Below, in pieces: positions 1 through 64,000 of a stretch of 64,000 nt of DNA; the stretch's first letter is position 1, and each line of letters starts with the position of its first letter. The notes below the pieces were generated by a model. The model saw only the letters and a program-made list of their open reading frames with translations. It had not been told where the DNA came from and ran no database searches. This stretch comes from Ruditapes philippinarum. Lineage: Eukaryota. The stretch spans positions 62,001 through 126,000 of the forward strand of contig NW_026852427.1 of the NCBI RefSeq assembly GCF_026571515.1, written 5' to 3'. The translations under genes were made by a program, and so were the position numbers.

Positions 1-538
1 AATGTCCTTAAACTTGTATTAAGTAATATAATTTATGAAGTCTCAAAAATATCATATTCCGAATTGTTATTTCTAACATGTGCACAGTTAAAAGGGACAG
101 CTTCTGCCTTATTTATTGTAATGGAGGGACACCAGTATCAACCTCGTGGTCTCGGGCAGGGTCAACGGACTACAGACTTTTCAGTAGATAGTTTCAAGTT
201 TCAACCTAAAGAGCGTCCAAGCCTCCAGGTCACATGATATAAAGTACACATCTTCTGTTAAGTATGTAGGTGCAAGTATTGATACAAAAATATGTAGGTG
301 TCGCCTTTGATGCTGTGCATCAATGCTTTTCTTATTGAACTATTTCATCACCCTTTATAGTCAAAACCAGTACTTTACGTTTTTTACCTCACTTGCTTAA
401 CTGCAGTTTAAGCGGACCATTATGTAAACACTTTAATAATGCGATTCAACTGTAAAACTAAGCACATCAAATACAATGGTTTGTTGGCAAACAGATAATA
501 AGTATATAACACAATTATATATGCTTTTTACATTACAG

Positions 539-1396
539 TTAAAAAACAACACAATACACATAAGCCAAGGAGACAAAGTAACACTTCTTCAGATGAGACA
601 TAAGGCGTTGACCGAACTTGACGACAAAACAGCAGAGTCATTGCGTAATCTCGATGAGAAAGCATTTGCTGTACAACAAGATGTAAATGCAGTTAAGGAT
701 GCCGCTTTAGCTGATGTTAAAAGCGCTGGGGCATCGGTAAAAGAATCATTTATTGTAGAAAAAAAGGTTGCCATATTTGACATTACCACAGCCAAGAAAC
801 AGGGAGTACAGGACATTGCTGGGAAGATTACTGATGGTATATCTGAAATTACCACAGCCGGGGAACAGGCAAAACATGACATTGCTGGGAAGACATCGGA
901 GGGTTTATCTGAAATAAACACAGCCGGGGAACAGGCAAAACAAGACATTGCTGGGAAGACATCGGAGGGTTTATCTGAAATAAACACAGCCGGGGAACAG
1001 GCAAAGCAAGACATTGCTAAGAAGACATCGGATGGTTTATCTGAAATAAACACAGCCGGGGAACAGGCAAAACAAGACTTTGCTTGGAAGACATCGGAGG
1101 GTTTATCTGAAATAAACACAGCCGGGGAACAGGCAATACAAGATATTTATGAGGCAAAAAACGATATTGATGAGCAGAAAAGAGAAGCTATTTCTGATAT
1201 TCATAATGTAAAAGAAGACGTTTTATCTGAAATTAACAAGACTGGTTCTGAAGCAAAAGCAAATGTTCTAACGGGGGCTAGTCCTGTTTTGCCTGATATG
1301 AGCGTACAAGTTGTTTCAAAAGAATCCATTTTCCAAAAAGGTATTCGGAAGCTAGGAAAGGTGTTCAGACCTTCAAGTTCTAAGTCACATTTTAAG
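539..1396 (+). CDS. Internal exon of NLR-like gene; coiled-coil/amphipathic region with 22-aa tandem repeats
   Basis: Lies in ORF 476..1426; acceptor ttttacattacAG ends at 538, donor AAG|GTTGGT at 1396/1397 (phase 0); joins in frame via exon 4565-4595 to the NACHT exon. Start codon is upstream of the window. Confidence 0.75.
812..1141 (+). repeat. Coding minisatellite, 5 x 66 bp (DIAGKTSEGLSEINTAGEQAKQ)
   Basis: Units start at 812, 878, 944, 1010, 1076; near-identical at DNA level, with degenerate units on both flanks. Confidence 0.95.
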
Positions 1397-1473
1397 GTTG
1401 GTTTTTTGTTCAATGCTTCATATTAACTTATATAATTTACTTACTCTAGTTATTGTCTATATGTAGCAATAGT

Positions 1474-1770
1474 GGGGTGTCCGTGGCCGAGTTGTTAAGG
1501 TCGTTGATTTCAAACCAATTGCCCCTCTTCACTAGGGGTTCGAATCCCGACAGGAACGTTGGATTCTTTCATGTGAGGAATCTATCCAGCTAGCTTACGA
1601 AACGCCGGTGGTTTTACTTAGGAACAGAACAATGACAGAACAATCATGACAGAACAATCCAAGGAAGGGCACCGGAGGTCTTCCTCCACCAATAAATCTG
1701 AAATGTCGCCAAATGACCTATACTGTGTCGTCGTGACGTAAACCCAATCAAACAAACAATCAAACAAACA
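1474..1770 (+). mobile_element. tRNA-derived SINE (Meta-like core), (CAAA)n tail
   Basis: A box GTGGCCGAGTTGTTAAGG, B box GGTTCGAATCCC, body, tail AAACCCAATCAAACAAACAA; internal short triplication GACAGAACAAT at ~1624-1660. Confidence 0.85.
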
Positions 1771-1812
1771 TGAAGCAAAAGCTACGAAGTACTCTTTTGA
1801 TTTTTATCTTTA

Positions 1813-1935
1813 TTTGTTTGTTTTGTTTGGATTTTATGTCGCACCAAAAGTAAACAGTACAAGTCATATGGTGACTTTTTGTTTAAATTGTGGAGGAAGA
1901 CCTCGGCTACCACTCCGTGCATTATTTCAGAGACG
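1813..1935 (-). mobile_element. 3' half of a related SINE in inverted orientation
   Basis: GTGGAGGAAGACCTC is the reverse complement of GAGGTCTTCCTCCAC at ~1676; (TTTG)n tail on its left. Confidence 0.7.
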
Positions 1936-2065
1936 AGCCAAGATTCGATAATACCTTTAATTATTTACCGAAAGTCATGACTATATTGTTTCTTGTTTCT
2001 TTGTTTAGTTTCGAAGCATAAACAATCTTTTTATTCTCCCTGGAGGCAGTCCATCGCTCCCCTTC

Positions 2066-2345
2066 TCTTGTCCGGGACATAGCTCTAAAACTTCAAGAGG
2101 CATCATTAAGAAACTTTGTAGGTAGATAGGCCGTATTAAGTAGAGATGCAGTGCAAAAATTACTGTAACTCTGCCTTGCCTAATATTTGAGTGATTGTCC
2201 TTTGTTCATTTTTACAATTTAAACATTATCCGGGAAATAAAGTTTGTATGAAAAAAGATCTCATTAAGTAGAAGTGAAAGCATAGAAATCGTAACTCTGC
2301 CTTACCTTATATCAGAGTGATAGCCCTTTCTGTGTTACGGGCATT
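2066..2345. repeat. Fragment of satellite-like core repeats of a Helentron-type element
   Basis: TTGTCCGGGACATA.CTCTAAAA...GTAACTCTGCCTT unit shared with the array at 26381-27088. Confidence 0.65.
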
Positions 2346-3639
2346 CTTTATGATAAGATTTTCCTGTATATTTACCTCAAATTGACCTTTGCAAACTAAT
2401 GACCTGGATCTTGAATGTTTATTTAGTGGATTTTCATTTATTTTTGCTAAATGTAACTTGATAATTATTGAAAGGGTTATCTTCATACTTGGACAAAAAC
2501 ATTTTGGACAAGGTTTTCTTACACATTGAATTTCTTTCGACCTTGAGCTTTAAATGACATTGACCGTAAATATCGCATTATGGTTAAATTGTTATAATTC
2601 TGTTAGTTATGTACGTATTTGATTAATACTTGGACAAAACGAGGCTAGTTACAAAGCAAAGATATTGAATAATTGATATGCGACATTGTTCTGATATTGA
2701 CATTGTCCATCAATGTTAAATTAATGATTTTTATTTCTGTTACTGCCTAACTGGCTCTTATTTTACTATCTTTAAATGAATTACTTCTAGGGCTGGGGTG
2801 ATTATCCTAGAACTCGCATAGTCACAAATCAAAATGAAAAATCTAGTACGAACGAATATTTGTCAGTCCAGAGATCGTGGATCTTATTTTTTTATTACAC
2901 ATTCGCTGTTTCTCACACTTTCAAAGTATAAAAATACTATGTTTTATGTGACGTTTTCTTAAAAACAATTTGCGGGTTAAAGAGGGTTATCTGTTCTGTA
3001 CTAAAACAGACATTAAATTGGATTTTGCCATTCATGAAATGTGTATAAAACTTGACAACAGATTGTACTTGATCTTCAGAAATGTAGCACATTCAAGTTA
3101 AATATTCTTATTGCTATCATTTTTATTTCTGCTTTAATAGTCTTTGAAACATAGACCTGGAAGTGCACTTTGAAATGGTTCATCATTTTACATTGTGAGC
3201 TTTTTTGTTATATGAATTTTGGCCTACTTTCACTTTGGACAGACCTTGTGCTTGTGAAAACAAACATGGCTTACAAAGCAGAATCACCTTAAGTATAAAT
3301 TAAATCCGTTCATAAACTACATATTATGGCAATTTAACCAAAAATCATTATTTTTCCCTTGATGGACAAGGTCATTTATAGCTGAATGTCTATGTCAGTT
3401 CAATATTTTAGAAGGTCTTATCCAAAAGGTTGTTTTGTCCTAAAATGAAATGATACATTTCCGATAAACTTACCGAATTACAGCTTCTTATAGCAAATAT
3501 GAGTGAAAATGCAATAATTTGGGTAATATATGAGTAAAGATCAACTTGAAAACCCTGATCTTCAATTGTTGTGTCTAAAGTTATGAAGTCAATTGTGTGG
3601 ATTGTCGAATAATTTACGATCCGATTCGATCCACGATTC

Positions 3640-4100
3640 AGCACTTGCGATTCATAAATCGAACCATGTCTTTGATCTCCAAAATTACTTGTAAAAATTC
3701 AGTGAACATTTATAAAAGTGTGTGCATATTGTCATGATTTCTCAAAATATAGATAAATACAGAATCCCTAAAGAAAGCCCAACACGGCAAAATTGAAAAT
3801 GTAGAAGGTTCGGTGTGATTGAGCCTGTTCATGGACGGTACTGGAAAGTGTTAGTTACCGTCCACGCCCCCTAGCACCGGCTTAAGCAGAATTCAACATT
3901 TAAACATGAAATAGTAAAATTTTGAATTTAAAGCCTAATTGTGCGCTGTTCCATGCTTTTGAACATGCTTTTTCGCACAGTTATGGGCCCTTGATCATGA
4001 TTTTCAGAAAAAAATGTTTATCAAAGGTGGTCGGGCGTATATTATCAGTATTTAAGCATATATTGCGGACTTATGTCAAAGCTTCCTTTCGGGGGCATAA
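3640..4100 (+). repeat. Dispersed repeat family; inverted copies at ~31860-32470 and ~37500-37700
   Basis: Shared motif CTAGCACCGGCTTAAGCAGAATTCAACATTTAAAC and GCAAAATTGAAAATGTAGAAG; reverse complement at ~32200-32310, partial at 37515-37540. Boundaries approximate. Confidence 0.6.
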
Positions 4101-4564
4101 GCCACTGTCCATTGACAGATCTATCTTAATCTTTATTTTCAGCCGAATACCATTTGAAACTTCATAATCTTTGAGGAGTAAGGGACCATTTTATGATTTA
4201 TGAGTTTTGCTGAATTTCCATAGCTTGTAACATTTGGAAAATTTATATTCAAAATCACAAAGTTAGTTAAAGCCAAACACAACACTCTCTCTGCAAAGTA
4301 TAAGCTTTACATTTTATTTGAAGAAACAATGAGGATATAAACAAACAACAGAACGTAAGCTATTTCTTAAATTTAAGATCGTGTACTGAAACAATCACGT
4401 GGATTTGTCACCCTGTTTATAGGAGAGTTCTATCAAAATCGACATCAAGATATCCATATTAGCATTGACATAATATTAATTGTCTTACTTGAAGGAAATA
4501 ACGCTACAATATTTCTTTAACAACCATCCTTAATATCATATTTTTGACTCTCGTTCTTTTACAG

Positions 4565-4595
4565 AAGTTGCCAAGCCGAACAACCAAAGTTTCAG
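4565..4595 (+). CDS. 31-nt micro-exon of NLR-like gene (KLPSRTTKVS)
   Basis: cgttcttttacAG acceptor and CAG|GTAATT donor; phase 0 in, phase 1 out, exactly the change needed to link exon 539-1396 with exon 11535. Confidence 0.6.
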
Positions 4596-4932
4596 GTAAT
4601 TTCATTCATCTTTTCTCATTTTTGATAATAATTCAGTAGGCTGACTTGTCTTCCTTTTAAGTTAAGAATTCTTTTAAGATTTAATAATTGTTAAAGTGGT
4701 TACGACCACCACGTTCTATGAACAGAGATACAAATCTGCCAATGGGTGTAATGTAATTATCTTCGGGATTTAAAAGCGCATGTTGAACACGAGCCTGTGT
4801 TTACAAATAGTTAAATGTGACGTTACGTATGTATGAAAGAGAAGTGAACAGGAAATAGCTTTAAAGAAAGGTAATCGGCCTACATATAGTACATCTTAAA
4901 TGCCCCATACATTAAAAATATTGTCAAAGCCA

Positions 4933-5457
4933 CACTGTCAAAATTTACCGTTAAATTTACAGTCGTTTACTGGTATTCCGTAACGGGTTTAGCCCGTATA
5001 CTATTATACGGTATCGGACCCTCGTTTGCGTTGCATTGCGGGATAGCGTTCCACGGCAGCCATTTTACTATGTGTGACAAGAGGTAAAACATGTCTTACA
5101 AAAAATCCTAATTAGGACAAGAATTTGCTCGTTACGGATTTTTTGTTTCGATTTTCAAAGAACAAAAAGTTATATTTAATTGATTTTCAGAATGTCATTT
5201 GATTACTCGATCTAAAGCTTTTATAAAATTATGCTTAATATCTGAAAATTACTACCCCACCCAACTGGCAGCTGGACTCCAGCATTGATCCGTATATTTA
5301 CTGGGCCTCCGTAATGTTTAAGGCCTATAATTTTACTGCTTGACCAGTATTTTTACGCCAAAACATGTTACGGATAGCCCGTAAATATACGGGGAAGTCC
5401 TGGGAACCAGCTGCCAGGACTTTTCCCGTAAAATTTTTACGGTAAATTTTTACAGTG
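4933..5457. mobile_element. MITE with CACTG...CAGTG TIRs (CMC/EnSpm-like)
   Basis: TIR CACTGTCAAAATTTACCGT / ACGGTAAATTTTTACAGTG, 2-bp flanking duplication CA, repeated subterminal CCGTA/TACGG motifs. Confidence 0.8.
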
Positions 5458-6330
5458 CAATGTACGGCTTTGTTTTGTTTTGTAATAATACTAACATAAA
5501 ATATTTAAGATTTATAAGCGTAAAATATTGTTAAGCATTTTTATAGTTCAATATATTATTTCTTACTCTTTTATAATAGGTTTCTACTTAAGTTCCTATC
5601 GATACTACAGGGTGAACAAATAAAAGGGGTCAAATATACGAGATGTGGATGTAGGTGTGATGATTTTTAATCTCAACTTAAAATGATCTAAACAAAATAA
5701 AACAATTATTCATTTTGTGTACATTTTAACGAGGGAGCAGAAAAAGAAAAGACAATCACATCTAAAAGATATGGTTTTTCCCACCGCCTATTTTCCAAAA
5801 TAAATTCACTATTAATTAAAATTAAGTAAACCAATGCAAAAATCTAAATAATAGCAATGTAGTAGGTTTTAAACTAGTGATCGTCTGCCTCGCAAGTGAT
5901 AAAAGTATATATTGGATAGGAAAGGGAAACCAAACGGTATGCTGAATTTAAAGATATTTAAAGGAACCAATTGACATATTTCTTAAATAGAAACATATAC
6001 CACAGAAAAGTCATTGAATAAATGACCAGTACTAACGATATTACACGAGTCAGTTTGACAATGTACATCAATGATTTCAACACCGGAAATTAAACATTCA
6101 ACCTGTGACATTGACAAACAATGTACCTTACCAAATAATTGATTACTGTAAGATAATTATATACATTGGACAACACATCAGTAAATGAGTTTATATTTCT
6201 ACAGTACTACAACCAAATAAACAACATTATGAAGAAATTCACAAGCAAAGTGTTCATATAAGAAAGTGAGAAGTATCGTTTGAATTTATTCCGCTATTGT
6301 TATAATTATAGTCTGTTATGTAAAGTTTAA

Positions 6331-6668
6331 AGGCACAATATGCCTCAAAAATGCATTTTTTTAGAAATGTCAATCAGGTGTTTAAAGATATTTTAAAATG
6401 GACAAAGAGTATGTTAGATTTTTAGCTACGGAATATAGTAGCGCTATACGTACTGAGATGTGTCGTTAAAATATCAAAATGGCTGCCTATAAAATATTAA
6501 TTCTTTATATTTATTATAACAATTTCCAAAAGGAGCAAAAGAAGCAAAAGTTTCTTCATTTATATGGCAAATAAGTAGTTTTTGAAACTGTAACATGATA
6601 TAAAAAAAAAAACTTCTTGACAAATAAATATGATAGCATAAATGAAGCGCTATGGGCATAATGGGCCT
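6331..6668. mobile_element. Kolobok-type MITE
   Basis: TTAA on both flanks; 14-bp TIR AGGCACAATATGCC / GGCATAATGGGCCT (2 mismatches). Confidence 0.75.
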
Positions 6669-7199
6669 TTAAGTATATGCAATAATGTGCTCGTTTTTTT
6701 TTTTTTGTTCTGTAACACTGGTTTTATATATTTTTATGGATAATCCTCATACTTGCATACTACAACCCTTTGGGCAAGACCTTCTTGTAGACCAGATTGA
6801 AATTGTCCTTGACACCTTAATGACATTTAACTTAAATTTGATTTATAATTCGGCAAAATGTTCAAGATTCAAAAATAACATTGACCTATGAATGACCTTG
6901 ACCATAAAGGTCAAATATTGAATTTATCTGAGACTGTTAAAACTTTGTTATTCATTAACGGATTTGATTTATACTTGGATAATAGCAATCGAACCTTTAT
7001 AATGAACCCGTATGTTGAATTGTTCAAATATATCTTTAACCTTAATTTGACCTTAAAATAATTTGAAACATTGAAACGCGATATTTACACTACATATCAG
7101 ACAATGTAACGCTGTAGGGAAAACTAACACGTTGTATAAAGTACCAATAGATTTTTTTTGATTATTTTGACAGTATCTCATTTATAAATTGCAAGTTTC

Positions 7200-8335
7200 A
7201 TTACCCACTTCAAAGAAAAGGGGGTATATTGTTTTGCATTTGTCTGTCTGTCGGTCCGTCGGTCCGTAGACCAAATGGTTTTCGAGTGATAACTAAAGAA
7301 CGCTTAAGCCTAGGAACTTCAAACTTGGTATGATGATTGACCATGCCCAGTAGATGACGCTTTTTGATTTTGGGGACAAGAGATCAAAGGTCAAGGTCAC
7401 ATTGACCTTGTAGGTAAAAACGGTTTCCGATGAATAACTAAAGAACGCTTAAGCCTGGGAACTTTAAACTTGGTATGGTTATTGGTCATGACTAGCAGAT
7501 GACCCCTATTGATTTTGGGGTCAAGAGGTCAAAGGTCAAGGTCACATTGACCTTGTAGGTAAAAACGGTTTCCGATCAATAACTAAAGAACGCTTAAGCC
7601 TAGGAATTTCAAACTTGGTATGATGATCGGTAATGACCATTAGATGACCCCTATTGATTTTGGGGTCAAAGGCCAAGGTCATATTTATCTTGTTGATAAA
7701 AATAGTTGACGATCATTAACTTGACAACCCATGAGCTGTTGGCCCCAAAACTTCGTAGGTGCAATAGACTTGACAATAAAATGACCCTTATTGATTTTGG
7801 GGTCAAGAAGTCAAAGGTCAAGGTCATATTAACCTTGTAGATGAAAACAGTTTTCGATCAAGAACTTGACAAGGTCATAGCTGCTGACCCTCAAAATATG
7901 TAGCTGCATTGGTCTTGGACAGTAGATGACTCCTATTGATTTTAGGTTAAGGGTTAAGTGTCATATTGACCTTGTTCTTAGAAATGTTTTCTGACCAAAA
8001 ACTCAACAACTTAAGTTACCTTGGTTGATATTTTTATATTAAACTAAAAATGCTTTTCGTATACATTTTTGAAGGTCTTATGTAATATAACAACTTTGCT
8101 GTAATTAATGAGTCCTACATGATTCATAAAATTTATGCATATATTATTTGGTAAAATTTGTATTAACTTAATTTGCTGCACCAACCAAAAGGGGTCACAA
8201 TAATTTATTACTTGTGACTATCATACCATTTGAAAACCTTAAAAAGTTTTTTTTTCCTGGGTCAGAAGTCATACATAAAAAACCCCTGATCATGTGAGAA
8301 ATTTGGGTTCCGATAGGGGAATACATTTTTAAAAA
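7200..8335 (+). mobile_element. Helentron/HINE-type nonautonomous element with ~145-bp tandem core repeats (about 5)
   Basis: 5' small inverted repeat, (GTCT/GTCC) microsatellite at ~7242-7267, tandem units with GGTCAAAGGTCAAGGTCAC; tail shared with the copy at 22880-24070. Confidence 0.75.
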
Positions 8336-8957
8336 CTATTTTTTTTTCGTGAACGTCGCTGTCCCCGCTTTCGTTTGGAAAAAAATTTTAATGTACCCCA
8401 AAATTTTAAAAGGTACCATCATAAAAACTTAAATACTTACCATGCAAGGTCCATTGTAACCAAAGGGTGCATTTAATTCTGAAAAAAATTTGAATGCACT
8501 GTTTTTTTGATTTTGTCCCTTTTTATATAGACCCCTTGTTTTAAAAAAAACTTCTAGCGGTCTTATCGGAAAATTTTTAATGGAAAATAAATTCAATTTC
8601 GAAATAGTTAAGAGTATCAAAATATAATGTAGCGCACCAAGGAATATCTACAGTCATGTAGGTAACTGTTACAAATAAATAGGCAATAATTGCAAATATT
8701 ACAATGTATTTAAACCTTTCACTATTTATATAATTTCATTAAAATGGAAAATGCTCCCAAGTGAACTCGATTTTTTCAGAGACACTCCATCTCGGACACC
8801 TTTACTAAACATTCATAGTTAATTATCTAAACATAAATATTTAATTGAAAGGTACTTTTTCACTTATTTTCCTATGTCTTGATAGTTTACATAGATCACC
8901 AAAATGATAAATAGTTAGATATATTAAGATTTTGATTCAGTAGATATGTACTTTTAA

Positions 8958-9318
8958 AGCTGCACGCTTTCAGATGAACAAAAATATTTCGATAAAATCA
9001 AACCTGAGAAAAATGTTTTAAAATTTTTTGAAAAATATAAAGTTTCAAAATTTTAGTAGTAATTTATATGTTATGTGGCAATTAATGACAAAATATGTCA
9101 GTATTTATAACTATATTTCTACTGCGTTACTAACGCAGTAAGGGGCTATTTCTGCATATTGTGGACCTCTTTATGGTTATTTAAATGAGTTTTATGTAAC
9201 CATTGATAATGTGTAAATTGAATTCTTTTGGTAACGTCAAAATAATATACTGTTAAATAATTTCAAATGTTTTTTATTGAAAATTAGCATGAATCTGGAA
9301 TCTGTGAGGCGTGCTGCT
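8958..9318 (-). mobile_element. Kolobok-type MITE (family with 19823, 60517, 60869)
   Basis: TTAA TSD; termini AGCTGCACGC / GCGTGCTGCT; internal palindrome TACTGCGTTACTAACGCAGTA. Confidence 0.85.
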
Positions 9319-11534
9319 TTAAGATAAATGTAATGCTTTTTTGCTTTGGTGTACTTTCATGGGCAGCATTAGGGGCCTGCATCTATTCTATAATTGCTGA
9401 ATATAATATTTTGTTTCATAATTCAAACATAATGACTTAATTGTATGTTGAACTTGATTGATTTAAGGTATAAAAACATCAAAATTGTAAGTTTATGAAC
9501 ATGATGAGAGTCTATCTAGCGGTGATGTAAATCATTTTTGTCGCGATAAAAAGTTAAAAAAATGAGTTGCTGCTATTTCATGGCAATTACATGTATTACA
9601 TAAATTGACAACTTTGACAATTTAAAGACTGACATTTTATGTATGCTTTTTTTTACCTTGAACATAACAAATAAAATGAACCAGAAACCAAATAACAATA
9701 ATTAATATTTGGTGTACATATTTTCGCTTGAAATAGCATTTGATAATTACTATTGTTCATTTTAGGTTTTGTAATAGATATTTACCTTGGCTGATTTTTG
9801 TAGAAACAGCATATTAACTTAATTGTGTTTTAAAATGTGTGCGTACATGACAAGAGATAAGGTTGACTATAGATGAATCATTAATGAACCAATTCTGGAA
9901 CGATTCTGCTCACTGAACTGGGAATCTGAGCTATGACATCTATAGGGAAATAATATTACCCACAGATAGGTAATATTAATGATAACTGTCAGTTTGCAGG
10001 TTTTTTTTCTTTGGGGTGGGTGTTAGTGATCTGTATCTATACATATAAAATAGAACGGTAAATTTTATTTACGTGCCAGTTTTTGTAATAGAAAATGAAT
10101 ATAACACACATGCGCACGCACGCACGATTGTACATACAAAACAAAGCAATATTAAAAGTTGTCTTTACCATCGCAGTTTTCTTTAGTAGCAATCAGCAAA
10201 ATCCCTTGCCAAGCAGGAAGGCACATCTTATAAGGTAACCAATACTGTAAAAGGCAAACTTATACAATTCAACAAAATTTGTGAGTTCTACCAAGATATG
10301 CAAAAAAGTGATCTTAACCAACACTTATGATTCCTTCTATTATTCCCCTTAAAGTCGACGGGGGACAAGGTAGTAGTCTTCTTTCGTCCTTCCGTTCCAT
10401 CATTTAACTCTGGAGTAGAGCTGGATATGAACACTGGATATATCGCAGTTAGGAGGAATGCAATGAACAATGATATGCATCAATTTGAAGTAATTGTCCT
10501 TTGTTCAGTTTTTGCATAATTGTTAAGACAATAACTCATAAAGGATTAAAAAAATACTAAGGTTAGTTTGCAAGGACCATACCTCTAATATAATATCTCT
10601 TCTAACAATAACTCTAATATAATACCTCTTCTTACAACGAATAAATCGCCAAGGTGCACAACTACACAGATGCTGATCAACATTCCTGTAATGTACGTTT
10701 GCTCACAAGCCTAAGCATTGCGTTTTTTGGAGCTGAATGAGACATATCATAGACATTTCAACGCGTGGACGAACGTACAAGATGACAAAATCATATGTAA
10801 ATGCCAACCCCACCAGCACCCCCGCCCCCTTCCAGTGCAGGGACATAAAACATCCTTCTTACAATTATGTAGGATATACTGGTAAATTATGATTATACGG
10901 TCATCAGTACTGCACTGCTCAACTCTGTGCTGAATATAAGCGATAATATTTCCCTTAAAAACATTTTAGCTTCTTTTTTTAATATGTCAGTGTATCTTTT
11001 CAAAAGATATCTCTTGTTTCTCCTATACAGTTTTACGTCAGAGGAAAGTCTATTTTAAGATTGATGTCTATTACAGTTAGGCCAGTGCAAAGTTCCTTCC
11101 GTGCATTTCAAATTCATAATTTAGTAAAGACAGCAGCTGTACAAGCTGTCCAAAAACTTATCGTGATTTTATAAAATTCAGATAGAATCGATAAAAAAAT
11201 AAAGTGAGATGCTCTGCAAATACAACAATATGAGGTATTGTATTCTAAAAACATGTTATATGAGTTTAAATTAAATTAATTAGATCTGTTCGTCTGCTAC
11301 GTAAATTAGGAAGGTAGCAGACGAACACGTTTATTAAGGAAATCTGAAAAAGAAGAAGTTGTTGTTGTTGTTGTTGCTTGTTGATTTTATTTTTAATTTA
11401 GAGGATCTACAGTTTAAATTTATTTTGTTTTGATTTGAACCGTGCCGCTACTATAAATGTATTTATAAAAGCATGCGTTTTTTCTTGTATTTTCATAAAC
11501 ATCATAAATATATCTATTTTTCTTCTTTTTTCAG

Positions 11535-14167
11535 AACTGAAGGATGATCTTATTAAGTGGTACAACAAAAATCAGAGTACAGTTTCTCTTTCACCACTCA
11601 CAGATGAGTTCCCTACCCCTTTAGCTGGGTTCTACATTATGCCAGAAATTGACATACTGACTTATCTGCCAGGTGGAAGGAAAGAAACAACTAGAGTCAA
11701 GTCGTTAGAGGACCTGTTTACATTGGGTAGAAAAGTTCCACAGGAAATATACTTATCAGCAGCCGCTGGATTAGGGAAAACAGCATTTTCAAAATATCTC
11801 GCCTTGACATGGTGTCAAGCTCATCAAAAGGATGAAAATTATAAGCATTTTAAAGAAGAAGAGTTAAAGTCATTATCTGGCTTTGAGTTTTTATTTCTAG
11901 TACTATTGAGAGATTCAACTAAAGTATGTGATGTTGACGACATGATTGAACAACAAGTAATACAATACCTTCCTTGCTCATCGTCAATGCCAAAAGGTAT
12001 ATTAGAGAAAATTCTACGAGATGAAAAATGTCTTGTTATATTAGATGGACTTGATGAATGGACTCATCCTGACAATAACAAGTGTACAAAACTTCCTAAA
12101 AGTATTCCGCATCGATGTGCACGTGACAAATGTGTAATCTTAACAACATCTCGGCCATGGAAGCTTGGAATGACAAAATTTAATCACATAGTCGAAACAG
12201 TAGAGCTAGTTAAACTAAATAAAGACAATGCCTGGCAGTTTAAGTGTAATGCTATGAAAATGTTGAATGTGAAACTTCAAGATGGTGAACTGAATAATGA
12301 AGTGTATACATTTGAAGAAGCAATCAGCAACCATGGCCTTGAAGACATGGAATCCACCCCTCTCCTGTTACTCTATCTTATATGTTTATGGACTGAGAAA
12401 AAAATTCCAATAGGAAATGGCGCAGTAGAATTATATACACGCATTATTCAACTCCTTATATCCAGAACAAAAACGTTAAATGGAAAGTTTCATTCATCAT
12501 GTGAAAAGTCTCAGAGTTACATTCCTGATTGTTTCAGAAAACATCATCATTTCTGTAGTTACTGCAAGTTTCTGTTGACCATTGGGAAACTAGCTTTTTA
12601 TACATTGTTCAGTAAGAAAAAAGAGAGCAATTTAGTTTTTGATAAACATGATGCTGAAAAATATCTTAACCAAGAAGATTTGAAATCAAGCTGTCTATCA
12701 GGAATATTATCAGAAAGTAAAGTGAAAGCATTGATAAATGAAAGTTTTAAAATCTCTTTTTCACATAAAACAGTGCAGGAATACTTTTCAGCAATATGTA
12801 TAAGCTTTGAAAAAATAAATGAAGTTCAGAAAATCATATTTGAAGAGTGCAAAATTTTACAAAATATTCTAGAAATGTCAAAAGTGTTTGTCTTTATTAG
12901 TGGCATGAACCCTAAATTAATGTCTGCAATATCAAGTGATTTAATGCCTGTGATAAACAATGATAAAATAACAAGCAAATACAGAACTATGACAGATTAT
13001 GAGTACATGTACATTAAGCCATTAAAAGACATACAAGACATGTACATTTCTTGTAGCAAAGAAGGAAAGGAAAACAAAGACCATAAATTGTGTTTACAAG
13101 ATTTCATCATTAATGAAAAATGTCAACAAGAAAACTACTTCAAACAATTACAATATTTGTGTCAACAAAATAAAGAAGACATCAAATCAATAATGATACA
13201 AAATATGGGTATTTGTGGTCTACAAGAAGTTATTAATTTGTTTACACTTTCTGACCATCCACATATAGAGAAATTATTCTATCAAGGTGAAATTGTAGAA
13301 GAGGAAATAATTAGCTTGTTATTGAACCCTTTAAAATGTTTAACTGTGGTATCATGTAAATGGGAAAATCATCAATTTTTAGAAGAATATTGCCAGCTGT
13401 CTGCAGATCGGATAAATGGAGGACTAGTAAAATTACAACACCTGGAGTGTTTATGTATAAGCTATTTCACTATGACCCACGAGGTAATGGAGACATTGTT
13501 AAATTTCCTCACTAGTAAAAAATCAATGAAAGAAATAATAGTGTACGGTTTAAACTGTAGTGATCATGATACTTCATGTAGGGGATTCAACCTTGACCTG
13601 TCTCAACATTCACAACTAAGACGTTTAGGATTGAACTGTATACCTGTGTCACAATTAAACATGGATGTATCGTTGTTAGAGGAAGGTGGTGTAGGTAAAT
13701 TATATAAACCTGGTGTTGTGTCATCTTATCTCAGTCAACTACCAGCAGCCAGTAAACTACAAACATTTAGGTGTAGTGATCTAAAATCTTCCAGTGACAT
13801 AGAAACAATGTTACAAACATTACCATTGTTATATCATGTGAAATATGTACAGTTGTTTAGTATGAATCTAGGTGAAAGATCATTAACACTGACACCTCAA
13901 ATGATCAATATTGAACGCGTTGACTTGGAGGATATAACAATGTCTTGTTCAATGTTACATGAGCTTATTACTGTTATAAACAAACTACCACATACAGTGA
14001 CAGTATATATGCAAGGTTGTGATATAAAACCAGAAACAGAATTTGAAAACTTTAAAACATTTATAAAACAATCAGACAATTTTGTGGTCATCAGTGATGG
14101 CACCTTGAAGTCTGGAGAGTACCTGTTTAAGTTTATAACAACAACAAGACTGAGTAACCTTAAATGA
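11535..14167 (+). CDS. NACHT NTPase + winged helix + degenerate LRR region; last coding exon of an NLR-like protein
   Basis: ORF 11435..14167; acceptor tttcttcttttttcAG ends at 11534; Walker A AAAGLGKT, Walker B CLVILDGLDEW, sensor-1 VILTTSRP, TPLLL motif, winged-helix FSHKTVQEYFSA, LxxLxL-like C-terminal repeats. Confidence 0.92.
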
Positions 14168-15739
14168 ACTTGGGAGAAACAATTTATAAATAGATTATGA
14201 GACAAGTGACAGGTGAAATAGACATCATTTTTTATTATTATTCAAATATTTACTGCAGTGGATAGATAAGGAAAAGTTTGAAATATGTACACATAATTAG
14301 ACAACTTGGACTATTTTCTGGAAGTGCTATAGATGGACTGATGTTTCTGGATATAAAAAGTAAGTTATCTTTTATTTATTTTAATATTCTTTATATATTA
14401 GTATTATTTTGAACTTGGCGAAACAATATTTTTTATAAGTCTATAATCGTTTTTTAATATTTAAGTGTCAGACATTTAGAAGTCTTTATTCTTCAAGAAT
14501 AAACTAGATTACTATATGTGTGTAGTTGTGTCTTACTTGCATATTATACACTTCATAAATTAATAATGAAATAATATCTTTATTTGCGCTTGAAAATTAT
14601 TTCATTTCTTCACCATGGCATGATATATTTTAATGGGAATCAAACTTTGAAGAATTTACTAAAATAGGTATTCAATGTCAATTTAACATTTTCTCCATGG
14701 GCATATTGTGAAAAATGGCCGTTTTCATTGAAAAGCCTCCTGTTACAACGTCAAGTTCAAGCTGCTACAAACTATGACAAATGCTTCCAAAACTGATGAA
14801 ACTTGGCAAAAATGTTGACTGGACCATGTCCTCTGTAACAGCATATTCAGTCTAACATTTCCTGTTACCATGGTAACGGGGAAATGACTCAAAATTGCCA
14901 AAAATCACTCTTTTGCATTGTTTATTTTTCCATCAAAACTGATTTCAAAGTGCTGCAACTTCCAAATGAATTGAGATGGAGTGAAAGGCTTTACAGCATT
15001 GGTAACATGTTACCTTACGATCCAAAATTTTCTTGACGATGTGTGGGGCTGCCACCCCTGCATACTCTGAAACAAAAGGGGCACACACCCCTTCTTGCAA
15101 CCTCTTGATGAACCTTTTTTATTGGGGGCGGCACCGAAAATGTGATCAAAAATGGGGTCAAAAAGCCGTCAAATCACGTCTATATGAGGTAAAGGATTAA
15201 ACAATTACTTTTAAAGCCCATTTCACCCTGGATGAACAAGTTTTTTCACGTGACCACAAATGCAAACGCCGATTTTACATTTCAGCAATTACGGACCCGA
15301 TTTCAGGTAATTATTTGAAGATATCTTTTTTTCTACTGCATCCAAAAATTATGACCAAGACCTTAGGACCCGGCGTTCATTGAGCTTTTATTTTATGTAT
15401 GTAGTTATTGCGAGGCTTCTGTGATTTTTTAGAACACTTCGACACAAATTTTCTTTTTGGTAGGCAAACGCCGATAAGTTTTACCTTTTCTAATCTTTTT
15501 TGTTCACTGGACACCTATGTTGAGGGAAAATAATAGAAGATATATGTTTTTTACAAGTAATTTTCGTACCTAACTTATTCATAATTTTATTAGCAATGTT
15601 ATATTCGAGATAAACCCATGTTTTTCACTTGTTGTCGATTTTGCAAACGGCGTTTGATTATGTAAAATGAAAATGGGCAAACGTCGGTTGGTCATTTGAA
15701 ATATATGCAATCACCCGTTGATGTCTGTTTGAACGCTGA

Positions 15740-16830
15740 ACTATATTTGTCTCATTTCCAGAGTTCTTCATCATATTAAACAATTTCATTGCAAACTGAT
15801 TCTAATAACATTCTGGCCACTACGCCCAAGGTTTCCAGATTTATTGAATCTGTCGGAAGCTCATCCGTTATGTCTTCCATTGGTTACAAACGTGTTACAA
15901 CAACCAAAATCTCAGATATGTCATTCAAATCCAGGTGTTCTGAAATTGACTGCATGGTTGCTATCGACAGACAGTTTAGAGAAAAAGGTTTTTTCCAAAC
16001 TTCTTACAACCAGCTTGAGAACTGGTACTCAGAAAGATTACTCCAGTAAATTAAGACAATTTATGATATGGTGTCGTCAAAAGAATATTGATTCCTTCAC
16101 AGCATTCTTAAATACTTGTGCTGAGCTTTTATCAGATTTGTGCAATAAAGGTTTACAGTAGGTTACCGCTCTATTTTATCTGCAGTTTTACCTCCAGTAG
16201 ATAGCACACCTATTGGTCAACATCCGTTTGCTATCAGATAATTAAAAGATTCAATTTAAAGAACTCCTGTAACAAAGTTGTTGCCTGAATGGGATTTGCC
16301 TAAAGTTCTTAGTTCACTACAAACATTTCCTTTTGAACCTTTGAGAAAAACATCAATTGAATTTTTAACATATAAAGTTGTTTTTCTTACAGCTATCACG
16401 ACATTCAGGGGAGCCAGCCACCTTCAAGCGTTAACATTAAGAGGATCTATTTCTGTGAAGGCAGATGGGGAAACTTTTAGCACTAAACAGGATAGACCTG
16501 GTCATTCATCAGCAAAAATTTTTGTACCAGCTTTTAAGACCATCCAAGAAGAGCATTTGCTATCTATCTTAAGAGAACTAAATCCTTCAGACGTAAAGAT
16601 TAAACAAGTTTATTTCTGACAAATAATGTACCTCATTCTAAAGCTTTTTCACAAACTTTGGCTTCATATGTTCTTAAAACTATTTAAGAGGCTTATGAAG
16701 ATAAACATAAAAACGAAACAGCACATTCTAGAAGAGCTTTAGGTCCAAATTCTCAACGCTGCAGATTGGTCAAAAGAAAACACCTTCGTTTAATTTTATT
16801 TGAAACAAGTAACTCCAAGTGATCTCAATG
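15740..16830 (+). pseudogene. Decayed DIRS-type retroelement fragment: methyltransferase-like pol C-terminus overlapping a tyrosine recombinase
   Basis: ICLISRVL..LILI..WP.RP.FPDLLNL...LKLTAWLLS (DIRS MT-like); TQKDYSSKLRQFMIWC, GYRSILS, IGQHP, WDLPKVL...PFEPL, LTYKVVFLTAITTFR, AHS.R, AADWSKENTF (DIRS YR); multiple stops and frameshifts. Confidence 0.85.
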
Positions 16831-17111
16831 TGTAGTTCAACGTCGCTGTATAGTTCAACCTAAGAAGATGGATTTTTTTCTACATTTTTAAATCAAAGTT
16901 TATTCCCGACGGATTTTGTGTGGAATTGATTTTTGAGAAGATTATATGGTTGTATGTATACATGTAGGGCCTATATATGGGATATACAGAAGTTTTATAA
17001 AAGTTTGTTATTCAAGAAGAAGAATGTTTTAAAATATAAAAGGAGAAAAGAGAGAAGTCTTTTGTTCAGAGAATTGTAATATTTGCAACTTGACTTACAT
17101 AACCACCGGTT

Positions 17112-17921
17112 TATAAGAATCTTACACCGGCTGCCGGTACAGACCGGAATATCTGTCGAGTTTCCGCTTAATAGTTTCCTGAGAGCTAGATATTCCCGTC
17201 TGTACCAACAGCCGGTGTTTGATTCTTTTTCTTGCATATTACATGTCAAATATTTTCGGAACAGAAATTATGAAAACTGATGTATATATATCGCACTTTT
17301 TTCTTATAGTAGCGTATGAAAATACAACTTCATTCATAAAGGAAAAATGACGTCATCCTAAGAACGCGATTCATTCATTAAAGGCGCGTGTCAATGACGT
17401 CATTTAAAGCACGCAACTAGTCTTACGTGGGGGTGTAAGACAGAGATTTCCAGCACCGGTGTAAACGGTAGATTATAAGAATCTTACACCGGCTGTCGGT
17501 ACAGACCGGAATATCTAGCTCGAGGGTAACTGTTTACAGCGGTGACGAGGCTCTGCCGAGTTTCCGCTAAACATGCAGTTACCAGAGAGCTAGATATTCC
17601 CGTCTGTACTGACAGCCGGTGTTTGATTCTTTTTCTTGCATGTTACATGTCAATTATTTTCGGAACAGAAATTATGAAAATTGATATTCTCATTACGCAC
17701 GTTTTTCTTATAGTAGCGTATGAACATACAACTTCATTTATAACGGAAAAATGACGTCATTTTAAGACCGCGATTCATTCATAAAAGGCGTGCATCATTG
17801 ACGTAATTTAAAGCACGCGACTTGTCTTACATGGGGATGTAAGACAGAGTTTTCCAGCACCGGTGTAAACGGTAGATAATCCTGTCTGAGATGCAAGAAA
17901 ATCCTGTCTGAGATGCAAGAA
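17112..17921. mobile_element. Tandem pair of hairpin-containing nonautonomous elements (Crypton-like)
   Basis: Direct repeat units 17112-17473 and 17474-17877; long hairpin ACACCGGCTG...GATATT...CAGCCGGTGT centred on GAGGCTCTGCCGAG; TTCTTGCAT/ATGCAAGAA inverted pair. The Crypton label is inference. Confidence 0.65.
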
Positions 17922-19822
17922 ATATTATATATCTAATATGTTCAACCGGCGTTTGCATATTTTACATGTTCAAACGACGTTTGCAAATTAGACAATACGG
18001 GGAATGACATGGGATTACGTCAAATATAACTTTGTTAATGGAATTATAAATGAGTTAGGGACGGGAATGGCATGTAAATGACATATCCTCTATTATTTTA
18101 CCTCAACGTGTATTTCCAGTGAAAAAAAAATCGTAAGAAAAAGTAAAACCTATCGGCGTTTGCTTTGCGAAAAAAACATTTGTGTCGAAGTGTTCTAAAA
18201 AACTACTAAAGTCTAGTAATGACTACTCACATAATATAAAAGCTTAATTTACGCCGGGTCCTACGGTCTATGTCTTATTTTTGTGCTCGCATTGGGAAAA
18301 AAAGATATCTGCAAATATTTGCTGAAATGTTAAATCGGCGTTTGCATTTGCGGTCACGTGACAAAACTTGTTCATCCAGGGTGCATTTGAAGAATTTATA
18401 AGAGGTTGGGCAGTTTAGCTCAATTCCTTTATGAGGGGTGGATTCTGGGCCTGGGTGAAAATAATTGAATCTTAACCTAACCATGTGGTTCAAAAAAATT
18501 TACCAAATTACAAATTTCTACATTCTTCCGGACATTTTAAGACTTTTACCGGTGCAAGGCTGTCACATACTATACTATACTTGGTATAAATAACTGTACA
18601 TGACTGTGCATGTAAATATGTCATTTCGTCCTGACTGCAAACATGAAATAATATCCTAAGTAAAAACATGCACTGGAAATTATTTTATTTTTCCCATTAT
18701 ATTTTAATTGGGGGTCAAACTTTTAAGAATAAACTGAAATAGATTTACATTCCATATCAATTTAATCAATAATTTATCAGGTCAAGTCTGTTGGGAAGAT
18801 TTATTTTTTAGATTTTTAAAGGGGGTGGGTTAGGTTTCTTTCGGAGGGATGGGGTATGTGGGTAAATACGTCCTCCACAGGAATATTAATAAATTTTCAT
18901 ATTAAATGATGGCTTCTGGTAATTTTCAGGTACAAATTTTAATGCAAGTTTTCCCCCAAAAATGTTCAGACTTTAACAAATGCAAAGCTGACTACTATTT
19001 TATATAAATAAGAATAATTTCTGTTCAATTTGCATTTCTAAGCCCTTATGGAATGCCAATTGGCTTATCATATAAATGTAATACATCTATGTTCAAGTTG
19101 TCACTATTATTTATATCTAAATAAAAGAATATTTGAACCACAATAAGGCACTGCAAAATTTATTGCTGGCCAATTGAATATCTTTAGCCCTCATACACAT
19201 GGAGGCGGTGGCCCAGTGGTTTAAAAATGTGACCAACGTGATGAATAATTTAAATATAACCTTGATCTGTAAATGACCATGACTGTTAAGGTAAACAATA
19301 GTCTAATATAACTAATTATATTGTGTGCAAGAAAATGATATTTTTAGGTTAGTGATATTAACACAATATTCTTTCGCTGATGGTTTTGACTGTCCTATTC
19401 GTCTAAAATGCTATGTCTAAAATGTTGATAATTAATAGACAAATATTTCTTTCTATATTTCAGATCATCCTCCCAGCCTACTTCAATGTTTATCAGCAGA
19501 CACAATTCCAATTTGCTAGACACTATATCAATGAGGTGATATCTTTACAATCCTGAAAGAGAAGAGTTATAACATTATAACTTCACAGTTCCATCAACCA
19601 TCATTGGAAATAAATTAAATGTCATACATCACTTATTCATGTTAACTACCAAACAACGCATATAAATCAACTGTTTATTAATGCTAAGTCTGAGCATTTT
19701 TCAAACTGGATTGTCATTATCTTTAAGTACTTTGCTAACAAGGAATTATTTGTGATTAACCTTTGATGAACACCTAGCTCAAGTTTAAAAACTGTTGTCA
19801 CCATATATTGTAATTGCTTTAA

Positions 19823-20205
19823 AGCAGCACGCCTCCAGATTCATGTTAAATTTCATGAAAATTTTGATAATGTATTTGACAGTAAAATATTGTTAGGTGA
19901 ACAAATAAAGTTGTTTACATATTGCAATTGGCACTTACAATCCATGCAAATAACCAAAAGAGGTCAAAATGTGCAAAAAAGCCCTTACTGCGTTAGTAAC
20001 GCAGTAGAAATATGGTGATAAAATACTGCGTTAGTAACGCAGTAGAAATATGGTGATAAAATACTGCAAAATCAGTCTTAAATCGCAAATAACATGTAAA
20101 CTTTAACATTGATCTTGATTGTTTTTACCTTTCTTGAAATATTAGTACATTTTTCTCAATTTTCATTTTCTTGAAATATTTTGGCTCATCTGGAGGCGTG
20201 CAGCT
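19823..20205 (+). mobile_element. Kolobok-type MITE with internal ~38-bp duplication
   Basis: TTAA TSD; TIR AGCAGCACGCCTCCAGA / TCTGGAGGCGTGCAGCT; palindrome TACTGCGTTAGTAACGCAGTA present twice. Confidence 0.9.
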
Positions 20206-20493
20206 TTAATTCTTATTTCACTAGTACTTAGTTTTATTATCAGCATCATATTCCGTCGTTTTATATATCCATTTTGTTTTGTGACTATTGGAAGTATATG
20301 GTGAACTGTCCTCATTTGCATCCAGATTAATTGTTAGTAAATTGTTTATAATAATTTCTTTATCTTTTAATAGAAATTCAAACTTACAATCACCTGATTC
20401 ATAATAATGATTTGATATATAAACTTTTCTTCATTACTTCAAGAATGATCCTTCCCTGAAATTTCAAAACCAAAAAATATATATATTCCTTCG

Positions 20494-21200
20494 TTATTAT
20501 GCTCTCCGAAAAATTTCGGGGCAGCATATAGTCGTCCGTCAGTCAGTCCGTACGTACTTACGTCCCGAATTTGTGTCTGGCCCATAACTTTGTTATTTGA
20601 GGTCGGATTTTAAAACTATTTCACAGAAATGATCACCATGTTGAGATGACGTGTCGCGCACAACATTTGCGTCGCAACCTTAAAGGTCAAGGTCACAGCA
20701 TGACCTTGCAGCAAAATCGTGTCCGGTCCATAACTTCGTTATTTGACATCAGATTTTAAAACTATTTCACAGAAATGATTACCATATTGAGACAACGTGT
20801 GGCGCGCAATATTTAAGATGCTACCTTGAAGGTCAAGGTCACAGCATGATCTTGCAGCAAAATCGTGTCCGGCCCATAACTTTGTTATTTGAAGTCGAAT
20901 TTTTAAACTCTTTCACAGAAAAGATCACCATATTCAGACGACGTGTTGCGCGCAACATTTAGATCGCTACCTTGCAGGTCAAGGTCACAGCATGACCTTG
21001 CAGCAAAATCGTGTCCGGCCCATAACTTTGCTATTTGAAGTCGGATTTGAAAACTATTTCACAGAAATGATCTCCATATTGAGACAATGTGTCGCGCCCA
21101 ACGGGTTGCTACCTTGAAGGTCAAGGTCACAGCATGACCTTGCAGCAAATTTGTGTCCGGCCCATAACTTCGTTATTTGAAGTCGGATTTTAAATCTATT
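20494..21200 (+). mobile_element. Helentron/HINE-type element with ~146-bp tandem core repeats (4+)
   Basis: 5' hairpin CCGAAAAATTTCGG, (GTCA/GTCC) microsatellite, units starting GTGTCCGGCCCATAAC at ~20573, 20720, 20865, 21011, 21153. Confidence 0.8.
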
Positions 21201-22039
21201 GTTCGGTAAGGAACTAATTTAACACTTTAAAGATATACTTTATCGTCACTTATATCTTATGTAAGGTTTAAAACTTTAAATTAGCACAAACTTTTAACTT
21301 ACCTGAGCAAAACATGCTTCAGGTGAGTTATCGTTATACCTCGGTTTCTGCTGTCCCTAAGCATTAACATTTTTACTTAAACAATACCTCGATTTGAACA
21401 GATAGTGATGAAGCTACACATGCATTATTAAAAGATAGACTGTTTTACAAAATTGTTACAAACTGTTCTGGTCTGTTCAACAAAATGACCATGCGTTTGC
21501 GCGAGCCGAAAAACAGAATATAAGGTTGAAGTGACATCTAGTCTTCATTTACCTTTCTTTTACTCAATTTGCTAAAGTTGTTTTAGTCTGCTTAACAAGA
21601 TAGCCGCCATTCAATTTTAAAACATGTCAAATTACTCTTCATTAAACATTTGTGTTCAGCATATTTAAAACAAGGCTTTAAAAAATTATGGAAGGCAGAA
21701 TTACTTGTGTTTCTAGAATTATTAAGGAGTCTAGAGTTTTTGCTTCGTGACAGAAAACAAAGATTTTCTAGAAATTGTGAAGTTGGGGCGTAAATTTCTT
21801 TTATGAGATGCATTACCTTCCATAACCTTTAAGCAAAGCTGTTCTACATAAAATGCATCAGAATAATCTTAGAGTTGAATTTAAAAAGAATACCATAATC
21901 ATAATAGTCTGAGAAAATTCAAACGCAATTGCTGTCTGTATAAAACATAAAATCACACCATTTGTAATATATGTGAGACATTTGAATATAAGCATACATG
22001 AACCATTTGTAATATATACCTAAGACACTATTATAATGT

Positions 22040-22635
22040 TGTATAGTCTACAAATATGGACTTTTTAGCTGATGAATATGAGAATATGATGTGATATGTA
22101 CTGAAAAATAATATTAATAATAATAACTAATAATATTATTTTTTCAGTACATATCACATCATAATATTCACCAGCTAAAAAGTACAGATCTGTTTTATCA
22201 TATAATTTATAAATAGCTTTTATATGGCTTATTAAATACTCGATTGCCTACGACGGAAATCGCAATTTTTCAGCTTGTCTACTTTCCTTTAGTCTTTTAA
22301 ATGAGCGCATTAGCAAGCATATTCTTAGTGTTCTTAAAAATGTAAAGGCGGCGTCTAAAATAGAATTGTTTGACTCTTACTTATGAGTCATCCAATGTTT
22401 TTGTTGCCTTTTTTTCAAAATAATATATTAAACTTGGCGTGATGTCACGTTATAGTCTCGCGTCTTTTGGGGGATTTCCAGAAAATCTAATTTTAGAGAA
22501 AAAAACGGTGAAATTCAATATTCTCTGAAAATCTATTTTTAGGGAAAAAACAGTGAATATACTCTTATATTGACCTCTTATTTTTTACCAATCAGGGAAA
22601 TGTATTTCAAAGCTATTTATAGATTATATAATAAA
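22040..22635. mobile_element. Hairpin-type nonautonomous element (Crypton-like)
   Basis: Long palindrome 22060-22183 plus a second inverted pair TATAATTTATAAATAGCTTT (~22200) / AAAGCTATTTATAGATTATA (~22610). Confidence 0.6.
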
Positions 22636-22879
22636 CATGTATGTACCATTTGTTATTTATATCTTAGACAATGTAAAATATACATGATTTATTATGAATC
22701 ATTTGTTATATAAATTAAATATCAGAGGCAATGAAATATTAAAATATAAATATGTTATATATATAAGACACTGTAATACATACATGTACATTGTGTAATA
22801 TTTATCCTGGACACACATACCATTTTGTAATATATTTCTGAATCAGTGTAATATATACATGAACCATTTACAATTAACT

Positions 22880-24070
22880 AGAAAATGCTAAGAGTAAGGA
22901 ACTTCAAACTGTGTATGAGGGTTGCTCATCCCCTATTGATTTTGGGTCAATGGGGTCCTTGTAAGCAAAAACAGTTTACGATCCATAACTTGAAAACCCA
23001 TGGGCTGCTAGCCCTCAGTCTTTGTAGGTACATTTATTTTGGCACGTAGATGAATCCTATTGATACTATGATCTAGGGGTCAAATGCCAAGATCATATTG
23101 TATGTATTCCGATCAATAAATTGACAAACCATGGGTTTTGGCCCTCAAATGTCATAGGACTGGGTACATTGTAGATGACACCTATTGATTTTGATGTCAA
23201 GGGTCAAAGGTCAAGGTTACACTGACCTTGTAGGTAAAAACAGTTTCCGATCAATAACTTGACAACCCATGGGCTGTTGGCCCTTAAACTTTGTAGGTAG
23301 ATTTGTCTTGGTAGATGACCCCTATTGATTTTGGGGTCAATAGGTCAAAGGTCAAGATCATATTGACCTTGTAGGTAAAATATACGATCAATAACATGAC
23401 AACCCTTGGCATTTAGCCCTCAAACTGCAAAGGTCCATTTGTCTTGGCCAGTATGTCAAGGTCACATTGACCCTGTAAGTCAAACGGTTTCCTATCAATA
23501 GCTGAACAATTCATGGACCATTGGCCTTCAAACTGTACTGATGCATTGCGTTTGGTCAGAAGGATATTTGGGGTCAATAGGCCAGAGGTTCAGATCACAT
23601 AAACCTTTAAGGTAAAAACGCCTTTTGATCAGAATTCCAACACCTCAGTTGCCCTTAACCTTCAAACTTTACAGGTACATTGGCCTTGACAAGTAGACAA
23701 CCCCTATTGATTTAAGGGTCAAAGGTCATAGTTACATTAACATTGTACGTAGTAAAGGTTTCTGACCAATAACTCAACAACTCAAGTTGCCTTGGTTGAT
23801 ATTTATTCAAACTAAAAATACTTCTGGTATATTAAGAAGGCCTACATGATTCATAAAATATATGCATATATTTTTTGGTAAGATTTGTGATAAATGTGTC
23901 ATAAAATTGCTGCACACAACCTTTACGGTTACAATTACGCTATGACTAGTTATGACAGTAGATAATAATTGTTTGGTCACTAGGTCAAAAGTCAACATAA
24001 CATCCCAATAACCTGATCACATGACTAATTGGCTGCCAATAGGGGCATACATGTTTTACAAACATAGCAT
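22880..24070 (+). mobile_element. Second copy of the 7200-8335 Helentron/HINE-type family
   Basis: Same core units and same tail (CTGACCAATAACTCAACAAC...ATAGGGGCATACAT). Confidence 0.75.
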
Positions 24071-26380
24071 GTTGATATATATTTAAGACAATAGAATATT
24101 ATACATGTATCATTGTTACATATATCTTAGACAGTGTTATCAACGCATGGTTACAAGAATGGACAATTTACAAGTACCAATATTTTTTTCAGTTTTGTTA
24201 TGTTGAATGATATTCAAGCAGACAGATAATACAAAAATTAAATTCACTCATTTTAGACATATATTCAGAATGTGAAAATATCAATAGCAATTGCCACTGC
24301 ACAATTTATTTTATGTAATTGATAGTAAAATTTCTTTGTTCTTAAGAGGTCATATTCGCATGCCTTGAGGGATTCCGATATAACTTGGCACAAATGTTTT
24401 CCATTGTAGAGCAGTGTCGCCTGTTAAATTCAGGTACCTGCAGTCAAGGTCAAGGTCACACATATAGGTCAAAGTAAAAGTATAAAATATGAAGATTTGT
24501 TTAAAGACTATTAAGTCACCATTTATTTGCCCCCCCTCCCACACACACACACACACCCAAGAAGAGGAGGTTTATTATTTTGTCATTGTCAGCCAGTCTG
24601 TCGGTCCATCAGTCATATCTCCTACACGCATGAAGGGATTCTAATGATGACACAAAATTGAAAAATGTCACAAAATACCATTTTCAGTTTATTTCTGAGT
24701 ATATTTGTTTTTTTGTTTGAATTTTTTTTGCCATTTTTCTGTTCTCATGTTATAATATAACAAAATTTGCATTTTTTTCCTAAATTATTTTCCATTATGA
24801 AAATTGTGATGTCATGAAATAATATGCAAGACTATTCCCTTTATGACCTTTTTATTGTATCATTGTCATTTTTTCTATACCATTTTAAAATCAACTGGAT
24901 ACTGGGAAATAACATAAGTGAGGCGTTATTTTCCGCTAGAAATTCCTTAAAGTACCCATTTTACCCTTTTGCGCAAATTCAATATATTTTTATTTATATT
25001 TTGTATTTTTGCAAACAGGTTAAAATAGATCAGATGTGATGTCATAAATCATTAAAAATTACTTCTCCGTTCAATGTAGAATGTAAAATTATTTATTAGC
25101 AAACTAGAATGATAATAGATATTATTTTATCTTATGTTGAAGTATCTAATGTATGTTTTTACGTTCAAATGTTTTACTTTTAGTCACTTTATATACCGTG
25201 AGTTTGGTATATTTTACATATTAAGATAAATCAGTCTATTCAACTTAAACTGATGTTTGGAATGCATTTGTACTATATAATGCAGCTGATGACATGTTTT
25301 AGCAAATAAGAGAACTGAAAATAGTAGCAGTAGATCTACAGTAATTGAATTTTTTTATTGTCATGTACACGTTATGATGGGAAAGTTTTATCATTTCACA
25401 TTATCCATTTGAAGGTATGACCACCCCCACCCATGCAGTATCTCCGCTTTGGAGAGAAGTCAAGAAGACTATAACTACTGTCAACTGCATTGAAACTCTC
25501 GGAGAGGCACCGGTTCAAACCCCAGAAGAGGCTTTTTTAACTCCTTTTTTATTTTAACATCATTTAAGTGTCTCTCTGGTCACATTTTGAAAGAAAAATG
25601 TGTGTCTTATTAGATATCTAATAGTATTGGTTCAGTTATGTCGAATTTTATATAAACTATGGATTTTTTCAAAGTCTTATAAGCATTCTTAACAATGTTC
25701 AATAGGAAATCAATTTTTAATAATGATGATAAAATAGATTATTTAGAGTTTTTATTTTTGAAAATAAAAACCTTCTAATTGCCATGAAAAAAATATATAA
25801 AAAATCCCATGTTAACTTTGTACAGGTGTCCTTTAAGGTATATTTAACGGACCTCTATTGCCAATTTTACAGTTAATACCTTAATTTTTGTCATTATTAA
25901 CCATTAATTATTAAAGGGAAGTAAGTGATATAAATAGTTGTTAAGTTACTTGAGTTATTATGTTTGTTTGAAACATATGAATAAAAATTGTTACTGCAAT
26001 AAGCACTACATATAATTATGTACATTTATGTTTAATTGTACAATTATTATGATTGGATCCTTTACAAGAAATAAAATGATATGAATACAAGTAAATGTTT
26101 GTTTTACTATTATGTTTGATAAACAGACAGGCACACACACTTATGTATTGTTTGATTTCACAAATACAAGATAACAATCTTAATTCGCTATTACAAGCTA
26201 TGGTCAATACGTGAGCTCGTTTGAAATATTGGGACACTTAACTTGCATTTCTCATTGAGTTTGATTTGAAAAATAAAATCTTTATAGTTGTTTGTTTTGA
26301 AGAAGGTGATAGCAATTCTGTCAAAAGTCCGACTGCTAATAGTAGCGTGATTAAATGGCAAACGTGTGTGTGTATTTGAG

Positions 26381-27088
26381 TTTATTATGCTTCCCATAGT
26401 CGCCCCTTTGTCCGTCCGCTTAACTTTAGAACAACAAGAGGTATCAATACGAAACTTTGTAGGTAGATATATCTCATTGAGTAGTTGTGCAGCGCACAAG
26501 AACCGTAAATCTGCCTTGCCTCATTTCTGAATTATTGCCCTTTGTTTACTTTTACACTTTGACTTTTGTCCGGGACATAACTCTAAAATTATAAGAGGTA
26601 TCAACATGAAGGTAGATAGATCTTATTGAGTAGGTGAGATCTTATTGAGTAGGTGTGCAGTGCACAAAAACCTTAACTTTGCCGTGCCAATTTTTTGAAT
26701 TATCGCCCTTTGTTTATTTTTACACTTTGAACATTGTCTGGGACATAACTCTAAAATTATAAGAGATATCAATATGACACTTTGTAGGTAGATAGATCTT
26801 TTTGAATAGAACTGCAATGCTAAAGAACCTAAACACAGCCTTGTCGAATTTTGGAGTTATTGCCCTTTGTTTATGTTTACACTTTGAGTTTTACCTGAGA
26901 CATAATCTGAAACTATAAGAGATATCATCACGAAACTTTATAGATAGATCTCATTGAATAGAAGTGCAGTGCAAAACACCATAACTCTGCCTTGCTTAAT
27001 TTTGAATTTTTACCCTTTGTTCATTTTTATACTTTCCTGTGTCCAAAACCTTCACGGGGAGCAACACCCGGTTCAACCGGTTCTTGTT
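26381..27088 (+). mobile_element. Helentron/HINE-type element with ~155-bp core repeats
   Basis: Begins TTTATTATGCTTCCC..GTCCGTCCG; tandem units; ends GGGGAGCA...CCGGTTCAACCGG (hairpin) TTCTTGTT. Confidence 0.75.
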
Positions 27089-27089
27089 G

Positions 27090-27364
27090 ATACTCGCCAC
27101 CGGTCCCACATATCGGACAGTCCTCCAGAAGAGTATAAGTCATTTGATATGTTGGAGGATAGTGCAAACTACAGCAAGACGTCCCAATACTAGAGGCTTC
27201 TCTTAGTTATTTAGCATGCTGAGTGTTTAAGCACTCATACACGGGACATCGATTTAAAGTCTTATCCGGAAGAATGAATATACTTTTAGTTGGCAAGCCT
27301 GGGAATCGAACCCACTTGGTCGAGATCACATGTCTCGCGCTTTAACTGATTGAACTTTGCGGGG
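27090..27364 (-). mobile_element. tRNA-derived SINE with V-domain-like core
   Basis: Minus strand: degenerate A box, B box GGTTCGATTCCC, then GGATAAGACTTTAAATCGATGTCCCGTG resembling the V-SINE core. Confidence 0.65.
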
Positions 27365-27576
27365 TACAAACGGCAAAACAGTCATAAAAGCGATTTGTAT
27401 AGCTAGAAATGGAACGAGGCAATGAAGCAGACTATCAAATGTGTAATAGGGTATTCCTGTATGAGGTGTGTGTATGCAGCCAACCCTCAGAATCTTTTTG
27501 ACAAAACTTTTTATGGTCTGCTTGTAATATGATTTAATTTTGTTTAATGCTCATAAAATTTGTTCACAATGCTCGT

Positions 27577-28768
27577 TTTTAGCTCGACTATACAAAAGTA
27601 TGTGGAGAGCTGGCGTACTCGCCCCGGCGTCGGCGTCTATGTCCTCGTCTAGATTTCAGATTAAAGTTTTGGTGCAGTAAAATATTTTTCACTATAACTT
27701 TGTCATTTCTTAAGGTATGAACTTCAAACTTCAAATATATGTTCCTTATTATCAACCACATCTTATGTGAAACGGTTTATAACTATAGCACCAATATTTT
27801 CTGATTAATCTCCCCTTGAACTTTTTTCCTTGAAAACTACTGTTTTTTCTGTAACTTCTTTATTTTTTAAGGGATAAACTTCATGCTTCAAATATATTTT
27901 TCTTATCATCAACCGCATCTTATATGACAAGGTTCATAACTCTAGCACCAATATTTTTAGATTTATCTCCCCTTAAACTTAAATTTTTTCTTAAAAAATA
28001 CTATTTTTTACTGTTACTTCTTTATTTCTTAAGGGATCAACTTTATATTTCAAGTATATGTAACTTATCATCAACCACATGTTATGTGACAAAGTTCATA
28101 GCTCTGGCACCAATATTGTTATACTTATCTCCACTTGAAAACTTAGAATTTTCCTTAAAAAATATTGTTTTTTAACTGCTACTTATTTTTTTTAAGGGAT
28201 CAACTTTATACTTAAAAAATATGTACCTTATCATTAACCACATGTTATGTGACAAGGTTCATAACTCTAGCACCAATATTGCAAGATTATCTCCTTATCA
28301 TTTTAGATTATTTTACTTGAAACATGTTATTTTTTATTATAACTTTTTTCTAGTTTTAAAGCTATCTACCTCAAACTTCAAATACTTATTTCTTATCATC
28401 AATTACATTTTATGTGACAAGTTTCATAACTCTTGAAGCAATATTTACAGATTGATCTCTCTTTTAACTTAGGATTTTCTTTAAAAAAATATTATATATT
28501 ATAACTTATTTACTTTTTAAGAAATCTACTTCAAATATATATTTCTTATCATTACACAGATGTTGTGTGACAAGGTTCATAACTCTAATGTGACTTTTTC
28601 CAGAATTATTCCCCTTGATCTTGGAACTTATGTTAACAATGTTATTTTTTTACTATAACTTAATACATAATTATACATAATTGATTTTTTTCTTTATAGT
28701 TTTGTCTTCCTTACTTCTTCCAGTATTTTATTAGTCGAGTTTCGCTGTCTCCTGTGACAGCTCTTGTT
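27577..28768 (+). mobile_element. Complete Helentron/HINE-type element with ~160-bp core repeats (about 6)
   Basis: Subterminal inverted repeat CTCGACTA (~27582) / TAGTCGAG (~28732), 3' hairpin GCTGTC..GACAGC, T-rich ends, GGCGTC microsatellite. Confidence 0.85.
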
Positions 28769-31700
28769 GTACACCTAGTCACAAAACACAATCACGATCA
28801 GAACAGTCACAAAACACAATAAAATTGTGTCGTAGGACTGCCAAACAGGCAGTTATCAATATGTGTACTGAATGCAAATGACAAAGCCAGCTCTACAAAC
28901 ACATTACAGAAGTTAAAAGGTTTTGGAAAAAATATCATTATATTCTCGGATCATGACTAAACAACTGTCTTAAGAACTTAGTAAGAGGTGACGAAAATGA
29001 AGTAGAAATTGGAAATGAGCTACATTTAACTTGCGTCACATAACGTAATTACAACGCTGGAGCATGATTTCCATGAAAAGATTTAAAATGTATTTTTAAA
29101 AAAAAAAAAACATTGTCAAATTAACAAAGAAAATCACACGGAGCTTTCAAACCCACGCAAATTACCCCAAAAAAGTGCAAATATAGTCCTTGATCTTCAC
29201 GCACAAGAAATATTGTGATAAATACTGCAAAATCAGTCATTAATTGCATTCAACTTTTCAATTATGACTTGAATTGTATTAGTTCTTTCTTAAAGTTTAG
29301 TACAATCATTATTCTCATATTTGATTTACTTGATGTAGTTTTACTCATATGGGACATGCAGTTTTATGTATTCTTGATTATAGACTAAAATTTCCTGTTT
29401 TCATTTAAAATGTTTGTTAACTTCTGCAGATACAGTTATTTAAAAGATGTTTATTCATTTGTTCTAAACAATTACCTGTATGTCATATTTTTAAATTAAT
29501 ATCAACGATGTTAAAACACAGCTTTATTTATACCTACTAAAATGCCGAATCATTAAATCAACTTTTTAAACAAATTAATACTTTAAGTCATTAATTCCGA
29601 TTGGAATGCAAATGTATTTTAGATTTCATGTAAATTTTATGATTAACGTACAAATAATACATACAAATATACTTCCGTCAATGACAAACGTTTCATTATT
29701 TTTACTGAAACATTTATTAATACGTTCTTCTGCTCTCTTTACTCTTTCATTTCCGGGTACTTTACCGGTGCGGATGGTTTATACCTGGGGTTAAATAGGT
29801 AATATAAATAAGTTTTACAACAGAATCAAATACATATAGTTAAAAGTATCCATTATGTTAAAAAAACAGCTAAATATTCTCTGAATAGATTCTATGATAA
29901 AATAGATTTTCTGGATTGTAAAGTGACATTGGCTTTTTCTATACAGAGAAAGTTTTGATCTAAAAATTTGAGTTATAACAAGTTAAACAAGTTTATTTAC
30001 ATTTTCGCAGGTCATAGACCCATGTGGCACAATATGCAAAATATACATTATGGCAAACGTGCATCAATTTTAAAGTGACATGATCACGTACATGCATTAT
30101 AGTAGCACATTTTACATAGGACATGGAAACATATATTCACCTATTACATGATGTAATAATTCACATTTTCGTCGTATGTGTCAAAAGTATATATGCAACA
30201 TAAGATTGTGTACTGACTTTACATATTAGACGAGATCTATCACTAGTGAAGTAGATAATTTGACAGATTAAAATCTTTCTCAACTGAATATTGAATTTAA
30301 ATCATGTTGATAACGAAAGTGTGAATTTAATATAAACTTTTCATACTGCATACACCATTTTCGACTATAGTAACATTTAAAAATTTAATTGTGCATGGGA
30401 GATAATTGCTATGGTCTTATCGCTCGATCTGGATATCGAGTTATGTAACATCCGCCGCACTATAGTTTTAACAATATATTGACATTCAATATAATTTCTT
30501 AACATAATTAACTGCAGTTATCTAGTAAAATGGAACAAAGATGTAAAATATTTATAAATCATATAAAGATTATGAATCATTGTATAACTAACTCATACAT
30601 TTGCAAAGCGAGATAACTCTCAAGTATATAAATAAGATATTATCGTAGTTGGTACGTTCCCTTGCATTGTGCCTATTGCTACTACATAATTACTTGAATA
30701 TCTTTTTTCTACTCGGACAAAACAGCTTACGTCAGATACAAAGAAGACAATACGCCCAAAATATGTATATTAACGCCATTTTGATGGTAACTATTAACAA
30801 CGATAGGTCATCAAGGTTTTTTTTTAAAATATACTTTGTATGATCAACAAATATTATTTTTCTACTAAACTTTTTTAAGTAAACATATCTAAGTGGACTA
30901 TTTTGTCCTACAACCTTTTGCTGAGACTCTTCTATTGTGTAATGTTAATCGGCCACGTACAAATTAAGCCTACCGTAAATAATATATGAGAACATTTTTA
31001 TACATTACATTATACTGAAGGGTCTATTTCATTACCAGATTTATGTTTAGGCTCTACGCTGCTATCTCCCCCATTTGGCTGAAAATTAATTGACATATCA
31101 TATTTAATAATATAATTATGACATATGATCTAAAATGTTATAAATATATAACCTTCCATCTTTTCATAAGCATGTTCCGTCGTTTGATTTAGTTGTGCTT
31201 TTAATAATTCCATCGCGATTTATTTCTGAATTTAAAATAGCATTCTGCTCTTCGGGATTATTCGGTATTTACAATTCTAGTTTTTCACATGAAACGAATG
31301 TCGACCTAAATGGCACCCCAAGCTTGTCATGCAAAAAGGGACAAAAGACGAATGTGTAAAAATTAACATGCACTATGGAAATCTCTTATTAAAACAATTT
31401 CATGCACATGCAATTAAATACAATCAAAACCACAATTCTTTCAAAATGTGTTACTTTATCCGTTTAATTGCCGAATTCGTTTTAAAAATTGTTGAAACAT
31501 CTTGTGAAAATTTACGAGTTCTCATTATAATAGATTTTGTTTACACCATATTTATAGTCTTCGACGCAGCGTAATAAACTCTTAATAACTGCATACAATT
31601 CATTGATGTTCGCAGATCTCATGGAATGAATAATGTTGTCGAGTTTACACCCCATTCATTTCTGCTGCTGTACTTGTATACGTTTACCGAATGCAGCTGT

Positions 31701-34700
31701 TATAACGTCTGTTGACTCAGTTAAAGATTCAATTTATTGTTCTGTCAGATAAGCTAGATATATAATTCAATGTTTCGAAGATTTACAACATGTATTATCT
31801 GAGAAAAATGGAAAACTGTTGACATGATTATTACTTTGATATACCTTTTTAAACTGTTCCGCAAGACTCTGACATTATTAAATACTTAAACAAGTAGACA
31901 TGGTTTAATTATTATATTACCTGAGATGGAACGGGTCATACGCTTTAAAGACTTCACAATGACTGTTTTGAACTTTCATAAGTAAAGTAAATTAAACTAG
32001 AACTGCTATTCGTGTCAATGCTTATATTTACCGTAAATTGAACATATTCTAATTTTCTTGACCCTTATACACACTATGTATGAGCATGTATGAATCATAA
32101 ACTTGCATGCCATCTGTGCGTGCTTGATATCCTGAGCTAGGTGGATAGGAATACTGTACATTTATATATTTATTTATTTTTCATTTATCTCTAAAGACGT
32201 TTAAATGTTGAATACTGCTTGAGCCGGTGCTAGATGCACGGGGACGGTAGTTTGCACGATGAACAGCCTCAATCGAACCGAGCTTCTAATATTTTCAATT
32301 TTGCAGTTTTGGACTTTCATTGGGTATTCTATTCCCCTCTTTTCTATTACACTATATCCATATAGGGGGACACTTATGACATGCAAAGTAGGATTTTAGA
32401 ACCGTCAGTCGCAAGCTAATCATGTAATGGTAAATTTTGAATTCATGAACATCCGCAGATTGTTCATACGGCATTTATCATGGAACCTTCAATGTGACAC
32501 GTTAGAGTCATCGTTCATATCATTGTTGTGGTATATTTAAGGATGGACTTACTGTTGCATGATAGATTGTGTCCAAGTTACGTCTCATGTGAACCGTGGA
32601 TATCAAAACCATTTTGACAAATATCTTTTTTTTAATTGTTCTTCCGCGCAAAGTATTTCATTAATAAAACCAGTTTATTATATAAATAAATTTGCCTTGC
32701 TAAGTCACTCATCATTCTCACTTATTACTGTACTAACGATATCACATTTCTTAACTGACAAAGCAGAGACACATTGTGGTTTATCTGACTTGATAATGTC
32801 AACGTTTTAGAAAGTTTTGAGAAGTACTTAAATTTCCATCTGTAAAAGTAATAATTCATCGCAATCTAGTTTAAAGGCAAAGTTGACGTTGCCCTTTTAT
32901 TGTATAAGCGTTTTAATAATAGGGTTATCAATTTAAATAATGACGATCGTATTAGATTACAGATGCATTAATTTCAAATATTTTTACATTGCACAAACCA
33001 TTCATTGAACATGAATAATGATATTTACCACATACCGTGCCAATTTGGCGAATCAAGTAAAAACGGTATTGAGCGGCCGTGCAAATATTTTGACGAAACG
33101 TCATTTGCGTTATAAATATTGTTTGGTTTTATTAACCTGTCAACATCATTATATGTGGTGGTTGGTCCATCTATCCGATTCTGATAAAGGTTTGAGTGAT
33201 TTATCAGTGCGTGGTCCGCGAGCTCACATTTTCTCCAGCAAAAAGGTGAATGTATTAAAATATAATCAATGCCGTAAAATGAAACTTTATAAGATAAATA
33301 CAAGGTAGTCTAACTAGACAAAACTTTTTTGATGTATTAGGTTAAGACGCGAACATATAAACAATACGCGAGGGGTAGTTGCCTAAGCTATATACTACAG
33401 TATAGAATACTGTATGTTAGTTTTGACAAATATTTTTATGTTTTAAATTTTTGAGTCAGTGCACAGCCATTGTTTAAAGTGTACAAAACCTATTTTAAGT
33501 GTTTATTTTGGCCCTAATAAGTGGCTGTGAAACGGTGCTATTGAGAAGTTTATTTATTTATTTATTTTGTAATTTTATTGCTATGTAATTTTAATTGAAT
33601 AATTTCTTAAATAGGCTGTGCACTAGACTATTTTTACCATACAGTCTAATGGTTATTATCAAAATTGGGAGGTGCTGGCTACAGATTACCCATAATGTCA
33701 AAAAAGACTCCATATTGTATATATTCCTTTGTCCCCCGCCCCGTGTTATTTATTATCTATCTTTTTTATTCCTGTATATATAAACTAGTATCCTTAATAC
33801 TAGTAAACGTGAACCCGTGCCCCCATATGGAGCAATACGTTTATCACGGGTTCACTCAAGCATGAGATTTTCTTAAATATGTTACACAAAGACTATCTCA
33901 TCACATTATGGGTAACCAAGTTATTATTATTAGCCATATTTGGGACTTAGATTTTTTCTTATTCTTCTATGAATTGTTTAAGTAATAGAAGATCAATTAT
34001 TATGTGTGATATCTAGATGCATAATAATTTATAGACCATGAGACAGTGATAAATAGATAAGGCCGTTTCCACCACATTTTAATTATCATATTTGTTTTAA
34101 TTTTGAAATAAAGTTGGTAAAAACACGTATACATTGGATGCAACGGGCACCCGCAAAATTTCTATCCAGTCCGCGCGACAAACTTGTCGAAATAGGTCAA
34201 CACAAAAACTTGCAGAATTTTCAAGAAAATCGGATTGACCTCCTTATTCAGATAGAAGAAATTTTAGACCAATGAGAACAAAGGAGGCAATCCTCTCTAA
34301 ACCAATCAAAATTAACTTTATAAAGCGGGTGTTCGGTAGAACTTACAAAATTTACAAAATCTAAAACAAACTCTGGTAATTACAAACATGTAATTAATTA
34401 TATACATCCCAATGTATACGGTTTATAACATGTAAATAGAAACCAACATAAACAACAGTCAGCCCACATTGAATTGGTCAGAATACGTTCCTGACATGCC
34501 TTCTCGCACATTAGTATGCGAACTCTACAATTATAGGTAAATTTCTAAAAACTTTTTAGTTATATTAAATAAATATTAGTCCTGTTATAAAAGACGGTAC
34601 TCTATATAATCGTCTTGGCCGATTTTAAATTAAGTGCTTTTAATCAATAAATTTTAGATTTTTCAAACTTAGTATGGGATTGCCCCATCTTCCTCCCATG

Positions 34701-34890
34701 ACAAAGGTTGTACGTAGAGACAACCCTGTCATGGGGGATATGGTATGCACATAAACACATGTACGGATATAATAACAAGTATAATAAACAACAGATCCCC
34801 ATTTTTTTTAATGATTATAAATGAAGTATATGCTCGCCCATATGGTCTCTTTCCGGTGGCGAGGGTAAACAAACACAAACACACACACTA

Positions 34891-35758
34891 ACCTGTCAAT
34901 TACATACTGATTACACCGGTCGATGCACACAGTATATTAATTTCTCAATAGATTTTCGGTAAGTTCCGTGAGATGAACGCTGTACGATGGAATCTAATTT
35001 AATTTGTATCTATGAACTAAGTGTACTGAGTGTTATAGCTCAATAGGGTAAAGCACGAGTTTTTGGGTCATGGGTCATGTTGTTTGTTGTGGTTTGTTGT
35101 TGTTTTTTTGTTGTTTTTATTAATACTTTCAACATTATTGAAGGTATATATGATTATTTTTTATGTTGTTCGTTTTGGTTCAAACAGAATTTATTTTAGT
35201 TCGATTGTGTAGGAAGCTATAAGATATATAGACACACTTTCGAATCCGTTCCTGGAACAAACCAGTACTGAGCAATGAGTGTAAAGTGTAAAGTTTCTTG
35301 CTCAAGGAAACAACGACTGGCCCCTAACGGAGTTTGAACACATGCGGCTGGCGATCATTAGATTACTAGTCCGACGCGTTAACAACTCGGCTAACCGCCA
35401 CTTTATAACCATTTTAAAAATTCATGTTTAAAATTAAAACTCAAATCAATAAATGTCTTTTCAATGCCATAAAACACACTACAAATCCGTTCCATTAAAA
35501 TATAGTGCAAACATAAAGAGTAGGCCTAAAAGCATGGCAACAGTAAGGTTCGAACCACAGACCTCTAAATTATCAGGCATTCACTTAACCGACTGTGCTA
35601 TTGTGAATTAACGAAAAGCTACACATTAAGCTGACATGACTTTCAAAACATGACTAATACACTCGACATTAATTCTCGTAAACTACACGAACCAAACCGA
35701 ATTTGTGTCGAATATTTAAATGAGTGCTATATATATAATGTATTCATTATTGACAGGT
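34891..35758. mobile_element. Putative TIR element with tRNA-like segments in both arms, hosting a SINE
   Basis: 10-bp TIR ACCTGTCAAT / ATTGACAGGT; TAGCTCAATAGGGTAAAGCA at ~35035 (+) and tRNA-like segment at ~35535-35600 (-). No clear TSD. Confidence 0.45.
35222..35399 (-). mobile_element. tRNA-derived CORE-like SINE
   Basis: Minus strand: GGCGGTTAGCCGAGTTGTTAACGCG (A box), GTTCAAACTCC (B box), GTTTCCTTGAGCAAGAAACTTTAC (CORE-like). Confidence 0.75.
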
Positions 35759-36077
35759 CAGCAAAATCAGACTATACATGCTGTAAAGAAGCGCTATATG
35801 TTAACGTTACACAATAAGCGCGTCATTGAAAAATGATTCTTTTCACTTAAAACAGTCTTTATTTTGAATATGTGATAAAAAGAAATTAAATATTTTATTT
35901 GTGCAAGCTCTTTTCTGAATTTATTGAATAATAGTAAGCTCGCCAGCCAGAAGCTCGCATATTATAACTTTATTCAACTTGCTCAATAAATTCAACATTC
36001 AATATCCTCTATTTATTGCATGATTTGCATAACATGTATTCACAATGTGACATGACTATATGTTCGTGAAGTTAGCC

Positions 36078-37120
36078 AGACAGCCGGAACAGCCGGAGCA
36101 GCCGGAACTCATTTTCGTCTACTCCGGCTGTTCCGGCTACTCCGGCTAGCCGAAATCCGGTTTTGGCTATACAGGCCGGCCAGAGATGATACGGTAAATC
36201 CTGTGCAAAAGACCATTGGCTAATTCCGTAATGTAATGTCAAATTACTTATCACAACGATCTCCGACTATTACGGCTATTCAGAAAAACAGAAATCAAGG
36301 CTACATAAGATGAAAAAAAATCCGACATCAGATTGAAGAATATATGTGCCGTGCATTGTGTGTCCGGGTGTCCGCGGGTATAGGTGTGTCCGTCGGGAAT
36401 ACTCTGGTATTTTGCCGACGTTGAGCCGAAAATCGTTCTATACAGCTCATATCTGGCCAATTCCGGCTGACCCCTGTGGGGACCAGACTCAATTACGCAG
36501 AACCGCACATGGTGGGATTGTTAGGGGGTCTGACTGGGTGTCCGCGGGTATAGGTGTGTCCGTCGGGAAAACTCTGATATTTTGCCGACGTTGAGCCTAA
36601 AATCGTTCTATACAGCTCATATCTGGCCAATTCCGGCTGACCCCTGTGGGGACCAGACTCAATTACGCTGAACCGCACATGGTGGGATGGTTAGGGGGTC
36701 TGACAGGGTGTCCGCGGGTATATGTGTGTCCGTCGGGAATACTCTGGTAATATGCCGACGTTGAGCCGAAAATCGTTCTATATAGCTCATATCTGGCCAA
36801 TTCCGGCTGGCCCCTGTGGGGACCAGACTCGATTACACAGAACCGCACATGGTGGGATGGTTAGGGGGTCTGACTAAATTTGTTCCTGGATTATTTTTTC
36901 ATCTTTAATAGTCTTTATTTCGGTTATTCAGGCCAGCCGGAATAACCAGAGATCGAGGTGATTTGAAACTACATTATGGAATTAACCAATTGTCTTTTGG
37001 ACAGGTTTCACTGTATCTTCTCTTGCTAGCCGATTCAGCCGGAACCAAATTCCGGCTAGCCGGAGTAGCCGGAAAAGCCGGAAGAGACAAAAACTTTTTC
37101 CGGCTGTTCCGGCTGTTACT
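36078..37120. mobile_element. Foldback/MITE element with ~250-bp inverted arms and internal tandem array
   Basis: Arms ~36078-36330 and ~36885-37117 are reverse-complementary and rich in AGCCGGA/TCCGGCT motifs. Confidence 0.85.
36366..36875. repeat. GC-rich tandem repeat, 3 x 170 bp
   Basis: Units begin GGGTGTCCGCGGGTA at 36366, 36536, 36706; few substitutions between copies. Confidence 0.95.
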
Positions 37121-38967
37121 GAGATGTGAATTTCATCTAAATATACACGTATTTTCTTGTTCAGTATGATGATTTCTTAAAACATGGCACCATCTTGGAA
37201 CCATCTTAAACGTTTCATTTTCCCAGTGGTAGCATACTGACACAGCCTCAATTATTTTCTATTAAGTCTTTTCTGCAACATTCAACATAGAAAGAACTAT
37301 AATAAATTACATGTAATTCAGAAATGTTACCTCCCTATATTTTGACTAGAAATGGGGTAAATGAAGATTTTTAATTGGTCCTAAACAGATCCTATCGTAT
37401 AAGGAATTGGATTTTAATTAGATGGAAGTATGTGTGACATTTATTTTGTTATATTATCTGGTTCTTCGGAATCATTGATTACAGCACTATTAAGTATTAA
37501 TAATTGTGTAACGCTCAAACCGGTGCTAAGGGACTAACGGATATTGGACTTTTTCATTATCCTTCAATACAGACTCAATCAAACCAAGTTGTGTAATTTT
37601 GCGGATTTTAATGCTTCCGAATCATCACTTCTTTCTAGATATCTATGCACTTTTACAATTATAGGAACACGACGACTTAAAAGTGTTATCTAATGTAAAA
37701 TTACACACAATACACATCATATATATATTCTTTATTTGAGTCTCAACCATACATAACAACATAAAACAATTCAATTACATAATTTTAAAAAAGAGTTGTT
37801 TGTGTACGGCCATTCTAATCAGAAATACAAGAGACTATAAAATCTAATGGAAGAGAGGCAACTCTGCAAGAATTTCCATATGACTTACAAAGTTACCTTG
37901 CTTCTCATTCCATATTCATATGCTATTACTAAAATAAGAAACTATTGCTAATCTTGTTTTAAAAGATTTAAAGAATTTCCAGTACAATTGTTTTATTTTT
38001 AGTTTACAAGATTTTACGTTAAAATGTAACTAAAATTCAATTATATTAATTAATTTGTTGTTGTTTTTTGTTTGTGTTTGGACCTCACAGTGCAGACGTT
38101 TGTCTGATGTCAGAGAATGCATATTAACATGTACAACGCAATTTGAGGTAAAACTTTGACACACTTTGACACCAAGTTACGCACTTTCGGGTTGATCCCA
38201 AAGTGTTGTATTACAAAGCTTCATAACTCAGCCAATAATTATTTACCCGGAACACCAGTTAAATATGAACAAGTACTTTAGGTACCGATCAGTCATGTAA
38301 AGTATCGTTCAAATTGCAGATTAAACTTTAAAAGATAAAAATCATCAAAGAATCATAACTCTGGGAAAATTCATTGAATAAAAGAAAAATGCCGACGAAA
38401 TGAAAAACTAAACATGTTACAGAATATTCTTTAAATTTTTTGTTGAAGTTCTTGAAAAGTCTTGTGACAGACAGACGAACGGACAGAAAGACAGTCCACA
38501 AAAAGGAGATCCCTATAAGTTGTGGATATTTTGTGCAACAGGTGATATAAGAATCATCAAAAGGCCAAAACACTTTTTATATTCAAGGATAATAGCCTGG
38601 AATCATTCAACCGTGATATAAGTACTTGAGTACCGTTCAATCCAGTAAAAGTTCAGTCAAAATGAATAAGTGTTATAAGAGGTGAAGTTCGGATGCTTTT
38701 ATAAGATAAAATCACCAAAGGGTCATGGCTGAGACAAAATTTCATTGAAACCGGAAAACGCCGACCATGTGAACATCTAGACTTGATACTAACCTTGCTG
38801 TAGAGTTTGATTAAAATTGGATCAATGTTTTTTACGGAGTAGTCAAGATAGATGATGGAGAAATGTCCTTATGAAAAAAACATGCAAGGAGAAAACAATT
38901 ATGGGACGCAATTATTCATACAAACAGAATGGAGAAATTTTTATATCTATTTCAGTTTTTGAAAATT

Positions 38968-39172
38968 TTTGTTTGTTTGTTGTGTGTTTCATTTTACGCC
39001 TTTTCCCAACAGTATTTAAGTCATACAGTCTGGTAGTTTCCTGGAGATTTACACGAGTACTAGAATACCTACCTCCGTGCTAAACTACCAAAGCACCACC
39101 CGGGGTTCGAACCCACGCCAGAGAGGTAACTGGGTTAGAAGTCATCGACTCTAACCCCTCAACCACGGAGGC
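38968..39172 (-). mobile_element. tRNA-derived SINE, internally deleted relative of the 1474 copy
   Basis: Minus strand GCCTCCGTGGTTGAGGGGTTAGAG...GGTTCGAACCCC; (CAAA)n tail. Confidence 0.7.
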
Positions 39173-40329
39173 GATCAAGTATTCATATGTTATTATAATG
39201 TAGTATGTAATTGTGCTTTTTAAAGCATTTTGAAAATAATATATACGTGTTCGTTTGTTGTTAGTGTTGTTGTTATTTTTGTTTTGGTGTTTTTTTTGTG
39301 GGAGTGTATTTTCTTTTTCATTAATTTTATTTTTGAATTCATTGCTTTGTATTTTCATCAGATGCATAAAACATAGCGAATGCATGCGTAACATTTGACA
39401 TTTAGACTTCGAGAAATACGGGTAATATATTGACCAATTCTTATATTTAAAAACATAATAAAAGATTAAAGTAGTTTGTAAGAGTCAAATGTTTTATTGT
39501 TGTTACACTTCATTGTAGATTTCATGGGCAGATATATTTATAAGAACATTATTTGTTTAAAAATGCATGTCTATACAGAGGTTTGGCGGTTGCCAAAATA
39601 CACTTGTGTTATCTGAGGCTGAAGTCAAAGTAAATTAAGACACTAAAAATCAACTGGATTTGCTACGGTTGTCAATGCTGTTATTTACTGTAAACTCAAC
39701 ATTATCTTTTTCTATACCTTTTATGAACATCCATGAATCACATATGTTTGCAAGTATGCTTTGTAAATAAATCAAATAGTAACAGCCAAATTCAATCGCT
39801 TGTTGTACCGCAAAACAATACCTTACATCTTGTTAATGTCATGGAAACAGTTAAACTACTACTTCCACGGCAATTATAATATCGTAGTCATGTTATCTAT
39901 TTCATCGTTATTGTAAATAACATTTGCTTTTGTTATATTTTTCGTCGTTATCATCAACAACGTCGTTGGTGTCAACAAAAACTTCATTTTCTTCAACATA
40001 ATTCCCTATGACGAAAACATCTTAATGGCCCTGAACTTTACATACCCGGTTCCAAAATTCTAATGTTGATGAAGCAAAATATCTTGGAGTTATACTCTCA
40101 CTTATTCCAGAAATAAAAGGGTTAAAACTATATGTTTAAAATCTTTAAAATTTATTAAAACTTTTGTATAAAACAGATGGGGTATCAAATTACTTTGCTT
40201 TTTTAAATTATATAGAAGTCTAACAAGATCAAATAATATTATGGTTCCACTACCTAAAAATGCGTCTACATTAATTGCCGAAGCCAAAGCCAAATTTGGA
40301 CAAAGCTGTATTACACTAACTTCATCATA

Positions 40330-40740
40330 TATCAACCCTTGTGTGGATACATCGCCGTCTCTATGCCTCATTTACCGTCATGATCAAGTTGTTCGTAAAT
40401 GTAGAATTGGACAGTGATACACATTCGTACCTCATTAACAGCAGACGGTGCTCAATTTTGTATAACTTCAACTTAATTTTATTATCAACTACTTCGGTCA
40501 TGGATGCAATAATCTTACACATGTTCCTGATAAATTTTATTGGGTCAATTCACCTAGAGAACTGCTTGCCTCAGTTCCATCCAAAAACCTAATTGATTAC
40601 TTAAAGGAAGTAAAGTTGTATTCTAAGATTTAACTAACGTAATTGTTCCAACTATTTTAAGCTTACTTATTATTTTATAGTGTTCGGCGCGGTATGGCAA
40701 GTAATGTGTCATGTCGCCGTTTAACCCAAACAAACAATAT
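40330..40740 (+). mobile_element. Highly decayed 3' end of an I/Nimb-clade-like LINE
   Basis: RHDQVVRKCRIG and THSYLIN resemble the R..RIGH...HSYLL C-terminal motif; ends in AACCCAAACAAACAA tail. Confidence 0.45.
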
Positions 40741-41089
40741 TAGCGTTATAAACATTGTTGTTGTTATCATTCCTAGCGCTATTTTAAAAAGTATCCGATC
40801 AAATGTTCCTTTAGTTACTACTATCAACAGGTATTAAAGCTTAATAGATATAGGTTATTAAAAGAAAGAGAAATATAATACCTAAAAAGTCTCAAAATGA
40901 ATAATTAAATGTTGCATACCCGGTTTGAAGGTGCGTCATCATGGATGGTACTTGTATTTGCAAGCTACTGTCCCCGCCCATGAAACCGGAAAAAGCAGAA
41001 TTCAACATTTAGACATTGTAATTGATGAGATGTGCTCATACGACGATTATTTTCAACCATAGACTTTGTTATGGCAATAATAATTATCA

Positions 41090-41230
41090 TTCGAGTTTTT
41101 TTTACAATATGGTCATTCATATTATTGCAATTGTTATTATTGTACATGATTGTAATTATTAGTGTTATTATCATTATCATCGTTCATAAATATTGATATG
41201 ATGGCGATAATGGCAATTATGATATTGTCA
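41090..41230. repeat. Degenerate (ATT/ATC)n low-complexity tract
   Basis: Trinucleotide-periodic sequence. Confidence 0.6.
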
Positions 41231-41344
41231 GTGGCTCAAACAAATAAACCGAACCGAATGAACCGAACAGGACAAACAGGACAAAAATACTCTGTACAAT
41301 ATATTAGACATCTGACATAATCGTATGTGATATACAACAAAAAT

Positions 41345-44300
41345 AGTTTAAACATATTTTATTTCGAACATTTTACACATACAAGATTTACATTCAATGG
41401 TGAAATGATATTATACAATGCTGAAAAGGATCAGATCCGAAAGCATAAAATTCTTATAAAGGCCTTTTCCTTATATTAAGATTAGTTACTATAAATATGA
41501 CGGGTTTTGAAAATGTTTGAAATATTGAAGTTAAAAAGTAATTGATTACAAAAATGAAGAAGATTCGTTACTGTCGTCACTAAGTCAAATTAGCGACCTA
41601 GAAACAAAAAGGGGCGTTGAGTAGAAGTTTCTATCTGAAAGATGTATGAATAGGGACTTAATAGATTAGACGCAATAATTGTCTGTTTACAAATGTATAA
41701 TGTTTAGAATTTCATCATTTAAGATACACAAAGAAACTTAACTTAATAAGTAGAAGAAAAGAGGAGGATCTATTCGGTGAGTTAATTGGAGGAGCAATGT
41801 ATCATAGACTATGAAAATCGTTTGCTGTCTCGGATAAACATTTGAACTGCCTGAAATATGCTGATATTGATATCGTCACTTAAGTTAGTATCGCCGTTAA
41901 GTAGTGTGTGAAGAGTGACATTACAGTAGGCTGAAAGAGTTTGGAAAAGGCTGTGTCTGATAGTACTGTATTGTTTGCATTCAAAGAAAAAATGATAGTT
42001 AGTTTCTAGCAATCCAGATTGGCATAAAGGTGAGTTAACAATATTTTTTCTGTATAGATGGTAGTTTAAAGAACTGCACTCTGTTCGTAGACGTGCATGA
42101 TATATTTGCCATTTTCGAACACCTGTATAGAAAAAATTTGGAAATTTTATTATGTTTCTATTCAAAAGACACTTAAAAAAAGATAATGTAGGTGCATTTT
42201 GTACATCAATTGGTAGTTCATTCCATTCTCTGAGAGCTGAAGGAAGAAAAGCGTTATAGTATAAAGAAGTTCTTGTGTGAATGCCTTGTATATCGTTCGA
42301 ATTTCTTAAATTATAACGTGTGGTTTCACCTAAAGACGGAGGGACAATACTAGTAGTTGATAGGTAGACAGGGGAGAGTCCATTTTTCATCTTATAAAGA
42401 AGAATCAATTTATGTTTCCTTCTTCTGCTGTCCAGAGGTTCCCACGGGACCTCTCGTTGAAGCTCATGAAGAGACACAAGTTTAGTTGCACCAGATACAA
42501 TTCTAGAAGCTTCATGTTGGATTTTATCTAGTTCGGCTTTTTCATATTGAGTACAATTGATGTAAACAACATCGGCATATTCTAGAATTGGCCTGATATA
42601 GGATAAGTAGATTATTTCTAAAGATTTTCGATCAAGTTGAAATTTTAATTTGCGCATTATATGTATACGTTTCCACGCCCTCTCCTTAACATGATTAATG
42701 TGAATATGCCAGGAACCATCGTCAGAAAAGTGTAAGCCTTAATGTTTGTGAGATGTCACTGAAGATATGGTCTGGTTTTGCATTAGGAGGGGTGGATGGA
42801 ACTGTTGTGATGTTTTACGTGTGATTAATATGGTTTCAGATTTGGAAGGATTAAACTTGACTAGCCATTTGTCAGCCCATGAAGAAATCTTGTTTATGTC
42901 AGATTGAAGAATGTCTGCCGTAGTAACTGGATGATGAACGATCAAATAAAAACTGGTATCGTCGGCAAAAAGATTTACAGAGGACCTTAAGTCAACAACA
43001 ATATCATTGATATAAACTAAAAAAAAGAAGCAGACCCAGAATCGAGCCTTGAGGAACTCCTGCATTTATTACAGACCAATCAGATTTGACTCCAGGAAGG
43101 ACAACAGATTGGCGTCTATTTGAAAGATAATCCGAAAACCAGTCGAGGAGGGGTCCCTGAATACCGGCACATTTTAGTTTAAGCAGGAGACCCTTGTGCC
43201 ACACTTTATCAAAGGCCTTGGTGAAGTCGTCGAAAAAGACAATCCGGATCTCAAGACCTTAATCAAGAGCCTTACAGAAAGAGTTGTAAAGAAAGGTTAG
43301 TTGATTCACAGTTGAGTCGCCAGGTTTGAAACCAGATTGAAGGGGCGATATAAAGTCATTATCATGAAGCAAGTTAAAGATATACTTAAACAAAATGCGT
43401 TCAAAAACTTTTTCCATACAACACAATAGTGATATAGGACGATAATTGCTGGGTAACGATGGATCTCCTTTCTTAAAAATTGGGCAAATGTTGGCATCTT
43501 TCCAAGTTTGGGGAATCTTACAAGTTAGGAGTGAATGATTAAAAAGACAGCAGAGTGGATATTTGATTACGGACGAGGTTTCGAACAAGATGCTATTACT
43601 TATTTCATCGGGCCCAGAAGCTTTATTGGTATTTAAAGTTTTGATAGCATCTTCAACATCTTGAGTTGTAATACTAATTGAAGTGAGAGTGTTCACAGAC
43701 TGTTCGAAAAAATCGCCAGGAACTTCTTTATTACAGTTTTCAAGAGAGGACTGGTTGCTAAAATAGTTGTTTAATAAGTCGGATTTTAAATTGTTATCAA
43801 ATGAAAGTGTTTGAGTAACTGGGTGAGAGAGTGCCGGAATTGTTTGCTTTTCAGTCGGTGATATGAATGAGTCTCCACCAGTCTCTCTGCGATGTGTTGT
43901 CTGATGTAAGAGAGTCTGCTGTTTCTGGATGTGGTAACGTTTGGCCGTGTGAATAAGTGAGATGACTTTATTACGTAATTTTTTTAATGAGTGCCAGTAC
44001 AAAGGATTTTGGGTTTGTTTGGCTCTGTGATAAAGTTTTTTGCGTTTACGAATAAGCTTTTTGATTTGTGTCGTTATCCATGCTGAGTCAGTCGGTTTTA
44101 CTATTATTGTTCTTGTAGGTATGTACTGCTTTGAAAGTTCGAGAATTTTGTTGCTTACTAAAGTTGCGTGTTCATCTATGTCGGTGTTTGTATATTGACC
44201 CCAGTCAGTTTGCATAATACTTTGTTTCAGAGTGTGGTAGTTGCCGCGATCATATAACCATATAAAACGCTTGAAAGATCCTGATTTAGGTTTAGAAAAG

Positions 44301-45400
44301 GAAAAAAGAGCAAAAATAGGGCAGTGGAAGCGAATATTTTGGTCCAAAACTGATACCCCAACACCTGATGTTATTACTTGGTGACTGCAAGAAACAAGAA
44401 AGAGATCTAAAACAGATGCTGACGACTCGGTAAACTGTGTAGGTTCGTTTATGAGTTGTTCAAGGTGAAATTGTTGACAAAGTTTGCGTGATAATGTCGA
44501 ATTAGATGGATTAAAGTTAAAGTCTCCAGTTACAATTATATCTGTTATATTTGTTTCTTCTGCCAAGTTAAGAGAGTGTTCCATAAGAGTTGTATAATGT
44601 GCATTTGCATTGGGAGGTCGATAAAAAGTACCAAACAGAATACGTTTAGATTGAGATAATAAAATTTCCACCCATACACATTCTACATTTCTAGGTTCGA
44701 GATCCCACCGCCGTTTGTAAAATAGTGAATTCTTAATGTATACAGAAACCCCACCATGACTGTCATCAATCCTGTCATTTCTTTCTGGAGAATGAAAACA
44801 TGGTATAGATATATCAGAATTGGAAACACTGGGATTAAGCCACGTTTCTGAAAACGCAAGAACATCGAACATACTAAATTCAGTGGCTAGAATTTCTATT
44901 TTGCCAAGCAGGCTTTGGACATTATATTGTAGTACAGATAAACATGAAGTTGACGACATTAGACTTACTAGATCCAAAGACATAGACGACGTAGTGGACA
45001 ATGATGCAGTTGATGAATTTGTTGATAATGGACCAGGATTCGGATGAATATCTCCAGATAAATTAAGAATAATATGCAGCCATTGAATTCACACCAATTT
45101 TTGATGAGAAAAGCGATGAGTACATGAGCGAAACATACGTTTTGAATGTAGCACTCATAACATGGATTGATTCGTCTGAATGGATATTTAATGTTGTTTT
45201 TAACTTGATTCCTAAAGTGGAGAGACAGCGAGAATGTTTGTATAATGTTTGGAGCAATGTGTACAAGAGCCAGCATATTCAGTAAAAGGGAAAATTTCCA
45301 TGTACAAGAGTAAGAGTGCATGACAGTGGTGCCTGAAAATTTATTCATTATGTGATTGACGTTATAAACAACAAAAAGCGCGCTATGACTATCATGCCGA
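41345..45400 (-). mobile_element. Near full-length CR1/L2-group LINE (CR1-Zenon-like), disrupted
   Basis: APE endonuclease + RT ORF pieces 43259-45001, 43004-43204, 42739-43065, 41809-42657; 3' end AATAAAATATGTTTAAACT at ~41345-41365. Confidence 0.92.
41809..45088 (-). pseudogene. LINE ORF2: apurinic endonuclease + reverse transcriptase, with stop and frameshifts
   Basis: YNVQSL, FSETWL, GDFN, LDL, HCPI (APE); GPDEI, YRPISLL, QSGF, KAFDKVWH, GVPQGSILG, LFADD (RT); C-terminal C..ETNYHFFFEC. Confidence 0.92.
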
Positions 45401-46517
45401 AGATATTAATTATTGAAATCCAATGCAATTATTGGACAAATATTGTACTTCAATTGTTTGTTACAAATATATAATAAAAGATAAAAACATGTTTACATTC
45501 TTGTTGAATATCATCCCTAACACAGTAAATATGGACAATTTCCAAATGTACTTATTTGTTATTTAAATTATTTCAACGAAATTATTTTTTGAATAAAGTC
45601 ACAAAATTATTAATATTGACATATCAAAGGAAAATTACCAGAATTACAACAAACATACAATCATATGTTGGAAACAAGTACAATATATACTATTTTTTTA
45701 TAATACTGCACGTTTGTAACGCAACATATCATTGGATAAATAAACTGAAATCAAAAAACCTTATAAATAAGGCTGTTGTTATTTCCTAAATTTATTTTAA
45801 ATTTGCCTTTACATGTTTGTACGTATATTGCCTTATATAAACGGTGACTTGCAACATAACAGTTGTTTGGTGTCCTCTGTTATATATCCAATCAACCGTT
45901 TATATAGGATCGATCATGCAACCTTCAAAAATTTACAACTAATAGTATTAATGTACTGGCATTTGTATATATTCATTAGTCGGCGAATCTAGTAGGAACA
46001 CGAAACACCATGACATATACTTTTATCATATCATTGGTGTCAATCATAACTAGGTATCCACAGAGTCTTATATTACAATTATATGACAATATAAATATTG
46101 CTCTGTGGTATCAATGGATAGTTCTCCTTGGAAACTGAATTCGGCCGTCTGAGATATTGAAGTGAAGGAATAAGGGTGCAAAATGATACACATTATTCTA
46201 AACATGTAGCCTTACATACTCTGTATGATACATGTACTACTTTACTTACCTGTAACCTGTAGAAAACCTTTGACCGATAAGAGAATGTTTGACCGATAAG
46301 AGAATGAGAAAATATATTCATGGTCACTCAAAACATTAATGAACAGTCTTTTTTACTTAATGCATAGATCTTTCATGTTAAATAAAGAGCTCAAAGAGTG
46401 TTCTTAAAACTTTATTTAAAAATAGTTTAAAAATAATAGGAGTATTGAAATGATAAATAAGGCGTAATAACCAAACAACATTTTTCTAAACGGTGGGTTA
46501 ATTTTTTGAATCTCAAG

Positions 46518-46659
46518 ATGCCAGCAGTTGAAGACGTAGATGTAGATAAGATATGGAGGGCGTTAGGGAAATGGGGAAGTTATCAAAGGAGACAGCTTAT
46601 TGTGGAAATGGTCGCGATATGGTCATGTAGTCTTCATATGCTATCAATTGTCTTTTTAG
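46518..46659 (+). CDS. SLC22/organic cation transporter-family gene, coding exon 1
   Basis: MPAVEDVDVDKIWRALGKWGSYQRRQL... (SLC22 N-terminal G.WG.YQ motif); donor G|GTAAAA, phase 1. Confidence 0.85.
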
Positions 46660-48196
46660 GTAAAATGTTTAATTTTTAAATATGTATTGTACCTGTCTTA
46701 TAATTATCAATGAAATACATACTTGTATTATGATCGTCTTTCGCACCTACATAGTCTTATATGATTTTGTTTATTTAAATACTAAAAATATACACCAATC
46801 ATGATTGATTCCGAGAAGCACACGTTTGAATATAGAATATACTTTGGAGTGTAATAACTGTTTTGCACGTACATATTTGGGATACAATTTATACTTTTAT
46901 ATCGATATGGAGCACGTATACACCAATGTAGCACTTTCACTACGATATGGACATATTACACAAATCAATAGAAAAATAAAGCAAATTTGTAAAAATAATC
47001 TACAATTAAGATTTAAAAAATATGCAAACGTATATATCAAAATGCTTTGAAACACCAAATAAAGGGGTCAATTGCTCTTTGGGGTTTGACCACAAAGTGC
47101 GTCACGTAATTTTGGGCCCAACCACATGTGCGTAACGCGCTTTAGATGCATTTTTACATCAGACAAACAAAGAAGCCGAAATGTATCCAGTCGGAAAACA
47201 ATAGCAGACGATAGCTTATATGACTTTTATATCATTCTAAGGATTGCAGTTAATTACAATTTTTATATTCAGATAACTGTTTTATGTGAATAGAGGCTTT
47301 AAAGTACAATGCATAAATATGTTTGATGTGTATTGAGTGAAATAGTAATAAGATATCATAGTATCTGAGTTTTGTCCATGAACTTTGTCCATGAAAAAGC
47401 GTTGTGCGCCAATAATTGTAGCGAAGTGTGTCGCACAAATTTCAATCTTGTTAAAATGGAGATCTTATAAGATAGTAACAGGTGGTAACTCATTAAAAAT
47501 CTGGAGTTTTTCCATTATCCCTTATCTAGTTTTGTGTAAAGGAAGGTACCTTTCTTTATTAATTATTATAGTTTCTCAGTTGAATGATGTAGAAAAATGT
47601 TTTCAGTGCGTGCTCTCCTAAGATCATTTTTCGAAAATACGAAAATCCTCTCTTTGTTGATATGACGGTAACGGGTAAAATAAAAAGATACATTTTGTAA
47701 AATCGTATATTAATCCCGAAAGAAACCTGTAAGATTCAATTAATTCAGATTATAAAAGGTATTGTGCTGTCAGTCAACACTAAAATTTTCACTGGTGTTA
47801 TTGCATTTTAATCTCAAGATGGCGTCCCAAATGACAAAAATTGAACATAAATCATTGTGGGCATAATAATGTATTTTTAAGAATACTTAAAATTTGCTTT
47901 TAGAAGCAGCTACTTTCATGAAATAACATGACTGATTCCTAAAAGTCAAGGGTGGTTGACCCAAATGTGCGGTGTTACAATGCTTAATGAATTTGATATT
48001 TCAAGTCTTCATTTCTAAAATGATGAAATTGATTGTTGAAAAGTACTTGTTATATGTTTATAAGATTGTTTTTCCCTTTAGTGTGCATTATGTCATAAAT
48101 TCAAATGTGATGCCTTTCTTTACAATAATAACAAAACAAAAATTTAACATGATGAATAAATATGTCCCTACTATATTATACGTTTTTATGCAAAAG

Positions 48197-48411
48197 GCTA
48201 TAAACCAGACCATGAATGTAAAAATGCCTACAACTCATCTAATGGCCAAGCGCATTCGAATAATTCTATGTCGAGAAGATTTGAAAAGTGCTCAATAACG
48301 TATACTACTAACGAAACGGGTGTATCCATTGTTTCTACGACGGACTGTACGGACGGATGGAGATACTTTGATCCGGAGCCATATTCGGAGGACCGTTCAT
48401 TTATATCCGAG
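48197..48411 (+). CDS. SLC22-family exon 2 (large extracellular loop)
   Basis: GYKPDHEC...C...CTDGWRY...SFISE; AAG acceptor, GAG|GTAAGT donor. Confidence 0.88.
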
Positions 48412-51049
48412 GTAAGTGATAAGTTACTAGTATGCCACGGTAAGAATAATTTTAAATTTTACAAGTTAAGAAATTATTTCGAGATCAATACAACCACAGA
48501 ACCAGAAGTCTTTAACCAATTTACTTCAACGATTATTCTAGATGTCAGATCCTCGTCCCTCGGGATAGACGTGTATTTCCTTCTGTTTTAATTACTTCCA
48601 GTGTAATTATGATTATTAACTTTGCTAAAGCGATATGTATGACATTTGCATCTTTCTGAGCGATTGTATGAGCAATGGAATTATTTCCTAGCAAACACGT
48701 AATGTTTCCTCGTTAATTGACATATATGTAACCAGCACGTAGTAATTAAACAGTACTTGATAAGTACATAACTATACTAGTTTGTGGGGTTTTTTTTAAA
48801 GATATGCGAATAAGATTTATATGTTTTAACCTCTCATATGCCGATTATGCAATATACATGTAGTTTTTATTACATTGGTTCACCTGTTATTGTAACCTTA
48901 ACCATTATACGTTTTTATCGAATTCATGTTCAATGTTAATGTTTAGCGTTTACTTTTAATCACAAATGTATAATAAATTTAGATTAAGTACAAAAGTCAC
49001 CAAGAGATAGCAGCGTTCATTGAATGTATTTAATGGCAGAATTCAGCTTTGCAAGAACTTGACAAAGATTATATCGTAACAGGACAAAATTGATTTTTAC
49101 ACTATGACTAACTAGATCATTACATTTCCATGTCACCACATATATACTTAGGTCACGTACATTTTTTTCAATTAATAATATAAATTATATGCATTATAAA
49201 TAATATTCATATTTTGATTTTTGATATTTATAAATGATTTATTACAAACTAATGCTATTTTTTCCAATACATATGTTTTCCGTACTTGACAAAACACTTA
49301 AAAAATAGTAGTGTCATATATAACATCAGTTATAATCGAGCAGTTTTAGAACAATCGTTTGAAAATACTTTTGAATAAACTTGTTGTAAAGTAATATATG
49401 TAAACATTATATATAACTGGTACAGAAAGATCAGATATGATATGGACAAAACTGACACAGCATTTATTCGTGTGTATAAATATTAATTTATTTAATGCAT
49501 ATAAGCTTTTTTTCTTACATGACATAGATTAAAAAAAGTAATGTTCTCGCATAAATGACCCTTTTAATATTCCTTGATATAGTATTAGTAATACAAGTCG
49601 CTTACGGGATATTCGTGGAGGAGATAAATATAGCCCGAGGCTCTAGCAGAGCGTTATACGTGTATCTATATCAGCGAGGCTTAATTCTCCCGTATATGTA
49701 GACAGCAACTTGAATAACGAATTTAGGGTAATGCAAATTCTCTAACGACACGTTCATGGAATAACAGCAATTTTAGTCTGTTTTCATCGAAGTGCAGTAA
49801 ATGATATGACATCATACGTTATACGGATATGCGAACGCTGCGCAACAAAAAGTATTTTAAGTGTAAAAAAATCCTTATGTCTTAATGAAATGATAGTTGA
49901 ATATAACATTTAGAACAAAATGCAATACATTTATAAGAAAATAAGCAAACTAGTAGGCTAGATTGCAGAAAACATTCTTTGTTCTTCAATGTATATACGG
50001 CATCCAATACATAGTGTTTAAAGCAGTCAACATTATTTGCATGATAACATATAATTATATAATGTTCAGTAATTATGTTCAAAATAACTATATAAAGTGT
50101 TGCTTTTTTATACGATAAACTGAATACTTGTCTGTCTTCACGGTTGACGTAATATAATTCAGTGTAAGGTCAATTTAAACTGTATGATCGGAATATCCAG
50201 AATCGGCTAGGAGGCTAAAATGATGTACGAGTAACGGTAGAAGATGTAAGTTTTAGTCAGATTGGAAAAAAACTCAAATTTGAGAAAATGTTTCCATACA
50301 TTGCAATGTAATTCGTGAAAAGTATTTACACGTCTATGATAATAAGCAATTGATTTCATTGAATAACACATAACGATGAATAAGTTTGCAGCGTCTATAT
50401 TGATTTATTACATGCATAATTATACTTATAAATGGAATATTGATGAAATGAAAAATGCGCATTTCTATTTTCCGTAATTTCGTTGTAAAAAATTTTGTTT
50501 CACTATTCTGAAACAGTTTTCCGTATATTCACCGGTGTCTTGTCGGAATTTTTCAACTAAATTCAACCAATACATATAATTTAAAGAAAAGTATTTCAAA
50601 TTGACATATTAAGACAAAAATGTTTATAATAAACAGAAAATGCACGTCTTTCCTATAATTACAGGATTTATTTTCATCTTGTGATATGTACATTATTATA
50701 TCTCACTCGTGGCCACTCATGAAATATTTTTTCAAACCACTCGGTGAAATTAAAACCTGTTTTTTATAATAAAAAAAAGCTCTGTTTATTAACGGTATGA
50801 TTTTTCCAGTGTAAATAGACGTAACATATGTTTATCAGAATTGTCAATCCGAGATTCTTACAAACTACATTGTAAGGACTAAAAATATAAGATATTAAAC
50901 TAGCGTTAAGATACAATTGTAACACAGTAGCGTTACCAGACTTCTCATTTTAATTATTTTATTCTATAATTTCATTAATTCTTTTTATTTATTATTATTA
51001 CCATTTTTTTAGAAATCATTTTGCCTTGCATGACAATGCAATTGGCATA

Positions 51050-51490
51050 AAGCTGTTATAAATCATTTGGTGTATAATTCCCTTATCTAATAAGGATATT
51101 TCTTGCTCACGCTGTTATAATAAAGGAATAATAAACCGTAAAGCATGAGGTTGAAACATCCATACAAGGGAATAATAAGCGAAATTATTTATGTTGTGAG
51201 TCAGGTAGAAATATCCATATTAGATAAAGGAGTAATTAGCCAAACGATCTTTGTACAGCGTGAGGTGAAAATATCCTAATTAGATAAATAGATTTATCAT
51301 TTCGCTTATTACTCCCTTATCTAATATGAATATTTTCACCTCATGCTGTACACAAATCATTTGGCTTACTATTCCTTTTTCTATAATAAGGACATTTCCA
51401 CCTAAAGCTGTAATAAAACATTTCGTTCATTATTCATTTAACTAATAAGGATATTTTCTGCTCAGGCTGTACATAAATCATTTGGCTTAT
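51050..51490. repeat. ~62-bp minisatellite with an internally inverted block
   Basis: Unit AATCATTTGGCTTA..CCCTTATCTAATA.GGATATTT..CTCA.GCTGTA; reverse-complement units at ~51120-51290. Confidence 0.7.
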
Positions 51491-51622
51491 AAGTTAATTA
51501 TGTACATATCATGCAAAAAATGTAAATAACCATGATTAGAAACAAATAAAGGAAAGGGATTCACAACTACATTATAATCATACTTCCTTGGTTACCATTG
51601 CTTTAATATACAATTATTTCAG

Positions 51623-51853
51623 TGGGACCTTGTATGTGAACGAAAGGAATTAGCAGAGGTTTCTCAGACACTACTTATGCTTGGACAAGGTATCGGGGCG
51701 TTTGTCTTTACAAGTTTGTCGGACAGATATGGTAGAAAACGAATTCACATCATGTGTCACGTGATCATATTCTGTGTTGCGCTTGCTACCGCTTTCGTTC
51801 CGAATTTCACGCTATTTGCAGTAATGAGAATGCTTACAGGCGCATTTCAACAG
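51623..51853 (+). CDS. SLC22-family exon 3
   Basis: WDLVC...SDRYGRKR (MFS motif A); canonical splice sites. Confidence 0.93.
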
Positions 51854-52689
51854 GTTCATATTTCATATCTAAGTATGTAAGCAACAAAGCATAGGAAAGT
51901 TAGGGATAATGCTCTTCACCTATATCACTCATGAACATTCAAACCATTTCTGCAATCTTCATGTAGATATGTTGTTTTGGTGCTGTCAAGGGATCATTCC
52001 ATTTTCCACATTTGTTGTTACATGTTTCATGTAGTGGTAATATTCGTTCCACATTTGTTGTTATCATCTAGTGGCAATATTCGTATATATACTACATTAT
52101 TAAAAATCATGTAACTTTATCTTATATATTCAGTTTATTTCGCACTGTAAATTTATATGAAGTTATATGAAAGACAAACCTTCTTGATAAGATTATTTAT
52201 ACTGATATATGTATGTATAGTACACTTGGTATACAAAGTGTGTGTCTGCGTTTGTTTACCCTCGCCACCGGAAAGAGACCATATGGGCGGGCAGTTGGCA
52301 TACAAATTGATCTGTGAAAATATATAAATACCTTATAGAAAGTCTGTTTGTAATTGCTTTTAAAAAATCGATAGTCTTCGGATTGTTTAATACGCGTTTT
52401 TGTGTTAGCTAGGAATATCTGAGAGGTAGATTTTTTCGAACAATCTTTTTTGTCATGTACGTTTCTAAATTTTTATCCCTAACAACATGGTATATGTTCT
52501 AATTAATTTGAATAGAAAGTTATGGTTATAAAACGTTAACGATATATTATATTTAAAATATATAAAAAAATCTATTTTTAATATATATTGCATTGATAAA
52601 TGTATGAAATCATTTTGTATCCGTATATACCATGTACATGTCAAAATAAAATAAACTTTTGTTACAATTTTGATACTTTTTTAACAAAG

Positions 52690-52892
52690 GGAACTGGTCT
52701 TACACTTAGCTTGCTTCTAATTGAGATGGTGCCTAGAGAGACACGTGGGACTGTCGAGGTTTGCAGTCTTCTTTTTTGGACTACTGGTATAGCTATTGTT
52801 ACACCAATAGCTTATATATTCCGTAATTTATCCTGGCGGTATCTTCAAATATGTCTGGCGTGTTTGTCAGCATGGTCTCTGATCGAATGGTG
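52690..52892 (+). CDS. SLC22-family exon 4
   Basis: IEMVPRETRG...SWRYLQ; donor TG|GTGAGT. Confidence 0.9.
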
Positions 52893-53726
52893 GTGAGTGC
52901 TTTTATGTTATTTAACAGATATAACATCTGACTCGCGTAAATTTTATAGACGACGAATCTACATTATATTTACTTTTAAATTTAAACTTAAAAAGGACAG
53001 TCAAAATAAACAAACGGAACGTAAATGTCTCAACGAATAAAAGTCAACTTTATTTGTGTCTTAGTAGATGAATATTCTGTTGAGAGTCTTTCCCCAAAGT
53101 GTAAATATTTGATTCTCTTTCTGATCGAGGAACCTTTATTGTTTTGGGAAAAAAACCTACTTTTCATACCTACTTAGCTAGGGGCATGGATAAAAAAGAT
53201 TTGACCAAAATCATTTGGTTAAAGAAATTAAAAAAAAAAACAACAAAAACAAATAAAACAATAGTTTTTCCTGATCATAAATGTGGAAAGTGGGATCCCT
53301 TATTATTCAGCTCAGGAAAGATCCCTGTCTCATTTTTGAATAAACTAGGTTCATATGCCCGTTTGTAATTTAAAATAGCATGTTTGTGCCATTTCTATTA
53401 ACTTAACTTACAGATTTTGAAATACGGAAAATATCTTATACATTTGAAAAATACATCTGTTTATAGTTATAAATTAGTAAATGGAAAGATTTACCTTTCC
53501 GTAGAGATTGCTAAAGGAAAAACAACAACTTTTACCTTTCCCTCATGATCTGTTACCTTTGAGTTGCATTATACAAACAAATTTACTATAATGATCAAAA
53601 TTTTACTTTCCACTCTAAACAATCCTAAACTTTACCTGCTAAGTTAGACTATGGACGAAAATGGTTTCGTTATGTGTAGGAAAATGGCTCTTGTTTTAAT
53701 ATTCTTATTTTTATGCAATGACTTAG

Positions 53727-53899
53727 GTTGATAGACGAGTCTTTAAGATGGCTTATAGCTAACGGCCGAATTAAGGAAGCAAAGGCTATAATCTTAAGGG
53801 CATGTAAAACAAACAAGAAAAACTTTGATCACGTTGTCAGTGTCAGCGGTTTCCGGGAATATGAGCTGAATTATGAAACCAAACTAGAAGTGAAAAAGG
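53727..53899 (+). CDS. SLC22-family exon 5
   Basis: DESLRWLIANGRIKEA (PESPRWL-type motif). Confidence 0.9.
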
Positions 53900-55149
53900 G
53901 TAAATTGTTTACCTTTCATTGTCATGTTGTTGTTGTTTTATAAGTTTCTTGTTAGATTCTTAATTATAAGCATATCGACTGTAAATCATTTGGCTGTCAA
54001 CTTTAAACCATTGTAATAAATGCCACAATTTTTAACCTTATATAATCTTTCTTTTCTGGAATATAAATTGGCATTGGCAAATCAGTCTATTTCAAAACGT
54101 TTAATAAACATATGTTGAGTACACATAGGGAAGATATGTTTCCTTAAACTCTGCACACTATAGAAACGCATTTTTTAAAAGAAATGAAATTAATATGTAA
54201 GTAAATGCATGCAATATTCTTTTTTGTATATATTGTAGTTTGTCAACCTTTGTCAAAGGCATTTTGTATGCTGATTATTGCAAATAAAATATTGAATTTA
54301 ATTTAATTGATAAAACACAGAATAAATCCATAGTGTCATTGAAAGTGGCATTTTATTTTCAAGAAAGGACCCAGTTTCCTTTACCAGTCTAGTTTATGCA
54401 CTTATTTAAATCATACAGTCAGAAAAAAACTAGAATAAATTTCTTTAATATAAGTATTTTACCAAAAGTTGAGCATAGTACAAAATATATATCTTTAATT
54501 ATAATTATGAAAGTTATTTCTCGTTTTTTATATACTTTGTATACTGTACCATATGTACGTACATTTAGATCAAAAGCGTGCAAAAAGGTGCGCGTTGATG
54601 CATAGAACGGGAAACTATAGAAGCTAAGTTTTATTCAATTTGCGTTTTTTATATTCTTTGTTATTTTACTATAGTCGATAGAAATTGGTTGGTATTTTTA
54701 TCATTCCGTTATACACGTTACTGACGGGACATATATTGGGAGAATATTGCCTGATTGAGTTCACTATAACCCTTGGCTGGCGCCTTGACCTTTATTTATC
54801 ACAATGAAGCTAATATTCTACCGTATACATGTACCTCGCCATCAACTTGTATAAATAATATTATCTTGAAACATAACTCGTAAGACAAATATGACAAAAA
54901 CTATATTTCTGATGACTAACAGACGCGAAGATATGATGAAATCTATATTTCTAAAAATTCAGAAGTGACGGTAATGTGGAAAAAAATATATTCTTAATGC
55001 TTAAAAAGCAGGTCATAGTGCCAAAAGTTTTATTTGTAATGAACCCTGCTATTTTTGTAACATTCAATTGTTCTTACTTCATATTCCCTTCTTACTACAT
55101 ATTTTCTATGTACAAAACTTATTGTTGCATTATATGTTAATAAAATTAG

Positions 55150-55300
55150 ATGAAAGGGCTGTACCGTTGACGGATACAATGACTAGTAACAAGGAGAATG
55201 GGAATACCAAGATTGATATGTCAGTGAAACAGTACACAGTGATAGACCTTGTTAAGTCGAAGAGAATATTCATTTCATCGTTAATCATGTGGTTTGCTTG
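55150..55300 (+). CDS. SLC22-family exon 6
   Basis: ...YTVIDLVKSKRIFISSLIMWFAW; donor TG|GTAAGA; phases match neighbours. Confidence 0.85.
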
Positions 55301-56008
55301 GTAAGATGTTTTGTCTCCATAATAAAGTTATTGAAGTGTAGTTCATTCTCAACAGTGTACTAGTATTTTGAACTGTTTTCAATAAAGAATGTGGATAGGT
55401 CCTTTTCATATCGGTATTCATGTATACTTTGTCATGAGTTGTCATTTTACAAGGTTCTATAAAATAAAGTACAATATATTCTAATCGTTGAGTCTTAGAC
55501 GCTGTAACTATACGTTTCACATTCTGAATTGATCTTCAACCTTATTTATAATTGCTGGAACTGCTACAAATCTACAAAACATATTACACCAGAACAATAA
55601 ACTACATTACGTTCAACTGTCCCGTGCTTATCAACACCAACGGTAAGGCGTGTTGCTACAAGAAGAAATCGACGATTTTCGTCCAAATGATAAGGCTTTG
55701 ATTTGAAAACAATATAACTGACAGTTTGTTTGTTTGTTGTTTTTCTTTAAAGTCCTTTCAATCATTTATTGATTTAAAATCATAACCTACCATTCAGTAG
55801 AAACTTCGAGCGCATATAGGAAGTATGACAACAATTGCGTTAGTTAGACGTTATTGCACTTGAAACAGCGTCAGTCCGTCATTACGCTTCTTTCTTTAAG
55901 CTGTCTATTTATTTTTTTTGATTTTATTTTTTTCAAGTTAGTGCCTATTCAATCAGAGATGGCGCAAAATGACCTTAAAAACATCGAAATTTAAATTTAT
56001 GATTTCAG

Positions 56009-56143
56009 GACAACAAACAGTATAACATACTACGGTATAATGCTTATATCATCTAGTTTGGCTGGGAACCGCTTTTTGAACTTTTTCCTTGGCTCTATTG
56101 TTGAATATCCCGCTGCAGCTGCAGAGTTATACTTAATAACTAG
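56009..56143 (+). CDS. SLC22-family exon 7
   Basis: NSITYYGI...LAGNRFLNFFLGSIVEYPA. Confidence 0.9.
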
Positions 56144-56464
56144 GTAATAACACCTTGTTCTTGACATTTGTTTCTCATTCTAAAGCGTAAAAGTTTCCAC
56201 GAGAACCAAAGCAAGCATTTTGTTATCTTTTGAGTTTTTGACAAAAAATAACGTTGTCAGAATCTATCATTAACACCGGCTTTAATTTAATGTACGTTTC
56301 GGTCGGTTGATATTTAAGATTCGGTAAAGTCTTTAAGAATTTCTTTAATTTATGTCAAATACGTTCTACACATAATTGCAGAAACTTTTATTTAGAAATT
56401 TAACTTAGTTATATAAATGATGAACACTCATGCATTCTATCTGTTCTATTTGTATCAAACCTAG

Positions 56465-56550
56465 ATATGGTAGGAAACCGGCTTCCATTATTTTTCATAC
56501 TATATGTGGTACTGCTTTGATAATAGCAACAATTCTGACCACAACCGCCG
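56465..56550 (+). CDS. SLC22-family exon 8
   Basis: RYGRKP second MFS loop motif; donor G|GTAGGT. Confidence 0.88.
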
Positions 56551-56861
56551 GTAGGTGTATTTAATCATTGTTTTTAGTAATTCCAACAATTTTCAGATTC
56601 TGGCAACCGTCTAAGTACATATTCAATACTACGATGTTTCTTCTTTATATGTGTAAAAGTCGGGTGATTATGGAATAGTGTCCATGAATGGTATAACAGA
56701 TTTAATTGGGGTATTTCGACTTTGCCGACACTTTCACTTAACAATGCTCCTTAAAGGTTAATATTGTTGTTTTATTAGCTAAAGCTGTCCTTGTTGATTT
56801 AGATTAAGATAACTGCTGGCACCATCTTCATAAAATAAAGTAAACCTTCTTAAAATATGAC

Positions 56862-57503
56862 CGTCATTTTGGTAGGTAGTTGGAAGTTGAATATTCGAAT
56901 AACCAACTACCTTCTAGCTGGTGGTTGGTTATTCGTGACTCAAAACACTGTAACAGCTTATAGTTGGTAATTCAATCCACTATCACCAGTATGAAATGTT
57001 CAAACACCTCAGAGCTCGAACCTAACATGTTAACGACTCAAAACTGAACATACTTTTCCGGAATAAATGTAACGGGTACATAGCAGATAGTTGTGTTCAT
57101 CAACATAGAAACACAATGTCTTCCTACCAGAGAGGTTGGTTATTCGCTCAAATCCTTAACTACTAAGCAGGAGGTAGTTGGCTATTCGCTTAATATACCG
57201 TGAGTAACTAACTGTATCCCCTGGTCGATTGATGGTGAGGCGATTTTATCTATTGTAGAAACACCTTGTTATATAACCATTACATTTGTTTCAGAAAAAT
57301 ACTGTCTCTGCCTCAGAAGATTATATTGGAGTTACGCGAATAACCATCTAGGTCTCCTCCTATAGTATGATATGTTCGAACATTTCATGCCGGTGATATT
57401 AAATTTAATTACCAACTACCAGCTGCTTAATAGTAGGGAATTACGAATAACTAGCTCGTAGATAGTTGGTGATTAGAATATCTTACTACCTACCAAATTC
57501 ACG
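56862..57503. mobile_element. Palindromic MITE in SLC22 intron 8
   Basis: Ends CGTCATTTTGGTAGGTAGT / ACTACCTACCAAATTCACG; many GTAGTTGGTTATTCG / CGAATAACCAACTAC motifs. Confidence 0.7.
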
Positions 57504-57643
57504 TACATTTTTAATTTCAACTTTAGAATAGTATCTGACATAGTTATACACGGATGAATCTTATAAGTCATTCTTTCGTAGTGTAAGTTTCTAAAGGAAA
57601 TACTTTCATAAATAATATCATTATTTTTTATTGTGCATTTTAG

Positions 57644-57764
57644 GTGGCAATTCTGCAATGGTTATATGCTCCACTGTTTTCACATTGATAGGAAAGTTTG
57701 CAATTACTGGGTCATTCAGTACAATATTCTTGTACACGCACGAATTATATCCAACGAATATGAG
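57644..57764 (+). CDS. SLC22-family exon 9
   Basis: [26 protein letters not shown]. Confidence 0.92.
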
Positions 57765-58126
57765 GTACCATGTATAATTAGCAAAAAGCTTGATGAATAT
57801 TACCTATAGTAAAACGTGCAGTACCATGCTTTAAAATTGAATATAATTATATATGTCTGTAATATATGTTACCCCTGTTAGAGAAATATATAGTTTTCCC
57901 ATGGTTAACAACATCGCATGTTTCCTGTATTGCCGAATTTTATTTGACAAGCTATAAACGATTACATAAGGCAATTAATTTGAGAACTTGCAAAATAGTG
58001 TATAGGAGGATTGTCGTTGAAGATCCTCTTGGGCAAAACGTAATAATAAGTTTAAGTTAGCGATACCTCGTAATTGTTGCTGTTATGTTGATAGGGCTTT
58101 TATCTCTATATGATTTAAATTTTTAG

Positions 58127-58199
58127 AAATGTTGGAGTTGGTTTGTCGTCAACAGCAGCTAGGGTCGGTGGAATGGTTGCACCGTTCTCAAGAAACTTG
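58127..58199 (+). CDS. SLC22-family exon 10
   Basis: NVGVGLSSTAARVGGMVAPF. Confidence 0.92.
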
Positions 58200-59149
58200 G
58201 TAAATATATATTGTCTCTTACATCTATAGATATTACAAATTGTAAGCAAGTCTCAAAACAACCATTTCATACGTATAGAAATGAACTGGACGAATTTCAA
58301 TTGTGTTCTAGTCGTCTATCCGTCTGTTAGCAGTTTGGTGTCCGGTATGTAGCTTTTGAACATATTGGAGGAAATTAAATCTACTTACAGAAATGTTAAA
58401 CGTTATGAGACGATGTGCAGAGCCCAGGGTTGATCTTTCTGAAGACAAGGCCAATGTCCTTTTGTTTGAATTTCAACATTTTGTTTTCACTCTGTATATT
58501 TTGGACCCATAGAAAAACATTTTTGTGAGAATTATTTTTCATGATTACACTATGTACAGAAGACAGGTTTGGACTTCCTCAGTTCAAAATTGGCCAATCA
58601 AAAGAGATTACATGTATTTGATTTATATGAACGATTAAACACTATCGTAATTCAAACCAATTAACTCGCATTTTACGATCGCGCAGGAATAAACGATGGC
58701 TACAATTCTGATGTCCCAACCCTTAAAGATAGCCCACCAGCCACAAGGGTGGGGGTGGTAGGGACGCAATGCAATTGAAAAAGATATATAAATACAGCAA
58801 ATGATTGTTGACTGTACCGAACCGTTAAGAAAGATCTATGTTTTAGCGAACGAACAACGAATGTAATGATTTTATGAAAGAAAAGAGAACAAATTTTGAT
58901 CACAGGTTATATATAATATATTTATTCTATTATAGCAAACAGCTTTTATATTCTATTCTAATAACAAAACAAAAACAAAACTACACAACGTAAATCAGGG
59001 ACAATACAGCATAATTGATTGTTCTTTAATGTCATCAACCGAAAGCACAAACGTCACCTAATGTCAAATCCTAATAATTTTATCTACATGTTACTTGACT
59101 TATTTATACTGTATATAAATAAACACAATTTTAATTGTATATTATGTAG

Positions 59150-59362
59150 GCTGAGATAGCCGCGTGGTCGCCTGGGCTAGTATTCGGCATAATGTGCGCT
59201 ATTGTAGCAGTAACAATGTTCTGGATGCCAGAAACGCATAGATATGAGCTTCCACAAACGCTTGAGGAATGCGAACAATGGTACAAAGAAAACAGGTTTC
59301 ATTTACCATGTTGCCGGAAGCATGATGTTGATAAAACGGAAGTAGATCAACAAATGACGTAA
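59150..59362 (+). CDS. SLC22-family exon 11 (terminal)
   Basis: MPETHRYELPQTLEE motif, TAA at 59360-59362; AATAAA at 59592. The eleven exons total 1743 nt = 580 aa + stop. Confidence 0.92.
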   Translation, partial: AEIAAWSPGLVFGIMCAIVAVTMFWMPETHRYELPQTLEECEQWYKENRFHLPCCRKHDVDKTEVDQQMT

Positions 59363-60516
59363 TGATGATATAATGACATTTTTTCTGCCGTGTTATGGTT
59401 TTATTTAAAATATCATAGATTTGTACAAGCATAAACATATAATAATCTATATCCAGAAATTAATTTGTACTGTAATGTTATTAAAACGTTCGTGATATTG
59501 TTATATGGTGTGGTACTACAGGGCAAATCGCTTTGTTATAAAGCAATCATTTTGATACTGTTTGGTTTGATGTATCAAATGTTTGCAGATAAATAAATAT
59601 GGCTGTATTTTAGTATATATTGTTGTGTTTTATAAGGATTAACGTTATGTCTTACTATACATTATATCATAACTGAGAGACTTTACTATTCAAAACATGT
59701 TAAATCGTATACTAATACATGCACAGCGCGTTAACTGGAGTGCATTAATTAGTTACCAGTACTCGCTGTCTGTCTAGGGCCCGTATTCAGAAACGATAGT
59801 TAATCACAAACTCAACTCAAGCTTATGAAAAGTCACCTGAAGTGACGCTGGACGAGACTAACGATAAGTAATTCACAATGTTCAAAGTGGTAATCGTTTT
59901 GTTTAATCAACCTTATCTAGATCTCTCGTAAGGGAGACTTGAAAAGTTGATCGATTGTACGTTGCAAAGTGTAACCATGTCGTGTAGAATAGTGTATTTC
60001 ACAGAACTAGAAAGCTATAGAGAGAGAGAGAAAAAATAACATCCCATTTTACTGTCAATAAAAAAGTTTCATTAAACAATAATCTTTTTTTGTTTGCGCC
60101 GTCACTACCTGCACCCCCGCCTCCCCTCCCCTAAATTATCTGTTAGCATATTGTTTAACAAGAACGTTATATTAAAATCTTTATTGTTTGAATTATCATA
60201 TATCATTTTGTACACAAAACAAATTAATCTATATTAAAGACAGGCGGTGGCAAACCAAACAATAGAGAGAGAAAGAGATTATGATGGGCTTGATGTTGGT
60301 GAAATTGTCGCCAGCCAGATCTGATGCTGGATGACTTATTGGATTTAAAAACAACATAATACACTTTTAAATAAAGTTACTAATGCATCTAATTAAATAA
60401 AACATTATACCCGTTCAGTAAAATATGGAAATACCTGCTAACTCATACTAAGCTTAAATACACAAGTTTAAAAGATCTTGTTTTTCTACATAGATTTTAA
60501 TAGTTTTTGTTATTAA

Positions 60517-60864
60517 AGCAGCACGCCTCCAGATTCATCCTAATTTTCATGAAAATTTTGAAAATGTATTTTAAGGTAAAATATTGTGAAATGAACAAAG
60601 AAAGTACTTGACACATTACAATCGGCATTTCAAATCCACGTAAATTACCAAAAAGAGGTCAAAATAAGCATAAATAGCCCAATACTGCGTTAGTAACGCA
60701 GTAGAAATATGGTGATAAATACTACAAACTACAGTCATTAATTGCTCATAAGATATAAATTATCACTTGCATCTTTAATTTGTTTACTTCTCTCAAAGTT
60801 TTAGTATGGTTTTTCCAAGTTTAATTTTCTTGAAATATTTTGGGTCATCTGGAGGCATGCAGCT
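60517..60864 (+). mobile_element. Kolobok-type MITE, first unit of tandem dimer
   Basis: TTAA|AGCAGCACGCCTCCAGA...TCTGGAGGCATGCAGCT|TTAA. Confidence 0.92.
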
Positions 60865-60868
60865 TTAA

Positions 60869-61215
60869 AGCAGCACGCCTCCAGATTCAATCTAATTTTC
60901 ATGAAAATTTTGAAAATGTATTTGAATGTATAATATTGTGAAATAACCAAAAGGAAGCAATTTACACATTATCATTGGTACTTACAACTCACGTAAATTA
61001 CCAAAAAGTGATCAAAATATACATAAATAGCCCTTACAACGTTAGTAATGCAGTAGGAATATATTTGTAAATACTGAAAAATCAGTCATTAACCGCACAT
61101 ATCAGGTAAAATATTACTTGAATCATGAATCATTTTACATTTCCTAAAATGTTAGTACATATTGCTCAAGTTTGATTTTATTGAAATATTTTGACTCATC
61201 TGGAGGCATGCAGCT
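60869..61215 (+). mobile_element. Kolobok-type MITE, second unit of tandem dimer
   Basis: Same TIRs; shares TTAA 60865-60868 with the preceding copy. Confidence 0.92.
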
Positions 61216-62481
61216 TTAATAAAACATTCAGACCTCGTCAAAGTTTATGCCATGGCGTCATGACAATATTGTTTCTGTCTTGTCTTCTTTGAAATATCTT
61301 AAAATATATAGACTTGGAATGTTGTATCAATCCGAAATAGTGTGGTATATGTTGTATCTTACTGATATGTTTCAATATTTCAAAAACAAAACAATAACTT
61401 AATAAATTGGACTTGTTTATGCAATAAACATTTATACAGGCCTATATTTAATTTGTATAAGCCTGTGTTTAGACGCACACGACAAATCATCCGAGGACTG
61501 TAGTCTAAAATCATTAATAGCAACATCGACGATAACATCGACAAAGACAGTAATAGCTATATTTATGGATTAAAGAAAATGCAGTGGAGTAACCAAGGCC
61601 GCTCGGGGTAGGTTAAAGCTCACTTTAGTAAACAAAGTAAATACAAATATTCATGAGTTTACTTTGATTGAGCAAATTTTAAAGAACTTAATCAAAAACA
61701 AAGCTCATCGACAGTTTAATATAATGTTTAAAACAGCCTTGTAGATACAAGAATGAAGACATTGAAACCACCGGCTTCGACATAGGAAACTTTTGTTATT
61801 CAAATGTAAAACATATTTGTAACAGACGAGACGCTAGGCATTTTGTCATTAACGTAAATGTTTATTATAATAATAAATTACAACTAATGTTGTGCAAGCA
61901 ATATGTAAGTATGTCAATATCCTTATCATTTTAGGGCATAGATCGTCAAAACAAAGAACATGAAAAATAACAAGACTGGTGCTTTTAAACATCTAGATTA
62001 GAAATGAGCAAGAGGAACACAAGTAAAACTATTAGACAGAAAGTGAACTCAAATGTAATTTCTCCTGACCGAAATATTGACGAAATACGTCTGATTTAAC
62101 TACCCATCCCATCGTAAACTAAATTTTTATTATCCCACGGTTAAGTTACCCGATGTAACTCTACCGGCCAGCAGTACATAACATAACGCCGCTAGGTATC
62201 TGTTTGTCGAATTACTCAATTCTGTATGTTCCCATATATGACCATATAAAATGTATATTGGACAAAACAATTCAAACTAAGTGGTATTCGGTATAATTGT
62301 ATTGAGAATACCTCAAATAGCCCCTCCCCCCACTCCTCCTAATCTCACAAATTCTCAACTAACCTTAATTTACTAGAATCTTACTATAATCGGAAAACAA
62401 TGTAACACTTAACTGAAAAAAATATGGACAGCCTCGAACGTAAGGCAATAACATGGAATGTCCTCGATAATGGGAAAGAAA

Positions 62482-63905
62482 ACTAGAACTATCACTAAAT
62501 GTGATTTATATCCCCGCTAGCCTGCTTTGGAAATGAGGAAGTTACTAGTAACAGAATACCTTGCAAAATAATTGAAATAGAATTATGGTTGTAGGCAAGT
62601 AAAGATAGTTGTGGTTCTTGTATGTGGCATTTCCTTTCAATGTGGCTGGCCATCGATGAAGTTTAATACAATTTGTCTGTAATAAGTCCAGAAACAGTTC
62701 CGCTTCTTGAGTACTTCACTTCCTGTCATTGCGCTTGACCATTGTATGAAGTTGCGTTGAATTCTAAACATTTGATTTTTAAGTCATGTACCGGACAAGG
62801 AAAAGGAACAAAGGGCAATAACTCAACAAATACTGAAGATTGAGTTATGGTTATTGTGCACTGCACTTTCTCTCATTTCGCTTGATCATTATATAAAGTT
62901 GTATTGTATTCCAACTACTAGTTTTCAAGTTATGCACTGGACAAAAACGTATCAAAGGTCAATTACTGTAATAAGTCCAATTAGTCTTGTGCACTGTACT
63001 TCATCTCACTGCCCTTGACTATTGTATGAAGTTTTATTGAATTCCAACCATTAATTTTCAAGTTATGAACTTGAAAATGAAAATTAACAAAGGGCAAACA
63101 ACTCATAAGAGAGTCAACAAAGAGTATTAGTTTCTGTGCACTGCGCCTCCTCTCAATATAAGTGACCAGTGTATGACATTGTATTGAATTCCAATTAGTT
63201 GTTTTCAAGTTATGCATTGGACAAGAAAAAGCATAGAAAATAACAAAGGGCAATATCTTTAACATTTGTCACAATGGTGTTATGGTTCTTAAGCACTGCA
63301 CTTCCTCTTAATGTGCTTGACGATTGTATGAAGTTGTATTGAATTCCAACGAGTAGTTTTTGAGTTAGCCTCCGGTCAAAGAAAAGTAACAAAGGGCAAT
63401 TACTTTGTAATTAGTCAAGATTTAGATATGGTTCTTTTGCAATGCACTTTCTCTCAAAATGCTTGATCATTGTATGAAGTTGTATTGAATTCGAACCAGA
63501 AGTTTTCAAGTTACGCTCCGGACACAAAAGCAATGGAAAGTAACAAACGGCTATTTCTCTGTAACAACTTTATAAAATGTTATGGTTCTTGTACACTGCA
63601 CGTCCCCTTATCGTGCTTAACCATTGTATGAAGTTGTTTTAAATTCCAACTAGCAGTTTTCAAGTTATGCTCCGGACAATGAAAGGTAACCTAGGGCAAA
63701 AACTTTGTAATTAATGAAGATGGTGTTACGGTTCTTGTGCACTGCACTTCCTCTCAATGTGCTTGACCATTGTATGAAGTCATATTGAATTCAAACCATT
63801 AGTCTTCAAGTTATGTTCCGGACAAGGAAAATGCAACGGACCGCTGGACCGACCGACCACCGAGTGACTCCTATATACCTCAAACTTCGTTTCGGGGGAA
63901 TAAAA
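62482..63905 (-). mobile_element. Helentron/HINE-type element with ~150-160-bp tandem core repeats
   Basis: Repeated GTGCACTGCACTT..CATTGTATGAAGTT..CAAGTTATG units; (GACC)n microsatellite and small hairpin at the right end. Confidence 0.8.
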
Positions 63906-64000
63906 AATAGAATCTAAATATTTGGCGACTACATGCTCGTTAATTGGCTATTTTTTTCCAGGATTTTATATTGTGACGACAGGGAAAGATATTATGATTC

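What the first reader, a model, noticed from the sequence alone, without database searches (positions are those of the whole stretch)
15219..18388. Transib/RAG-like transposon shell carrying a tyrosine-recombinase cargo beside an NLR gene
Seen: perfect 21-bp terminal inverted repeats starting CACCCTG, exact 5-bp TSD CATTT, ~460-bp imperfect inverted arms, and no transposase inside. The interior holds a DIRS methyltransferase/tyrosine-recombinase fragment that starts just after the left arm. Known: CAC termini plus a 5-bp TSD are hallmarks of Transib and RAG-like transposons (RSS heptamer CACAGTG; here 5/7 match, no nonamer seen). Inference: a Pack-type element of the RAG-ancestor superfamily that has moved a foreign recombinase sequence, a chimera of two unrelated recombination systems. 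The cargo is pseudogenised in this copy.
Basis: partly seen in the sequence, partly recalled or inferred. Interest (0 to 1): 0.8.

Follow-up and report, generated by a model that had tools for sequence, protein, structure and literature searches.

The report
Clam transposon carrying a retroelement scrap
This is one of roughly eighty copies of a small cut-and-paste transposon in a bivalve genome; its ends and 5-base target duplications look like the Transib/RAG family, its middle is a dead fragment of another mobile element, and the enzyme that moves it has not been found.

Summary
Window 15224-18383 is bounded by a perfect 21-bp inverted repeat starting CACCCTG (94% over 68 bp). It is flanked by an exact CATTT duplication and has ~480-bp inverted arms. 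No ORF exceeds 113 aa and none of the three interior ORFs scanned has a transposase match.

It is one copy of a mobile family. There are 158 termini in the 1.41-Gb genome, against 0 for the control pattern. All 8 full copies examined have exact 5-bp TSDs of different sequence. Homology drops exactly at CAC in 30 copies.

The interior is shared by the family:
- A 1.33-kb internal piece of a DIRS-like retroelement: RT/RNase H tail, the tyrosine-recombinase ORF and 235 bp downstream. It is 84% identical to a young genomic DIRS family.
- Two tandem hairpin-bearing repeat units.

All 26 family matches in that search end at the same DIRS position. Three frame-breaking deletions are shared by most copies, so there was one acquisition and the cargo was already dead before amplification.

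CAC ends plus 5-bp TSDs point to a Transib/RAG-like transposase, but no partner was found. The only RAG1-like genes found belong to two RAGL transposon families with different ends.

Verdict: a new member of a known kind, of modest interest. First readers of this scan noted what looks like another copy (s1-804256).

The parts
15219..15223 (.). Left target-site duplication, CATTT
   Evidence: It is identical to 18384-18388. Seven other copies have their own exact 5-bp TSDs.
15224..15291 (+). Left terminal inverted repeat. The first 21 nt are perfect and start CACCCTG; 68 nt are 94% complementary to the right end.
   Evidence: (I2). Conservation among 30 copies drops from above 0.9 to about 0.4-0.5 exactly outside the CAC.
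15224..15706 (+). Left subterminal arm, about 483 bp and about 77% complementary to the right arm. It holds 4 copies of the motif GCAAACGCCGAT at 15262, 15464, 15643 and 15677.
   Evidence: Nine of the 10 window matches to the motif lie in the two arms; 1.57 are expected by chance for the whole window.
15745..17077 (+). Internal fragment of a DIRS-like retroelement. It comprises the last ~110 codons of the RT/RNase H ORF, the tyrosine-recombinase ORF region (about 15831-16835, broken by stops and frameshifts) and about 240 bp downstream.
   Evidence: It is 84% identical over 1442 alignment columns to L064 1141-2568. The parent has RNase H domains. Its YR ORF has bivalve homologues carrying PF00589. 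One search shows the broken frames.
17080..17880 (+). Two tandem units (about 362 and 404 bp) of a hairpin-bearing repeat. The hairpins lie at 17115-17227 and 17477-17631.
   Evidence: D1, D3, I3, I7. DNA folds of -32.5 and -52.9 kcal/mol, z -9.0 and -13.9; 2931 first-look candidates genome-wide, and the unit number varies between copies.
17874..17917 (+). A 22-bp direct repeat in two copies, between the tandem array and the right arm.
   Evidence: D9.
17927..18383 (-). Right subterminal arm and terminal inverted repeat (TIR at 18316-18383). It holds 4 inverted copies of the motif at 17945, 17973, 18152 and 18334.
18384..18388 (.). Right target-site duplication, CATTT

Best explanation
Window 15224-18383 is one copy of a non-autonomous cut-and-paste DNA transposon family. 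The family has at least about 80 copies in this 1.41-Gb bivalve genome.

Shown:
- The element has 68-bp near-perfect terminal inverted repeats starting CAC.
- It has ~480-bp inverted arms, each with four mirrored copies of a 12-nt motif. These are probably transposase-binding sites.
- It has exact 5-bp target duplications.
- Insertion sites are AT-rich and often flanked c...g.
- The middle encodes no transposase. It is filler made of an internal 1.33-kb piece of a DIRS-like retroelement and a variable number of hairpin-repeat units.
- The filler was acquired once, already broken, before the family amplified. Arms and cargo have diverged equally.

Inferred:
- The family is moved in trans by a RAG1-type DDE transposase (Transib or RAG-like), which cuts at the CAC ends and makes a 5-bp staggered target cut.
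- The filler most likely entered by faulty gap repair with template switching after an excision. The same process would produce the internal-deletion derivatives seen in the family.
- The recombinase fragment has no function.
For: Mobility:
- 158 termini against 0 for the control pattern.
- 8 of 8 full copies have different, exact 5-bp TSDs.
- Homology drops exactly at the CAC in 30 copies.

Whole-unit mobilisation:
- L033 aligns at 95% from end to end.
- 21 of 29 end loci run unbroken through at least the first ~1470 bp; 7 are deletion or insertion variants and 1 is a right end. All 29 carry DIRS-derived sequence.
- Of 26 family matches, 25 stop at DIRS query position 235 and one at 231. Eight DIRS copies run on to 659-768.
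- Median pairwise distance is 0.063 in the arms and 0.061 in the cargo.

Dead cargo:
- Shared deletions of 13, 13 and 35 nt in at least 80% of 21 copies.
- Among matches above 70% identity, which apart from one DIRS parent (C13429, 954 aa) I take to be family copies, open frames are at most ~225 aa. The parent YR ORF has about 368 aa.

Superfamily:
- Kapitonov & Jurka 2005 (PMC1131882, passages) state that Transib is the only eukaryotic DNA transposon superfamily with 5-bp TSDs, and that CAC is invariant in its ends. They also report c-TSD-g flanks in two mosquito families.
- Here C sits at position -6 in 15 of 30 ends.
- The genome does host RAG1-type transposons with 5-bp TSDs.

Binding-site motif: 9 of 10 window matches fall in the arms at mirrored offsets.
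Against: - No autonomous partner was found. PF12940 gave 14 candidates at 7 loci. None has these ends or arms within about 9 kb.
- Those loci form two RAGL families. Their ends start CACTAACAAAGTT and CACACTATTTAC and share only CAC with this element.
- The heptamer matches the Transib and RSS consensus at only 5 of 7 positions. The best nonamer-like stretch is 6 of 9 at a 25-bp spacing, which is not convincing.
- Both ends are alike, so there is no 12/23 asymmetry.
- The 5 nt next to the ends are 15% GC. Transib is described as preferring GC-rich targets.
- An ORF-based survey found only one Transib transposase across molluscs (PMC10294476, passage).
One 1.8-kb sample from the middle of one of them is non-coding.
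- The capture mechanism is inferred, not shown.
Confidence: 0.65

Rival explanations
1. The family belongs to a different or undescribed DDE transposon superfamily that also makes 5-bp duplications. The CAC start is coincidental.
For: - No RAG1-like gene carries these ends.
- The heptamer matches at only 5 of 7 positions and there is no clear nonamer.
- Targets are AT-rich, unlike the GC-rich preference described for Transib.
- Long arms with reiterated subterminal motifs are, from my recollection, more typical of hAT, CACTA or P-type elements.
- Transib transposases are nearly absent from mollusc surveys.
Against: - A 5-bp TSD was exact in 8 of 8 copies. The 2005 paper calls this unique to Transib.
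- From recollection, hAT makes 8-bp and CACTA/Chapaev 2-4-bp duplications.
- RAG1-type transposons with 5-bp TSDs are present in this genome.
Confidence: 0.2
2. The superfamily is the same, but the cargo arose differently. A complete DIRS element, and separately a hairpin repeat, inserted into an empty ~1-kb foldback element. Deletions then trimmed the DIRS on both sides before the composite amplified. No capture by repair synthesis was involved.
For: - Nested insertions are common in this repeat-rich genome. Insertion variants are seen in L008 and L018.
- The family readily suffers internal deletions.
- Both DIRS borders are internal to the retroelement, which either route can produce.
Against: - It needs at least two independent deletions that spared both arms.
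- None of the 29 end loci lacks DIRS-derived sequence or carries a longer DIRS piece.
- No pre-capture empty form was seen among the 31 end-pairs. However, only 8 of the 31 pairs (7 other copies plus the window) were read from end to end.
Confidence: 0.35
3. The element is a DIRS-derived non-autonomous retroelement. Its inverted arms would be DIRS-type inverted terminal repeats, moved by a tyrosine recombinase.
For: - It contains DIRS sequence and has long inverted ends.
- The parent DIRS has inverted terminal repeats.
Against: - The element's arms show no similarity to the DIRS parent. Only 15745-17077 aligns.
- Both borders of the DIRS piece are internal to the retroelement.
- Exact 5-bp TSDs in 8 of 8 copies. 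From recollection, DIRS integration makes none.
Confidence: 0.02
4. The copies arose by segmental duplication, not by transposition.
For: None specific.
Against: - Flanks differ between copies.
- Similarity stops exactly at the ends in 30 copies.
- Each copy has its own 5-bp duplication.
Confidence: 0.01

Closest known systems
Non-autonomous Transib elements (Transib-N families of insects; Kapitonov & Jurka 2005, PMC1131882, passages read)
   Same: - CAC...GTG ends and 5-bp TSDs.
- No transposase inside, and many more copies than any autonomous element.
- A c...g tendency around the duplicated target.
   Different: - The heptamer is CACCCTG rather than CACAATG, with no convincing A-rich nonamer.
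- The inverted repeat is much longer (68 bp) and sits on ~480-bp arms with reiterated motifs.
- Targets are AT-rich.
- No matching transposase is known.
- The host is a bivalve.
RAG-like (RAGL) transposons of protostomes and their non-autonomous derivatives (Martin et al. 2020, PMC7204232, passages read)
   Same: - A mollusc host, CAC ends and invariably 5-bp TSDs.
- Two RAGL families are present in this same genome.
   Different: - The published protostome end consensus, CACTWMCAAACKTYKBB, fits the RAGL copies found here but not this element, which shares only CAC.
- No sequence similarity exists between this element's arms and the RAGL loci.
Pack-TYPE transposons of plants (Pack-MULE, Pack-CACTA; PMC8903248 and PMC6379663, search listing and abstract starts only)
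   Same: A non-autonomous inverted-repeat element that picked up foreign DNA between its ends and multiplied it.
   Different: - Pack-TYPE elements carry fragments of host genes. Here the filler is other mobile or repeated DNA and is non-functional.
- The host is an animal and the superfamily is different.
DIRS retrotransposons (source of the cargo)
   Same: The cargo is 84% identical to a genomic element with an RT-RNase H ORF, an overlapping tyrosine-recombinase ORF and inverted terminal repeats.
   Different: Only an internal 1.33-kb piece is present, without either DIRS end. The composite moves with TSDs, which from recollection DIRS elements do not make.

Membership tests
Transib / RAG-like DNA transposon superfamily | 5-bp target-site duplication | tested here: met
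   8 of 8 full copies have exact 5-bp TSDs, all of different sequence. The defining status comes from PMC1131882.
Transib / RAG-like DNA transposon superfamily | Ends begin 5'-CAC | tested here: met
   The first 21 nt of the end, starting CAC, recur at 158 places with at most 1 mismatch. Conservation across the end is 0.9 or more in the 30 aligned copies.
Transib / RAG-like DNA transposon superfamily | RSS-like end: a conserved heptamer, a 12- or 23-bp spacer and an A-rich nonamer | tested here: inconclusive
   The heptamer matches CACAATG and CACAGTG at 5 of 7 positions. The best nonamer-like stretch (ACAAATGCA) is 6 of 9 at a 25-bp spacing. Both ends are alike (consensus).
Transib / RAG-like DNA transposon superfamily | The same ends flank a RAG1-core (DDE) transposase in an autonomous relative | tested here: not met
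   14 PF12940 candidates at 7 loci; none has these ends or arms within about 9 kb. They are RAGL families with other ends. The search is limited: the long end-pairs were not read, and the Pfam model may miss distant Transib transposases.
Protostome RAGL non-autonomous element | End fits CACTWMCAAACKTYKBB, or the ends of a resident RAGL | tested here: not met
   Only CAC is shared with the published consensus and with the two resident RAGL families.
Pack-TYPE transposon | Non-autonomous inverted-repeat element whose captured interior is mobilised with it | tested here: met
   The same interior and the same junctions occur in other copies.
Pack-TYPE transposon | The captured DNA is a fragment of a host gene | tested here: not met
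   The interior is a DIRS retroelement piece plus a repeat with 2931 genomic candidates.
DIRS retrotransposon (as the mobile unit) | DIRS terminal repeats at the ends, and integration without a TSD | tested here: not met
   The arms are unrelated to the DIRS parent. The DIRS end lies about 426 bp beyond the captured piece. TSDs are present in 8 of 8 copies. The 'no TSD' feature is recalled, not tested.
hAT superfamily | 8-bp target-site duplication | tested here: not met
   The duplication cannot be extended beyond 5 bp in any of the 8 copies. The 8-bp rule is quoted in PMC1131882.

The most novel reading that the evidence does not exclude
This bivalve has a working, or recently working, RAG1-type transposition system with broader reach than its recognisable RAGL copies suggest. 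Either its RAG1L/RAG2L-type enzymes tolerate very different ends, or an unseen Transib-like transposase exists in a phylum where surveys found almost none.

That system would have spread this ~80-copy family. It may also have spread the many other CAC/5-bp families that first readers noted in this genome. A contig in one public run stops matching exactly at this copy's right TSD, which hints that the insertion may still be polymorphic. If so, these elements would be natural substrates for studying end recognition by RAG ancestors in a protostome.
Probability: 0.2. Interest if true: 0.55.

Novelty: new member of a known kind. Interest (0 to 1): 0.3.

Why it matters
The element itself is a routine composite: a non-autonomous DNA transposon padded with dead pieces of other repeats. 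Its recombinase fragment never worked in this context.

Its modest value is as a marker. An ~80-copy family with CAC ends and strict 5-bp duplications shows that RAG1-type cut-and-paste transposition has been productive in a bivalve. Two RAG-like transposon families in the same genome point the same way. ORF-based surveys report almost no Transib transposases in this phylum.

Matching such families to the enzyme that moves them would show how strictly RAG ancestors read their DNA ends. For annotation, the family should be masked as one unit, so that its recombinase remnant is not called as a gene next to the NACHT gene.

Tried and rejected
Autonomous partner
- PF12940 in the own genome gave 14 candidates at 7 loci. 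I fetched about 20 kb around each.
- None contains the end within 2 mismatches of its first 14 nt, apart from one chance-like hit. None contains the arms. The only similarity is one hairpin-repeat unit near C11460.
- A scan for CAC ends with 5-bp TSDs found ends for RAGL family 1 only. The family-2 end was read from a homology drop.
- PF03089 (RAG2) gave nothing anywhere, including the controls, so that result is uninformative.

Long end-pairs
- The pairs are C3 13.1 kb, C1001 7.3 kb, C12377 7.2 kb, C996 5.6 kb and C9697 5.0 kb. They could not be read in full.
- A 1.8-kb sample from the middle of C12377 is AT-rich with no ORF over 93 aa.
- From the coordinates, the extra length in C996 and C9697 lies in the tandem-array half. 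In C1001 and C12377 it lies left of the DIRS piece. Its nature is unknown.

Empty site
- No paralogous empty site was found. The left-flank repeat ends about 24 bp before the insertion, and the right flank is unique.
- Contigs of four runs were laid on the locus. One X13 contig aligns to 18384-18962 and stops exactly at the TSD, with 98 letters unplaced. No joint across the element was among the 15 of 285 joints shown. This is a hint only.

Other checks
- A metagenome scan for the 21-mer found 0 matches.
- Findings look-ups by sequence were blank. Per the operators, that means nothing.
- I recalled a resemblance to the ends of an active insect Transib. A search for that heptamer together with 'Transib' found 0 papers, so I do not use it.

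Literature on a Transib carrying captured DNA
- Searches found nothing on point.
- Repbase and Dfam are not available here, so I cannot say the family is undeposited.
- Supplements were not opened. Figure S4 of PMC1131882 and the additional files of PMC7204232 list ends and could bear on this.

Rejected readings: hAT or CACTA membership, DIRS-type mobilisation and segmental duplication. See the rival explanations.

Full report
**The observation**

- The 21-mer CACCCTGGATGAACAAGTTTT lies at 15224-15244. Its exact reverse complement lies at 18363-18383.
- The inverted repeat continues to 68 nt at 94%.
- CATTT flanks both sides, at 15219-15223 and 18384-18388.
- The first ~483 bp and the last ~457 bp are about 77% complementary.
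- No ORF in the element exceeds 113 aa. Of the three interior ORFs scanned against Pfam, one gave two sub-threshold hits (Phage_int_SAM_4, E 0.014, and TPR_Rlf, E 0.035) and none matched a transposase.
- A 910-aa ORF with a NACHT domain ends about 1 kb upstream, at 11435-14167.

**It is a mobile family**

The window is C914:62001-126000 of a 1.41-Gb assembly in 15,874 contigs.
- The 21-mer with up to 1 mismatch occurs 82 times forward and 76 times reverse. The reversed control pattern occurs 0 and 0 times.
- Among the first 100 places listed I could pair 31 elements on single contigs. Fourteen are 3.0-3.5 kb, three are 4.0-4.4 kb, eight are 2.3-2.5 kb, one is 1.3 kb and five are 5-13 kb.
- I read seven other copies from end to end (L031-L036, L063). 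With the window copy, 8 of 8 have an exact 5-bp duplication, each of different sequence: CATTT, ATCTT, CCAAG, TTACA, CCTTG, AACTT, TTAAA and TTATT. None can be extended to 8 bp.
- In an alignment of 30 copies, conservation falls from above 0.9 to about 0.4-0.5 exactly outside the CAC.
- The 5 nt next to 30 ends are 15% GC, against 33% for the window. C sits at position -6 in 15 of 30 ends. In the 8 full copies, G follows the right TSD in 4. This suggests a loosely palindromic c-WWWWW-g target.
- Contigs of four public runs from four studies of one organism cover the element.

**The arms**

The motif GCAAACGCCGAT, with up to 2 mismatches, occurs 10 times in the 64-kb window. Chance predicts 1.57.
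- Nine of the ten matches lie in the two arms.
- There are four sites per arm, in inverted orientation.
- The offsets from the two ends mirror each other: 38, 240, 419 and 453 against 38, 220, 399 and 427.

I take these to be transposase-binding sites. That is an inference.

**The interior**

Translation shows a broken tyrosine-recombinase reading frame. A search of the genome with its longest piece found a near relative (82% identical) inside a long open frame at C13429. That locus (L064) has these features:
- a 460-aa ORF with RNase H domains of reverse transcriptases (PF17917, E 1.9e-8);
- an overlapping frame that encodes the recombinase;
- recombinase homologues in Mytilus, Mercenaria, Crassostrea, Pinctada and Solemya, several carrying PF00589 or annotated as Tyr recombinase or core-binding domain.

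At DNA level, window 15745-17077 equals L064 1141-2568 at 84%. That span is the last ~110 codons of the RT/RNase H ORF, the whole recombinase region and 235 bp downstream.

The retroelement itself runs about 426 bp further, to a terminal inverted-repeat structure. It has an inverted copy of its end about 4.5-6.6 kb upstream in four of the copies. Eight copies match L064 at 83-100%, four of them at 97% or more. Both borders of the captured piece are therefore internal to a DIRS-like element. The 'methyltransferase' label could not be confirmed.

Downstream of the DIRS piece, 17080-17880 holds two tandem units (about 362 and 404 bp). Each contains a long hairpin (DNA folds z -9.0 and -13.9). The unit has 2931 first-look candidates in the genome, of which only 40 were scored. 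Its number per element varies from 2 to at least 3, which explains most of the length classes between 3.1 and 4.4 kb.

**One capture, dead on arrival**

Other copies share the entire interior.
- L033 aligns at 95% over element positions 6-3165.
- Of 29 end loci, 21 are collinear through at least the first ~1470 bp. Seven are internal-deletion or insertion variants of the same structure: 471^833 twice, 722^1481, 823^2641, 989^1777 and two with inserts. One is a right end. All 29 contain DIRS-derived sequence. These loci were the best matches to the terminal 68 nt, so they are not a random sample.
- In one search, 25 of 26 family matches stop at DIRS query position 235 and one at 231. The eight DIRS copies run on.
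- Median pairwise distance is 0.063 in the arms (positions 69-488) and 0.061 in the cargo. The cargo mean is inflated by the deletion variants, which I did not remove there.
- Relative to the DIRS parent, deletions of 13, 13 and 35 nt are shared by at least 80% of 21 collinear copies. Nine loci were left out as variants or right ends. A 42-nt 'deletion' at the end of that alignment is an artefact of where my sequences stop.
- Among the matches above 70% identity, every frame is at most ~225 aa except the DIRS parent at C13429 (954 aa). I take the rest to be family copies, though membership was confirmed only for those whose coordinates fall within end-pairs.

**Which enzyme moves it**

Kapitonov & Jurka 2005 (passages) state three relevant points:
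- Transib is the only eukaryotic DNA transposon superfamily with 5-bp TSDs.
- CAC is invariant in its ends.
- The end consensus is CACAATG, a 23-bp spacer and AAAAAAATC.

Martin et al. 2020 (passages) report invariably 5-bp TSDs and CAC ends for protostome RAG-like transposons, with the consensus CACTWMCAAACKTYKBB.

This element meets the TSD and CAC criteria. Its heptamer fits at only 5 of 7 positions and it has no convincing nonamer.

I could not link it to a transposase.
- PF12940 finds 14 candidates at 7 loci. None has these ends or arms.
- The seven loci form two families. Family 1 (C7606, C11980, C11460) is 9-10 kb with 13-bp ends CACTAACAAAGTT and TSDs AACTG and TATTG.
- Family 2 (C4313, C12925, C8870, C15024) has an end that reads CACACTATTTAC.
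- Both families encode RAG1-like proteins with a RING finger.
- A survey of molluscs found a single Transib transposase ORF (PMC10294476, passage).

The assignment to a RAG1-type enzyme is therefore a structural inference, which I hold at about 0.65.

**How the cargo got in**

This was not tested. I favour template switching during gap repair after an excision, for two reasons. The interior juxtaposes two unrelated repeats with internal borders. The family also shows the internal deletions that such repair produces. Nested insertion followed by two deletions remains a serious rival.

**Polymorphism**

Polymorphism is only hinted at. In run X13, one 1242-nt contig matches 18384-18962 and 19026-19383. 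It stops matching exactly at the first base of the right TSD, with 98 letters unplaced (table 8). No joint spanning the element was among those shown.

**Comparison and verdict**

This is a non-autonomous element of the Transib/RAG-like structural type in a bivalve. Its filler comes from other repeats, so it is Pack-like in mechanism but not in cargo. It is not a functional fusion of two recombination systems.
- At least eight other notes, out of 32 that mention Transib, describe CAC/5-bp elements here.
- One follow-up note calls the organism the Manila clam (s1-813813). I did not verify the species beyond the bivalve homologues.
- Searches found no paper describing this family or a Transib with captured DNA. 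Repbase, Dfam and the paper supplements were not available.

Novelty: a new member of a known kind. Interest: 0.3.

Noticed in passing
L050/L057 (G000:C7606:255170-265091); also C11980:46048-55065 and C11460 around 23700-34100: A 9-10-kb RAG-like (RAGL) transposon family.
- 13-bp ends CACTAACAAAGTT that largely fit the published protostome RAGL consensus.
- 5-bp TSDs AACTG and TATTG.
- A RAG1-like gene with a RING finger and the RAG1 core (PF12940, up to 243 bits).
- A convergent 340-aa Kelch+PHD ORF, like RAG2L.
- Two copies are about 98% identical, and the RAG1-like frames carry stops in the copies seen.
The main text of PMC7204232 does not mention clams.
   Followed up: partly
G000:C4313:~203900-216566, C12925, C8870 (two inverted partial copies), C15024: A second, larger RAG1-like family, also with a RING finger. 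One end reads CACACTATTTAC, and a ~165-bp tandem array lies near the other side. Copies are 91-99% alike and carry many stops.
   Followed up: partly
window 17080-17880; also e.g. G000:C4135:299842-300437, C13156:108038-108863, L056 ~18797-19133 of the C11460 region: The ~400-bp unit with a 40-56-nt-arm hairpin is a very abundant repeat on its own (2931 first-look candidates). It occurs outside this transposon family. It may relate to the hairpin-ended elements of note s1-813813; I did not test this.
   Followed up: partly
L064 = G000:C13429:5200-8300 (element about C13429:2990-8193): A young DIRS-like retroelement family. Eight copies match at 83-100%, four of them at 97% or more. It has an RT-RNase H ORF overlapping a ~368-aa tyrosine-recombinase ORF, ~150-bp inverted terminal repeats and a perfect 60-nt inverted repeat at its right end.
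   Followed up: partly
window 14568-15083: Summed contig depth in four public runs is 50,000-260,000 here, against 2-20 in the unique flanks. This marks a very high-copy repeat just left of the element. It ends about 24 bp before the insertion site.
   Followed up: no
window 14591-14686 and 18674-18765: Short stretches on the two sides of the element resemble each other in direct orientation (77-88% identity, spacing about 4080 bp, D5, D16, D17). Unexplained.
   Followed up: no
window 11435-14167: A 910-aa open frame with a NACHT domain (29.4 bits, cut-off 26.7). It ends about 1 kb upstream of the element.
   Followed up: partly
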